NCBI GenBank assembly: GCA_965235115.1
Contig: OZ249436.1
Span: 1,056,001-1,120,000, forward strand
Reading direction: 5' to 3'
Source: Laetmonice hystrix
Taxonomy: Eukaryota
Length of the DNA stretch: 64,000 bases
The notes below the pieces were generated by a model, which saw only the letters and a program-made list of their open reading frames with translations, ran no database searches and was not told the origin of the DNA. Positions within the stretch are counted from its first letter, which is position 1, and every line of letters begins with the position of its first letter. The translations under genes and the position numbers were made by a program. Positions 1-64,000 of the stretch are shown here, piece by piece.

Positions 1-545
1 ACTTCATTCTACTTAGTAACTCCCTCCGTAAGAGGTCGCCACCGTGGTCATAGTGAGCCAAATTCCGCGACCACCGTTTTAGTTTATGCCCCTTCCGATA
101 GAGGGCGCCAAAGTACCTGACCATGCCGTGCTCGATCAACTCAGCGCATTACACCCGCCTGAAAGCTCAGCTCTGTCTTCCCACGAATGTGTTATATTTC
201 ATTCATTGTCTTAACCTGGCTTTTCATTAGGATTATAATATGATATAGATTCAATATCGTATGGATACTGTTGAATTTGTTTAAGATTTTTCAAAAAGAA
301 TTTTCAACCTGCCGTCCATTCTGTTCAAGAATAGAAAAGGGGACGGGCCCTAGAGTGATCAAGCATGTGAGGGGGGCGGGCCCTAGAGTGGTCATACTTT
401 GTATTCTATTGTTATTGACAAAACCTAGCAATTCAAGGTACACTTTTCTGGGGGGAGTCACTGAGTTGAAGTTTTTTTTTTGTCCAATATAAACAATATT
501 CTTGTGTTTCTAGGGAAAGATTCGCTATTTACTAAAACATGTTCT

Positions 546-690
546 AATCACCCCTGACCCCTAGAATGTAATCACCCCTGACCCCTAGAATGTAATCACC
601 CCTGACCCCTAGAATGTAATCACCCCTGACCCCTAGAATGTAATCACCCCTGACCCCTAGAATGTAATCACTCCTGACCCCTAGAATGTA
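546..690. repeat. 24-bp minisatellite, ~6 copies
   Basis: Unit taatcacccctgacccctagaatg. Confidence 0.95.
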
Positions 691-1500
691 CACAATTTTA
701 ACCGTGAAAACAAGAATGCTCGTTTGTTGAACAACATCACACAATGGTAATTCCTGTGGCGTCTGGTCTGAGATAAATTTGTAAACATGTAGGTAGCTAT
801 ATCGGAAATAGTTTGATTTTTTCTAACATAAGATGCAATTGGTTCCTTTTAATCAGCCGAACATGACTGAAGAAGATATATTCGACCGACTCGAATATTC
901 GGCCGACTGTGAACAACTGAGTGCGCTGCCCTAGCACTAGATCTACGATCTACGTTGCAGTTTTAAAGAGGGGGGGGGGGGTCGTACTTTTGAAAGGGGA
1001 TTTTACGAATTTAACACCGGCCCGAGGCCACATGCAGCCAAAGGGCCAGGCAGAGGTCATGAAGAGCATATTTTTATTTAAAAAAGGCAGGTTTCCTTCG
1101 TGTCAGCTCCCCCCTCCCCGCTAAATACGGATCTAATATTGGCATTTTTATCGAACAAGTCGCGAAACTACACACCACACATTACATAACTGGTCAAAAT
1201 GTGTCCTTGAACGGGCGAGCGTCTCGACACGGGATGTCACGAAAATAGAACCAAGATCGAGGCGTTTGAACTTTGACATGGACTGGTTCGTCTGGACGCA
1301 TTCTGTCACGTGGCACGCAACTATATAAAGATTGCCATTTCGAGAATACGGTCAGTCAGCAAGTTGAAAAGGCCCCGCGAACATTGAAAGATCACGTTGT
1401 CAGGAATGAGAGGTAAGATTGTTTCGGAACGTTGCCTTTATAATGTATGGATAGAAACATGCGGGACAAGACACGTGCATGCATGTGCTCTAGTCCCGTC

Positions 1501-1890
1501 TAGGGCATTTGCCCCCCAGACATCCGCCCCAAGACATTTTCCCCCGGATTTTTGACCCCCGGACATTTCCTCCCGTAGGACTTCTGCCCCCTAGGAAATC
1601 TGCCCCCCAGACTTCCACCCACCCCCCACCCCCGGACATTAACCCCCGTAGGACTTCTGCTCCCCTAGGACACCTAACCCTATAACCCTAACACTAACAC
1701 TAGGGGGCATATGTCCTAGGAGGGGGGGGGGCAAAAGTTCTACGGGGCTAATGTCCGGGGGGGGGCGAATATCTGGGGGGAGGGCAGATGTCCTAGGGGG
1801 CAGAAGTCCGGGGGCTGATGTCCTAGGGGGCAGATGTCCTAGGGGACAGAAGTCCGGGGGCAGATGTCCAGTAGGAAGTGTCCTGATACC
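1501..1890. mobile_element. Non-autonomous element with inverted G/C subrepeats and CCTAA-like core (Helentron/HINE-like)
   Basis: Left arm has ggacatttgccccc-like repeats, right arm has gggggcagatgtcc repeats, and the centre is cctaaccctataaccctaacactaac. Confidence 0.5.
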
Positions 1891-1909
1891 GTATAGAGCC
1901 CAACCCCTG

Positions 1910-2145
1910 GATATGTTCCATAAACATGTATCCCTAGTATGTTAATGTATCTATATTATCCATTATATAAACATGTATCCATAGTATGTTAATGTATCTA
2001 TATTTCCATTATATAAACATGTATCCCAGTATGTTAATGTATCTATATTTCCATTATATAAACATGTATCCTCAGTATGTTAATGTATCTATATTTCCAT
2101 TATATAAACATAGTATGTTAATGTTTCTATATTTCCATTATATAG
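1910..2145. repeat. ~45-bp tandem repeat ending at a splice acceptor
   Basis: Unit atatttccattatataaacatgtatcccagtatgttaatgtatct, about 5 copies. Confidence 0.9.
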
Positions 2146-3319
2146 GTGGCCTTCTCAGTGACTTCTTTCGAGGAGACCATTTCCTAAGATGGTGCTGCCA
2201 TCTTCCGGGGAGACTTCTGCCATTTCCCGCAGTGAACCTCTCAAGTAGGAATGAGTCTACTTTGATACCGTACGTCTTCATGGATTACTTACTGGAGGGA
2301 GGTACATTTTCATGGATTACTTACTGGAAGGAGTGTTATGTCCTGATGGATTTAAATCCTGATGAGCCTAATAGGATTATATGCATGAGCCGATATGCCT
2401 GATGAACTGATATGCCTGATGAACTGATCAGCCTGAGAACTGATATGCCGGGTGGCATGAATTACCAGGCTTCAATCAACCAGGCCAAGACTACGTGAGG
2501 CGGCACCAGGACACTAGATCAGTGAGTACAACTTTCCTCTACACGCGCATTCTGCCGAATTTATCAATTGTATTTAATTTTTTCGAGAGTAAGATAAAGG
2601 TAACATTCTCCCTTCATGACTCTCCGTACAATTTTAAATAGTACTTTCAAATCAACTTTTGAATCGCAGACTCTATAACCATAATTCTATTCAGACCTTT
2701 CCGTATTCAAGGGATGTCAATAACTCGTATAACTCGTATTTTTTAAAACAATGACCTTTTCGGGGTTTCTCAGATTTGGAATGTTTGGGAGGATTACCCT
2801 CAACTGATTCATTATGTCTGCATGTGGTAGGTGTTATATAAGTACATGTATTCTTTTCTTTGCAGTATATGTGCCATCGCCGACAGGTAGGGAAGATTTC
2901 TAGTACTAGCCAGAGATAAACCTGGAGACGTCCAGCTATATCTCACGTTAAGGTCGCAGAGCCAAGGACCACATGTTCTGAACTCTGGTATTTAACTACC
3001 AAATTCAATGGTATACAACAGGGCAAAATGTTCGCCCCAGTGGATAACATTGAATTTGTAAATAAATGAAGGACCAAATGATTTCGATAAACCGAACGCA
3101 AGTTATAGAACTTGCATTAGCTGATCAATACATGGTAGGTAGGGATAGATGGGATAACTGTACATGTCAACGTTTGACAATACAAACTCCAAGCATAGGT
3201 AGTGATAGAGGTGTGGACATTTTACCCACAGATTTCTATAGTATGGATATTCGCTGGATATGGACCATATCACCAATTGATCGCCGTATATTCGATATTT
3301 AAAACAAGTACACTTATTG

Positions 3320-3975
3320 GTTGGCGAGACCGCCAGGAAGTCGAACGTTCAACAATCAAATATCATCGCGATTTCGAACATCATCGCCATTTCTGGCATA
3401 CAGTGAGGCTTGTCACCGCCTCAGATTATTTATCAACACATTATATATCACACATTATACATTGAATTATCCAAACATTATATATCACACATTATACATT
3501 GAATTATCCACACATTATATATCACACATTATACATTGAATTATCCACACATTATATATCACACATTATACATTGAATTATCCACATCATTGCACTCGTA
3601 CCTTTCCTATACATGAATGTTGAATGAACGAATGTTGAATGTTGGCGAGACCACCAGGAAGTCGAACATTCAACAATCGAATATCATCGCGATTTCGAAC
3701 ATCATCGCCATTTCTGGCATACAGTGAGGCTTGTCACCGCCTCAGATTATTTATCAACACATTTATATTATACATTGAATTATCCACACATTATATATCA
3801 CACATTATACATTGAATTATCCACACATTATATATCACACATTATACATTGAATTATCCACACATTATATATCACACATTATACATTGAATTATCCACAC
3901 ATTATATATCACACATTATACATTGAAATATCCACATCATTACACTCGTACCTTTCCTATACATGAATGTCGAAC
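3320..3975. repeat. ~320-bp direct duplication containing 37-bp subrepeats
   Basis: ttggcgagacc..gaagtcgaac at 3321 and 3642. Subunit cacacattatacattgaattatccacacattatatat. Confidence 0.9.
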
Positions 3976-4209
3976 GAACAGCCACCTTACTTCAGGAGTG
4001 AGCTCTCAGGATTGAGTCCCTCATAACTTTGGTTTGCAATGGGATTTCTACGCGTTTCTTGAACCAAAAGAGCACACAAGTATGGTGTATCCCTCACTTT
4101 TGTTTCCACCTCCAGGTAATTCAGTTGACATCAAGTTGACATTATACAACCCGCCTGCACATGTAAGTCGTGTGAAGTACGACTTCATCGCGATATTTTT
4201 ATGAATTGT

Positions 4210-4358
4210 TCTTTTTCACGTGTTTTTTTCAAGCTTGCTTTTTTCGCGTGTTTTTTCAAGCTTGCTTTTTTCGCGTGTTTTTTCAAGCTTGCTTTTTCCC
4301 GCGTGTTTTTTTCAAGCTTGCTTTTTCCGCGTGTTTTTTTCCAAGCTTGTTTTTTTGA
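4210..4358. repeat. ~27-bp tandem repeat
   Basis: Unit cgtgttttttcaagcttgctttttcg. Confidence 0.85.
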
Positions 4359-5928
4359 ACCATTATGAAAAATTCCCTTTGACTTTTCGTACGCGGACGT
4401 GCGTCGCGGATCTCTCACGAGTTTTCCTGTGCAATCTTTGTCAGGGTATTTTCTTGTACCGTGACATTAGATTGTGACAGATAACGTAAGACAGTTGTAC
4501 CCACATACAGGTGAATTTTACCCACATACAGGGGATTTTTTACCCACATACAGGTAATTCAGCGAGGAGCAAGATTCAGTCTTAGGTTTGCATTTTGACA
4601 GGCCCCCGTCTGTATGTAATGGAAACCAGGACATTCTCGCGATATTTTTATGACGCGCTATTTTCATTCACTCGCGTGTCTTTTTTCATCTCGATTCCGA
4701 AGATTCACCTTGATATTTTCGGACGTGCATTTTTTGCAACGTGTCTCTCGCGGATTCTGTTGTCGACACCGTCCTGGTCCCGTCGTACTGATGAAACCCT
4801 AGGAATTCCTATTGATGGTAGGTATTGATCTTTACGTTTAAGTTGTCATGTCTCGTCCATGTCTTTGTCTTTGTCCTGTTTTATTATTCCAAATTAAGAC
4901 TCGATGTTAAACTCGGAATTTGGCACTTTGGTTGGCATTTATTTTTAATATTTTTACTTGCTAAATTACTGAGCCACGGATCCAGGTATATTTCGATATA
5001 AAGTTCACCTGTCTTTTGGCTCAGTATAAAAGTGTCCTTAAATTTTGATCCTTCGCACTTTCTTTTGATTAAGGTAAGTTATCTACTGGGAGTGTGAACG
5101 ATCTTAATTTATGGACATTGTTTTAGGAGTATTCCAAAGGCGGTGGTGATGAAATCAATGAACCATCGGGAACTGTGAAAGACTACAACGTGATGTTGCA
5201 GATCGAATCTGTGAAACGATGGTCGTAGTCGTCATTGAATCACCACCGTATAATATCTGAAAGATCTCATAACAAAGAATCGCTCATAATCTGAATTTGT
5301 TAAACATTGAAAGTTTTTTCTTCTTTCTCTTGCTGCCGCACGGTGCTGTTCCTGCTGGTAGGCCTACTCATGATATGAAATCTTTGAACAGACAAAAATC
5401 TGTTCTTAATATTTGCGTACATAACTTCAGGGCCGTAGCCTGCCCCAAAATGTCAGGGGGGCAGTGTCCTATGAACATTAACCAGATAGGCCTAACGCGT
5501 GATAGCGCGTCATTGCGCCGGTCGAGCTGGGTTACAAAAAAATGAAATCCCAGGGGGGCAGTTGTTCCCCTTGCCCCCCCCCCTAGGCTACTGCCCGCAG
5601 GCTACGGCCACATGTGATAGCTCGACACCAGGAAATTGTACATTGGTGTTCACAGAATGTAGGAACTTTTCTTTCAATTTCTTTTGGGTATGTACCCGAC
5701 CCTTCAGCATGGCGTTGCAGCTCTGGTGGTTGCAGGTATTTCACTGCGCCAATACGTTCCTAAAAGCAAGCGTCACACCTGATGGCTAACTTACAGATCC
5801 AGAGGCCTGCTCGATGTTTCATGCAGGCAAAGGCTACTGACATTTCTTCACACGTCAGTGAGTCGCAAAACAACAGACCCAAACAATAGAGCGTCTAATA
5901 ATAGTCTGTCCCTGCGACTGGCGTTCTT

Positions 5929-6217
5929 ATTTGCATATCAAATAGGTATCAAGACATGCTCACGTGATTAGAGAGGGCGCTCACGTCGCAATTTTGCTGG
6001 GTAGTTTTCAAAATACACAAATGTATCCGTTTATGTTCACTAAAACAAATTTTACAGACGTAAAATGTCAATCAAAATTTGCTTTTAATCTTTACCTAAG
6101 ACCTGTAGTACTTGAATACTTCTAATTTCGCCGGAACTCTGTTTGTATCCTAGCATAACGTTGAGTGTATGTGCACACCCTTTCTGTGGTCCTCGACCTG
6201 GAGGGGGATATATAAAG
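5929..6217 (+). promoter_or_regulatory. Possible type-3 Pol III (U6-like) upstream promoter: octamer plus TATA
   Basis: ATTTGCAT at 5929-36 and TATATAAAG at 6209-17. Only a weak PSE-like CACACCCTTTC near 6173. Confidence 0.35.
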
Positions 6218-6242
6218 CAATTGGTCCCACTGTAGTAATGTA

Positions 6243-6557
6243 GGGAACAGCGAGACGCCGGTCTCCACGTTCGGTCGTAGTCTGGAAACAGACGCTGTTG
6301 AAAACCTGACAGTACGAAGAGTTCGGCTCGGTTGGTGTGTGTCCACTTGGAGAGGTGAGGCTGTAACTCGGCGATAAGTGTGACACAACTCTTCTAAAGG
6401 GATGTAGCAATACAACCCGTACCCCGTCAGTGGGCTCAATCTGCGGCAAGGTTCCAAATCAGTTGTCTCTCAATGGGTTATCGTGTGTTCGCCAGACGCC
6501 AGATCTTCGAACGGTATAGGAATTGGACCAAGTCTCAAGGATCAGTTCCCCTTTTTT
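6243..6557 (+). ncRNA. Candidate structured non-coding RNA (~315 nt), family unassigned
   Basis: Many nested helices and two GNRA-capped hairpins. The 5' GGGAAC is complementary to 3' GTTCCC, immediately followed by T6 (6552-57). TATATAAAG lies about 32 nt upstream. Confidence 0.55.
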
Positions 6558-7137
6558 AGTACTCTGAATTTTTAGTTATCTCAGCTCGATACAAATGATA
6601 ATAAAAAGTGTCCTGAGACACTCTAGTCCCAGAACTTGATTCTTCCGTGATCATCTGAAGTCAGTCAAATAAACTTTTATTGATGGACTTGGAGGAATAT
6701 GTGCATTCAGAACTAACAACTGAATACCTGTGGTTTTGAACTGTACCTGTGTGTCATGCATTATGGTTTTGAATCTTACATATAGGGGGAGAACTGAATA
6801 AAAGAATACTTTGATTGTTGGCTGTGCATGGGGTTGAAGTGACATGACAAACTTTTGGTCAGTTGGTGACATGACAAACTTTAAGCCTGAGTCGAAAGCC
6901 TGGTTTGGATGACATTCACACCCATTGGCCCTGTGTGACACTAACCTGGCAGGGTGCTTTTTGATGTCCGTGTCAGTTGTTCATGATGTCAATAACGAGT
7001 TTAAAGACTATAGGCCTACTATTTCATAATTGTCAAAGGGGTACTTAGTAAATTCCATGTGAATAAAAATAACCTCCAGAGGTAAAGTCGGCACGGCAGT
7101 AGGCTACCTGCGGAACAGTTGCTATTATATCGGAACA

Positions 7138-7240
7138 CAGGGAACTTGCAATATAACTGGGAACTTGCAATATAATACAGGGAACTTGCAATATAACACA
7201 GGGAACTTGCAATATAACACAGGGAACTTGCAATATAACT
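7138..7240. repeat. ~21-bp tandem repeat
   Basis: gggaacttgcaatataacaca, about 5 copies. Confidence 0.9.
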
Positions 7241-7486
7241 TACATATTTCCATGTAATGTAAGACTGTCATAAAGACACGATACGAAATTCTGTTTTAAT
7301 CATCCTCGGACGACTTCGTTCTGTTTCCACATGGATTACAAAGGATGGTTCATTGGGGACTAATAAGGGAGCTGAGAAGAGTCATAAAAGACAGGAGTCA
7401 AAACAGAATAACAATCATCGATTCTTTTGAGACAGAGTGTGGCCCTGACAAGGGCCATGTCGGTTTGTGTGAGAGAATGGTTCTCT

Positions 7487-7807
7487 TCACTGGTGCTGGT
7501 CGTCATTGCCCTCGCACACCTCCTCCCAGTCGATCTGAAACTCCTCTATGAGGCGGTCCTCCATATCGTCCAGGAGGTCGGCACGGCTGTTGGCATACTC
7601 CCAGAACATGTTCCTCACTCCCTCCAGGGTGACCAGACCGAGGCGGTTGTGGTAGCGGAAGGAGCGGCGGTTCTTGCGGACGGCACGGTCGTGTTTGGTC
7701 TTCATTTCCTTGATACGGTTGTTGAGGAGATTGATTTGCTGACAGGCCACCTTGAACTTGCGGTCCATCTGGCGCATCTCAGAGATGAGTTTATCAACTG
7801 GAGCCAT
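7487..7807 (-). CDS. Uncharacterised single-exon 106-aa helical protein (MAPVDKLISEMRQMDRKF...)
   Basis: ATG at 7807. GC-rich, codon-like composition with charged helical sequence and acidic tail. TATATT about 85 nt upstream on the minus strand. Confidence 0.7.
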   Translation of the reverse strand: MAPVDKLISEMRQMDRKFKVACQQINLLNNRIKEMKTKHDRAVRKNRRSFRYHNRLGLVTLEGVRNMFWEYANSRADLLDDMEDRLIEEFQIDWEEVCEGNDDQHQ

Positions 7808-8202
7808 GACTGTAGTAAAATATTCTGAGTGAATTGTTGCAAGCTGAAGGCTTAACGATGATTGTTTCCAAGTAATGCTGGTGCCCGTAATATATGGTGG
7901 GAAAGAATCAGTGTGGAGGTGAGTGTTGATGGCAAGAAGCGGTCGTGAGGTGCGATAAAGGGTGCTCACTTTGAGCTAGTCGCTCAATTGACACCTGACA
8001 AATGTGTTAGACGCTGTAGCCCTGACAGCATGGCCGCCTATTTTCGAATTTGGCGTGAAGTCATTAGAAGCCGGTAGCAGTTCTCGCCCAATCGGATAAT
8101 TACATCACTGTCTTTTTATCTCATGGCGTTAATTCGTTCAGCCCTACGTCTACTTAGTACTCCCTCCGTAAGAGGTCGCCACCGTGTTCATAGTGAGCCA
8201 AA

Positions 8203-8558
8203 TGGGGTACATTAAACGCAGATGCGCAATGGGGACTTCAAGTCAAATCCGCAAGGCGGCAGCACTGTGCAAGCAGTCCTTGCTGCAGTACGTTAGCATA
8301 AGGTTAGATAGGACGACGAAATGCTAATGTGCTGTAGGATGACCTAACCTTATCATTACTAAATAATATTAACTTATTTGGACTAAAGTGAATGAAAGAA
8401 GTTTAAAAATTGTCATACCTTTTTAAAACAAATGTCGGTAAGGCAACCAGCCACAGATTAGGAGATATCAGCCTATCTAATTCTATGCTAAAATGTCGCT
8501 CCTGAACTGCTTGCACAGTGCTGCCGCCATGCGGAAAAGGCGGCGACCATGTTCCCCA
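8203..8558. mobile_element. MITE with imperfect TIRs
   Basis: tggggtacat / atgttcccca ends, plus subterminal ggcggcagcactgtgcaagcagt / actgcttgcacagtgctgccgcc. Confidence 0.65.
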
Positions 8559-8603
8559 TACCGCGCATTACGCTTGATTTGCTACGTGTCCACATCTAGG
8601 TGG

Positions 8604-10423
8604 TACGGAAGCGTATTGCTGCCACATGAAGAAAAAAAATTATTGTTTGTACGACTTAGTAAGTCGTACGTACGACTTAGTATCTCGTACGTACGACTTA
8701 GTATCTCGTACGTACGACTTAGTAAGTCGTACGTACGACTTAGTATCTCGTACGTACGACTTAGTAAGTCGGACGTACGACTTAGTATCTCGTACGTACG
8801 ACTTACTAAGTCGTACGTACGACTTAGTAAGTCCGAGGGGGCCGACTGTGCTGAGGCGGCCCGAGGCAGAGTAGACTGGGCCCGTTGGTGTGCCCACAAT
8901 GGGCCATATAGTCATAGACCTGGTCTAGGTGTGCAGAGGTTGGTTCAGAGTGAGCCGGGACTAGAGTTATGACTCGGCCTAGACGTCTATCTTTCTTTCT
9001 CTCCTTCTTTTCCTTCTTTCCTTCTTTATAATTCCTTCTTTCCTTTTTTTCCAATCTTCCTTCCTTCCTTCCTTTCCTCCTACCTTCCTTTCTCTTTTTT
9101 TATCTCTCTCTCTCTTTTTCTTTCTCTACAGTCTTTTTTTTCGTTTTTCATTCTTTCCCATTCTTTCATTCATTCTTTGTTTCGTTCATTCATTCTTTCA
9201 TTATTCTTTCTTTCATTCAATCGTTCATTCTTTCTTTTTCCATTCATTCTTTCAGTCGTTCTTTCTTTCATTCATTCAGTCACTGTCGAGTCTCTATTTG
9301 CTATTCTCTCAAGCTTCACCCTCCTCCATCATTCTCCCACTACTACCCGTCCCCTCCCTCCCCCTCCCTCCCTCCCTCCCTCCCTCCCTCCCTCCCTCCC
9401 TCCCTCCCTCCCTCCCTCCCTCCCTCCCTCCCTCCCTCCCTCCCTCCCTCCCTCACTCACTCACTCACTCACTCACTCTGTTCCCTCCATCCCTCACTCA
9501 CTCTACCCCCTCCCTCTCCCCCTCTACCTCCCTCTCTCTCTCTCTCCTCCCCTTTCTCCCTCTACACCCTCCCTCCCTCTCGCTAGACACTCCCTCCCTC
9601 ATCACTGTACCCCCTCCCTCTCTCACCCTACCCGTCCCTCTCTCACTCTACTCTCTCCCCTCTCTCTCCATCTCTATTTCTCTTTCACTCCAATCTCACT
9701 CCCTCGCTCCCATGAGCGTGCCCCTCACCCCCTCTCTGTCTCTATTTCCCTCGCTCTACTCTCTCTCCATCTCTAATTCTCTCCGCTCTCCCCCTCTCTC
9801 TAGTCTCTGTATATTCTTTATAAATATCTTTTGCGCTCCCCCTCTGTCCCCTCCCTTCCTCGCGCCCTCCCTCTCTTGGTGAGGGCTGACAGTATTCTTA
9901 TTTATATTTTGCATATGTTTCAGGTTAATACTGAAACAATTCCCTTCATGGATGAACAGACACTTGCAACGTATCTGCCAGTACTGGGCGGTGCGTAAAC
10001 ATGTCCGCAATGTTCTCAAATTGACAACAATTCCATTGATATGGGCAAGACATTCTAAAATGTCAGCGTGCTATTGAGGACCATTGTAAAATGAAGGCAG
10101 ACTGCCTCATTCGCTGCCATGTTGATGAGCAGTGCGAGTGATGTGCGCATGCGTTCTTAAGTCGTACGTACGAGATACTAAGTCGTACGTACGACTTACT
10201 AAGTCGTACGTACGAGATACTAAGTCGTACGTACGACTTACTAAGTCGTACGTACGAGATACTAAGTCGTACGTACGACTTACTAAGTCGTACGTACGAC
10301 TTACTAAGTCGTACGTACGACTTACTAAGTCGTACGTACGACTTACTAAGTCGTACGTACGACTTACTAAGTCGTACAAACAATAATTTTTTTTTCTTCA
10401 TGTGGCAGCAATACGCTTCCGTA
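8604..10423. mobile_element. Foldback-like non-autonomous DNA element whose long TIRs are made of 21-bp repeats
   Basis: tacggaagcgtattgctgccacatgaag at 8604 is inverted at 10396-10423. Both arms carry (tcgtacgtacgacttagta..)n. TA flanks, and a CT-rich low-complexity interior. Confidence 0.85.
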
Positions 10424-11207
10424 ATACGGGCATCTCCTCCGCAAATTTCATCAAGATATCTCAAAAACTGACCAAGTTATTCTTATTTGCTTACAACTAC
10501 CTAAAATTAATGAGACACAACCATGCAAGATGCTTAAAAAAAAGCAGAAGAAAAAAAGTTTCCCATTCCACATGAAAGAGAAGAGGGGCGATCTATCGGA
10601 TTATTGTATTAAACTGGAAACCCGATATTTCAGAATCCCAATGTAGGCCTATGTTATCAGAAAGAAAAAAAAAGAAGATGATTCATAGGCCGAGGCCTAG
10701 ACTCTATACCTGATGGAGCTCTCGTAAACTTTTCTAATTCTGTATATAGGCCACCCTGAAGATGCCTTAAGATAATACCACGTTGTGGGTAGGGGCAATA
10801 CTTTGCCCCCTATCTCCAAGATTTAAAGAAATATTTTTATGATATTCTGCCATTTATGCCATATGATGGGGAAGCGGCTTTCAAAGGGGCAATGTTGTAG
10901 CTTCTACCGTTTTCTGTTGAGGGCCACCCGAAATAACCCCTTGAAAATCCTTGGAAAATGGCCTCCAGAGACCTCCAAATAAATTTTTGGCATTTACTCG
11001 GAAAGAACCGAATGGATTTGGCTGCTAGCGTACATTCTTTCATAAGTTGGTCAAGTGCACATGTCCACCAAATTCCATTGAAATCGGCCGACCCCCGGGT
11101 TATCACCCTCTGCATGGTCTATCCATGCAATGACACTTAAAGATTAAAGTTTCAAATAGTGACTGAAAAGATCCAATCTCACAGTTTCGGTGAACAGCAG
11201 ACAGTTC

Positions 11208-13270
11208 CTAGCTAGTGCCATCACGTAGCGCTGAAAGTAGTTTCCCCAAGGTATTTGTTCCTTTGTAGCTACTAGTCTTGAGCAGAGGAGAGGTAATGGA
11301 GCACCCAGCTCCCCAATAGGAGTCCGCGGTGGCCTCAACAAGGTCAAATCCAGCTGTCGCAAGCAGAGCCTCTCGCAGGGCGGGATGCGAGTTGAATTTT
11401 GCCATGAGTGCAGTTTGCATTGTGGGTTCCCGGCGATTAATCCATGAGGAGCCCTGCTTTATTTTCACTTTATCCCCGAGTTTTTTTATCCTGGCTGGAT
11501 CGGTGGATTTCATGATGGCGTCTGCGATTTCATCATTACCTTCATTTAGTGCTTTCATGTGCTGAGAGGCTTGCTCAACACATAGGTAGGAGTTTCCATT
11601 GACAACAATTTCACCCGGGTAAAAGTTGGATAGAGGAGAATAGCGCGATGCAAAAGCAATTTCTTTATCATTAACCTTCAGAGTCTTTGCAGAACTGAGT
11701 GACAACCTTTCTGGGAGATGATGAAAAGAATTGAAGGAGTAGCGCTTGCCGTCCACCGTGCACTGATCAGATTGAGCCTTGGCCTCGATTCCCTTGCTTT
11801 TGGCAAAGTTCACCACTGACCTGATCGCTCCCCTCCTTTCCTTGATTTGGCTCGGTAGATCCTCGTTTATCCAGATTGTGGGGAGACGTCCCTTAAGTTT
11901 TGTCCGGGCCATGAACACAGCGTCGCGATCCAGATGGCGGGGAAAACGAACGAGTATAGAGCGATGGAGTCCTTTGTGAGGTTTGCCTATTCTATGTATT
12001 TTGTCTAGGTCTTTGTCGCCTAGGCCAATTCCCAATTCTTTGTTAATTAGGTTAAGGATTATGTTGCGCACGTTTTCAGTTTCAGTTTCAGGAACATTGT
12101 CAATAAGGAGGTTATGACGACGGCTGTACAACTCCAGTTGAGTAAAGTCTTCTCTCAACAATGCCAATTCAGCTTCAAAACATGCTGATTTCTTTTTTTC
12201 CTTTTCCAGCTCGGTTTTCAAGGAGGTTATATCTTCAACTGTAGAGCTGTAGCTGGAGTTTAATTTATTAAGTTTATCCGTGACAGATTTAAGTTCATGT
12301 TTAACTTCGAGAGAAGAGCTAAGGAGGATGTTAATTTTCTCTTCCAGAGATGTTGATACGCCAGTAGGGTTAAGCCGGCCACACACCAAGGAAACTGGGT
12401 CAGTCGCAGAGACTGACCAGTTTTATGGCGCTAAGACTAGGTGTGTGCCCCCCGCACACACCGAGCCGACTCCCGACTGACAGTCGTTGATGCGATGGAT
12501 GCGCCCCACCCGGAAATTTTCCATACTAAGCATGCAACTACAGCGCGACATGTAGAACTTTGCTCAAACCACCAAAGTAAGCAGTTTGCGATTGCGCAAC
12601 TTCGAGTACGTCGTACAGGATCGAAAATTGATCAAATCCATCCAGGTGAAATGAATGGCACTTAAACAAATCATGCTATCCTGCCATGATACTGCCCCGG
12701 CTGTTAAGTTAAAATAGTCCTTCAATAATATAATTTAGTTTATAATTATGGAAAATGGACCCGAAATTTGTTGGTGGTTTGAGTCTGATGCATGTGCTTG
12801 CCATCCAGTGCTCCAACACAATGAGGAAAATTCCACTTTTCCTCAAACTCTGCTGCTACTTTCTTCCATGCCTCTCCATGTCCGTATGGACACTAGGCCT
12901 ATATGGATCACATGACACGAATCATCACATGGTACTTTGCGGAGCACTGATTGGCTTTTGCCTCTCAGCCGACTAAAGACTGCCGACTGTCAACACACAC
13001 CGAGTCGGGAGTCGGGAGTCGCAGTCTTTCATATTCAACATGTTTAATCTGAAAAACTGGCCGTCGCCGACTGGCAAAAACCGTCTCGTCGGGTCGTAGG
13101 CGCGCACACACCAAGGAAACTGTCCAGTCCGGTCGGGTCGGATGACCCAGTTTCTCTGGTGTGTGGCCGGCTTTAGTGTTCAGCAGTACCTGTGTATCAT
13201 TATCGCTGATCACAGAAGAGTTGGTGGATGGAGTGGTTCTCGTAGCCATTCTTCCTCTGCTGTATGCCAT
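11208..13270 (-). pseudogene. LINE ORF1-like (coiled coil plus RRM) protein fused to a NADAR/YbiA-like domain, interrupted by a MITE
   Basis: ORF 11208-12389 has ORF1-type motifs (LELYSRRHNLLIDNVPE..IHRIG..RSILVRF..INEDL), then NADAR motifs (PLSNFY..EQASQHMKA..KKLG..AKF..LREALLAT..LVEA..DSYWG.G..N.LGKLL..LR). Removing 12373-13172 plus one TTA joins MAYSRGRMATRTT..QVLLNT to NPTGVS in frame (419 aa). Confidence 0.8.
12373..13172. mobile_element. PIF/Harbinger-type MITE
   Basis: TIRs agccggccacacacca / tggtgtgtggccggct, with TTA on both sides (12370-72, 13173-75). Confidence 0.85.
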
Positions 13271-14671
13271 GCTTACAAGTCTATCACCAGTTGACGTGTG
13301 TATCTTGGGGTGCTATAAATACACATGAAACCTCTGCTGCTGGTGTGACCCATTCAATCAAGTGTGACTGGTTCAGGTATGGTGTGTTGCCCCATGGCCG
13401 CCCAGATCCAAGTCAAGGTAATAGCACCTACCAAAAAGTTACTTTCAAATTCTGGACAACACTACCAACGCTGTTCAAGATATCCATAACAGTCTTGCCA
13501 CGTCACTCTCACAGGCAAAATCCTCCGTTTAGGTCATGGTCTGGGGTCTTGAAGACAGTGAAAAAAACAGGGGGAAATATCCTCTGCTCCATTCCGCGTG
13601 CTGCGTGCTGCGTGCTCACTTCTCACTTCTTACATGATTTCTTACATGATTACTGTCCTATAGGTTTTTTAGACTAATAGTTAAAAAATGACCACCAATT
13701 TTCTCCTGAAACTCGGTGACAAGATAAAGTGGATCAGGACTAATAGTTTAAAACAAAATAAATTGGGGGTCACCGAATCAACAAAACAGTTACAGCCTGC
13801 CAAACAGTCAGTGCCTTGGTAAAACGCGGGTCTTAACTGTAGCATTCAATGGAGTAGACAGGTTCTGGCACACAGTTTGGTTCATCGTTTAAAATATACT
13901 ACTGATTTCCACATCAAACTAGTTGACTGCATAAATAAGCCAAACATTTTTCTGTTAAAGCTCACTACGCGGCGCTTTGAACACTCACATTTCCCTCGTG
14001 GTACCAACGCGACTCACTAGGTGGCGCTTTGAACACTCACATTTCCCTTTAATTGGTGCATACTACGCTCACGTACATAGGTCAAATGCATTTAGACTTA
14101 TTTCCAACCCCCTGCCCCAGACTACAGCGATTCTGTTCTCAAAACAGTTAAAAGGAGCCAATTACATCTTATGTTGGAAACATATATACCTGCATGTTTG
14201 CAAATTCATCTCCAGATGCCAATCATATTTGGTAGATTTGCGAGCTAGGACCTAGTTCTCCCTAAAGGTCAAAGGTCGCGAAGTGTCAGTTTTAGGCAAT
14301 TGTAAATTCCTAATATGTACTTCGAAATGACCCCCAATATCAGAAACACGCTGTTTTACATACTGTCCAATAAATAAATTATCCAATTAATAATAACTAA
14401 AGAAATAGAAACTGCACTGCGCTCTACAGGGCTCGATGGTGGGTTGACCATTCATGTTTCGCTCCTCCGAAAAAAAATCTCCCTTTCTGACATTACCCAG
14501 AGTTGGCAGGTAGTGTATGACGACCGCTAGGTGGCGTTGCACACCCATCAAGCCGATCGAGGGACTGTCTGTCTGACATCGATAAATGCATGAACGTCAC
14601 ACGTACGTCAGCAGTCAGGCGGCGCGGTCGTCGTGGTGTTTACAAACAAGTAGGCAGGACTTCTGTTCAAA

Positions 14672-17600
14672 ATGTGGCGCCGTTACGTTGGCTTCCTGTT
14701 ACTTGTTTCTGCAGTGAATTCTCAGGAAGGTAAGTTATCCATTCCTACTGAGTGATGATCCATTTCGGCAAAGCGTTGGCCCATTCTTGCTGAATGATGA
14801 TCCATTCAGCTGACCAAGATTACTGAAAACAGCACAAATCGACATCAGCCCCATTCATTGATAAAACATTCTCCCATAATGGAAGATATATACCTACATG
14901 ATGTTTTCCTTATGCCCAGGACTGCCCATCCAGGGGACCGTTACATTAAACATTCTTATTTTACGACCTTGTATTTTCTGTAGATCATAAAAGTAAAATG
15001 TAGGAGTTTTTTTCTTGTTTACGAGCTAAGGCCTTAATTATACAAGCTCGTATACAGTTTTAGTGAAACGAACTCCAGATTTACAAATTAGCTAAGTTAT
15101 ACAAGGAATACTTCCATTCAGTTGGAACAATGTCATTTATTTCATTATAATGTCACCTGCCAACAGGTACGCGGCAGGGGGACGAGGCATCTTGCGTCGA
15201 CAGATGTGATGAGGCATATTTTCCGGGAAAGACTTGCTACTGCAATGAGGCGTGCTTCCAGTTCGAAAATTGTTGTTTTAACTATTACAACCTCTGCTAT
15301 CGTAAGTATCTAACAGGGTAACATAATTAAATTTCAGCAAAGTATTTCAAAAAGATTTCTTTGGAAATGTAAATAGCCAGCGGTTCGATATGTAGACCGT
15401 GAGGGGGGTTCCGACTGCGCCCTCTCGAATACGGCTGCGGCGAATAAGAGTCTGGGGGTCCGTTTCTGTACTTAGGGAAAGATGTCTTTGCGCAAAGAGT
15501 CTTTCAAAAGAGTCTTTTCGAAACCAGTGTTAAAGAATAGAGTCCACTGGCGGATCCAGGGGGTCCCTAAAATTTTGCAGATACACACATTTTAACTTAA
15601 CATTATAATTTAGTAGGTTTTTTTTCTTTCAGTCGCACGATAAAAACCACCTAAAAAGTTTTTTGCCTCGTTACGCTCGGCATGATTTCATGCTATAGCC
15701 AAAGTTGCTGTTGGACTTGAGGAGGCCCTTTTGCCCTTGGTCACATTGGTCATTGAATAGCTTATTTTGTGCTCCAAAATGCATCGGATTGCAACAAATT
15801 ACACCTTGAATTTCAAAGTGGGGATGCCCTCTGATCCCCCTGGAAAGGCTTCGCGCCTTCGGCGCTTGCAGACTTCGGGCCTTCGGCGCTCGTACAGTCA
15901 CGTCTGTGTTACCCCTATAGACACGTTGACCCCCCCCCCTAACGGAAAAAGCTGGATCCGCCTCTGTAGAGTGTTATAGAAACACCATGCGCCGCAAAGA
16001 CTCTGGGTTCAACGAGGGTCTCAAAGAGTCTTTTTGGGCTTTATAGAAACGCACCCATATTTCTCTGTTTTCACCATATAATAGCTTTAATGTTCTTCAG
16101 ATGACTATATAGACCGTACGAATCTTTTTATAGATATGAATGTTTTTTCCCCTGCAGCTGACGCCATAATCCCGGATGAGTGGCAAGATTTTGGAAACCA
16201 TTCTTATAAATTCTATGAGGATAATACAATGACGGCCTCGAGGGCCATGGCCGCCTGCCGGACGGAAGGCGCAATGCTTGTAAGCGTCAACACTGAGGAG
16301 GAGGGCGCGTTCCTGGCACGGAGCATTCTGCGTATGCGTGTCATGAGCGCGTTCATTGGAGGCTCAGACGCTGCTCAAGGTCAGATCATGTTAAAAACCG
16401 ACTTTTAGGCACAATGATATCCTTAATATAAATTGCTCCACAATAGTTTCTAAATGACTGATTCTCTTGGCAAAGCTTTGTTTTTCATCTTATTCAACGA
16501 ATTGATTTTGCGAAAATTTACCAAACATTTGTTAGGAACACCAATTATAATGGGAAGTTAAGGTGCATTAGTTGTCTCCCGAATTATCGCCGCGGTGGTA
16601 ATAATTACCGCCGCGGTGGTAATAATTACCGCCGCGGTGGTAATAATTAGGCCTACCACCGAGGTGGGAATTATTACCCCGTGGTGGTAATTCGGGAGAA
16701 AATTAGCTTTGCAGGAACAAAATTATATTATATATTAAGAAAAAAATCATAAATAGTATGAAGTTAATCGCATGTCCTATATAGGCCACCGTAGATGCAG
16801 GAATACAGTCTTCGCTTTCACAAATTCGACGTGTCTTCCACGTCTTCTGCATTTATAGAGGGACGCTGGATGTGGGCCGATGGAACGCGCATGCCACTGC
16901 CCAACGACCCGGCCTCGTCTTGGTACGAGGGCCAACCCGACGGCAGCGCCACCAACGGCCAGGACTGTACCATTCTGACGAGATACGCGTTCTGGGCCAC
17001 CGACAAATCGTCGTTACCATCCTTCTACTGGGTGGATCACACCTGTGACACGAATGCAAAACATGTGCAAGGCTATATCTGTGAACGCAAGTAACCGATT
17101 ACCACAAGATAGAAAGGATTATTTAATCAGAGGGCTTGATAAAATATTAACGCGCTTTTGTTGTGAAAGGTGGAGCGATGTTATACTGAATGCTGTAGGC
17201 CTAGCTGTATTAATTGTCCTTATTTTAGCGCAATATCGCAAGACTAAAAGGTTCTCTTCATTATGTAGTAGATCTACTTTGTCACACAAAAGTTGACACC
17301 CTAGCACGCAGAAACGTTAGATTGTTGGGTTGGTTCGTCCGGTGGTGGCTGAGTATCAACTCGAGATAACCTGCGCTCTGCAGAGCAGCAGTAACAATGG
17401 TGACATAGATGTAGCAGTTTGGTGCATGCAGCGATTCGTTACAGAGGTCCTTTAGCAATCGTACCCGAACATTCAGTCACACTGACCTGACCTTTGAACC
17501 AATAACACTCCCCGCTGACTACTAAAGGTCATATTCGGTCAGTGGCCCTCAGGTCGCGAGGAAGGAAAGAAGTAAATATCCCAGTTTTATTTCCCTGAGG

Positions 17601-19255
17601 CCAGTTCGCGCGGCACCGTATTGAGTGCGCAATTTGAAATTTGAGCTAATTGGAACGCTGCTATAACCACTGCCCTGTATAAATATCTTTTCATGTATAG
17701 TATGTACTAATTATGTTACAGGCACGAAAGCATGTTTCCCAAATCCATGTGAAAACAACGCGACTTGTCATTACGTGGCTGGAGACAAAGAATTCGCTTG
17801 TCAGTGCCAGACCAACTTTTTTGGAACGAGGTGTGAAATTGAATGTACGTATAATGTGAGGAGGTTCCCCTGAAACAATGTGACATGTTCGACCAACTTT
17901 TGATTTTTTTTTCGGTTTAAACGGTAAATTTTTCAGGGGTAGAATGATACGTATACTTTGAATGATAACAGACCTTCCTCTTATTATACTGTTTGTTGCT
18001 ATTTTTAGTTCTGCCAGGTCAAACGTGGACAGAGTGTGGGGTGACGTCACTAAGCGGTACCAGAGGGATTGTGACGTCACCACTCTGGCCCCTGCCTTAC
18101 CCACCCAATGTCAGATGTCAGTGGAAGGTCAAAGTCAGGGAAGGCAGAACCATTTCTCTAGAGTAAGTTAATTCCATAGCCGGAACTCGGGCTTTCTTTC
18201 TTCTAAAAATCCCAAACCACAATATAGTTACCTGGTTGATATGGGTGAAAAAGCCTATTTCGCTATATGCCTACATATCTTTAAAGGGAGCCGTAAAATT
18301 CATTTTTTCGATTTATGGCAGTCTTAGAAACATATGATTCGCATACCTTGGACTCCCAGTAACATCATGTGAGACTGTTATGGCCCAGCGACCAGTATTT
18401 AGTAAGGAAAATAATCCAAATCTCTCCCAAATACGTAGCTCAGAATTAGCGAGCGGCCCACAGGATATTTGAGTTGGCCTCGGTCGGGCGATGATGACGC
18501 GTGATCACGTGACTTCCGGGTGTGGAAGGGAATCTCCCTCTAGTCTAGCGTTGACCTAAATACCGCATGTACACCCGGAAGTCACGTGATCACGCGTCAT
18601 CATCGCCCGACCGCGGACAACTCAAATATCCTGTGGGCCGCTCGCTAATTCTGAGCTACGTATTTGCGAGAGATTTGGCATATTTTCCTTACTAAATACT
18701 GGTCGCTGGGCCATAACAGTCTCACATGATGTTACTGGGAGTCCAAGGTATGCGAATCATAATTATGTTTCTAAGACTGCCATAAATCGAAAAAATGAAT
18801 TTTACGGCTCCCTTTAACCGTTTGGTGACTATAATTGTAGGAATAAGCCTACAAAACCTAACACATAGACAGTCCCGTATAGCCATGCCGTATAGGCACT
18901 GGATCCCCGAACAAAGCTCTCCGCCTTCGGCGCTCAATGAGTTCCACCCCACTCTCCTAAGATCCCACCACAAACAAACCTGGCTACGGGCCTGATTGAA
19001 GCCTAACAACCATTTAATTTGAATGTAGCCTTAAGACTCTAGATCTTGAAGGAGGGAAGGACTGCCTCCACGACTCACTTGTAATCTATGATGGCGCGAA
19101 TGTAACGTCCCCAATACTCCGGGGGCCGATGTGTGGAACTGCCAACCAGACATCAGCCGACATCACGTCAGTATTCTCACCCATTCTCAGTGAGACAGAG
19201 AGAGTTAGAGAGAGGGAAGAAAAATCAAATAGAGAGAGAGGGAGAGAGAGAGAGA

Positions 19256-19305
<50 letters not shown>

Positions 19306-22300
19306 GAGTGTGTGAGAGGGAGAGGGAGAGAGGAAATAGTGAGAGAGATAGAGAGGGAAAGAGAGAGGAGAGAGCGAGAGAGGGCAACTTCATTAATGAT
19401 AGTTATAGATAGGGAGAAATGATATTATTGTAGGTGAGCTACTTTCTCCTGGCTTCTCCTGACCATAGACCAGAATGGAGAGGTCATAACGGAACACTAT
19501 TACTGTTTGCTTTCACTGGCGTCTATCCCCTAACAATCATATTATTGTATACCGTACATTTACATATAGACAGATGATATACACCCGGACAAACCAAGTC
19601 ACACTGCAGATGATAACAGACCGGTCGATTACAGGAAATGGCTTCATGATTGGCTTCAGTGAAGATGGTAAATAGCTTTGACAAAATAATCAGACCTCGT
19701 ACATAAGTGGGAGATTCAGGGTACATGACAATAGTATTTGTGATATATCTAAAAAAACACATGATAAAGATGAAGCGTGCCTAGAACGCTCGCCGTTCTT
19801 TGGTCCCAGACATCGAATAGCGTCCCAACATGTCCCAATATCTAGGACATTTGAAAAACGTTGGAGTATATTCACGATTTGAGGTTTGTTTTTGGACAGA
19901 ATGTGGGACAGGAAGTGGAGACTCTGGGTGCGGGACAGCCAAGACGTTCACCTCGAACTGTGGACGAATATCAATCCAGGACACTCCGAGATTGACAGAT
20001 TGTTCCTGGTCAATCACAGTCCAGCAAGGTCACTCCATCAACCTGACCTTTGCCGATTTCCGAATTGAAGATACAGGTTAGCGAACAACTACATGCTGTC
20101 GACATATCCTGTGCCCGACTTAAGCCAACCATCTTTAACTATGTATATCTAATTCTAAATGTAGGCATAGATAATGACAAGACAGAGAGGATATATCGGG
20201 TACCGTAGGCAAAAAAAAACAACAAAAAACCCTGGAACATTCTTTTCCTGACTAAAGGGCGGATTCCACATAAAAGATCAGCCGTCCGATTGTGTCAGCC
20301 GAATTTCCATCGGTCGGCTAAAGATCGGATGGGTCGCAAGCCGACCAAATTTCAGCCGAACGTCGATTCCACATAATCCTTGCTGGCCGTCCGATTTCTC
20401 AGCCGAATGTCACTTGGTTTGAATGGTGCTTATTGGTCATTTTTCAAATTCAATATTTATTTAAAGAAAGGAAATGTAGCACTGCCATATGTTTCTTCTG
20501 CCACTGAAAGTTGGCCAAATTTCAATTTTTGCACGCGCGCTCGATCACATGTGATTATAAACGTCTGGAAGACTAGAATTCATGAGAGGGTTAAGGCGGG
20601 CTCACACAAAGCAGACCGGCAGATTTGGTGATCGGGTGACAAAATCGGCCGATCGGGTGAGATTGGAATCGGTCGGCTGGTACAACAATCTGTTGAGATT
20701 CATGGCCCACACTGCCCCGATTGCCATAGGATCGCCAGATTGTCGGCCCACACATGGCCAATTTTGGCGGAGCGGGCCTTTTTACCTGTTTTTACTCATT
20801 AGAAGATGAAGAAAGACGGCAACGCAGGAGGAGACTTTTTGGGGGGAGACCCGGTTACAGAGAAAGAAAAGAGTTCAAATACGATGGTGAAACTGTACCG
20901 GGAAATCATGAATACAAATATAGAAACATTTTTGCCGGTAGTTAGATCCTACCCGAACTTTCTAAATGTATCGGCTAGCCTTAGCATATTTATGGTCCCT
21001 ATTTCTACTGACACATGTAGATCCAAACACTCCAATCAAGTTTTTTGTCGTAGTGTAGGTGCTAGAATTATTACATGCTGCTGGTATAGGCCTACTATAG
21101 CCTTAATAATAATATGATTAACCAAATGACTCCTAGTGACTGGAACAATTATGATGAGGTTTACAGTATTCAAACATTTCACAATATTTAGAGTAATAAA
21201 GGGCCATTCCATGTCAAATCACCCAATGGGAAAAATGACCCCACCCCCTTCGAAACTTGCTATATATGCTTAGTGTGGCTAATGTGGGGCAGTTACTTGA
21301 GTGATGTGGGGCAGTGACGTGAATGATGTGGGGCAGTGACTTGAGTGATGTGGGGCAGTGACATGAGTGATGTGAAGTAGCTAGTGACTTGAGTGATGTG
21401 GGGCAGTGACATGAGTGATGTGGGGCAGTGACGTGAGTGATGTGGGGAGTGACGTGAGTGATGTGGGGCAGTGACGTGAGTGATGTGGGGCAGAGACTTG
21501 AGTGATGTGGGGAGTGACGTGAGTGATGTGGGGCAGTGACTTTAGTGATGTGGGGCAGTGACTTGAGTGATGTGGGGCAGTGACGTGAGTGATGTGAAGT
21601 AGCTAGTGACTTGAGTGATATGGGGCAGTGACGTGAGTGATGTGGGGAGTGACGTGAGTGATGTGGGGAGTGACTTGAGTGATGTGGGGCAGTGACATGA
21701 GTGATGTGGGGCAGTGACTTGAGTGATGTGGGGCAGTGACGTGAGTGATGTGGGGCAGTGACTTTAGTGATGTGGGGCAGTGACTTGAGTGATGTGGGGC
21801 AGTGACGTGAGTGATGTGAAGTAGCTAGTGACTTGAGTGATATGGGGCAGTGACGTGAGTGATGTGGGGAGTGACGTGAGTGATGTGGGGCAGTGACGTG
21901 AGTGATGTGGGCAGAGACTTGAGTGATGTGGAGCAGTGACATGAGAGATGTGGGGCAGTGACTTGAGTGATGTGGGGCAGTGACGTGAGTGATGTGGGGA
22001 GTGACGTGAGTGATGTGGGGCAGTGACGTGAGTGATGCGGGGCAGTGACTTGAGTGATGTGGGGCAGTGACGTGAGTGATGCGGGGCAGTGACTTGAGTG
22101 ATGTGGGGCAGTGACGTGAGTGATGTGGGGCAGTGACTTGAGTGATGTGGGGCAGTGACGTGAGTGATGTGGGGCAGTGACGTGAGTGATGTGGGGCAGT
22201 GACATGACAGATGTGGGGCAGTGACTTGAGTGATGTGGGGCAGTGACTTTAGTGATGTGGGGCAGAGACTTGAGTGATGTGGGGCAGTGACTTGAGTGAT

Positions 22301-25300
22301 GTGGGGCAGTGACGTGAGTGATGTGGGGGTGGTGACGTGAGTGATGTGGGGAGTGACGTGAGTGATGTGGGGCAGTGACGTGAGTGATGCGGGGCAGTGA
22401 CTTGAGTGATGTGGGGCAGTGACGTGAGTGATGCGGGGCAGTGACTTGAGTGATGTGGGGCAGTGACGTGAGTGATGTGGGGCAGTGACTTGAGTGATGT
22501 GGGGCAGTGACGTGAGTGATGTGGGGCAGTGACGTGAGTGATGTGGGGCAGTGACATGACAGATGTGGGGCAGTGACTTGAGTGATGTGGGGAGTGACGT
22601 GAGTGATGTGGGGCAGTGACTTGAGTGATGTGGGGCAGTGACGTGAGTGATGTGGGGGTGGTGACGTGAGTGATGTGGGGAGTGACTTGAGTGATGTGGG
22701 GAGTGACGTGAGTGATGTGGGGCAGTGACGTGAGTGATGTGGGGAGTGACGTGAGTGATGTGGGGCAGTGACGTGAGTGATGTGGGGAAGTGACGTTAGT
22801 GATGTGGGGAGTGACGTGAGTGATGTGGGGAGTGACGTGAGTGATGTGGGGCAGTGACGTGAGTGATGTGGGGAGTGACTTGAGTGATGTGGGAAGTGAC
22901 GTGAGTGATGTGGGGAGTGACGTGAGTGACGTAAGTGCTACCACTGCTACCACTTTCAGAATACATTAATCTGATGGCAATCTGCTCGTCACAATCGAGC
23001 AATTGCGCATTCGCGCATATTTTTGGTATAATCGGCTGATGGCCTATACTGGACAGATTTTTACTCCCGATTGCATAGAAGACCCCCGTGGCCCCCGCCT
23101 GGCCACGTGTAGAAAAAATGATAGAGGTCTAATGTTCAATTCTGCATCAGATACTATAGAGTCTCTGGACATTCTCAGCAGATTCATGAATCGTCGCCGT
23201 AAATATCAAAACATTTTAATATTGTCGGCGAAAGCAAAAATGGCATCCGATCACCAGACCGATTCCCCTCAGACAGCCGATCATCGATTCCACATAAACG
23301 ATTTCTCAGCCGAATTCGGCTGGGCCAAAACTTTGTTCGCCGATCGCAAATCGCCTGGAAAATCGGCTCTGTGGAATCAATTTATCATGATCGGCGAGAG
23401 GAAAATGGCACGCCGATCACCAGCCGAATTCGGCTGAGACAGCCGATCATCGACTCCACATAAACGATTTCTCAGCCGAATTCGGCGGGGCCAAAATTTT
23501 GTTCGCCGATCGCAAATCGCCTGGAAAATCGGCTATGTGGATTCCAGCCTTAAGTAAAGGAAAGAGTGTTCCATTTTTTGGGCCCACCCGATATATAAAC
23601 AACGTATATAGGCCTCTGCTAAGTTAAGACATTGTTAACTCAGGGGTGGATCCAACTGGGGTTGGGGGGGGGGGGGTGTTGTATGTTTGCAACCTTTTAA
23701 GCAGAAAAAAGAGAAATTACTTCGTAAGGGGGGGGGGGGACATACCCAACCCCCCTCCCGATCCGCCCCTGTAATTGCGTACTATCCATATCCACATCTA
23801 TTTACCCTGGGATGTAAAAAGTGCTAGATGTTGACAAGATGTTGGTAAAATCCTTTCAGGTATGGGATGTGAGAATGGCGGCCTGGCGGTGTATGACGGG
23901 CGGTATTCTCCTCCAACATCGATCAGGAAATACTGCGGGCTGCAGTTCCCGTGGTCAATACAACTGGAAACCAATACCATTCTGATCCGACTGGAAAACG
24001 TCACGTGGCAGACCGGGGATCATGTCATGGCGATGATATTTGAATCACTAGGTAGATGATCTGGGGGAAACTCGTTGTTGGTATGTCTCTGCATACGTGT
24101 GCATGCTGTAGATGTGACTAGGCCCCTATTGCTTTGAATAAATGCGGCAAATCGGTCTCGTAAACCGGAACTACCTTCTCATACTCCCGGAAACGGAAGA
24201 GGCGTCCTTACTGATAAGTGGACAAGGATGGGATATTCCATCTATTCAGGTAAACTGTAAAATTCTGATGTAAAATGGAAATGTAGAGAGTCAATACTTA
24301 TTTCAGCATCAGCCGATTGGATAAAGCGCGCCCCCGTACAGGAAGTAGAGGGCGCCAGTGGTTTTATATCGTCTGCTGAGTCCCCGGATGTTGTGGAGAC
24401 ACGTGAGGCAGTCTCCCAGCAGTGGATTGTTAGAGTTCCGGTTGGACACAAAGTCTCCCTACAGTGGAGTTTCAGCGCCACTAACAACGCCGCCATCCAG
24501 GTATACTCGAGCGCAATGATGATAAAATATCTAAGTTTGAGCAAATCTACGACCTCCAGGCTTAAAATTAGTTGCTAGCCAACGGGCGTAAATAGGGACT
24601 TTACTAGCCCATCATACAGTTTGGATTAGGCCCTACACATTAGGAGGTTAGGACCTGTTTTATCCCCCCCCCCCTTTGAAACGGAAAAGATTAGCTTATA
24701 CTCGAGCAGATATTCATTCTATGGTATGGTTATATTCCACGACCACGGGTGGTCTTCTCCGCATCTACAGGGTCTTATGGTCTACTACATTTTTTGTCGA
24801 TGAGTTAAACATTTTTCATGGCAGGTCATTTTACAGATTGGTGTCAATTCCTACAAGGTATAACTACTAGAGCAGAGGTGTCGGATGTGGGTATACACTA
24901 GGCCTACTTGCGGTACCTTTCCCGCCTGTAGATTTGTCAAAACAATAAGATCTCATCTTCCTGAAAAAGCTCAATAATAACAAGTTTAATTCTTGACGCG
25001 AAGAGATCAGAAATTTACCATGTCCAGCCGCTTTCCGATAGCTTTCAGATGTCCATTCCAAGTGGTCTGCGGAAATTCTGATATTGCGACCCTTACTGCT
25101 ACTTGTGGCTGATGTACGCATGCAATTGTAGTCGATTTCCAATTGACATGCAGATATACGATGGTTCGTCGCCAACATCAGATATTATTGTCAGTGAGGG
25201 AGTGCACACACTTGGGCGGAAGTTAAATCTGACAGGACATATCCTGTCTACCGGGTTTCAAGTGTTCATTGTCGCCACACGATCAAAGGATGGTGGGAAA

Positions 25301-28300
25301 TATAACTTCAGCACGGCGTTCACTGCGTCAGGTAAGCACGTTCTCCGTGACTTGGCATTGCTGCCTGGTGCAGCGAGGATCGACTGTGTAAAAGTTGACT
25401 ATGGTTTCAACGCCTGTCTCATGTTAGGCCTCATGTAGGTCTACCAATATTGACATCGTTACTCCTGGGCCCAGTTTTGTAAACGTAAATCAAGCAGTAT
25501 CTCGTGCTTACAATACAAACACGCTGAAAATATAGGCTAGACTTGCCACAACTGACTGTGAAAATGTTTACAAGTTTGATTTGCCACTTGATAAAATCCA
25601 CTTGATATATTGGGAACAACAACTGAAGAGACTGTCTGTTGATAAGCCTTTGGTTGGTATCTTGACTACAACCTTGTGGTAAGTACGGCTAATGTGTGTT
25701 ATTCAATAGTCACATACTTTTGGAGAGACCTTTGCAAGTTTATATTTTCAGCGTGCGCGCATTGTAAGCTTGAGATACTACTGAAACTTGCTTTTAAAAA
25801 CCGGGCCCTGGAACTTCTATTTCCGAACATGTTATGAAGTCTTGCTACATTCAAATTCCGTCTTTCCGACCCATGTATTACCAGTTCGTTCAGTCTTTCT
25901 GACCTATGTATTACCAGTTCGTTCAGTCTTTCCGACCCATGTATTACCAGTTCGTTCAGCCTTTCTGTCCCATGTATTACCAGTTCGTTCAGCCTTTCCG
26001 ACCCATGTATTACCAGTTCGTTCAGTCTTTCCGACCCATGTATTACCAGTTCGTTCAGTCTTTCCGACCTATGTATTACCAGTTCGTTCAGTCTTTCCGA
26101 CCTATGTATTACCAGTTCGTTCAGTCTTTCCGACCTATGTATTACCAGTTCGTTCAGCCTTTCCGTCCCATGTATTACCAGTTCGTTTAGTCTTTCCGAC
26201 CCATGTATTACCAGTTCGTTCAGTCTTTCCGACCCATGTATTACCAGTTCGTTCCAGTAGGCATATTTCTGTTAAAATCTTTAAAAAATGCGGGCATGTG
26301 TAAAGTTAACATCCGCTTCCTGGATGTCGTGCGCCGATTCAGATTTCTAGGATCCGATTCGGCATGCACTGGGGTTCGCATATCGGCTAGGCCTAGGCAT
26401 ATACATACATAATTGTCATTAGGGGCTGTATAATTGTAATTAGGGGCTGCCAATTCTATAATAACTGGTCCCTTCATCAGGACATGAACCTTACACACCT
26501 GTTTGATGTTTCCGTGCAATTTCTCAAAGAAAAGAAATTGGCGAGGGCCTTAGTCTAAATTCAGTACCAGTTCAGGACAATGTACTTTGAGAAACTCTTC
26601 ATACTGAACCCGGCAACTGGTAATGTATCTCTGAGGGAAACAGGTATTGTAATGTACTTCACGGTTATCATCATCTTGTCAGAATGGACCCCAGAACGTT
26701 CAGGCTGCTACCGCCCGGCCTTTTACGACATGACGTCATATGACGGTACAGAAAACAACGTTGTGACGCGGCTCGAGCCAGTGGTCGTCATGGTGTCCGG
26801 CCAACGAACCAATCAGGATCAACCTATGTATGACGCAGGTAACAGCAGTGGCTACACTTGGTTTGACCGAGATACTTCTGTGCATGTTCAGGGCAGGTGT
26901 AGGGGTCTTTCCAGCAATAAACATGTCTGTTTTAATCCATTGAGGTATTTTATAGGCCCTTCAGTTGAATCACGTTTCTTGCTGCAGGACTGTACTGTAA
27001 GTGGTTGATACGTGGGGAGGTGGGAAGCCAGTTAGTGATGAACTTCCTCGACTTCGTTGTTTACCCTCAAGACCCAACCTGCAGCTCCGACGGTCTAGTC
27101 ATCCATGCTGGTAATTCGACCGACGACCCCATGTTTGGTATGTAATGATGTAGGTTTTGATTTAGTCTAATGACTTATGTTTTACTTTGCACTGAGAAAT
27201 AATTGACGTGACATGTTTCTGCCGGGTTTAGTTCATAGTTTCCTGTTCAGAAACACATCAAGGGTTAAACGTGCTAGAAATGTTAAGGAGTTAAGTTATA
27301 TTTTTTAATCAGAAACCTTGTTTAGTTATGTTAACTTCCTTTGTTTTGTTAGGACCGTTCTGCGGATCCTCGCCGTCGGTTCGGCAGCAGACGGTGACGT
27401 CAGACTCGGGAGAATTCCTTGTAGTTTTCTACTCGGACACCACACAACATACCCGGGTCGGAGGGATCGTACGGGCCATCGTCACCGTCAACGGTAAGCT
27501 TTCTGCATGTACACCCCCCCCCCCCATCTAAGTGACACTTGTATACCAGACTGAACCTCTGGAGGGGACATAACTCCCACCTCTACAATACTTGGTTACA
27601 AAGTAGACGTCAGTAACGGAGGTGAAGGTCCGAGTTGAGCGACAGAGAATGACAGTTGCCGTTTAGACCAGCTGGGAGAGGTGAAGGCCTGAGTTGAGCG
27701 TGTGGTGTACCTGTTTCAGAGAATGACAGTTGCCGTTTTGACCAGCTGGGAGAGGTGCAGGTCCTAGTTGAGCGTGTGGTGTACCTGTTTCAGAGAATGA
27801 CAGTTGTCGTTTTGACCAGCTGGGAGAGGTGAAGGCCTGAGTTGAGCGTGTGGTGTACCTGTTTCAGAGAATGACAGTTGTCGTTTTAACCAGCTGGGAG
27901 AGGGGAAAGTCCTAGTTGAGTGTGTGGTGTACCTGTTTCAGAGAATGACAGTTGCCGTTTTGACCAGCTGGGAGAGGTGAAGCTCCGAGTTGAGCGTGTG
28001 GTGTACCTGTTTCAGAGAATGACAGTTGTCGTTTTGACCAGCTGGGAGAGGTGAAGCTCCGAGTTGAGCGTGTGGTGTACCTGTTTCAGAGAATGACAGT
28101 TGCCGTTTGACCAGCTGAGAGAGGTGAAGGCCCGAGTTGAGTGTGTGGTGTACCTGTTTCAGAGAATGACAGTTGCCGTTTTGACCAGCTGGGCGAGGTG
28201 AAGACGAAGACACTGTTGTCCTCGTGTGGTGTCATCCTGTCGCCATTCTTCCCGGCTGAGGTGGGCGTCGGTCTGTGGACGTGGGTTATCGAAGGTCCAG

Positions 28301-31300
28301 ACGCCAACCAAGGGTCCTTCTTCACCGTCAATCTGTACTATGTCAGGGGCCCGGCACACACGGGGTGCTCCGAATACTTCAAGAGTATGTCACACACAGT
28401 TCTCACTATAATTACCCTGTACTTGCCGATATCTTACTGATTTACACAATATGATCGATGACATAGGATGGTATTGGTTTAGTAGTTGTAAGTCGTATAG
28501 GGCCTATGGAAATGACGGTATGCATCAGGCAATAGTTATATTAATTCCATCGGAAAATGAATGGTAGACATTTTCTCAAATTAATTGTGAAAGTCTTCTC
28601 TAAAGACAACCATTTTGTTCATGCTTCGATACGATACGATATTTAAGTGTTTTTAAAACTATACCAAAGAACTTGGATGATTTGCTTGGCGACCACCTCA
28701 TTGCTGAGTCTGTGTTACCGTCTTATGAGGACTTTGCGACTTTTCTCCAGTAAACGAAATTTCCAAGGATTCGAGCGTCCTCAAACAGCCTCAGGCTGAT
28801 GTTCTGACGCTCTGTGCTCACACAGATCTGTTTCTACCTACAAAAGCAATCAAGGTAGGAAACCATTCCTTGGCTTGGAAATCTGGATTTAACTAGTGTA
28901 CCGGAACGTGAGGATGAGCTTTTACTAAATTCTAGTTTTCACTTCAGTAATTAGTGCATCAATGTGTAGATTGTGTTACCGTAAGATTGTACCTGGACTA
29001 TTTCGACCCGACCCCAGCGGCTCCGCTATATCTTACAGTTGCCGCCCTACCAGAAGCTAGGGATCGAACTTAATACCTTGGAGAGTTTGTTCAGCCAGCG
29101 GTGGGAGTTCAAACTTTCCTACATGTCTGAGAGGATGTCCGTACCTCCATATATGGAGAGTAAGTAATCCAAGATTGGATCGGAATGGGTGGTTTTAACT
29201 GACGAACTGGGGAGGGGGTACTACGAGGGAAGTCTATTAACGGGGCTTTGAAAACGGCGTAAAACATGTCGACTTTCTTTTGGGACACCCTGTACGCGTG
29301 TATTTCGAAAAGTTGAGGCGCGAAAAGTTCCGACAGTTATGCCCACCTCAGAATATACGACACGAAGTACACTAGCTGTACTTATAGCTCCCGATTATGA
29401 TCGCGTCCTGTAGTCTGCAAAGTTGGGAGGTTTTGAATATTGAAGAGTTGGTACACCATATAAAAGAAAGTTGAGATACTTTGTATATTTGACAATGGTG
29501 ACCACAGCATTCAACCTATTTTCAGGTACTAACCGATTTTGGGTTTGTGATTGCAGGTGAGCTTGAGACGTGCCCTGTGGACAGCCCGCCGTACCAGTAT
29601 TACCGCGGCCATTGTTACAGGTATATCGCTCACGTACTCAGACATTTTGAGACGAACGAAGGCAGGTTTGATTACACGGAAACTTGGCAGAAGTCGGCAG
29701 ATCAGTGTGTCAGGGAGAATGGTACCCTACTCACAATCAAAGACGAGGACGAGGCGTACTTTGTTAAGGCAGGTATTTATTATATACAACGTAATTAGGG
29801 GGCGACCATTTGGGGGGGGGGGGGCTGGAGGTTTTCTTGGGAATATATTTTTTATTTCAATTTCTTTTCAATTTCTTTTCAACACTCATGGCAACATTTT
29901 ATTTATTTCACATGAGACTAATTTATTTCGGGCATGGTCAGGGAGAATTTATTTAATTCACCAATTTTCCACCAGAAATTATTTATTTCCAAAAACACCC
30001 AGCCCCCCCCCCCCCCCTAAATATCTAATGGTCGCCCCCTGATATCTCAATATCTCACAGACCGAGCACACGTTCCCACCATAGTTTATTAATAGATGAC
30101 TCGGTAATCCGTATGTTCCACAATCTGAACACATTTTAATGGGAACCAAACTGTTCGGATAAACGAGGTCTGACAATACGTTTCCAGTATATGCTCTCAC
30201 ACGGTTGGTTTTGGCACCCGGCTACCAGTTACCACGGAAACCACAGGTTAACATTTATTGGCCTTCACAACCGGGGTGAGACCTACTCCTGGCTGGATGG
30301 AACACACGTGGCGTGAGTTACAGCACTCTCAATCAGTAATCATCTTGGTTAATCTGATCAGGTTTCTCAACGGACAGGGATCACAAAGCAATTCCACACT
30401 CTTTCAAATCGAAATTCCCAAAGAATATCAATCTCTCTTAACGTATTTCTCAAATGTCGAATGAGAGAAATAATGCACTTTCTAGAATCACTTGGTCACT
30501 TACCAAAGTGAGATTTCCGTTGAGGAATTACAAGTTCATTGATAACATTGGTTTACACGGGCCACCGTAAGTAGTATCTGGAAATGACGGTTAGTGTCAG
30601 GCGTGTTACCAATGTGTTGAGATTTACAAGTTCATTGATAACATTGTTTACACGGCCACCGTAAGTAGTATCTGGAAATGACAGTTAGTGTCAGGCGTGT
30701 TACCAATGTGTTGAGATTTACAAGTTCATTGATAACATTGGTTTACACGGGCCACTGTAAGTAGTATCTGGAAATGACAGTTAGTGTCAGGCGTGTTAAT
30801 CAAGGATCGCGAGAGAGAAATGAAAAATTTGTACCATCTGTTGGTCAAAACTTTCAAAAACCTAAAACTACCCGGCAGCAAGGAGCTTACTCTGTTAATA
30901 TGTGGAATAATTTGTTGTGAAGTTACACGGACTGGTATTGGCCGCGGCCGGCCATGGAGACAGGGCCGGTGGTGGAGGACACAGACCCCCGAACTGTCGA
31001 CTTGCTCCATGTGAAGACGGCCCAACCCACCGCCGACTCAGGGTCACTGTGTACAGTGGCCCTGCCCAACTCCCCACACAACTCACTCAACTGGGCCAAG
31101 ATCCCATGTGACTACCCCTTCCAGCAAGCAGGGTCAGTCTGTAAACGGCCTGCCATCCACAGCAATGACAACGGTATGTGATTGTGGACAGTAGATGCAA
31201 CACCGCAAGATCACAGGGAACTTGGGACTCATTTTATTAATTCAAAATAATCTAATAATTTAAACATGTCTTTTATCATTTAAAACTCTGGAATGCGAAG

Positions 31301-34300
31301 TCCAGTTGTTTCTTTAGTTTCTCTCGCGATAAATATTAATATTTTCATTATCTGTCATACATAGGCTTAAATCGGCTTAATTGTATATGTTATTAATTTA
31401 TATTTATTGTGGGGATATAGTATTCTATTAAGAGTAGTTGGCCGGACATGATCAGTCCAAATGATTATGGTACTTGTGGCATGCTCAGATTAAACCATTA
31501 TAACAATTTGCTGGTTTTAGACAGTTCAGTAATGGATGCCGAGATGTTGGTGCAATCTCTTCGAGTCATGGAATCCCAAGGTTACTCAGGTCGGTCGTCA
31601 GAAAGTGAACAATTTAACTTACATACATACAACTTATACTTAAACAATTCCGGTTATCTCCCGTTTGTAACATTCTGCCAATCATGGTGATCATAACATC
31701 GATGTTCCTTGTTACACGCGTTATATTTGTGTCCCGTGAGGACTTGGATGTGTTCTCTGTACACAGCCTGTCCCAGTGGCTGTACTTTACACGTGTTATA
31801 TTTGTGTCCCGTGACGACTTGGATGTGTTCTCTGTACACAGCCTGTCCCAGTGGCTGTACTTTACACGTGTTATATTTGTGTCCCGTGACGACTTGGATG
31901 TGTTCTCTGTACACAGCCTGTCCCAGTGGCTGTACTTTACACGTGTTATATTTGTGTCCCGTGACGACTTGGATGTGTTCTCTGTACACAGCCTGTCCCA
32001 GTGGCTGTACTTTACACGTGTTATATTTGTGTCCCGTGACGACTTGGATGTGTTCTCTGTACACAGCCTGTCCCAGTGGCTGTACTTTACACGTGTTATA
32101 TTTGTGTCCCGTGACGACTTGGATGTGTTCTCTGTACACAGCCTGTCCCAGTGGCTGTACTTTACACGTGTTATATTTGTGTCCCGTGACGACTTGGATG
32201 TGTTCTCTGTACACAGCCTGTCCCAGTGGCTGTACTTTACACGTGTTATATTTGTGTCCCGTGACGACTTGGATGTGTTCTCTGTACACAGCCTGTCCCA
32301 GTGGCTGTACTTTACACGTGTTATATTTGTGTCCCGTGACGACTTGGATGTGTTCTCTGTACACAGCCTGTCCCAGTGGCTGTACTTTACACGTGTTATA
32401 TTTGTGTCCCGTGACGACTTGGATGTGTTCTCTGTACACAGCCTGTCCCAGTGGCTGTACTTTACACGTGTTATATTTGTGTCCCGTGACGACTTGGATG
32501 TGTTCTCTGTACACAGCCTGTCCCAGTGGCTGTACTTTACACGTGTTATATTTGTGTCCCGTTACGACTTGGATGTGTTCTCTGTACACAGCCTGTCCCA
32601 GTGGCTGTACTTTACACGTGTTATATTTGTGTCCCGTTACGACTTGGATGTGTTCTCTGTACACAGCCTGTCCCAGTGGCTGGCTGACGGTTGGCACACG
32701 GTGTTTCCAACTTTATACCGATTACACCCGTGTAACAAACACTACCCATAACCCGGCACAAAACATGGTGTGGACTGACGCTAAGTCAATATGTCACCGA
32801 CTTCAAGGTCGTCCAGCTCGGCTAGATAATGACACGTTCAGTAAGATTAAACAGTTCCTCTACATCTGGAACCATCGCCTTGAACACGGAGACATCTGGC
32901 TGGACAGAGAGGCAGACCGCTGCTCTATTATACATGTTAGTATAATCTACTGGGTTAGTATAATCTACTGGGGATACATTAACATGGAAGAGCAGGACCA
33001 GAAAACGGCAAATACCCAATCTGGTGGTTGAATAGGGTAGACCTAATATTTTACTATTCACATTATAGGCAATGCCAGATAATGCTGTTGAGTATTAACT
33101 AGGCCTCAGAATGTATCATATAGAATATTCACATTATAGGCAATGCCAGATAACGCTGTTGAGTATTAACTAGGCCTCAGAATGTATCATATAGAATATT
33201 CACATTATAGGCAATGCCAGATAACGCTGTTGAGTATTAACTAGGCCTCAGCATGTATCATATAGAATATTCCTAGTGATTTACTTATTCCAAAGATATT
33301 TTTGTTTCAGATCTCCAAGAAACACCGTCTTGATGAACTGGTGGACTACAGTTTGTCTTCAGATTGGTGTCATATCGTCAATAATTGGTGCCATATCGTC
33401 AATAATAACCCTCACATTTACAATGTATTATGTGTGACGGAACCGACAAGTACGTTAACGTGCCAGAAGTTTAATCAAATATTAGGCCTACCGTTCCTTA
33501 TGTATAGGCATTGTGTTTTCATACACAAAATCTGTATATGAATATATAATACAATGTTACATTTAATCTTTCTGAGTACATGATGAAAGATGACATTTTG
33601 TTTACAGGAGTTCGTGAAACGTGTAGCTCGGACGAATTCCAGTGTGTGAACAAAGTGTGCGTGTCGATCGACCACGTCTGTGACGGCACCAACGATTGTT
33701 TTGACGGCAGTGACGAGAAATCCTGCGGTAGGTGTCACTACCTGTCACTAGGTGTCACTAGCTATCACCACCGACTTGTCACCCTTCATTCTGGGACATT
33801 CGGGTGTTAGCGTTATATATAATTATATATCCGTCAGCTAAAGAGTACGGGCCGGGATACTTTCCTTGTGAGGACAAGGCCAGATGTATACCAATATCTC
33901 TGTATTGTTGTAGAGTGCGGGCCGGGATACTTTCCGTGTGAGGACAAGGCCAGATGTATACCAATATCTCTGTATTGTTGTAGACTGCGGGCCGGGATAC
34001 TTTCCGTGTGGGGACAAGGCCAGATGTATACCAATATCTCTGTATTGTTGTAGACTGTGGGCCGGGATACTTTCCGTGTGAGGACAAGGCCAGATGTATA
34101 CCAATATCTCTGTATTGTTGTAGAGTGCGGGCCGGGATACTTTCCGTGTGAGGACAAGGCCAGATGTATACCAATATCTCTGTATTGTTGTAGAGTGCGG
34201 GCTGGGATACTTTCCGTGTGAGGACAAGGCCAGATGTATACCAATATCTCTGTATTGTTGTAGACTGCGGGCCGGGATACTTTCCGTGTGGGGACAAGGC

Positions 34301-37300
34301 CAGATGTATACCAATATCTCTGTATTGTTGTAGACTGTGGGCCGGGATACTTTCCGTGTGAGGACAAGGCCAGATGTATACCAATATCTCTGTATTGTTG
34401 TAGACTGTGGGCCGGGATACTTTCCGTGTGAGGACAAGGCCAGATGTATACCAATATCTCTGTATTGTTGTAGAGTGCGGGCCGGGATACTTTCCGTGTG
34501 AGGACAAGGCCAGATGTATACCAATATCTCTGTATTGTTGTAGAGTGCGGGCCGGGATACTTTCCGTGTGAGGACAAGGCCAGATGTATACCAATATCTC
34601 TGTATTGTTGTAGAGTGCGGGCCGGGATACTTTCCGTGTGAGGACAAGGCCAGATGTATACCAATATCTCTGTATTGTTGTAGACTGCGGGCCGGGATAC
34701 TTTCCGTGTGAGGACAAGGCCAGATGTATACCAATATCTCTGTATTGTTGTAGACTGCGGGCCGGGATACTTTCTGTGTGAGGACAAGGCCAGATGTATA
34801 CCAATATCTCTGTATTGTTGTAGAGTGCGGGCCGGGATACTTTCCGTGTGAGGACAAGGCCAGATGTATACCAATATCTCTGTATTGTTGTAGACTGCGG
34901 GCCGGGATACTTTCCGTGTGAGGACAAGGCCAGATGTATACCAATATCTCTGTATTGTTGTAGACTGCGGGCCGGGATACTTTCCGTGTGAGGACAAGGC
35001 CAGATGTATACCAATATCTCTGTATTGTTGTAGAGTGCGGGCCGGGATACTTTCCGTGTGAGGACAAGGCCAGGTGTATACCAATATCTCTGTATTGTTG
35101 TAGAGTGCGGGCCGGGATACTTTCCGTGTGGGGACAAGGCCAGATGTATACCAATATCTCTGTATTGTGACTTCAAGAGGGATTGTCACGACGGTTCGGA
35201 CGAAAATAACTGCAGTAAGAGTTTTTCTTTGTAAAAAACAGCCTGGGAGACAACATGGAAAGATTGCCTTTCTTAGTTACAAAAAGAGTCATTACGTTTT
35301 CAGTAATTTTCAGACCTACTACTTTCCCTTCTCTTATAATAATCATTTCTGCATTGCTGAACACAAAAGATCATAACTTTCTTTGGTTCAGACATTTTTG
35401 CCTTTTTCCTCTGTAGTTATGGAGACGTGTACAGCAGCGCAGTTCCGATGTGATAATGGCGAGTGTATTGACAAAGAAAAGAGTTGTGACTTTAACCGGG
35501 ATTGTGTGGATGGCAGTGACGAATCACCCAGTTTATGCGGTAAATCTCGAAACATTCTCCACCATTTACAGTGTGATAATACAATCAACACACTTTTCTT
35601 AACATCTTTTTACAACCCACAAAAGCATTTCCAATCGGGCATTTGCTACAACGTCTGAATAAAACATGCTATAGCTTTTGTATAAAACAAAAGATGTCCG
35701 TGTTTGATTGTGATTGGCGTGGCACTGGCAGTGGGTCAGTGCCACGCCAATCACAAAACAAAAGATGCCCGTGTTTGATTGTGATTGGCGTGGCACTGGC
35801 AGTGGGTCAGTGCCACGCCAATCACAAAACAAAAGATGTTGTCCATTGTTGATTGTGATGGAGTGGCACTGGCAGTGGGTCAGTGCCACGCCAATCACAA
35901 AACAAAAGATGTTGTCCGTTGTTGATTGTGATGGAGTGGCACTGGCAGTGGGTCAGTGCCACGCCAATCACAAAACAAAAGATGTTGTCCGTTGTTGATT
36001 GTGATTGGCGTGGCACTGGCAGTGGGTCAGTGCCACGCCAATCACAAAACAAAAGATGTTGTCCGTTGTTGATTGTGATGGAGTGGTACTGGCAGTGGGT
36101 CAGTGCCACACCAATCACAAAACAAAAGATGTTGTCCGTTGTTGATTGTGATTGGCGTGGTACTGGCAGTGGGTCAGTGCCACGCCAATCACAAAACAAA
36201 AGATGTTGTCCGTTGTTGATTGTGATGGAGTGGCACTGGCAGTGGGTCAGTGCCACGCCAATCACAAAACAAAAGATGTGGTCCGTTGTTGATTGTGATG
36301 GAGTGACACTGGCAGTGGGTCAGTGCCACGCCAATCACAAAACAAAAGATGTGGTCCGTTGTTGATTGTGATGGAGTGGTACTGGCAGTGGGTCAGTGCC
36401 ACGCCAATCACAAAACAAAAGATGTTGTCCGTTGTTGATTGTGATGGAGTGGTACTGGCAGTGGGTCAGTGCCACGCCAATCACAAAACAAAAGATGTTG
36501 TCCGTTGTTGATTGTGATGGGGTGACACTGGCAGTGGGTCAGTGCCGGGGATTCCAGTGTTACTCAGGTCGATGTCTCCGGGACAAACTCCGTCATGACC
36601 TCGTCTCTGACTGCCCCGGGCTGCAGCGAGAGGATGAGGAGCAAGGATCAGGTAGGCAGAAACTCTAACCTTTACTCCTACAGCTTCTGTCAAGATAAAT
36701 ATAGCCCCACATAGCCAAACGTTTCCATAATCAGTAGCCGATGTTCTGAGGGGTACCGTGCTGTGTAGGCCTAGACAAATTCCCACAGTAATATGGGGGG
36801 TGTTTCATAAACCGGTGTCGTTAGTCGCACGACTAACTACAGTGTCGCACGATGCTGTCGTGTTTCATAATATCACTGTAGTGTCGCACGATAGAAACAA
36901 CTACCGATGGGTTTACTGTAGTTACTTTCTGTTTCAAAAAGAAATCGTACGACTAACTACAGGAATCGTGCGACAGTATTATGCCCCTGATCCACCGGTG
37001 GCGATTGGGCTTCGTGATGGGTTGGCGACATGTTCGTGACATCTTCGCGACAGCCCGAGCATCTAAAAATTGCTCGGCAATCGCGAAACACAATTTCGGT
37101 GGATCAGTTTTGGAGACGGATTGGTGACAGCTTCGCGACACACCTGGCTTTGTGACAGCTTCGCGACAGGTGTCGCCAATATCAAACAAGTTTGATATTC
37201 GCGACTGGCAACGGGCGAGGGTGTTGTTGTCGCAACCGGTGGATCAGGTATGTGATTTTCGCGGCACCTTGGCGCGTGCTTCGAGACAGCTTGGCGACTT

Positions 37301-40300
37301 ACTGAATCATGTCGCCAAGCTGTCTCAACAAAATGACAACTACGGCTTCGCGATCGAGCATCTCCATCGCGAAGCTGGTACGAACGTGTCGCCACCGGTG
37401 GATCAGGGCCATTACTGTGGTAACCGGCGACACCCCATGGGGGGGGGGGGGGGGTGTCGTAGGATTTTAAAAAGAGGCGCAGGGCCACTTTTTGAAACCC
37501 ATTATGTGGGTTCAAACTTCAAACTTCAACATGGCGGAAGGAGGGCATGTGGTAGAAGTGAGAAGAGATAAGGCGCCGAAAATATACCACCCGCGTCTGG
37601 ACCCAATCGGCCACTTCCCGGTCCATCAGTTTCTAAGACGATATATAGAATTGATCGGCAATCTGCAGTGGAGCTTTGTGATGCATATGACAGAGGAGGG
37701 TAATGCACCACTGCACAGGACCCCAGAGGTGGAGGGGTTAACTGCCATTCAACGAATAAGTATATATTGTTTAATGTAAAAGGAAAGGTATGTAATGAAT
37801 TTATAACTTTAACATATCTGATAAATACCTATAGTGTTTCCAGCTGTTTGGCATGTAAGATTTATTAAAAATTTTAACATAATTATTTTAATGTTGGATA
37901 TCAGGAAAAAAATTAAATAAACTCTGGCCTCCTGAACTGTGTCACGACGCCACCCCTGCACACATATAATTCTTGTCTTGCTGTAAAATAATGACTATAG
38001 TACTAATCAACAATGATGAATTAAATATAAAAAAAAAAATTATCGGCTGGGATTCGAACCCCAGACTTCTGCCATGAAGCGCCTACACTCTACTACTGAG
38101 CCAACCATACACAGTGATAACTTAGGCCGATGTATTAGGCCTTTGTCATATCATTGTGTTATAGCAGGCATACGTCATAGGTCACGTGACCTAAAAATAT
38201 GTCTATTGGTGTCGAATAGTAACTATGGGTCCAAGTTTACAAGTTATAGCCTTGAGAAAATATAGATGACCTCCTTATGACTTTAGAAGTCACGTGACCT
38301 AAAAAATAATGTATAAATGAAGGAGGATATGACTTTCTACCAGTGTTTACTAGGAACTATGGTTTTATCTTCAACCATTTACAAGTTACACCCATAAGAA
38401 AAGAAAGATCATATCCTTATAAGGTCTTAGGTCATGTGGCCTAAAAAATGGTGTCAAAGGAAAGAGCATATGCGACTTCCTATTAGCATTTAATAGTAAC
38501 TGTGGCTCTACGTTCAACCAGTCACAAGTTATCGCCCTGTGAATATATAGATTATCTCCTGATGATGTCATAAGTCACGTGACCTAAAAAATAATGGTGC
38601 CAAACAGAAGAGCATATATGACTTCCTATTAGTGTTCAGTAGTAACTATGACCCCAAGTTCAACCATTTACAAGTTATAGACCTCTGAATGTATAGATCA
38701 TGTCCTGATGACGTCATAGGTCACGTGACCTAAAAAATAATGGTGTATAATGAAAGAGCATATATGACTTCCTATACATATCTATAGTAAGTTTGACTCT
38801 ATCTTGCACCTTTGTTGAGTTATAGCCCTATATTCAGACCCATGTTCGAGGTCACGTGACTTCCTCAATACCATCGTTACGTTACATGTCGTGGAATCGT
38901 GCGACACTACAACTATATTTTTGACGACAGCACCTGCGACGTTTACAAGTGTCGGACGACAAAATCGTCGATTTATGTACTAACTTCATTTGTTGTGGAC
39001 GATATTTTTTATGAAACGAAATGAACGACAGGTCGGGCGAAGATCGTCCAGCCAGTGTCGTCAACGTCCGACAATGACGACTAACGACACCAGTTTATGA
39101 AACACCCCCATGGTCAAGTAATGGTAAGTTTTGCATTTCCGTCATCAATTAACTGTGGAGATCAACTCGTCAATAAGTATTTTTGGTATGCCCACTTAGA
39201 CGCAGTGCCCGTGCTGGGGTGTCCGACGCCCGACTCGGTGCAGTGTATGGAGGGTCACAGCCAGTGTTTTACCCGAGCGTCTACTTGTGTGTACGACACT
39301 CAGGTGGTAGACGCTAGTTCCGGTTACAGCGTCCAGATGTCGTGTCGTAACGGCTTCCACCTCCGCTCTCACTGTGGTACGACTTCCGACCTTACGACCC
39401 CGGGCACTGTAATGATCCTTAGGCCCTGTTCATACAGAAAGCGACGCGACGCACCGCGACCCTGGGCACTGTAATGGGACTTACACTAATACGATTATTT
39501 CCATCATTAGATCACAGATTTCTCCGGTAACAAGTAGAGTGCAGGCGATGTAAAAGGTTGTTTTGTATTCTGACAACACTTGGATGGATGATGTCTCATG
39601 CCAGAAATTGACAATCAACCTTGGAATTAATCCAGCGTTACTTTTATCTAAAGGTTCTGTTGATTGCCCGGGAATGTTCCACTGCCCAGGCTCCTACTGT
39701 ATACCGTTTGGTAAGGTTTGTGATGGCCACGTGGACTGTCCAATGGCGGAGGATGAGAGGAGTTGTGACAATTACACCTGTCCAGGTAAGTTCTAACTGT
39801 CCCTTGACACTGTTCTCCCGAGTTCCAAAGCCAGACCTGACCTAAAAAGATATTTTGACAAAAAGAATTGTTCATATCCATAATTGAATGTCGTTAAATC
39901 TCACACGAAATACAATTAGTTTCTGTTCGATTAATACACTTTTCTCGTTGAATCCGTTTTTCTCCAAGAAAATACCAAATAAAAATAATTACCAGCTCAC
40001 AACAAGGTAAGACGCGGTCTGTCATGAGAACATGATATTGCACTTCGTAATAAACATGAATCTCTAAATGATTGAAGATCCGATCAAGACTCAGTTGAGG
40101 ATGTAGACATTATAAATAGCTCCTATCTTATTTGGATGTCAGGTCTGTTCCGCTGTAAAGATGAACCTCACTGCATTTCCCACGACAAGGTTTGTGACGG
40201 GGAAATCCACTGCAAGATACATGGATCAGACGAGAAATATTGCACTGAAAAGGGTACGTGGATTTTAATTGCTGACGTAGTCAACATTTTCTAACGTTAT

Positions 40301-43300
40301 TATAATTATTTAGACCTAACCTTTTTCTTTCTGTCGGCAGATACATTGTGCAGCCAAGGTTGTAGATGTCGAGGTAATATGATATCTTGTGTCCACGCCA
40401 ACCTTACACATCTACGGACACCGAACACCTCGGCAACAAGACCAGTACGGGCCCTCTTACTCCAGCACAATCAGCTCAATGTAACACGACAAACATTCGC
40501 TGGAATGCATTGGCTTGGACGACTCGATCTCAGCTACAATAACATAACATACCTCGAACCAGGAGTCTTCAAGGACCTACGCAATTTGTTTGAACTCATC
40601 CTTAGTTACAATGAACTGGTGTCAATTGATCAGGGTGTTTTCACCGGGCTAAGGTCGTTAAGGATTCTTAATCTCCATGGTAATAAACTGGTTAAATTAC
40701 AGGCCGATGACCTTTCTGAACTTGTCAACCTGCAGCATTTGATCATCACCGATAACGACTTGAGTAAGGTTTCCGAGAACGCTTTCCTTCCCCTGACGAA
40801 CCTAGAAGAAATCAATACGGATGCCTACAAGTTTTGTTGCATTGCTAAACACGTCGACGTTTGTACTCCTGAACCTGATGAGTTTTCTTCCTGCGAGGAC
40901 CTTATGGCCAATAAGGCCCTCCAGGTGAGCATATGGGTTCTGGGGCTGTGTGCCTTTGTAGGCAATGCCTTCGTCATCATTTGGCGGATAGTCACAGATC
41001 GTTCAAAGGTTTCTTCTTTCTTTATAATCAACCTGGGACTATCAGATTTCTTGATGGGTCTGTACATGTTGATCATTGCTGCGGCTGATGTCCACTACCG
41101 CGGGACGTATATAGTAAACGCCGAGTACTGGCGGTCAAGCGTTGGCTGTCAGATTGCTGGTATTCTGGCCATGGTCTCCAGTGAAGTGTCTGTGTTCATG
41201 CTGACTGCTATAACGGCTGACCGTATGTTGAACTTCTTGATGCCACTGAAGGCGGGCAGTTTCCGGATGAAACACGCCCGTTATGTGGCGGGTGTGGGCT
41301 GGGGTGTGGGCATCATGCTCAGTGTCCTGCCTGCACTCGGAATCCCCTACTTCGGAGACGCCTTTTTTGGTCGCACAGGTACGTGCTCCTTGTGCTCTTT
41401 ACATCAGAAAACCCTTCTGGGTGTCTCACTGTCATCGACATGTAGTCCATGTTCTATCAACCTTTTTATTTAGTGTTATAAACAATAACCTTCTAGTATA
41501 CTTGGTTCAAACATGTTTGTGTGCATGCCTGTATCCAGGTGTGTGTCTCCCTTTTCACCTGAGTAACGAACGCCTGCCTGGGTGGGAATACTCGGTGTTC
41601 ATCTTCCTGGTCGTCAACTTCATCTCCTTCGTCTTCATCTTCGTCGGGTAAGGAAACTTGTCCCATACTCACTGAGTAACTCCTCGTTCTGTTCTAATCT
41701 ACATGCTTTGACCCTAGTGCTATCTTTGGCAGATACGTTGCGATATTTTGGATCGTTTCCAAGTCCTCCCGACAGGTTCAGTCAACCTCGGCTTTGGATG
41801 AGTACTCGCTGGCCAAAAAGATGGCGTTGATCGTAGGAACGGATTTACTCTGTTGGGTACGTGATTTCTAACGTATTCCATGGCAGAAGAAAATCTCAGA
41901 GGTCATTCTTTGACCTTCATATATATACACATCATTCTTCCACTTCAAGCAGGAATAAAAAGAAACTGCGTTTTTAAAAGTAGATAGAACCGGTTGATGA
42001 CAAGGCCCGTACTACGGAAGCCGAGAATGCTGAAATCAATGAAATAAAATAAAACACGCTTTAATACATCGCGCGAAAAATAAAATCTCGCGAGATTTTT
42101 TTTTCTCATGAGTATTATTTATCGCGCGATTTTTTAAAGACGTGTTTTATTTTATTTCATTGATTTCAATGGTAGCATTCTCGGCTTCCGTACTACGCCG
42201 TCACTTGTATTGTATTTATGCCATTGGCAGGTTCCTATCATCTTGATTGGATTCTCAGCGCTAGGTGGCGCCACTATTCCTCCCCAAGTGGCCGCTTGGA
42301 TCGCTGTGTTCGTGCTGCCCCTCAACTCGGCCGTCAACCCGATCCTCTACACCTTCTCGGCCATAGACTGTCAATGGTGGGTCCATTATTAAACATAATG
42401 TAGGCTACTACTAGTCGAATGACATCTAGCTTGCACCGGGGGATTTTTTTTCTGATTGAGCCCCTTTTTCACAGTTTCCCTCCCTTTCGAAGTCCGCGAT
42501 CATTCTGTCCTTGGAACCGTAAAGGTCTATATACACTGGCGCGATTTTTGCCACGAACTCGAGTTCGTCCGAAGTTCGTAAGGTTTTGCGAATTCGTAGG
42601 AAAGATTGCAGAGGTGGGAGCCAAGTCCTTAAGTGTTCGTACGATTGCGTGGAAATTCGCAAGCAGCAATGTGAATGGAGTTCGTTAGCAAAAGTCGAAT
42701 TCGTACGATCAACGACGAACGTCGAAAATTTCATCCTTAAGCTGTATCCTAACTGGACGCGTGCGACGCGAGCGACGCGCGCGTTTTTTTTAGAAGTAAT
42801 GGAAATGAATTGAGCCATCTGCACTGGCCGCGCGCGACGCGCGCGTCATTTTTTGTGACGCGCGCGTCGCGACACAGATAGGACTGGTTCTATTTTTGTC
42901 GCGCTACGCGCGCGACAAAAGACATCTTGACTAATCAGAAGTGAGATCTACGACCTTGAACTTTGTTCAAGAGCGTCAAGAGACTAATATACACCTATAC
43001 ACGCCTATACCCTACTCATTTTTAATTAATTTTAACACTGACGGTGTATCTCAGGGAAGCCCCGAGCTATTATGTAGGCCTATACCTCTAGAACTCTCAT
43101 TCAAGAGCATGAGCTTTAATTCGTAATGCAAACAATTATGAATTGTTTTCCTGTGCCCCCTCCCTCTTTAGGCTTTAGTGATACCCTGGACCCCCAATTG
43201 ATAGACGCGCATTTATACAGGTCTATATGTTCCCAGGCCCGTAGCCTATACGCAGACGTATCACGCGCATCTGGTGAAGATAGAAAAAAGATCGCGTCGC

Positions 43301-43636
43301 ACGCATCGCACGCGTCGCTCGCGCCGCACGCGTCCAGTGGGGATACAGCTTTAGTTCGTACGGCGATAAAGTTCGTACGGCTAAAAGGTTCTGCTTAGCG
43401 TGACTGGCCTTTCATATAGGTAATGTATCTTAAAATGTCGTTTGAGGGAAAAATACTTCCTAGGAAAAATAGTAGAATGTTATGAAGGATATTACGTTGA
43501 TCTAATGTCGTCTGTTTTCACTCATTTCATTCCCGCCTTATCGCTAACCCTGGACAGTGTCAGGAAAACCGAGAAGACGAACAACATCAACTCTTCAGTG
43601 CCGGGCGGCTACATCAATAAGGCGGTTGTCCTGTAA
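14672..43636 (+). CDS. GRL101/LGR-like GPCR, copy A (signal peptide-CTLD-EGF-5xCUB-2xCTLD-~7xLDLa-LRR-7TM), 35 predicted exons, ~2035 aa
   Basis: Hand-spliced exons: 14672-14729 ([19 protein letters not shown]), 16158-16379, 16859-17086, 17722-17844, 18009-18162, 19029-19166, 19570-19667, 19900-20076, 23860-24051, 24307-24500, 25154-25331, 26683-26838, 26988-27137, 27353-27493, 28163-28384, 28751-28854, 29039-29159, 29557-29768, 30188-30312, 30923-31173, 31521-31589, 32667-32935, 33311-33449, 33608-33727, 35104-35214, 35417-35539, 36535-36651, 39200-39376, 39654-39785, 40143-40253, 40341-41378, 41539-41647, 41733-41856, 42231-42376, 43558-43636. They total 6108 nt (multiple of 3) with AG/GT boundaries except two inferred GC donors. 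The motifs [19 protein letters not shown] and [12 protein letters not shown] are typical of LGR/RXFP/GRL101 receptors. Confidence 0.85.
15455..16056. mobile_element. MITE with a nested ggcggatcc-family MITE (15545-15966)
   Basis: gggggtccgtttct / agaaacgcaccc ends; inner cactggcggatccag / ctggatccgcctctg. Confidence 0.6.
16158..17844 (+). CDS. Copy A exons 2-4: C-type lectin domain (QPD motif) plus EGF domain
   Basis: Reads [50 protein letters not shown], then [28 protein letters not shown]. Confidence 0.85.
18009..29159 (+). CDS. Copy A exons 5-17: five CUB-like domains
   Basis: Reads [125 protein letters not shown]. The later domains are degenerate. Confidence 0.75.
18285..18813. mobile_element. 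Near-perfect palindromic MITE with TTAA target duplication (Kolobok/piggyBac-type target)
   Basis: ttaa|agggagccgtaaaattc ... gaattttacggctccct|ttaa, with ~240-bp arms and a ~45-bp spacer. Confidence 0.9.
19195..19385. repeat. (GA)n microsatellite
   Basis: Purine-rich GA run. Confidence 0.95.
20254..23552. mobile_element. Composite TIR element (Harbinger-like ends) carrying a minisatellite
   Basis: aagggcggattccaca / gtggattccagcctta ends, cagccga subterminal repeats, and an internal duplication at 23275/23440. Confidence 0.5.
21285..22932. repeat. 21-bp G-rich minisatellite, ~78 copies
   Basis: Unit gagtgatgtggggcagtgac(g/t)t. Confidence 0.97.
25860..26255. repeat. 33-bp minisatellite, ~12 copies
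   Basis: Unit ccatgtattaccagttcgttcagtctttccgac. Confidence 0.95.
27620..28203. repeat. 74-bp array of splice acceptor plus exon start, ~8 copies
   Basis: cctgtttcag|agaatgacagttgcc at 27720, 27794, 27868, 27942, 28016, 28090, 28163. Confidence 0.95.
29557..33449 (+). CDS. Copy A exons 18-23: second and third (degenerate) C-type lectin domains
   Basis: Reads [52 protein letters not shown], then [25 protein letters not shown]. Confidence 0.75.
30527..30798. repeat. ~95-bp tandem repeat, 3 copies
   Basis: ttacaagttcattgataacattg..gtgtcaggcgtgtt repeated. Confidence 0.9.
31711..32682. repeat. 75-bp array of splice acceptor plus exon start, 13 copies
   Basis: tctctgtacacag|cctgtcccagtggctg every 75 bp from 31767 to 32667. 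Confidence 0.97.
33053..33272. repeat. 72-bp tandem repeat, 3 copies
   Basis: tattcacattataggcaatgccagata.. repeated. Confidence 0.9.
33608..40253 (+). CDS. Copy A exons 24-30: LDL-receptor class A repeats
   Basis: Reads [98 protein letters not shown], with one module per phase-1 exon. Confidence 0.9.
33842..35168. repeat. 70-bp array of LDLa exon 5' portion, 19 copies (copy A)
   Basis: tgttgtag|agtgcgggccgggatactttccgtgtgaggacaaggccagatgtataccaatatctctg. Confidence 0.97.
35690..36546. repeat. ~74-bp hairpin-forming array of acceptor plus exon start, ~12 copies (copy A)
   Basis: ttgtgattggcgtggcactg gcag|tgggt cagtgccacgccaatcacaa. Confidence 0.95.
36796..39109. mobile_element. Composite TIR element with nested MITE, tRNA-derived head and ~140-bp ggtcacgtgacc repeats
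   Basis: gggggtgtttcataaaccggtgtcgttagtcg / cgactaacgacaccagtttatgaaacaccccc ends. Nested cctgatccaccggtggcga TIRs at about 36985-37410. Absent from the equivalent intron of copy B. Confidence 0.8.
38045..38103 (-). repeat. tRNA-derived SINE-like head (not a functional tRNA)
   Basis: Minus strand tggctcagtag (A box) .. ggttcgaatcc (B box), with no intact cloverleaf. Confidence 0.55.
40341..42376 (+). CDS. Copy A LRR, hinge and 7TM exons
   Basis: ORF 40346-41473 has an LRR N-cap CSQGCRC, LxxLxLxxN repeats, hinge [17 protein letters not shown] and TM1-4. The following exons give TM5-7 ([18 protein letters not shown]). Confidence 0.93.
42521..43411. mobile_element. MITE with nested MITE (42739-43352)
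   Basis: Inner TIRs agctgtatcctaactggacgcgtgcg / cgcacgcgtccagtggggatacagct. Outer ends are imperfect. Confidence 0.6.
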
Positions 43637-43854
43637 CAATCGAGCCAAGAATATTGTGACGGATCGAACTCCAGTCCTCACCCTCAGACATGTCTGACTT
43701 TCGATATCCAGAGGTCCAAACTGACCGGGTGCTGCAGGATTAAATCACTACCCTATCTTTTCACTATATCATCCTAGGATCAGAACACTCTAGAGTGCTC
43801 TAGTCATCTTTTCAGAACACTCTGGAGTGATTTTATACTGGGTAGAAATTGGAT

Positions 43855-44517
43855 ACTCCTACACTGGCATACCCGGCCGGTGTCTGGCCAAATTATGTCA
43901 TCTTAACTCCTACACCGGCATACCCGGCCGGTGTCTGGCCAAATTATGACATCTTAACTCCTACACCGGCATACCCGGCCGGTGTCTGGCCAAATTATGT
44001 CATCTTAACTCCTACACCGGCATACCCGGCCGGTGTCTGGCCAAATTATGACATCTTAACTCCTACACTGGCATACCCGGCCGGTGTCTGGCCAAATTAT
44101 GACATCTTAACTCCTACACCGGCATACCCGGCCGGTGTCTGGCCAAATTATGACATCTTAACTCCTACACCGGCATACCCGGCCGGTGTCTGGCCAAATT
44201 ATGTCATCATAACTCCTACATCGGCATACCCGGCCGGTGTCTGGCCAAATTATGACATCTTAACTCCTACACCGGCATACCCGGCCGGTGTCTGGCCAAA
44301 TTATGTCACCTCAACTCCTACACCGGCATACCCGGCCGGTGTCTGGCCAAATTATGTCATCATAACTCCTACATCGGCATACCCGGCCGGTGTCTGGCCA
44401 AATTATGACATCTTAACTCCTACACCGGCATACCCGGCCGGTGTCTGGCCAAATTATGACATCTTAACTCCTACACCGGCATACCCGGCCGGTGTCTGGC
44501 CAAATTATGTCATCTTA
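43855..44517. repeat. 57-bp minisatellite, ~11.5 copies
   Basis: Unit actcctacaccggcatacccggccggtgtctggccaaattatgacatctta. Confidence 0.95.
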
Positions 44518-46087
44518 AGCTGGCGCTACACTAGGCGATTCCGTTGCGATCACGTTGCAATCAGGTAGCGATTTCACGTTGGCTCCGTCGCCCATCGCAG
44601 GGTCGTCACAAACTCGTTGCAGCTTCGTCGCAAAGAATGAACATGTTCATTTTTTATTAAACGACGGTTGCAGCTGAATCGCACCGTTTTCCTGCTTGCT
44701 GCAAGTGTAGATCGCCGTCGCTCGTCGCAATGACGTATCAACTGGATCAACCAATCAGAAATCGCGAACTTGTCAGGTGACTATCCGTACGAATATCAAA
44801 ATGGCGGAGTTGAATGAGCATCGATGGACTGAGGATAGCAGGGTCGCAGCTAAACGTTCCTCTGGCGAAATTCTGGATCTGAAATGGGTGTTCTCTCGTT
44901 GAATATATGCGCGAACCTTTCCAACCAAACACAGGAAGTCGTCATGGCTCATTCTGAGCAGGTTCATGAAGGAGGCAGAATCTCCAAGTTTTAGTTTTTG
45001 AACCAGGTAATGGTATGCCCTCAGATCCATTATTTTTCCCACACTCTGGCTCGTTTTGGTTTTGGAGGTTCATCCTTCAAAAATATATTTATGCAGGCAA
45101 CACTCGGAAACAGATAATGTTGTTATTTGGGCAACACCCGTTTATTATAATATTAAAAATATAAGTTGGACAGTGAGCCCACACTGCACGCGTCCAACAT
45201 TAATTAAAGGTTTAGGACAATTAGGTTATTTCTGAACAGAAAGGGTGTCACCATCCCATTCTTGACAATGAGCCCACACTGCATTGTCGTGGGAATAGAT
45301 ATGGTAGAAAATTACAACTAACGGTAACAATAAGTAAATGTCCATGAATTGGTATTACTCTTGACAGTGAGCCCTCACTGCACCGTCTCGAAACCATTAA
45401 TGTCCCATTTTTGACAATGAGCCCACACTGCATTGTCATGGGAATAGATATGGTAGAAAATTACAACTAACGGTAACAATAAGTAAATGTCCATGAATTG
45501 GTATTACTCTTGACAGTGAGTCCACACTGCACCGTCTCGAAACCATTAATGTCTATGTTCCCAAATCTAAAAATAGGAACATTATCGTTAAAAAATATGT
45601 GTTAAAGGGTTAAAAATGTGTTGAACAGTTAAATGTGAGTGGCGACGCAGAGCCCATCAAACAGATGACCTAAGGCGGCAGGTGGGGCGGTGGAGGCACT
45701 GAAAACCGTTACCCTGCGTGTCTCGAAGAAAGTGGGAAGATTCAAGGACAACGTCACGGTCGTCAACCGGTTGCGGCATGATGCATGATGGGATTCGGCG
45801 TGACATAATTATTCAACACATGACCCAGAAAGTTGTTGCCATGACGGCACTGATTCAGACAGTAGGCCTCTCGTGTTTTCCTGCATAAAATTCGTTGAAC
45901 CTTCGGTTACAACGTGCCTGTAGAGATTGCCACTGCGGCTAGATCATCGAAATTCACATTTCGCGCCATGTTGGTTGGAATGGGGCAGCAAATCGAATGG
46001 GCGATCCACTGTTCGATCGCCAAGTGTAGCAGCATTGTAGTCGTCGCCAGCAAATCGCCTGTTGAATCGCCTAGTGTAGCACCAGCT
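44518..46087 (-). mobile_element. Internally deleted PIF/Harbinger transposon with transposase remnant
   Basis: TIRs agctggcgctacactaggcgattc / gaatcgcctagtgtagcaccagct. Minus ORF 44773-45042 ([37 protein letters not shown]) resembles the Harbinger transposase N-terminus. Confidence 0.8.
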
Positions 46088-46979
46088 TACGGCTGTGTCG
46101 CAATCAAAGGATATGGCGACTAAATCGTCGGAGAAATACCTCAGTTTGACAGGGTAAACATGGATGCATGAGGTCGAGTCGACATTTGGACATAATAACG
46201 TAGGATATAGGTCATATACTGAATACCTTCGTTTTCCCTTGTGAGGTAACGTTATAATAGATGTTAGCAATAGCAAGTGACGTTTTTCGTCATTGTTGTT
46301 TTCATGGTTTTTGTCTCTATAGATAATCAACCAATGTGTTGTAGGATCTGGTGGGTCACATAACTTCATACAGATAAATGGGGGTAAGACGTGCTGACAA
46401 CATGACGGACATGTGGCATTCAGGCATTCAGCGTGGGTCCAGACGATATATCAAGAATGGCAATGATCTAGATCTATATCTGTTGGAAGCATGTGGATTT
46501 TATTGACTCTACAGTGGCGGATCCGGGATTTGAAGTGTGTGTGTGTGTATGTGGGGGGGGGGGGGCGTAAATTGGGATCTATGAGAGTCAAAGGTTGTTT
46601 TCTTAGCCTAACTCATCATAAAGAAGTGAAAGGTGGATTGGGGGGGGGGGGGGGGGGGGGCTTAAGACCCATGGATCCGCCACCGCTGTGTTCAACATAC
46701 CGTCATCTATACTACAGTGCCAGTCAATAGCTTGATCATACGGCAATTGCAACTATTCCACAGATCTATCTACTTAGATCTATGCCTATAATTGGCAGCG
46801 GAATTCAGAATGCGCCGTGACGGAATAACAATGTTGCTGCCACCTTGTGACCTACGATGTAACAGCGGCCCCTGAACCCATGGTCCTGTTGATCAACGCT
46901 AGGTGGCAGCAGTGAGTGTCGCAAATTTGTCGTTTGTGCGTGGAGAAGGACGAATTTCTCGCGGCCCCCGATATAACAT

Positions 46980-48410
46980 AGCCTAAGGAGACCTCCTGCC
47001 CTAATATTTGTAGATCCAGCCTAAGGTGTTAGTGCCGCCATAATAGTGTGTAGATCCAGCCTAAGGTGTTAGTGCCGCCATAATAGTGTGTAGATCCAGC
47101 CTAAGGTGTTACTGCCGCCATAATAGTGTGTAGATCCAGCCTAAGGTGTTACTGCCGCCATAATAGTGTGTAGATCCAGCCTAAGGTGTTACTGCCGCCA
47201 TAATAGTGTGTAGATCCAGCCTAAGGTGTTAGTGCCGCCATAATAGTGTGTAGATCCAGCCTAAGGTGTTAGTGCCGCCATAATAGTGTGTAGATCCAGC
47301 CTAAGGCGTAACTCCTGTCCTAATATTGTGTAGATCCAGCCTAAGGCGTAACTCCTGTCCTAATATTGTGTATATCCAGCCGAAGGTGTAACTCCCGCCA
47401 TAATATTGTGTAGATCCTGCCTAAGGTGTAACTCCCGCCATAATAGTGTGTAGATCCAGCCTAAGGTGTAACTCCCGCCATAATATTGTATAGATCCAGC
47501 CTAAGGCACTGGCGGATCCAGGATTTCACTAAAGGGGGGGGGGCACAGAAAAGCAATTCATGATTGTTTGCATTACTAATTAAAGCTCATGGTCGTGAAT
47601 GAGAGTTTTAGAGGTATAGGCCTACATAATAGCTTGGGGTTTCCCTGAGATACACCGTCAGTGTTAAAATTAATTAAAAATGAGTAGGCTATAGCCGTGT
47701 ATAGGCCTAATTAGTGAAGCTAAAGGGGGGGGCACGTGCCCCCTGTGCCCCCCTCTGGATCCGCCTTTGTAAGGTGTAACTGCCGCCATAATAGTGTGTA
47801 GATCCTGCCTAAGGTGTAACTCCCGCCATAATAGTGTGTAGATCCAGCCTAAGGTGTAACTGCCGCCATAATAGTGTGTAGATCCTGCCTAAGGTGTAAC
47901 TGCCGCCATAATAGTGTGTAGATCCTGCCTAAGGTGTAACTGCCGCCATAATAGTGTGTAGATCCTGCCTAAGGTGTAACTGCCGCCATAATAGTGTGTA
48001 GATCCTGCCTAAGGTGTAACTGCCGCCATAATAGTGTGTAGATCCAGCCTAAGGTGTAACTGCCGCCATAATAGTGTGTAGATCCTGCCTAAGGTGTAAC
48101 TGCCGCCATAATAGTGTGTAGATCCAGCCTAAGGTGTAACTGCCGCCATAATAGTGTGTAGATCCTGCCTAAGGTGTAACTGCCGCCATAATAGTGTGTA
48201 GATCCTGCCTAAGGTGTAACTGCCGCCATAATAGTGTGTAGATCCAGCCTAAGGTGTAACTGCCGCCATAATAGTGTGTAGATCCTGCCTAAGGTGTAAC
48301 TGCCGCCATAATAGTGTGTAGATCCTGCCTAAGGTGTAACTGCCGCCATAATAGTGTGTAGATCCTGCCTAAGGTGTAACTGCCGCCATAATAGTGTGTA
48401 GATCCCGTGG
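46980..48410. repeat. 40-bp satellite interrupted by a MITE (47507-47769)
   Basis: Unit gtgtagatcctgcctaaggtgtaactgccgccataatagt. Insert cactggcggatcc..ggatccgcctttg is flanked by taagg on both sides. Confidence 0.95.
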
Positions 48411-49034
48411 AACGTGTAACTCCCGCAATAGTATGTAGATGTCGAGTATATTTTGTATCATGAAGCACGTACAGCGTGACCGAGTCAGAAGAACGACTCA
48501 CACACACAGGTCAAGAGTGATATGCCTTTATTTTATTTACCAACAATACATTTAACACCTTATATAAATCTCATAAATTAATAAACACAAGGAAACGTTA
48601 ACATGACTGTTGTTGTTATATGTAACTTTATACAAAATATATTTGTATAAATACATCAATGTACATTTGTGAAACAGATCATCTGTTGGGTCCCTTCATA
48701 ATGTCAACCTGTACATCACCGGAATCTCTGACAAATGAGAACAATAGACTTTATTTTAACCGATACTGCCATCACTGGAATCTCTGCTGAGAACAATACA
48801 CTTACGCATGAACGACATTTGGAAAAGTGATTCAATAATACAGTCAACAATAACAAATAAATATATATCGAGTCAGTTTTAAAAATTAAACTCCATCGAG
48901 CCTCCTGAGATCATTTCCTTTATTAAACTACAGAACGACAAATCAAGTAGCAATCTGAGTGAGGACACACAAAGCCGACGTCGACGTGCAGTGTACAGTG
49001 TAGCTCAAAATTAGGTTGATAGTTTACTTGCCAT

Positions 49035-50372
49035 TACTTCCCGCGCTACCAACATCTACAGCTTCCATCTCCCCGCGCTACCAACATCTACAGCGTCCTT
49101 CTCCCCGCGCTAACATCTACAGCTTCCTTCTCCCTGGGCTACCAACATCTACAGCTTCCTTCTCCCTGGGCTACCAACATCTACAGCTTCCTTCTCCCCG
49201 CGCTAACAACATCTACAGCTTCCTTCTCCCTGGGCTACCAACATCTACAGCTTCCTTCTCCCCGCGCTACCAACATCTACAGCTTCCTTCTCCCTGGGCT
49301 ACCAACATCTACAGCTTCCTTCTCCCTGGGCTACCAACATCTACAGCTTCCTTCTCCCCGCGCTACCAACATCTACAGCTTCCTTCTCCCTGGGCTACCA
49401 ACATCTACAGCTTCCTTCTCCCCGCCCTAACAACATCTACAGCTTCCTTCTCCCCGCGCTACCAACATCTACAGCTTCCTTCACCCCGCGCTACCAACAT
49501 CTACAGCTTCCTTCTCCCCGCGCTACCAACATCTACAGCTTCCATCTACCCGCGCTACCAACATCTACAGCTTCCTTCTCCCTGCGCTAACAGCATCTAC
49601 AGCTTCCTTCTCCCCGCGCTACCAACATCTACAGCTTCCTTCTCCCCGCGCTAACAACATCTACAGCTTCCTTCTCCCCGCGCTACCAACATCTACAGCT
49701 TCCTTCTCCCCGCGCTACCAACATCTACAGCTTCCTTCTCCCCGCGCTACCAACATCTACAGCTTCCTTCTCCCCGCGCTACCAACATCTACAGCTTCCA
49801 TCTCCCCGCGCTAACAACATCTACAGCTTCCTTCTCCCCGCGCTACCAACATCTACAGCTTCCTTCTCCCCGCGCTACGTACCAACATCTACAGCTTCCA
49901 TCTCCCCGCGCTAACAACATCTACAGCTTCCTTCTCCCCGCGCTAACAACATCTACAGCTTACTTCTCCCCGCGCTACCAACATCTACAGCTTCCTTCTC
50001 CCCGCGCTACCAACATCTACAGCTTCCTTCTCCCCGCGCTACCAACATTTACAGCTTCCTTCTCCCCGCGCTACCAACATCTACAGCTTCCTTCTCCCCG
50101 CGCTAACAACATCTACAGCTTCCATCTACCCGCGCTACCAACATCTACAGCTTCCTTCTCCCCGCGCTAACAACATCTACAGCTTCCTTCTCCCCGCGCT
50201 ACCAACATCTACAGCTTCCTTCTCCCCGCGCTAACAACATCTACAGCTTCCTTCTCCCCGCGCTAACAACATCTACAGCGTCCTTCGCCCCCGCCCCGCC
50301 CCGCCCCGCCCCGCCCCGCCCCGCCCCGCCCCGCCCCGCCCCGCCCCGCCCCGCCCCGCCCCGCCCCGCCCC
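49035..50372. repeat. ~32-bp minisatellite followed by (CCCCG)n
   Basis: Unit ctaccaacatctacagcttccttctccccgcg; pentamer run at 50287-50372. Confidence 0.95.
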
Positions 50373-51099
50373 CTGGCGAGATTCAATATAAACAGTAGGC
50401 ACAGTTTGGTGAGGAAATACATGGGTGTTATAAACATGTGAAGCCCCGAGACGACTCCGCAGACAGGCTTGAACTGTCTGCCTCAGAGCAGCTTCAACAG
50501 TTGACTGGACGTCGGTTAGTTTTACAGTGCCCCGCACATGGGGGGTGCATGTCCGGGCCCCTTGAACCCCCTGGCTACACCCATGTCATACTCAGGTCTA
50601 GCAGCCTGTGGACAGATGTACCTACTCGGCAGTGATGTGGTAATTAGTTTGTGTACAATAAATATGAGAACAACAACGATATCAAATATCAATGCAAGGT
50701 TGAGGCAGTGAGGAATGTGAGTATCATCCATGATAGTCTCGAGTTATTCCTCTGATCAATTAATCTCCTTCAAATTCTCCCCTTCGTATCCTTTCACAGT
50801 ACACAAAGTCTACCTTCATGATCCATTTGTAGCCTTCAAGTACATATTAATGCAGAGCCTAAATACAAAACCTTAGTCTTTATTGTACAACTAGACATTC
50901 AACTGAATTGGTAAAACGGCATGACAATAACACCAGTGTTCATCTCGTGGTCGATAGGCACTATACGTTTGATATGTTGTGTTTCCAGTGAACTCCTCGC
51001 TATAAACTTAGATCATGACACACTACGCAAATAAACCCCTACTTCAGGACAGTGACATGGCAGGCATAGACTCTATTACTGCCATAATGGCCGAATGTG

Positions 51100-52400
51100 A
51101 GGGGGTTACCATCTTACACCTGGTCAGCGTACGTTTACTATCTTACACCTGGTCAGCGTGTTTTTACTATCTTACACCTGGTCAGTGGGTTTACCATCTT
51201 ACACCTGGTCAGTGGGTTTACCATCTTACACCTGGTCAGCGTGTTTTTACTATCTTACACCTGGTCAGTGGGTTTACCATCTTACACCTGGTCAGTGGGT
51301 TTACTATCTTACACCTGGTCAGCGTGTTTTTACTATCTTACACCTGGTCAGTGGGTTTACCATCTTACACCTGGGCAGTGGGTTTACCATCTTACACCTG
51401 GGCAGTGGGTTTACCATCTTACACCTGGTCAGTGGGTTTACCATCTTACACCTGGTCAGCGTGTTTTTACTATCTTACACCTGGTCAGTGGGGTTACCAT
51501 CTTACACCTGGTCAGCGTGGGTTTAGTATCTTACACCTGGTCAGCGTGGGTTTATTATCTTACACCTGGTCAGCGTGGGTTTACCATCTTACACCTGGTC
51601 AGCGTGGGTTTATTATCTTACACCTGGTCAGCGTGGGTTTATTATCTTACACCTGGTCAGCGTGGGTTTACCATCTTACACCTGGTCAGTGGGTTTACCA
51701 TCTTACACCTGGTCAGCGTGGGTTTACCATCTTACACCTGGGCAGTGGATTTACAATCTTACACCTGGTCAGCGTGGGTTTACCATCTTACACCTGGTCA
51801 GCGTGGGTTTATTATCTTACACCTGGTCAGCGTGGGTTTATTATCTTACACCTGGTCAGCGTGGGTTTATTATCTTACACCTGGTCAGCGTGGGTTTACC
51901 ATCTTACACCTGGTCAGAGGGGTTACCATCTTACACCTGGTCAGTGGGTTTACCATCTTACACCTGGTCAGTGTGGGTTTATTATCTTACACCTGGTCAG
52001 CGTGGGTTTATTATCTTACACCTGGTCAGCGTGGGTTTAGTATCTTACACCTGGTCAGCGTGGGTTTAGTATCTTACACCTGGTCAGCGTGGGTTTACCA
52101 TCTTACACCTGGTCAGCGTGGGTTTAGTATCTTACACCTGGTCAGCGTGGGTTTACCATCTTACACCTGGTCAGCATGAGAAGGTTTGGTAGTCTTACAC
52201 CTGGTCAGTGTGGGTTTATTATCTTACACCTGGTCAGCGTGGGTTTAGTATCTTACACCTGGTCAGCGTGGGTTTAGTATCTTACACCTGGTCAGCGTGG
52301 GTTTACCATCTTACACCTGGTCAGTGTGGGAAGGGTTGGCAGTCTTACACCTGGTCAGCGTGGGAAGGGTTGGCAGTCTTACACCTGGTCAGCGTGGAAA
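51100..52400. repeat. 29-31-bp array derived from the last codons and stop of copy B
   Basis: Minus-strand unit ..cacgctgaccaggtgtaaga.. = HADQV*. Confidence 0.92.
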
Positions 52401-55400
52401 GGTTTGGCAGTCTTTGTCCCACCACCAGGTGCATTGTGATCGGACGATTCGACCAGACTATTCATAGTGTGGACAGCGACAGAAGACGACAAACCTTTAT
52501 GTCGCCTCACGGTATTCCTGGTCCTGTAAGAAATAAAATGCGAGAGAGAGAGGCAGAGAGTAAGTAGAATTAAATCATCGATCATGTTAAACAATGGCTG
52601 AGAGGATGGGAAAGGAGAGTCGTTGTTTGTAGGCCTTAAAGGGGCACATTATGAGGAAACGTGAAAAATCTGTATTTCAAAGAACTTTTGCTGTTTTCAT
52701 AAAGAGATCCTTCATTAAAATTGCTTGGTAGACTTATCAGTTTCATTTTGCGTGAGAAATCGAAGTTTATGAAGCTCCCTTGCCCGCTTCTCTCCCGATT
52801 TCGTAAATTTTTTTGGGTCGAGTGCAACTGCTGAATTGTTTACAGCTAAACAAAGCACGTGACTAAGCACATGCAGAGAGTGCACACGCAGGATGTGACG
52901 CAGTACGCGATTACACGGGTTGATGGGAGGTTGTCTACCAAATTATGGCGAGAGATGTGCTATCGGGAGAAATCTATAGGTTTGGTCGTATAGAACCTAC
53001 TTGTGCTGCATACGCAGCGAAAACACGTCGGAGGACAAAATGCTGTGATAGGATTATTTACTTGGATCCCTAGTACACGATCATGTTGGATAATTGCCGG
53101 AAATCCTCAAAAACGTGTTTCATAGCATACCCCTTTAAGACATCCACGTGTTCCGAATAGAACTGAAATAACTTCAGTGATTAATTTGGCTAACACTAGG
53201 CAGCTATTTGGGCGGATGCAGGATTTTGAAAGGGGGTGGGGTGTTCAAGTAGGAAATTTGTCAAAAGTGGGTTAATCCTGCACTCTGTAATTCCACTGCA
53301 TCAACGGCTGCAATCCATACTGCATTAGTATACCAGACCCGTACGTAGGATTTTTCGTGGGGAGTGAGGGGCGGGGGTGCGTGTCCTCAGAAAATGGATC
53401 TTTGTGAGTTATACGTACAACGCCTTGGGGAGAAGGCCGTTTTCCATTAAATCAAATAAAATACAGAACAAAAACGGTTGCCATAAATGAATTTAATTAA
53501 TGAATTTGCGAGCCCCATCTTTAATCTTTCAGTAGCGTTCCTAATTCAAGTCTCCTGGGATGTTTTCCCGCAAAGATGTACACAACATGGTCTTCAATGC
53601 ATTTAGTACTTTCAAACAGTGGACTTTGGTTATAGGGGTGGTGATGGTGCGTACGCACCCTTCGCACCCCCTGCGTACGGGCCTGGGTAGGCCTACTACT
53701 GAGGGGAGTTTAAAAGTCCCCTTACTGCCTGGATTAAATTTGACTGGTACTACATTGTGACAATGTTAATGGACCCACCGTCGACAGTCTATGGCCGAGA
53801 AGGTGTAGAGGATCGGGTTGACGGCCGAGTTAAGGGGCAGCACGAACACAGCGATCCAAGCGGCCACTTGGGGAGCAATAGTGGCGCCACCTAGCGCTGA
53901 GAATCCAATCAAGATGATAGGAACCTGCCAACACATAAATCTGCAACTGATGACGGATGACCCAATCATCGACAACTTGAACAGTCCACGGTTTTATTAT
54001 GGTTCAAAACAGCACCCTTTTCTGTATGAAGGAGGAGTCCAAGATCCAAACATATTCAACTGGACCAACGAACCCAGCGTCTTTAATTTTAGGGGCGCCA
54101 CTTTTCTTTTGACTGTCAGTTTATGCATGTTTATCGGAGGCCGGATTTTCACGGACATTTCCGAAGATTGTCGAAGGCGCCGATGGATGCCAGAAATGGT
54201 GATCCCACTTACCCAACAGAGTAAATCTGTTCCTACGATCAACGCCATCTTTTTGGCGAGCGAGTACTCGTCCAAAGCCGCGGTAGACTGGACCTGTCGG
54301 GAGGACTTGGACACCATCCAAAATATCGCAACGTATCTGTGAAGTACAGAAGCTATCAAAGTAAAGAGATCAAGTCGAGTAGAACAGAACGAGGAGTTAC
54401 TCAGTGAGTATGGGACAAGTTTCCTTACCCGACGAAGATGAAGACGAAGGAGATGAAGTTGACGACTAGGAAGATGAACACCGAGTATTCCCACCCAGGC
54501 AGGCGTTCGTTACTCAGGTGGAAAGGGAGACACACACCTGGATACAGGCATGCACACAAACATGTTTGAACCAAGTATACTAGAAGGTTATTGTTTATAA
54601 CACTGAATAAAAAGGTAGATAGAAAATGGACTACATGTCGATGACAGTGAGACACCCAGAAGGGTTTTCTGATGTAAAGACCACAAGGAGCACGTACCTG
54701 TGCGACCAAAAAAGGCGTCTCCGAAGTAGGGGATTCCGAGTGTAGGCAGGACACTGAGCATGATGCCCACACCCCAGCCCACACCCGCCACATAACGGGC
54801 GTGTTTCATCCGGAATCTGCCAGCCTTCAGTGGCATCAAGAAGTTCAACATACGGTCAGCCGTTATAGCAGTCAGCATGAACACAGACACTTCACTGGAG
54901 ACCATGGCCAGAATACCAGCAATCTGACAGCCAACACTTGACCGCCAGTACTCGGCGTTTACTATATACGTCCCACGGTAGTGGACATCAGCCGCGGCAA
55001 TGATCAACATGTACAGACCCATCAAGAAATCTGATAGTCCCAGGTTGATTATAAAGAAGGAAGAAACCTTTGAACGATCTGTGACTATCCGCCAAATGAT
55101 GACGAAGGCATTGCCTACAAAGGCACACAGCCCCAGAACCCATATGCTCACCTGGAGGGCCTTATTGGCCATAAGGTCCTCGCAGGAAGAAAACTCATCA
55201 GGTTCAGGAGTACAAACGTCGACGTGTTTAGCAATGCAACAAAACTTGTAGGCATCCGTATTGATTTCTTCTAGGTTCGTCAGGGGAAGGAAAGCGTTCT
55301 CGGAAACCTTACTCAAGTCGTTATCGGTGATGATCAAATGCTGCAGGTTGACAAGTTCAGAAAGGTCATCGGCCTGTAATTTAACCAGTTTATTACCATG

Positions 55401-58400
55401 GAGATTAAGAATCCTTAACGACCTTAGCCCGGTGAAAACACCCTGATCAATTGTCACCAGTTCATTGTAACTAAGGATGAGTTCAAACAAATTGCGTAGG
55501 TCCTTGAAGACTCCTGGTTCGAGGTATGTTATGTTATTGTAGCTGAGATCGAGTCGTCCAAGCCAATGCATTCCAGCGAATGTTTGTCGTGTTACATTGA
55601 GCTGATTGTGCTGGAGTAAGAGGGCCCGTACTGGTCTTGTTTCCGAGGTGTTCGGTGTCCGTAGATGTGTAAGGTTGGCGTGGACACAAGATATCATATT
55701 ACCTCGACATCTACAACCTTGGCTGCACAATGTATCTGCCGACAGAAAGAAAAAGGTTAGGTCTAAATAATTATAATAACGTTAGAAAATGTTGACTACG
55801 TCAGCCATTAAAATCCACGTACCCTTTTCAGTGCAATATTTCTCGTCGGATCCATGTATCTTGCAGTGGATTTCCCCGTCACAAACCTTGTCGTGGGAAA
55901 TGCAGTGAGGTTCATCTTTACAGCGGAACAGACCTGACATCCAAATAAGATAGGAGCTATTTATAATGTCTACATCCTCAACTGAGTCTTGATCGGATCT
56001 TCAATCATTTAGAGATTCATGTTTATTACGAAGTGCAATATCATGTTCTCATGACAGACTGCGTCTTACCTTGTTGTGAGTTGGTAATTATTTTTATTTT
56101 ATATTTTCTTGAAGAAAAACGGATTTAAAGAGAAAAGTGTATTAATCGAACAGAAACTAATTGTATTTCGTGTGAGATTTAACGACATTCAATTATGGAT
56201 ATGAACAATTCTTCTTCAAATCGTAAAAAGACGGCCAGTTTTGGTCGGAGTAGGCCTCGTCAGGTCTGGCTTTGGTACTCGGGAGAACAGTGTCAAGGGA
56301 CAGTTAGAACTTACCTGGACAGGTGTAATTGTCACAACTCCTCTCATCCTCCGCCATTGGACAGTCCACATGGCCATCACAAACCTTACCAAACGGTATA
56401 CAGTAGGAGCCTGGGCAGTGGAACATTCCCGGGCAATCAACAGAACCTTTAGATAAAGATAAAGGTTACCTGAACAATGGAACTTTCCGGGGCAATCAAC
56501 AGAACCTTTAGATAAAAAAAATATATATAGGTGACCTGAACAATGGAACATTGACGGCAGATTAAAGGTACACAACATGAGATTGGGCAGAGTTGATGAC
56601 AGTCAGGCAACAGTACCTCAAGTAACGCTAGATTAATTCCAAGACTGACTCACGCGTCTCATGAAAAGGACAAGAGTGGATGGCTTAGCTTGATTTTGAA
56701 ATCTGGCATGAGACAGCATTCATTACATTATTGTCACACTGCAAAACGACCTTTTAAAAAGCCCGGCGCACACTGTGGAGACTTTGAGCAACTCCACGAA
56801 ACTGAAAAGTCGGCCAATCCCTGACGACTGGTTGCCGACTGCAGTCTCCACTTATTTCTGGGCCCCACTACTGAAGATTAAACATGTTTAATCTTCAGTT
56901 CCCCCAGACACTGAAAGTCGCCAACTAGTTGCCGACTGTCATGTTACCCAAAGCCTCCACAGTGTGCGGCGGACTTTACATGGCCTGGACTTTACTCGTT
57001 ACTGGAGAAATCTCTGCGCTAATGATAGTAACAATAGTAAGATAGTTGTGCCCTGTTAATACAGAACGCACAGTGGCACAGCACGCTGCTCGACACCCTC
57101 CAAAAATGTCCGATTTGTATGTTGTGTCCATTTGACCATTTTCTTTTAAACAGGACGTGCAGCACAGAGAATCGGTACCCTGTGCTGGTCCAGGTTCGCT
57201 CGCAGTGCGAAAGTGCGGCGTCGCTGTGCGTCGCGTCGCTTTCTGTATAAACAGGGCCTAACGATCATTACAGTGCCCGGCGTCGCTGTGCGTCGCGTCG
57301 CTTTCTGTATGAACAGGGCCTAACGATCATTACAGTGCCCGGGGTCGTAAGGTCGGAAGTCGTACCACAGTGAGAGCGGAGGTGGAAGCCGTTACGACAC
57401 GACATCTGGACGCTGTAACCGGAACTAGCGTCTACCACCTGAGTGTCGTACACACACGTAGACGCTCGGGTAAAACACTGGCTGTGACCCTCCATACACT
57501 GCACCGAGTCGGGCGTCGGACACCCTAGTAATACCGTGTGGTTCGCCACCGTCATATCCTCCTCTCTGATCAACGATATGGTGTCTGCTTCATCTAGGCA
57601 TCACAAAATGAAAATAGGTCAGATCCACTAAAGCGATTTTCCTTGCGACGTCCATGCGATTTTGACATCACCGTTTTATTTTACCGTGATTTTGAAATTA
57701 AAGGATAGAACCCATTTCCTGAAACAGGGAAGACCAGCCAGGAAAAATTTCAGAGTGAAATCCCACCATTGAATCAAAAATCGCATGGTCGTCGCCAGAG
57801 GAATCGCCTTAGTGGATTAGGCCCTTACATTTTATACGATGAGGCGGCAAAATTAGATCTATTTTGATCTTTCCATTGGTGATCCCTTTGATAATCTAAA
57901 TATTTACTTTCGCCAGTTGCCTATTATTTTACATAACCGAAAGCCAAACAGAATGGAAAATGCGATAAAATTAAATTACTTTCGTTTGTCCAAATTGTTG
58001 TTTAACTTACCTGCATATACAAGAATGCATATTTTCCCCAAACAAAATGACCATGTAGACTATGTTACGCTTGTAGTGTTAAATACAAACGTAAACGAAG
58101 GGACCAAAGCAAGCATAGTTATTTGCAGCGACCGCGTTTGAGGCATGCATTGATCATGCCACGTAACAATGCAGCCTGTGAACAGATCTACAGCAGAGAA
58201 CGAACCAAAACTGTAGAATGACCTTGCTCAGGGGCGTTTGGGGTCATGTCCAATAAAGCGTAGCTAGGCAGAGACAAAGCAAGCAGTTCATGCAGACAGC
58301 CATGATTATTGGGGCGCTATGCCGGGGGTGTAAACCATTGAACAGAAGTCACGCTCAAGTCGCAAACCTCTTAACGCATGACGTGTTTTCGCCTCGGTAG

Positions 58401-61400
58401 ACATATACACTCGTTATAATAGATCTCTGTCTCGGTTAAACAAGGGTCTTTCTCACGACTATCGATTACAATTGATCCACCCATCATAAAGCATGACGTC
58501 ATGACTAAACCCCCAGGACACATGCGCGTGTGTGTTTAACTTATGCCTGGTACATATTAAAGCGATTTTCCTTGCGACCTCCATGCGATTTTGACATCAC
58601 CCTTTTATGTTACTGTGATTTTGAGATTAAAAGATAGAATCCAGGCCAGGGAAGGCCAGCCAGGAAAGATTTCAGGGTGAAATTCTACCATTAAATCTAA
58701 AATCGCATGGCCGTCGCAAGCGAAATCGCCTTAGTGTGTACCAGGCATAAACAAAGATAAAGCATGACGTTAAGCGTGCTGATACTAAATGTATAAAATG
58801 TCCTACACTGCTCGCCATGTTGCCGCCTGATTGGTCCTGCGGTAATGCAAGTTACATGGCGCTGTAAATATCAAACTTAAGACAAGAATACACAAGAAAA
58901 ACATCCCTGGTCTACAGCGGAGATACAGATAATAGAATCAAAATGGGACTCTTGTAGCAAACTTGTATATAACTGCTGGATGACAATTCTACAAAAAAAT
59001 AATGAAGCCATGTGTTTTGTGATAAAATACAATTAGTGTCGACGTCGATATTATCTCCATGCGGCTACATGGGGCAGAGCCATAGAGTGAGGTTCTCCAT
59101 GCGGCTACATGGGGCAGAGCCATAGAGTGAGGTTCGGGTTGGAATACGTATTCTCAGCACAATCGTATATAGGTCCGAAAAAAACCTTTTTACAAGGTGG
59201 TCTTCTCAGGTGATGAATCGGTGTCATTACTAGACCACATTACTGCGCGAATTAGTCTTCACGGCAGGGTGCTCTCAGAACTGACCCCGGAAACGTCTGG
59301 CTATGTGGGGCTATATTTATCTTGACAGAAGCTGTAGGAGTAAAGGTTAGAGTTTCTGCCTACCTGATCCTTGCTCCTCATCCTCTCGCTGCAGCCCGGG
59401 GCAGTCAGAGACGAGGTCATGACGGAGTTTGTCCCGGAGACATCGACCTGAGTAACACTGGAATCCCCGGCACTGACCCACTGCCAGTGTCACCCCATCA
59501 CAATCAACAACGGACAACATCTTTTGTTTTGTGATTGGCGTGGCACTGACCAACTGCCAGAACCACTCCATCACAATCAAACACGGACATCTTTTGTTTT
59601 GTGATTGGCGTGGCACTGACCCACTGCCAGTGCCACGCCAATCACAATCAACAACGGACAACATCTTTTGTTTTGTGATTGGCGTGGCACTGACCCACTG
59701 CCAGTGCCACGCCAATCACAATCAACAACGGACAACATCTTTTGTTTTGTGATTGGCGTGGCACTGACCCACTGCCAGTGCCACGCCAATCACAATCAAC
59801 AACGGACAACATCTTTTGTTTTGTGATTGGCGTGGCACTGACCCACTGCCAGTGCCACGCCAATCACAATCAACAACGGACAACATCTTTTGTTTTGTGA
59901 TTGGCGTGGCACTGACCCACTGCCAGTACCACTCCATCACAATCAACAACGGACAACATCTTTTGTTTTGTGATTGGCGTGGCACTGACCCACTGCCAGT
60001 GCCACGCCAATCACAATCAACAACGGACAACATCTTTTGTTTTGTGATTGGCGTGGCACTGACCCACTGCCAGTACCACTCCATCACAATCAACAACGGA
60101 CAACATCTTTTGTTTTGTGATTGGCGTGGCACTGACCCACTGCCAGTGCCACGCCAATCACAATCAACAACGGACAACATCTTTTGTTTTGTGATTGGCG
60201 TGGCACTGACCCACTGCCAGTACCACTCCATCACAATCAACAACGGACAACATCTTTTGTTTTGTGATTGGCGTGGCACTGACCCACTGCCAGTGCCACG
60301 CCAATCACAATCAACAACGGACAACATCTTTTGTTTAGTGATTGGCGTGGCACTGACCCACTGCCAGTACCACTCCATCACAATCAACAACGGACAACAT
60401 CTTTTGTTTTGTGATTGGTGTGGCACTGACCAACTGCCAGTACCACTCCATCACAATCAACAATGGACAACATCTTTTGTTTTGTGATTGGCGTGGCACT
60501 GACCAACTGCCAGTACCACTCCATCACAATCAACAATGGACAACATCTTTTGTTTTGTGATTGGCGTGGCACTGACCAACTGCCAGTACCACTCCATCAC
60601 AATCAAACACGGACATCTTTTGTTTTATACAAAAGCTATAGCATGTTTTATTCAGACGTTGTAGCAAATGCCCGATTGTAAATGCCTTTGTGGGTTGTAA
60701 AAAGATGTTAAGAAAAGTGTGTTGATTGTATTATCATACTGTAAATGGTGGAGAATGTTTCGAGATTTACCGCATAAACTGGGTGATTCGTCACTGCCAT
60801 CCACACAATCCCGGTTAAAGTCACAACTCTTTTCTTTGTCAATACACTCGCCATTATCACATCGGAACTGCGCTGCTGTACACGTCTCCATAACTACAGA
60901 GGAAAAAGGCAAAAATGTCTGAACCAAAGAAAGTTATGATCTTTTGTGTTCAGCAATGCAGAAATGATTATTATAAGAGAAGGGAAAGTAGTAGGTCTAA
61001 AAATTACTGACAAGGTAACGACTCTTTGTGTAAATAAGAAATATTGTCTTCCAGGCTGTTTTTTACAACAGGTGTTCATCACAACAGGACGGTATGATAA
61101 AACCAGCATCTGCTCGTACAGCGGACTCGCTTTGTGCAAAGAAAACTCTTACTGCAGTTATTGTCGTCCGAACCGTCGTGACAATCCCTCTTGAAGTCAC
61201 AATACAGAGATATTGGTATACATCTGGCCTTGTCCTCACACGGAAAGTATCCCGGCCCGCACTCTACAACAATACAGAGATATTGGTATACATCTGGCCT
61301 TGTCCTCACACGGAAAGTATCCCGGCCCGCACTCTACAACAATACAGAGATATTGGTATACATCTGGCCTTGTCCTCACACGGAAAGTATCCCGGCCCGC

Positions 61401-63877
61401 ACTCTACAACAATACAGAGATATTGGTATACATCTGGCCTTGTCCTCACACGGAAAGTATCCCGGCCCGCACTCTACAACAATACAGAGATATTGGTACA
61501 TCTGGCCTTGTCCTCACACGGAAAGTATCCCGGCCCGCACTCTACAACAATACAGAGATATTGGTATACATCTGGCCTTGTCCTCACACGGAAAGTATCC
61601 CGCCACGCACTCTACAACAATACAGAGATATTGGTATACATCTGGCCTTGTCCTCACACGGAAAGTATCCCGGCCCGCACTCTACAACAATACAGAGATA
61701 TTGGTATACATCTGGCCTTGTCCTCACACGGAAAGTATCCCGGCCCGCACTCTACAACAATACAGAGATATTGGTATACATCTGGCCTTGTCCTCACACG
61801 GAAAGTATCCCGGCCCGCACTCTACAACAATACAGAGATATTGGTACATCTGGCCTTGTCCTCACACGGAAAGTATCCCGGCCCGCACTCTACAACAATA
61901 CAGAGATATTGGTATACATCTGGCCTTGTCCTCACACGGAAAGTATCCCGCCACGCACTCTACAACAATACAGAGATATTGGTATACATCTGGCCTTGTC
62001 CTGACACGGAAAGTATCCCGGCCCACAGTCTACAACAATACAGAGATATTGGTATACATCTGGCCTTGTCCTCACACGGAAAGTATCCCGGCCCGCACTC
62101 TACAACAATACAGAGATATTGGTATACATCTGGCCTTGTCCTCACACGGAAAGTATCCCGGCCCGCACTCTACAACAATACAGAGATATTAACAGTTACC
62201 CCATGTTTGCTTACGTAGTACGGATTATAACCTAGCCTTGGTTGGCCATACCACATGAGGGCAAAACCCGAATGTGGTATGGCCAACCAAGGCTAGGTTA
62301 TAATCCGTACTACGTAAAAGCAAACATGGGGCAACGATTTTATCACAGTTCCAGTCCTCACATTAGATTAGATGTAGTCATTAAATTCGGCAAAACGCCT
62401 TTTGAAGTTTTGCAGTCATTTACACTGTGGCCACAGGCACAGGCATGTCTGCTATAATTGTGACGTCACAGTATCGGAGCTGCAGCCAAAACGGTAGGAT
62501 AGAAAATTATCACAGTTCCAGCAACAATGCCGCTTTCTGATTGGTCCAGGCCCACGCGATATGAAGCCGTACTCGGTGACATCGCACCAAACGGGTAGGA
62601 TGGGCCATCCTATAGTAGTAGTCGTCGCGCCATCTGCCGGTCAAACAGGTCATTTTTCTATCCTACCGTTTTGGCTGCAGCGCCCTGTGCCTCGTTTTCA
62701 TGGTGGCGTAGATCTATGCAAACACAGCGCGATGGCAGCGAATGACTGCAAAACTTCCAAAAGTCGTTTTGCCGAATTCAATGACCACGTCTATAATGTG
62801 AGGATTGGAACTGTGATAAAATCGTTGCCCCATGTTTGCTTTTACGAAGTACGGAGTATAACCTAGCCTTGGTTGGCCATACCACATTCGGGCTTCGCCC
62901 TCATGTGGTATGGCCAACCAAGGCTAGGTTATATTCCGTACTACGTAAGCAAACATGGGGTAACTGTTAATGACCTGTTTGACCGGCAGATGGCGCGACG
63001 ACTACTACTATAGGATGGCCCATCCTACCCGTTTGGTGCGATGTTACCGAGTACGGCTTCATATCGCGTGGGCCTGGACCAATCAGAAAGCGGCATTGTT
63101 ACTGGAACTGTGATAATGGTATACATCTGGCCTTGTCCCCGCACGGAAAGTATCCCGGCCCGCACTCTACAACAATACAGAGATATTGGTATACATCTGG
63201 CCTTGTCCCCAAACGGAAAGTATCCCGGCCCGCACTCTACAACAACACAGAGATATTGGTATACATCTGGCCTTGTCCTCACACGGAAAGTATTCCGGCC
63301 CGCACTCTACAACAATACAGAGATATTGGTATACATCTGGCCTTGTCCTCACACGGAAAGTATCCCGGCCCGTACTCTTTAGCTGACGGATATATAATTA
63401 TATATAACGCTAACACCCGAATGTCACAGAATGAAGGGTGACAAGTCGGTGGTGACAGCTAGTGACACCTGGTGACAGGTAGTGACACCTACCGCAGGAT
63501 TTCTCGTCACTGCCGTCAAAACAATCGTTGGTGCCGTCACAGACGTGGTCGATCGACACGCACACTTTGTTCACACACTGGAATTCGTCCGAGCTACACG
63601 TTTCACGAACTCCTGTAAACAAAATGTCATCTTTTATCTCTCACTCAGGAAACCTAATTTAAAAGCACCTGGATTGTAATTTACACGAATAATTTAGGAA
63701 TTGAACCAGATTCCCCAGAGATCCCCAATTTCATGTAGAGAAGCTAAACAAACGGTACGCACTGGATTGGATAGTCTCACACATTACACTGTAGATATGG
63801 TTCCTATTGACGAGATGGCAGGGCTGGGAAATCACGCTGTAGTTTGCCACTTCATCCAGACGATGTTGTTTAGAGAT
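52379..63877 (-). CDS. GRL101/LGR-like GPCR, copy B (inverted paralogue, 5' part outside window)
   Basis: Minus-strand exons: 63763-63877, 63493-63612, 61153-61263, 60771-60893, 59364-59480, 57366-57593, 56315-56446, 55823-55933, 54698-55735, 54429-54537, 54213-54336, 53779-53924, 52379-52523 ([15 protein letters not shown]). Most exon lengths equal those of copy A, and ORF 54588-55730 is almost identical to 40346-41473. Confidence 0.88.
52640..53134. mobile_element. TTAA-flanked MITE
   Basis: ttaa|aggggcacattatga ... tcatagcatacccct|ttaa. Confidence 0.65.
53333..53686. mobile_element. MITE
   Basis: ccagacccgtacgtagg / cctgcgtacgggcctgg. Confidence 0.6.
56759..56977. mobile_element. Short Harbinger-like MITE
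   Basis: aagcccggcgcacactgtggag / ctccacagtgtgcggcggactt. Confidence 0.6.
59470..60630. repeat. ~74-bp acceptor/exon-start array, ~15 copies (copy B)
   Basis: Reverse complement of the 35690-36546 unit. Confidence 0.95.
61198..63380. repeat. 70-bp LDLa exon array (copy B), split by an insertion
   Basis: Reverse complement of the 33842-35168 unit: about 14 units, an insertion at 62190-63116, then about 4 units. Confidence 0.95.
62190..63116. mobile_element. Non-coding insertion with interleaved inverted repeats and no target duplication
   Basis: 62190-62420 is inverted at about 62740-62970, and 62507-62652 is inverted at 62970-63116. Inserted in gagatat|tggtatac of one array unit. Confidence 0.75.
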
Positions 63878-64000
63878 CTGGAAGAAAGGTGTCTGGGATA
63901 AGTACAAACCGACTCCCGCCAATTAATACTTCATTCTGAACATTCAATAAGGAGTCTTTGAATGCGCTCCTCGTCACCTTTACAACTTTACTACAAAGCT

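Follow-up and report, generated by a model that had tools for sequence, protein, structure and literature searches.

What kind of RNA, if any, is encoded by a segment of about 315 nucleotides that carries the promoter layout of a U6 gene and ends in a T6 terminator, and in which the signature motifs of the familiar RNAs of this class could not be recognized? This question is raised by a locus at positions 6243–6557 of a 64,000-nucleotide stretch of contig OZ249436.1 of Laetmonice hystrix (hereafter 'the window'; assembly GCA_965235115.1, positions 1,056,001 to 1,120,000 of the forward strand), the host genome being represented by a 627-Mb animal assembly. A preliminary description, made from the letters alone, had proposed a highly structured, undescribed or very divergent Pol III RNA or ribozyme, possibly carried by a larger element. 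The analysis presented here suggests that the locus belongs to a family of Pol III RNA genes of no known kind which was spread by DNA transposons, and that this family is real and probably functional.

Gene layout and promoter

Every sequence string quoted in the preliminary description was found where it had been placed, and all parts of the U6-type layout are present on the (+) strand. The octamer of the distal element, claimed at 5929, lies at 5929..5936 and is also retained in L063, a copy with diverged flanks. It is followed by a PSE (6175..6191), a TATA box (6209..6216) and the T6 terminator (6552..6557), and a sequence scan of the RNA gene detected no internal T4. The PSE is of the host type: comparison with the species' own U6 genes, which had been proposed as a check, revealed identity at 16 of 17 positions with the PSE of L025 and at 15 of 16 with that of L026. 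Measured from the start of the PSE, the TATA box follows at 34 nt, a distance it has in common with the U6 and 7SK genes of the host; the same spacing, counted from the PSE core ACACC, is found in four of five tabulated host U6 loci and in 7SK, and the PSE–TATA distance is 33–35 nt in L063 and in the further families B and C described below.

Two details had to be revised. The TATA box starts at −34 relative to 6243, and not at about −32. Moreover, because ACACC is located at −64 in 8/8 tabulated host type-3 genes (the starts of 7SK, RNase P and MRP having been set by eye for this purpose), transcription is predicted to start at 6239–6240 rather than near 6243, yielding a predicted Pol III RNA of ∼318 nt (6240..6557, +). 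Judged by PSE, TATA spacing, octamer and T-run, the locus is an unassigned type-3 Pol III RNA gene, which shares with U6, 7SK, RNase P and MRP of the host the offset between PSE core and TATA box, the octamer, the T-run and a 5′ purine. Unlike these genes, it encodes an RNA matching none of them in sequence or fold, and it is present in ∼1,400 transposon-borne copies, compared with 21 matches for U6 and 1–2 each for RNase P, MRP and 7SK. As a separate observation, L028 and L029 are U6 copies with altered sequence, the PSEs of which are quite unlike those of the main U6 arrays.

Comparison with known RNAs

Rfam 15 yielded nothing at gathering threshold within the window, and nothing credible at E ≤ 10 for families A and B, with a single chance match (E 8.9) around the locus. 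This search had been called for earlier, when no signature motifs of U6, 7SK, 7SL or RNase P/MRP had been recognized. The host genes for U6 (21 matches), RNase P (2), MRP (1) and 7SK (1 above cut-off) reside at separate loci, as does a candidate host telomerase RNA (L077:1501-1866; G000:C3:35531850-35532215) which, with E 1.8e-7, scores below the Rfam cut-off and exhibits template, pseudoknot, P6.1 and H/ACA parts. Alignments to host telomerase RNA, RNase P, MRP and 7SK remained at shuffle level in 24/24 tests (p 0.18–1.0), and a covariance model of the core (R1), scoring copies of families A, B and C at 97–318 bits, had zero matches among the 12 host ncRNA loci searched. Template, CR-I, SRP helix-8, Sm and B-box consensus patterns are absent from the RNA.

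Individual candidates were rejected on the following grounds. The 7SK RNA contains paired GAUC motifs and a free 3′ hairpin ahead of its U tail; at the present locus there is no RF00100 match, the GATC positions differ among families A, B and C, the 3′ end pairs with the 5′ end, and host 7SK is located elsewhere. In one account, 7SK is described as having 5′ and 3′ stem-loops (PMC8406779). For RNase P/MRP, the CR-I pattern is absent, the host genes are located elsewhere, and a P4-like helix (6450/6523) is paired in only 15/56 cells in family B. SRP RNA was dismissed in view of the missing helix-8 SRP54 motif and the lack of a match to the Rfam SRP models. As in the CR4/5 domain of telomerase RNA (RF00024 consensus; PMC8480181), a P6.1-like word is present at 6316–6329 in families A and C, and this word was reached in 1/20,000 shuffles, albeit picked post hoc. 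Unlike in CR4/5, the word is paired within a covarying helix and is missing in family B, the RNA lacks a template, and the telomerase RNA of the host is a separate locus. The latter retains the P6.1 stem-loop, which the same source reports as lost in protostomes and echinoderms (PMC8480181); its retention would loosely delimit the clade. The suggestion of a ribozyme was not borne out either, since no Rfam ribozyme match was obtained and neither A nor B contains the hammerhead core word. Resemblances to group I introns, Y RNA, twister and the middle body of SINEs were not common to A and B and were informally dropped. Scans of viral collections gave 1, 0 and 0 matches, a metagenome scan 3, and prokaryote genomes 0; these collections contain few animal genomes, and the 4/4 viral and metagenome matches are chance single-word matches, so that no homologue beyond this genome was found there.

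Carrier transposons and RNA families

The possibility that the gene is carried by a larger element was confirmed, although the carrier itself, a DNA transposon with terminal inverted repeats (TIRs), had been missed. Inverted repeats at both termini of the element exclude the alternative LTR reading. In the window, a 3′-truncated copy of the family-A element occupies 5428..6655 (+), an extent common to other copies; similarity among copies runs from 5428 to ∼750 bp beyond 6655, where the window copy ends, and the reverse (right) TIR was not found within the 64 kb. The left TIR (5428..5442, +) begins CAGGG and forms a 15-bp perfect pair in the full-length copies L012 and L003. Full-length elements measure ∼2.0 kb, with the RNA gene about mid-element, and all 40 scored genome matches to 6243–6557 exhibit 96–100% identity across nearly the full length. 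The leftmost ∼180 bp (5428..5609, +) resemble the end of a MITE, with an internal inverted arm 149–153 nt away, and the same TIR is also paired on its own elsewhere in the genome (896 exact matches, many paired at ∼170–190 bp). Hence, family A looks like a composite in which the gene was captured between MITE ends. A 5-bp target site duplication (TSD) is exact in 6/6 copies for which both TIRs were located, and inspection of the frames revealed no transposase-like or transposase-sized frame in the vehicles of families A, B1 and C (longest stop-free frames of 143, 153 and 106 aa, respectively). By its TIRs, its TSD and the lack of a transposase frame, family A is a non-autonomous TIR DNA transposon. 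A SINE was rejected: copies extend past the transcript, with upstream promoter and flanks up to the TIRs, and the B box is absent.

Families B and C were traced from loose ends in assembled sequencing runs. This genome harbours no fewer than three lineages of the RNA, and the three TIR vehicles carrying them are unrelated. A 20-mer of the family-A RNA, which also captures family C, has 739 genome matches versus 51 for the control; family B has 714 motif matches (control, 0) and family C, included in the 739, has 152 exact matches (control, 1), amounting to ∼1,400 motif matches for all families together. The family-B RNA is ∼375 nt long, with 76–78% identity to family A over ∼250 nt and unrelated flanks; all 10 loci cut possess their own PSE and TATA box, and a compensated terminal stem followed by a T-run. 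The sole complete B vehicle observed (B1; L087) measures 2.5 kb and has 167-bp TGTAGC TIRs and a 5-bp TSD. Four of the 10 loci (L082–L085) form tandem units of ∼4.5 kb that adjoin pieces of the promoter and coding region of histone H2B, and many other family-B matches in the genome are likewise spaced 4–5 kb apart. Family C carries an A-like RNA within an element of ∼1.15 kb with its own ∼80-bp TGTTCC TIRs and a 5-bp TSD that is exact in two of four copies and has one mismatch in the other two. At L063 and L076, no family A, B or C ends occur within about 1.1–1.3 kb, and non-mobile host loci may thus exist. A further copy (L073:410-700) combines a C-type 5′ end with an A-type 3′ flank and right TIR, satellite sequence replacing the promoter, and is possibly a recombinant. 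Run X4, which is small and of unknown kind, is dominated by an A-type variant that forms its deepest contig and has indels unlisted in runs X1–X3 (cf. L012:1614-1782).

Superfamily labels are tentative, since no transposase was linked to the vehicles and no autonomous partner was retrieved. As described in PMC12730594, hAT5 comprises hAT elements with 5-bp TSDs, and the CA…TG ends and 5-bp TSD of family A suggest the label 'hAT5-like'; judged by the same text, CA..TG ends and a TSD range of 2–5 bp also fit the CMCT clade. The account of Ginger2/TDD (PMC2836005) lists TGT termini, 4–5 bp TSDs and TIRs of 50–180 bp, and B1 and C, with TGT ends, long TIRs and 5-bp TSDs, appear Ginger-like. Family C differs from animal Ginger2, for which that text gives a 4-bp TSD and TGTNR ends (PMC2836005).

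The window contains several further features. A frame of 162 aa without a Pfam match (7487-7975, −) lies within a segment that is duplicated ∼9.5 kb upstream of the RNA gene (L002, 93% over 3.3 kb), and two inverted arrays of one near-palindromic 21-bp unit (8649-8833 and 10158-10377) have flanks in common. A 404-aa frame (11208-12422, −) encodes a NADAR domain (PF08719, E 7e-28) fused to a coiled-coil region which, on inspection, looks like LINE ORF1. Two near-identical frames for receptors with LRR and 7TM parts, in opposite orientation (40295-41473, + and 54588-55781, −), are accompanied by minisatellites of 70 and 73 bp in mirrored positions, an arrangement that suggests a large inverted duplication.

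Secondary structure

The RNA had been claimed to be highly structured. Its minimum free energy (MFE) does not bear this out: the z-score is −0.25, and 40 of 100 dinucleotide shuffles fold equally well, an outcome which the preliminary description itself had named as evidence to the contrary. Values for nine family-A copies range from +0.37 to −1.91 and those for seven further copies from −0.73 to −1.64. The case for a fold hence rests on comparison, and the compensatory changes that had been proposed as a check are present across families. Applied to 15 A and 8 B copies, RNAalifold arrives unaided at a rod (6264–6300 with 6471–6521), with double changes in 12 of 69 pairs. A 64-pair model comprising the rod and the middle domain, from which helices H8alt and H12 were left out, has 97.5% of 1454 cells paired and double changes at nine pairs versus 0–2 when the partners are slid. 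It exceeded the shuffle controls on three of five measures but not on the other two (93/500 and 458/500); the model was fitted to the same sequences, and the independent events are few, mainly one A/B split. Variants common among copies include four G-U and no A-C, a bias that points to an RNA from the (+) strand of the window.

These comparisons support a fold in which a long rod, closed end to end, bears two three-way junctions, and MFE folds of family B likewise give this architecture. All its parts are encoded on the (+) strand. The terminal stem, of which the matching 5′ GGGAAC and 3′ GTTCCC had been noticed, pairs 6243..6250 with 6543–6550, is compensated in family B and is thus maintained across families; A6249 is T in older copies, where the stem reaches eight pairs. 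In families A, B and C alike, a T-run comes next after this stem. The 5′ strand of the rod (6264..6300), long and irregular with nearly invariant internal loops, pairs with the 3′ strand (6471..6521), which contains a conserved 5-nt bulge at 6477–6481, and double changes occur at 6292/6484, 6293/6483 and 6298/6473. The middle domain (6306..6430) consists of the CTGAC/GTCAG helix, a long arm (6316–6394) with a conserved 12-nt loop, and a GNRA hairpin (6399–6418); a GC↔CG exchange in the GCAA hairpin, UA/UG/CG at 6347/6377 and two double changes at the tip of the arm represent its covariation. The third arm of the upper junction (6432..6469, conserved 7-nt loop 6447–6453), lying outside the 64-pair count, was delineated by eye and from family-B MFE folds.

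Much of the middle domain had thus been described correctly, with CTGAC/GTCAG, GAAGAGTT/AACTCTTC, the GTGTC-CACTT arm and the GCAA hairpin all retained, whereas GTACG/CGTAC pairs weakly in family B, at 24/32 cells. The 5′ and 3′ domains proposed at the same time (AACAGC/GCTGTT, GTCTG-GAAA-CAGAC, GGtTCCAA/TTGGACC and GTTCG/CGAAC) had to be abandoned: only 81% of their cells are paired and they are broken in family B, including the supposed GNRA hairpin GTCTG-GAAA-CAGAC, and AACAGC/GCTGTT shares its bases with the terminal stem. The long-range partners that replace them are paired in 97.5% of cells. GAGAC-gccg-GTCTC takes an intermediate position, its scored breakage in B being an alignment artefact; an equivalent tetraloop hairpin is possible in A, B and C, and may represent a folding intermediate. 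Two further pairings, CTGACAG/CTGYGG and a CCC/GGG hairpin, the latter broken in family C, compete with CTGAC/GTCAG.

Sequence conservation among copies

In order to avoid choosing copies by the RNA, we selected them by their downstream flank, which gave 29 loci (28 after removal of one duplicate); the analysis covered the 17 of these 28 in which the core is intact, the remaining 11 being omitted because they carried deletions or aligned poorly. Among the 17, the pairwise difference is 0.044 in the core as opposed to 0.099, 0.112 and 0.105 in three flank regions not used for selection. Shared alleles are depleted in the core (12/263 sites vs 105/826 in flanks, p=1.6e-4), and singletons are likewise about half as many (p=5e-8). 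Private changes in the 12 old copies number 37/3103 in the core versus 241/8025 in the flanks (p=6e-9); the five young copies do not differ in this respect between core and flanks (6/1151 vs 38/4775, p=0.44), in a test of low power. Two of the flank-picked copies, L033 and L042, have no private core changes at all (0/263 and 0/264) and 29/671 and 50/655 in their flanks, respectively. Likewise, L018, which was chosen by core similarity, and L012 have a common left end and differ at 11/314 core positions and at 167/942 positions in the flanks.

Six motif-selected copies show 91–96% identity in the core and 56–80% upstream (baseline 51%), and L063 shows 95% and 60%, respectively (random baseline 51%). 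In three vehicles with unrelated flanks, conservation ends at the predicted transcript and the promoter boxes, and the core-over-flank profile is alike in all four sequencing runs, which are of unknown kind. The GC content is 51% in the core and 38–43% in the flanks, with CpG being higher, not lower, in the core. The window copy itself carries a private change at 6361 within the conserved 12-nt loop (1/28 copies). Taken together, the pattern fits constraint on the propagating lineages followed by neutral decay; gene conversion or selection by the host might produce it as well.

Discussion

We favor the explanation that a protein-binding Pol III RNA is selected as cargo while its non-autonomous cut-and-paste carriers multiply, and would assign it a probability of roughly 0.45. 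According to this model, the snRNA-type Pol III machinery would produce an RNA of ∼318 nt (∼375 nt for family B) with 5′ G and 3′ oligo-U, which would fold into the elongated, imperfect rod and its pair of three-way junctions, with protein bound at the invariant bulges and loops. A decoy or scaffold is suggested, rather than a guide or template, because conserved unpaired sequence is confined to short loops and bulges, without any long conserved single strand, and because the RNA lacks complementarity to its own TIRs (the longest word common to the RNA and its own element ends is 7–8 nt). Protein binding would then be the natural reading, and a role as guide or template appears unlikely. In the weakest step of the model, an intact gene would aid re-mobilization of its own copy by transposases supplied in trans, possibly by keeping chromatin open and/or by titrating proteins of dsRNA sensing or small-RNA silencing; master copies would be under selection, and inserted copies would decay. 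That the vehicles are unrelated argues for a general benefit over a fit to a single transposase. The MFE values at shuffle level, the few independent events underlying the covariation and the low power of the young-copy test count against this explanation, as do L063 and L076, which are devoid of recognizable family ends, and the mutation of the window copy at 6361. Furthermore, any benefit exerted in trans is a public good, which selection can hardly favor one copy at a time.

A possible but less probable explanation is that the locus represents an undescribed host RNP RNA, that is, a housekeeping type-3 family, comprising two or more paralogues (A/C and B), which was passively captured several times; the host would select those copies that are expressed, and the transposon copies would be kept alike by gene conversion or by being recaptured repeatedly. 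Such an origin would account for L063 and L076 and for the tandem B units beside H2B fragments, and the unrelated vehicles speak against a transposase-specific role. It also has a fungal precedent in hAT-borne histone H3 of Pseudocercospora, where, according to the report (PMC6710886), an entire housekeeping gene was taken up and multiplied into hundreds of copies in a TIR element. However, the fungal copies are described there as inactivated (PMC6710886), and the present case differs in its constrained, non-coding RNA cargo with external promoter and in its three vehicles. In addition, constraint persisted after a single capture (L018/L012), L033 and L042 lack private core changes despite their diverged flanks, and ∼1,400 copies should weaken host selection on each copy.

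We consider it improbable that the RNA is a deeply diverged known RNA, most plausibly SRP RNA, or else 7SK, which today would serve as a decoy for its former partners. In SRP RNA, a long bulged helix runs into a junction from which a long arm and a GNRA hairpin emanate, and the comparison reveals similar size, transcription by Pol III, closed ends and overall topology; yet the blank Rfam result for A and B, the absent helix-8 motif, the shuffle-level alignments and the 0/12 outcome of model R1 all argue against such a derivation. Rather doubtful still is the proposal that there is no RNA function, and that gene conversion among copies, a lower mutability of GC-rich DNA or a cis element acting at the DNA level produced the pattern. 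The unremarkable MFE, the elevated core GC content and the halving of singletons in the core would be compatible with this; the compensatory double changes, the G-U-biased variation on one strand, the termination of conservation at transcript and promoter boxes in three vehicles, and the higher CpG content of the core argue against it. Least credible is a new class of catalytic RNA. The invariance of internal loops and junctions as well as the GNRA hairpin would be in keeping with it, but Rfam ribozyme matches and, in A and B, the hammerhead core word are absent, no covarying pseudoknot was found, and self-cleavage is unnecessary for a gene that is spread as DNA and possesses a promoter and a terminator of its own.

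Among known decoys, adenovirus VA RNA is a viral Pol III RNA which resembles the RNA of our favored explanation in its transcription by Pol III, closed terminal stem, imperfect duplex and carriage by a selfish replicon; the external U6-type promoter, the approximately two-fold larger size and the cellular transposon context set the present RNA apart. Promoter type and vehicles are of already known kinds; the novelty lies in the RNA and in the proposed selection for its carriage. Literature searches, which missed most subscription journals, and Rfam 15 provided no published account of such an arrangement; the carrier elements may be catalogued in Repbase or Dfam with the RNA overlooked.

To our knowledge, the known animal U6-type Pol III RNAs are few, and each of them has a central role. 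A new U6-type RNA of 320–375 nt with covariation support would thus be notable even if it turned out to be the product of a host gene. Captured cargo should decay once it resides in non-autonomous DNA transposons, and a constrained RNA gene in three unrelated vehicles makes it a testable question whether eukaryotic DNA transposons use ncRNAs for their spread. It is tempting to speculate, although we regard this as less likely than not, that a new class of 'passenger RNA genes' exists, in which a vehicle-independent Pol III RNA raises the mobility of any cut-and-paste carrier, acting, for example, as an anti-silencing decoy or as a scaffold for the transposition machinery. If true, such genes would constitute the RNA counterpart of transposon-encoded silencing suppressors and, in animal cells, an analogue of viral decoy RNAs.

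Follow-up and report, generated by a model that had tools for sequence, protein, structure and literature searches.

Tandem repeats that run across an intron/exon boundary have been described in amphioxus, in which they are known as 'mirages' and occur in Adh3, the globins BflGb6 and BflGb9, troponin C and PGBD5 (PMC3087553; PMC3902484). In BflGb6, the repeated unit joins the 3' end of an intron to the 5' start of the exon and is present in 6 versus 3 copies; the units undergo concerted evolution from which the boundary units are excluded, a route to intron gain is proposed, and RT-PCR suggested normal splicing (PMC3087553). On the donor side, VNTRs span splice sites of the human genes F7 (IVS7, 37 bp), 6-16, CBS, LMNB2 and PDGF; copy number is polymorphic and the site nearest to the exon is usually chosen (PMC1557585). 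Internal tandem repeats also form or modify introns in human segmental duplications (PMC2812944), and intron gain by duplication is the subject of the Rogers model (as cited in PMC3087553). SD-MMEJ, with its snap-back and loop-out forms, has been described for induced breaks in Drosophila (PMC2943611). Within the literature searched, outside which most subscription papers and supplements fell, mirages were found in amphioxus only, which makes their absence from annelids a weak one; the accessible part of a report on earthworm metallothionein describes intronic minisatellites and no boundary-spanning units (PMC12783039).

The window analysed here, a stretch of 64,000 nucleotides from Laetmonice hystrix, contains a 35-exon gene (copy A) and part of an inverted paralogue (copy B; Table 1). 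The model of copy A was built by hand, taking the last AG of each array as acceptor, and with this choice at every array the frame is stop-free throughout; two of its introns are of the GC-AG type. The best blastp matches of copy A are the annelid proteins P0001-P0003 (43-49% identity in the best HSPs), and the hits are named GRL101-like. The domains assigned to copy A are somatomedin B, C-type lectin, EGF, CUB, LDLa, LRR and 7TM, of which Pfam recognizes LDLa, LRR_8 and 7tm_1 in exons of the window and CUB, lectin, EGF and somatomedin B in the homologues. The predicted product, in which LDLa repeats, LRRs and a rhodopsin-type 7TM domain are combined in one protein, is a GRL101-like LRR-7TM GPCR. 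The 'lectin/CUB/LDLa receptor' of the initial annotation thus named domains that are present in exons or homologues, but it was incomplete, as LRR and 7TM make the gene a GRL101-like GPCR.

Table 1. Features of the two gene copies and their boundary-spanning arrays (positions within the window).
Feature	Position	Strand	Details and basis
Copy A, GRL101-like GPCR	14672..43638	+	35 exons, 2,057 aa; gene model, blastp, Pfam
Array 1	27620..28203 (TRF 27643-28203)	+	74-bp unit with 41 nt of exon 16
Exon 16	28163..28384	+	222 nt, phase 1-1; gene model; in-frame skippable
Array 2	31712..32682	+	75-bp unit with 16 nt of exon 22, 99% match
Exon 22	32667..32935	+	269 nt, phase 1-0; gene model; skipping breaks frame
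Relic acceptor upstream of array 3	33813..33843	+	CAG before 33838, AAG before 33844
Array 3	33842..35168	+	70-bp unit, 19 copies
Exon 25	35104..35214	+	intact LDLa module, 111 nt, phase 1-1; Pfam PF00057, 45.3 bits
Array 4	35684..36546	+	71-74-bp unit with 12 nt of exon 27
Exon 27	36535..36651	+	LDLa-like, 117 nt, phase 1-1; gene model, Pfam
Copy B, inverted paralogue	52383..64000	-	exons 23-35 in window, 871 aa, stop-free
Fifth case, decayed duplicate of exon 29 acceptor	56409..56545	-	self-copy test
Array 4 in copy B	59469..60626	-	16 copies; TRF, unit count
Array 3 in copy B	61199..63378	-	18 copies, one split by insertion

TRF located four arrays in copy A where the initial annotation had placed them, with periods of 74, 75, 70 and 73 bp, copy numbers of 7.6, 12.9, 19.0 and 11.8 (match 93-99%) and extending over the acceptors of exons 16, 22, 25 and 27 (arrays 1-4, respectively). 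The AG and exon start recur 8, 13, 19 and 12 times, which yields 48 decoy AGs, and judged by array ends and exon starts each unit carries 41, 16, 65 and 12 exon bases. TRF and the gene model therefore agree with the earlier description of four arrays that repeat a 3' splice site plus the start of an exon, and in the copy A model the full exon is reached, as had been proposed, from the last and most downstream unit only, in all four arrays. The proposed unit length of 70-75 bp holds for these arrays, but not for a duplicate of about 59 bp in copy B, and the range is not limited to acceptor arrays, since an intronic array at 33055 has a 71-bp unit. Neither this array nor a 94-bp array at 30519 was accepted as a further mirage, as no modelled boundary is touched by them.

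The raw-read check suggested at the outset was run for arrays 1 and 2 on Logan contigs from three public runs (one sample, one study), compared with positions 28130-31790. The joint between 74-bp units of array 1 was present in 3/3 runs and that between 75-bp units of array 2 in 1/3, and therefore these two arrays are not assembly artefacts. In the same interval the contigs of the three runs cover introns and contain no exon-to-exon joints. Although the check is confined to arrays 1 and 2 and the three runs may come from the assembly's own sample, it is scarcely credible that the arrays were created by assembly, considering that their units carry patterned variants and that in copy B the arrays have other copy numbers and one of them contains an insertion.

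Arrays 3 and 4 are also found in copy B, with 18 and 16 copies against 19 and 12 in copy A, and a palindromic insertion of 928 bp (about 62190-63117) breaks array 3 of copy B. The different copy numbers noted earlier were hence recovered; retention in the two copies is, however, not independent, because the array tract of copy B is about 97% identical to that of copy A (113/116 and 186/192 intron bases). The terminal variant of array 4 is limited to 1/12 units in A and 1/16 in B, and the first unit of array 3 is private in both copies. An additional case was detected in copy B by the self-copy test: a decayed duplicate of the exon 29 acceptor, about 59 nt long and accompanied by a partial copy (z=22.5), which is absent from copy A (z 0.7). 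With head-to-tail units of minisatellite size that span a boundary and duplicate its splice signal, the authentic section at one edge, copy numbers that vary between paralogues, and concerted inner units from which boundary units are excluded, the arrays belong, as judged from their sequence, to the class of the amphioxus mirages.

The consequences of decoy use would differ among the arrays. All 36 decoys of arrays 1 (7 decoys, working AG before 28163), 3 (18) and 4 (11) lead to predicted premature stops, so that these arrays would give the full protein only if all copies but the last are skipped. In array 2, all 12 decoys are in frame and stop-free and predict full-length proteins, each unit adding 25 Cys-rich residues. 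Decoys score at least as high as the working AG, according to a small scoring matrix from 30 sites; those of array 2 equal it, 10/11 of those in array 4 exceed its score of 0.1, and the first decoy of array 1 has lost its pyrimidine tract. The units thus act as candidate decoy acceptors in the way initially proposed, and exon definition, the proposed resolver, is a reasonable one, as 45/48 decoy units contain no GT scoring above 1.5 (weakest real donor, 2.8). For the same reason, and with no added intron in the model, the locus does not represent intron gain of the Rogers type. Nor is the first-AG rule violated, because a unit of 70-75 nt can accommodate a branch point and a pyrimidine tract of its own (PMC9225289). 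A scan for the strict branch-point motif YTRAY detects it at only about half of the acceptors. In human data, an upstream 3' splice site is preferred overall, exon definition merely lowers this preference, and long upstream introns weaken it (PMC9225289); the penultimate decoys of arrays 3 and 4 would give exons of ordinary size (181-190 nt).

Several other selectors of the last AG were considered. Sequence strength was rejected, as in no array does the working AG score highest, and so was RNA structure in arrays 1-3, which display no accessibility step (working sites z -0.8 to -0.1). In array 4, predicted hairpins with perfect arms of up to 20 bp surround the decoy AG, and in an ensemble model the working site (openness 0.18-0.19) is only slightly more open than the decoys (0.01-0.24); a role of structure is only partly supported there by modelling. 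Splicing of single units as micro-exons was discarded too, since a GT scoring 3.9-5.1 occurs in 3/48 units only and the remaining gap within the unit to the next AG is about 30-35 nt.

An effect on receptor output, as suggested initially, could arise if array 2 served as an in-frame acceptor bank of variable length that adds its Cys-rich units to the ectodomain, and if arrays 1, 3 and 4 tuned exon skipping or NMD by copy number. Consistent with this are the full-length products and equal scores of its decoys, the symmetry of exons 16, 25, 27 and 29, and the use of pseudo-sites in the human donor-side VNTRs of 6-16 and CBS (PMC1557585). However, 19/33 internal exons are symmetric anyway, and of 10,080 simulated acceptor duplications of 70-75 nt, 2,429 keep the frame open without a stop, which gives a 67% expectation of at least one such array in four; the in-frame state of array 2 is within chance and was rejected as evidence of function. 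Exon 22 aligns with the lectin-like region of the homologues (Pfam on this exon alone returns no match), and the repeat is absent at this position from 6/6 aligned homologues. Altered output is therefore considered quite unlikely overall, an isoform effect predicted from sequence being plausible only for array 2 or through exon skipping.

Array 3 departs from the initial description. The AG does recur with the exon start, but the unit consists of 65 nt of exon 25 and 5 nt made up of a 3-nt slip duplicate and AG; with only 5/70 bases non-exonic, the array is the duplication of an exon start that made a new acceptor at its junction, and the context upstream of the working acceptor (score 2.9) derives from exon sequence. 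Upstream of the array, 110-116 nt from the donor of exon 24, a relic site with a CAG scoring 7.1 and an AAG scoring -3.2 is probably the ancestral acceptor of exon 25. In both copies the first unit has a Tyr codon where LDLa has its first Cys. Candidates for the ancestral start of exon 25 are E-C and A-K-E-C, the Cys being preceded in homologues by one residue (Lamellibrachia) or by three or four (hemichordates); the start of exon 27, in turn, matches the homologues' three-residue Cys-Cys linker. One amino-acid-changing variant is common to decoys and the coding exon 25, and changes may therefore pass from decoys to the exon. That the relic outscores the working acceptor at 110 nt from the donor, and that exon 25 has 2 nonsynonymous and 0 synonymous changes between copies, could mean that the arrays impair splicing, so that exon 25 or 27 is for the most part left out or wrongly spliced and selection on this segment is relaxed in one copy or in both. 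This is very unlikely given the full LDLa match of exon 25, the identity of exons 24, 26 and 27 between copies, the open frames of both copies, and the 16 synonymous and 10 nonsynonymous differences over 10 exons (pN/pS 0.18), which point to purifying selection.

The arrays are, in our judgement, probably neutral or nearly neutral minisatellites of the mirage type, born by duplication of the end-joining type and surviving because productive transcripts would be spliced to the final acceptor. They would have originated in separate tandem duplications of 60-75 bp through microhomology or template-switch repair, of which the unit junctions may be traces: a 9-nt microhomology in array 1, a 4-nt insertion in array 2, the slip duplicate of array 3 and, in array 4, an 11-nt inverted insertion of the fold-back (snap-back) kind. 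On analysis, this anatomy is compatible with SD-MMEJ. Slippage or unequal exchange would then account for changed copy number, homogenised inner units and private edge variants, as in part observed. A duplication across an acceptor would leave an intact exon downstream and turn the remaining copies into intron, each unit having room for a branch point, a tract and an AG of its own while almost never carrying a donor. Lengthening of the intron (from 116-593 to 669-1,493 nt) would favour cross-exon pairing with the last AG, and decoy transcripts of arrays 1, 3 and 4 would meet premature stops and be degraded. Skippable exons (16, 25 and 27), the in-frame unit of array 2 and the hairpins of array 4 would act as buffers. 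The open frames and the pN/pS of 0.18 speak indirectly for this reading. Less easily reconciled with it are the overall preference for upstream 3' splice sites in human data, the ordinary-sized exons that the penultimate decoys of arrays 3 and 4 would yield, the low scores of the working acceptors of these two arrays, and the small difference in openness between the working site and the decoys of array 4.

An excess of acceptor arrays beyond what a pure filter would leave stands against this neutral reading and for a bias at birth, in which duplications would form or expand more readily across 3' splice sites than elsewhere, for instance because breaks or stalls of forks or polymerases are concentrated there, with survival as above. 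Among arrays with a period of at least 20 and at least 5 copies, 4/6 lie on acceptors versus 0.62 expected (P=0.0012), as do 4/6 of those with periods of 60-100 versus 0.80 expected (P=0.0038); all 21 arrays of period at least 10 in this repeat-rich gene give 4 versus 1.76 (P=0.086). Self-copies at z>5 occur at 4/34 acceptors in A and 3/12 in B (one new) and at 0/34 and 0/12 donors, the donor test starting after the first 30 intron bases; the resulting 5:0 of distinct acceptors against donors has a two-sided sign-test P of ~0.06. An 18-bp donor duplicate lies at 32936. The chance that four unit lengths fall within 6 nt is about 0.003 (uniform 40-100 null), but 0.02 when the 59-nt unit of copy B is added. 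The acceptor excess is local and threshold-dependent, and the gene was chosen because of its pattern, so that a repeat process focused on exon 5' borders is not supported in the form proposed, and biased birth is unlikely on balance. Similarly doubtful is the wider version, in which bias at 3' splice sites is followed by a splicing-safety filter (a minimum unit length with room for a separate branch point, an exon that can be skipped, a unit that keeps the frame or a hairpin that masks itself), and the weaker, exon-made acceptor of array 3 displaced a stronger ancestral one. If this were true, array 3 would provide a natural ladder on which exon definition could be tested in an invertebrate.

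Independently of their origin, four ladders of identical acceptors at steps of 70-75 nt offer a ready test of splice-site choice where transcription reaches the correct site only after all others, earlier tests covering, as far as the accessible reports go, the donor side (F7) or RT-PCR alone (amphioxus). Array 3 further indicates how part of an exon can be turned into intron and provide a new acceptor, which bears on models of intron sliding and gain. In practice, arrays of this kind are a source of error in gene prediction and in the mapping of splice sites from short reads.

The junctions resemble those left by SD-MMEJ at induced breaks in their microhomology, in short insertions copied from a template and in an inverted insertion for which a short inverted repeat served as primer; they are, however, natural duplication junctions for which the mechanism is deduced, and short chance matches are frequent (18-54% in PMC2943611). 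As in introns of human segmental duplications, exon copies of array 3 became intron through a duplication-activated site in a recently duplicated gene, but unlike in intron-gain models no new intron is made, the old donor being kept and the acceptor moved ~1.26 kb downstream. Human donor VNTRs likewise reiterate identical pseudo-sites into the intron and vary in copy number, whereas their authentic site is transcribed first and here it is the last of the series, preceded by as many as 18 AGs of equal or greater strength. The amphioxus mirages are closest, with tandem units across an intron/exon boundary that in BflGb6 are on the acceptor side as well; their splicing was checked by RT-PCR, while the present arrays are described from genomic sequence. 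In contrast to the described mirages, the host is probably an annelid, four arrays (five with copy B) lie in one gene, all on the acceptor side, and they include a nearly wholly exonic unit with a junction-born acceptor, a palindromic unit and a fully in-frame array. As the class itself is already known and named, the value of this gene is that of a dense and well-dissected example of mirages and not of a new kind of system.

The 35-exon model of copy A, the forward-strand GRL101-like GPCR gene, was built from tblastn matches of homologues that were snapped to AG and GT/GC ends. Its 2,057 codons are stop-free and can be aligned with Lamellibrachia and Paralvinella proteins, and two GC-AG introns were chosen because they keep the frame and match the homologues. 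Since the LRR-7TM exon finds its best matches (56-57%) in these two annelids, lower matches elsewhere being named GRL101-like, the host is probably an annelid. Four tandem arrays span the acceptors of exons 16, 22, 25 and 27 of this gene (arrays 1 to 4), and TRF, the exon model and the counts of AG plus exon start all agree that the repeated acceptors reported in the initial annotation are real and were correctly described. The arrays run 41, 16, 65 and 12 nt into these exons and contain the AG and exon start 8, 13, 19 and 12 times, respectively, which gives 48 decoys in copy A, i.e., upstream units with their own AG preceding the working acceptor. Copy B, the inverted paralogue, holds 18 copies in array 3 and 16 in array 4. 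Read-based support comes from contigs of three public runs of one sample (which may be the assembly's own) over 28130-31790, a range that takes in the joints of arrays 1 and 2 only: the 74-bp joint of array 1 is present in all three runs and the 75-bp joint of array 2 in one of the three. In these contigs exon 16 (28192-28370) has a depth about 2-3 times that of nearby introns, and one run contains a joint skipping 28416-29030; both are consistent with more paralogues or haplotypes outside the window.

Coordinates of the acceptor-spanning arrays and associated features
Feature	Position	Strand	Description
GC-AG introns, copy A	17086/17087 and 29768/29769	+	after exon 4 and after exon 19
Array 1	27643-28203	+	74 bp x7.6 (TRF)
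Array 2	31712-32682	+	75 bp x12.9 (TRF)
Array 3	33842-35168	+	70 bp x19.0 (TRF)
Array 4	35684-36546	+	73 bp x11.8 (TRF)
Copy B versions of arrays 3 and 4	near 59.5-63.4 kb	-	TRF
Insertion in copy B array 3	62190-63117		928 bp of nested inverted repeats

The anatomy of the units differs from array to array. The array 1 unit is bounded on its intron side and on its exon side by the same 9-nt word, and its junction is a clean microhomology join. On acceptor scores that are rough, being drawn from a small matrix of this gene's own sites, its first decoy, which has lost the pyrimidine tract, reaches 0.3, and the remaining decoys 5.8-6.4 vs 5.8 for the working site. In array 2 the units are near-identical, the join carries a 4-nt insertion and all 13 AGs score 3.3. 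In the array 4 unit the 12 exon bases are followed by 11 nt that repeat upstream intron sequence in reverse complement. A 7-bp inverted repeat naturally present there primed this inverted copy, which gives the first unit perfect arms of 20 bp. Three decoys of this array fold with z of -4.9 to -8.5 vs -0.6 for the working site; in a windowed ensemble model the openness of the working site (0.18-0.19 vs 0.01-0.24, copy A) is only slightly higher. Such units may have originated by microhomology or template-switch repair, in a manner resembling SD-MMEJ as described in PMC2943611, and would have grown by slippage or unequal exchange; copy number differs between the two paralogues.

The array 3 unit is mostly exonic: 65 of its bases come from the exon, and a 3-nt slip duplicate plus the AG complete it. 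The sequence 5' of its working AG is thus duplicated coding sequence of the same exon. Directly before the first unit, at a distance of 110 nt from the donor of exon 24, an acceptor persists that scores higher than the working one (7.1 vs 2.9; median of 30 other acceptors, 5.1), and in both copies the first unit encodes Tyr for the first LDLa Cys. Most simply read, this relic site would be the ancestral acceptor and the exon start would have been intronised, although an older flank may instead have been lost. A G/E-changing variant is shared by copy A's exon, 2 of 18 copy A decoys and 2 of 17 copy B decoys. In copy B the exon carries the majority base, and this distribution suggests that decoys and exon have exchanged sequence. 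The insertion in the copy B array, with arms of 178 nt (97%) and 149 nt (99%), resembles a foldback or MITE-type element.

Exons 24, 26 and 27 are identical between the copies. Over ten exons, which exclude exons 23, 28 and 35 because these lack an end-to-end alignment, 16 synonymous vs 10 nonsynonymous differences give a pN/pS of 0.18, and neither copy has stops. Copy B's exon 23 (63763-63877; 61 of 87 aligned bases matching) and its last exon (52383-52523) differ strongly from copy A, which, given the identity of exons 24, 26 and 27, suggests an older paralogue carrying a recent conversion tract. The 5' end of exon 28 extends about 51 nt further in copy B. As the array-bearing tract is ~97% identical to copy A, copy B is not an independent case. 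A 29-bp array of ~43 copies (51102-52414) starts around the stop codon of copy B, where the last coding exon ends.

Smaller repeats in copy A comprise duplications of 18 bp from the exon 22 donor GT (32936-32972) and of 20 bp from a point 2 nt inside intron 24 (33729-33768), a 21-bp in-frame duplicate within exon 23 (33363-33406) and an intronic 94-bp array x2.9 (30519-30798), whose unit has a consensus-like donor and matches no modelled exon. The window further contains a NADAR-domain ORF of 234 aa without introns (11208-11912, minus strand; PF08719, E 2e-28), possibly on a mobile element, an intronless stretch of ~109 codons with coiled-coil-like sequence (7485-7813, minus strand) and one 21-bp palindromic repeat in opposite orientations (8649-8833 and 10158-10377) either side of a pyrimidine-rich tract.

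The initial annotation had proposed a repeat-generating process focused on exon 5' borders. With arrays collapsed first (22,392 bases), four of 21 arrays span an acceptor vs 1.76 expected (P 0.086), four of 11 vs 1.21 (P 0.023), four of six large arrays vs 0.62 (P 0.0012) and four of six with periods of 60-100 vs 0.80 (P 0.0038); donors are spanned by one of the 21 and by none in each other set. Decayed self-copies occur at acceptors in 4/34 cases in copy A and 3/12 in copy B, the exon 29 case being new and confined to B, and at donors in 0/34 and 0/12 (first 30 intron bases excluded). The acceptor excess is real inside this gene, yet post hoc and threshold-dependent, and the results establish neither a targeted mechanism nor a function of the arrays. 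We consider it unlikely that duplications are born preferentially at acceptors and then pass a splicing-safety filter, in which case array 3 would represent a displaced acceptor.

As for coding consequences, each of the 36 decoys in arrays 1, 3 and 4 is predicted to lead to a premature stop. None of the 12 in array 2 is; these all give a full-length predicted protein with 25 additional residues per unit. Simulated duplications gave an in-frame, stop-free unit in 2,429 of 10,080, so one in-frame array among four is unremarkable. Exons 16, 25, 27 and 29 are symmetric, as are 19 of 33 internal exons, and the chance of all five cases being buffered somehow is ~0.14 by hand arithmetic. A donor is lacking in 45 of the 48 decoy units. 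Cross-exon pairing is established in acceptor choice, as is the removal of mis-spliced transcripts by NMD; the last AG would be picked through such pairing, with NMD clearing errors. The puzzle of first-AG scanning does not arise, because 3' sites more than ~20 nt apart, as these units are, use separate branch points (PMC9225289). According to the human data of the same source, long upstream introns weaken the preference for upstream 3' sites without abolishing it; use of the last AG is therefore not guaranteed, and would be least assured in array 3.

The arrays of this probable annelid are mirage minisatellites, the class named in amphioxus for units that span an exon-intron boundary. Of the six features of a mirage, the five that can be read from DNA are present, and the sixth is splicing fidelity; the copy A model does not display the hallmark of Rogers-type intron gain. 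No annelid mirage report was found in the literature searched, which comprised main texts and few subscription papers. Human VNTRs described in PMC1557585 are donor-side, and PMC2812944 describes intron formation driven by repeats in duplicated genes. Amphioxus mirages, for which an intron-gain model was proposed, have units of 10-160 bp, depending on the locus (PMC3087553), and further examples are PGBD5 and troponin C (PMC3902484). The amphioxus BflGb6 mirage has the same structure as the arrays described here, with copy variation, exclusion of boundary units and apparently normal splicing (PMC3087553). The present arrays form a dense mirage example with three instructive details.
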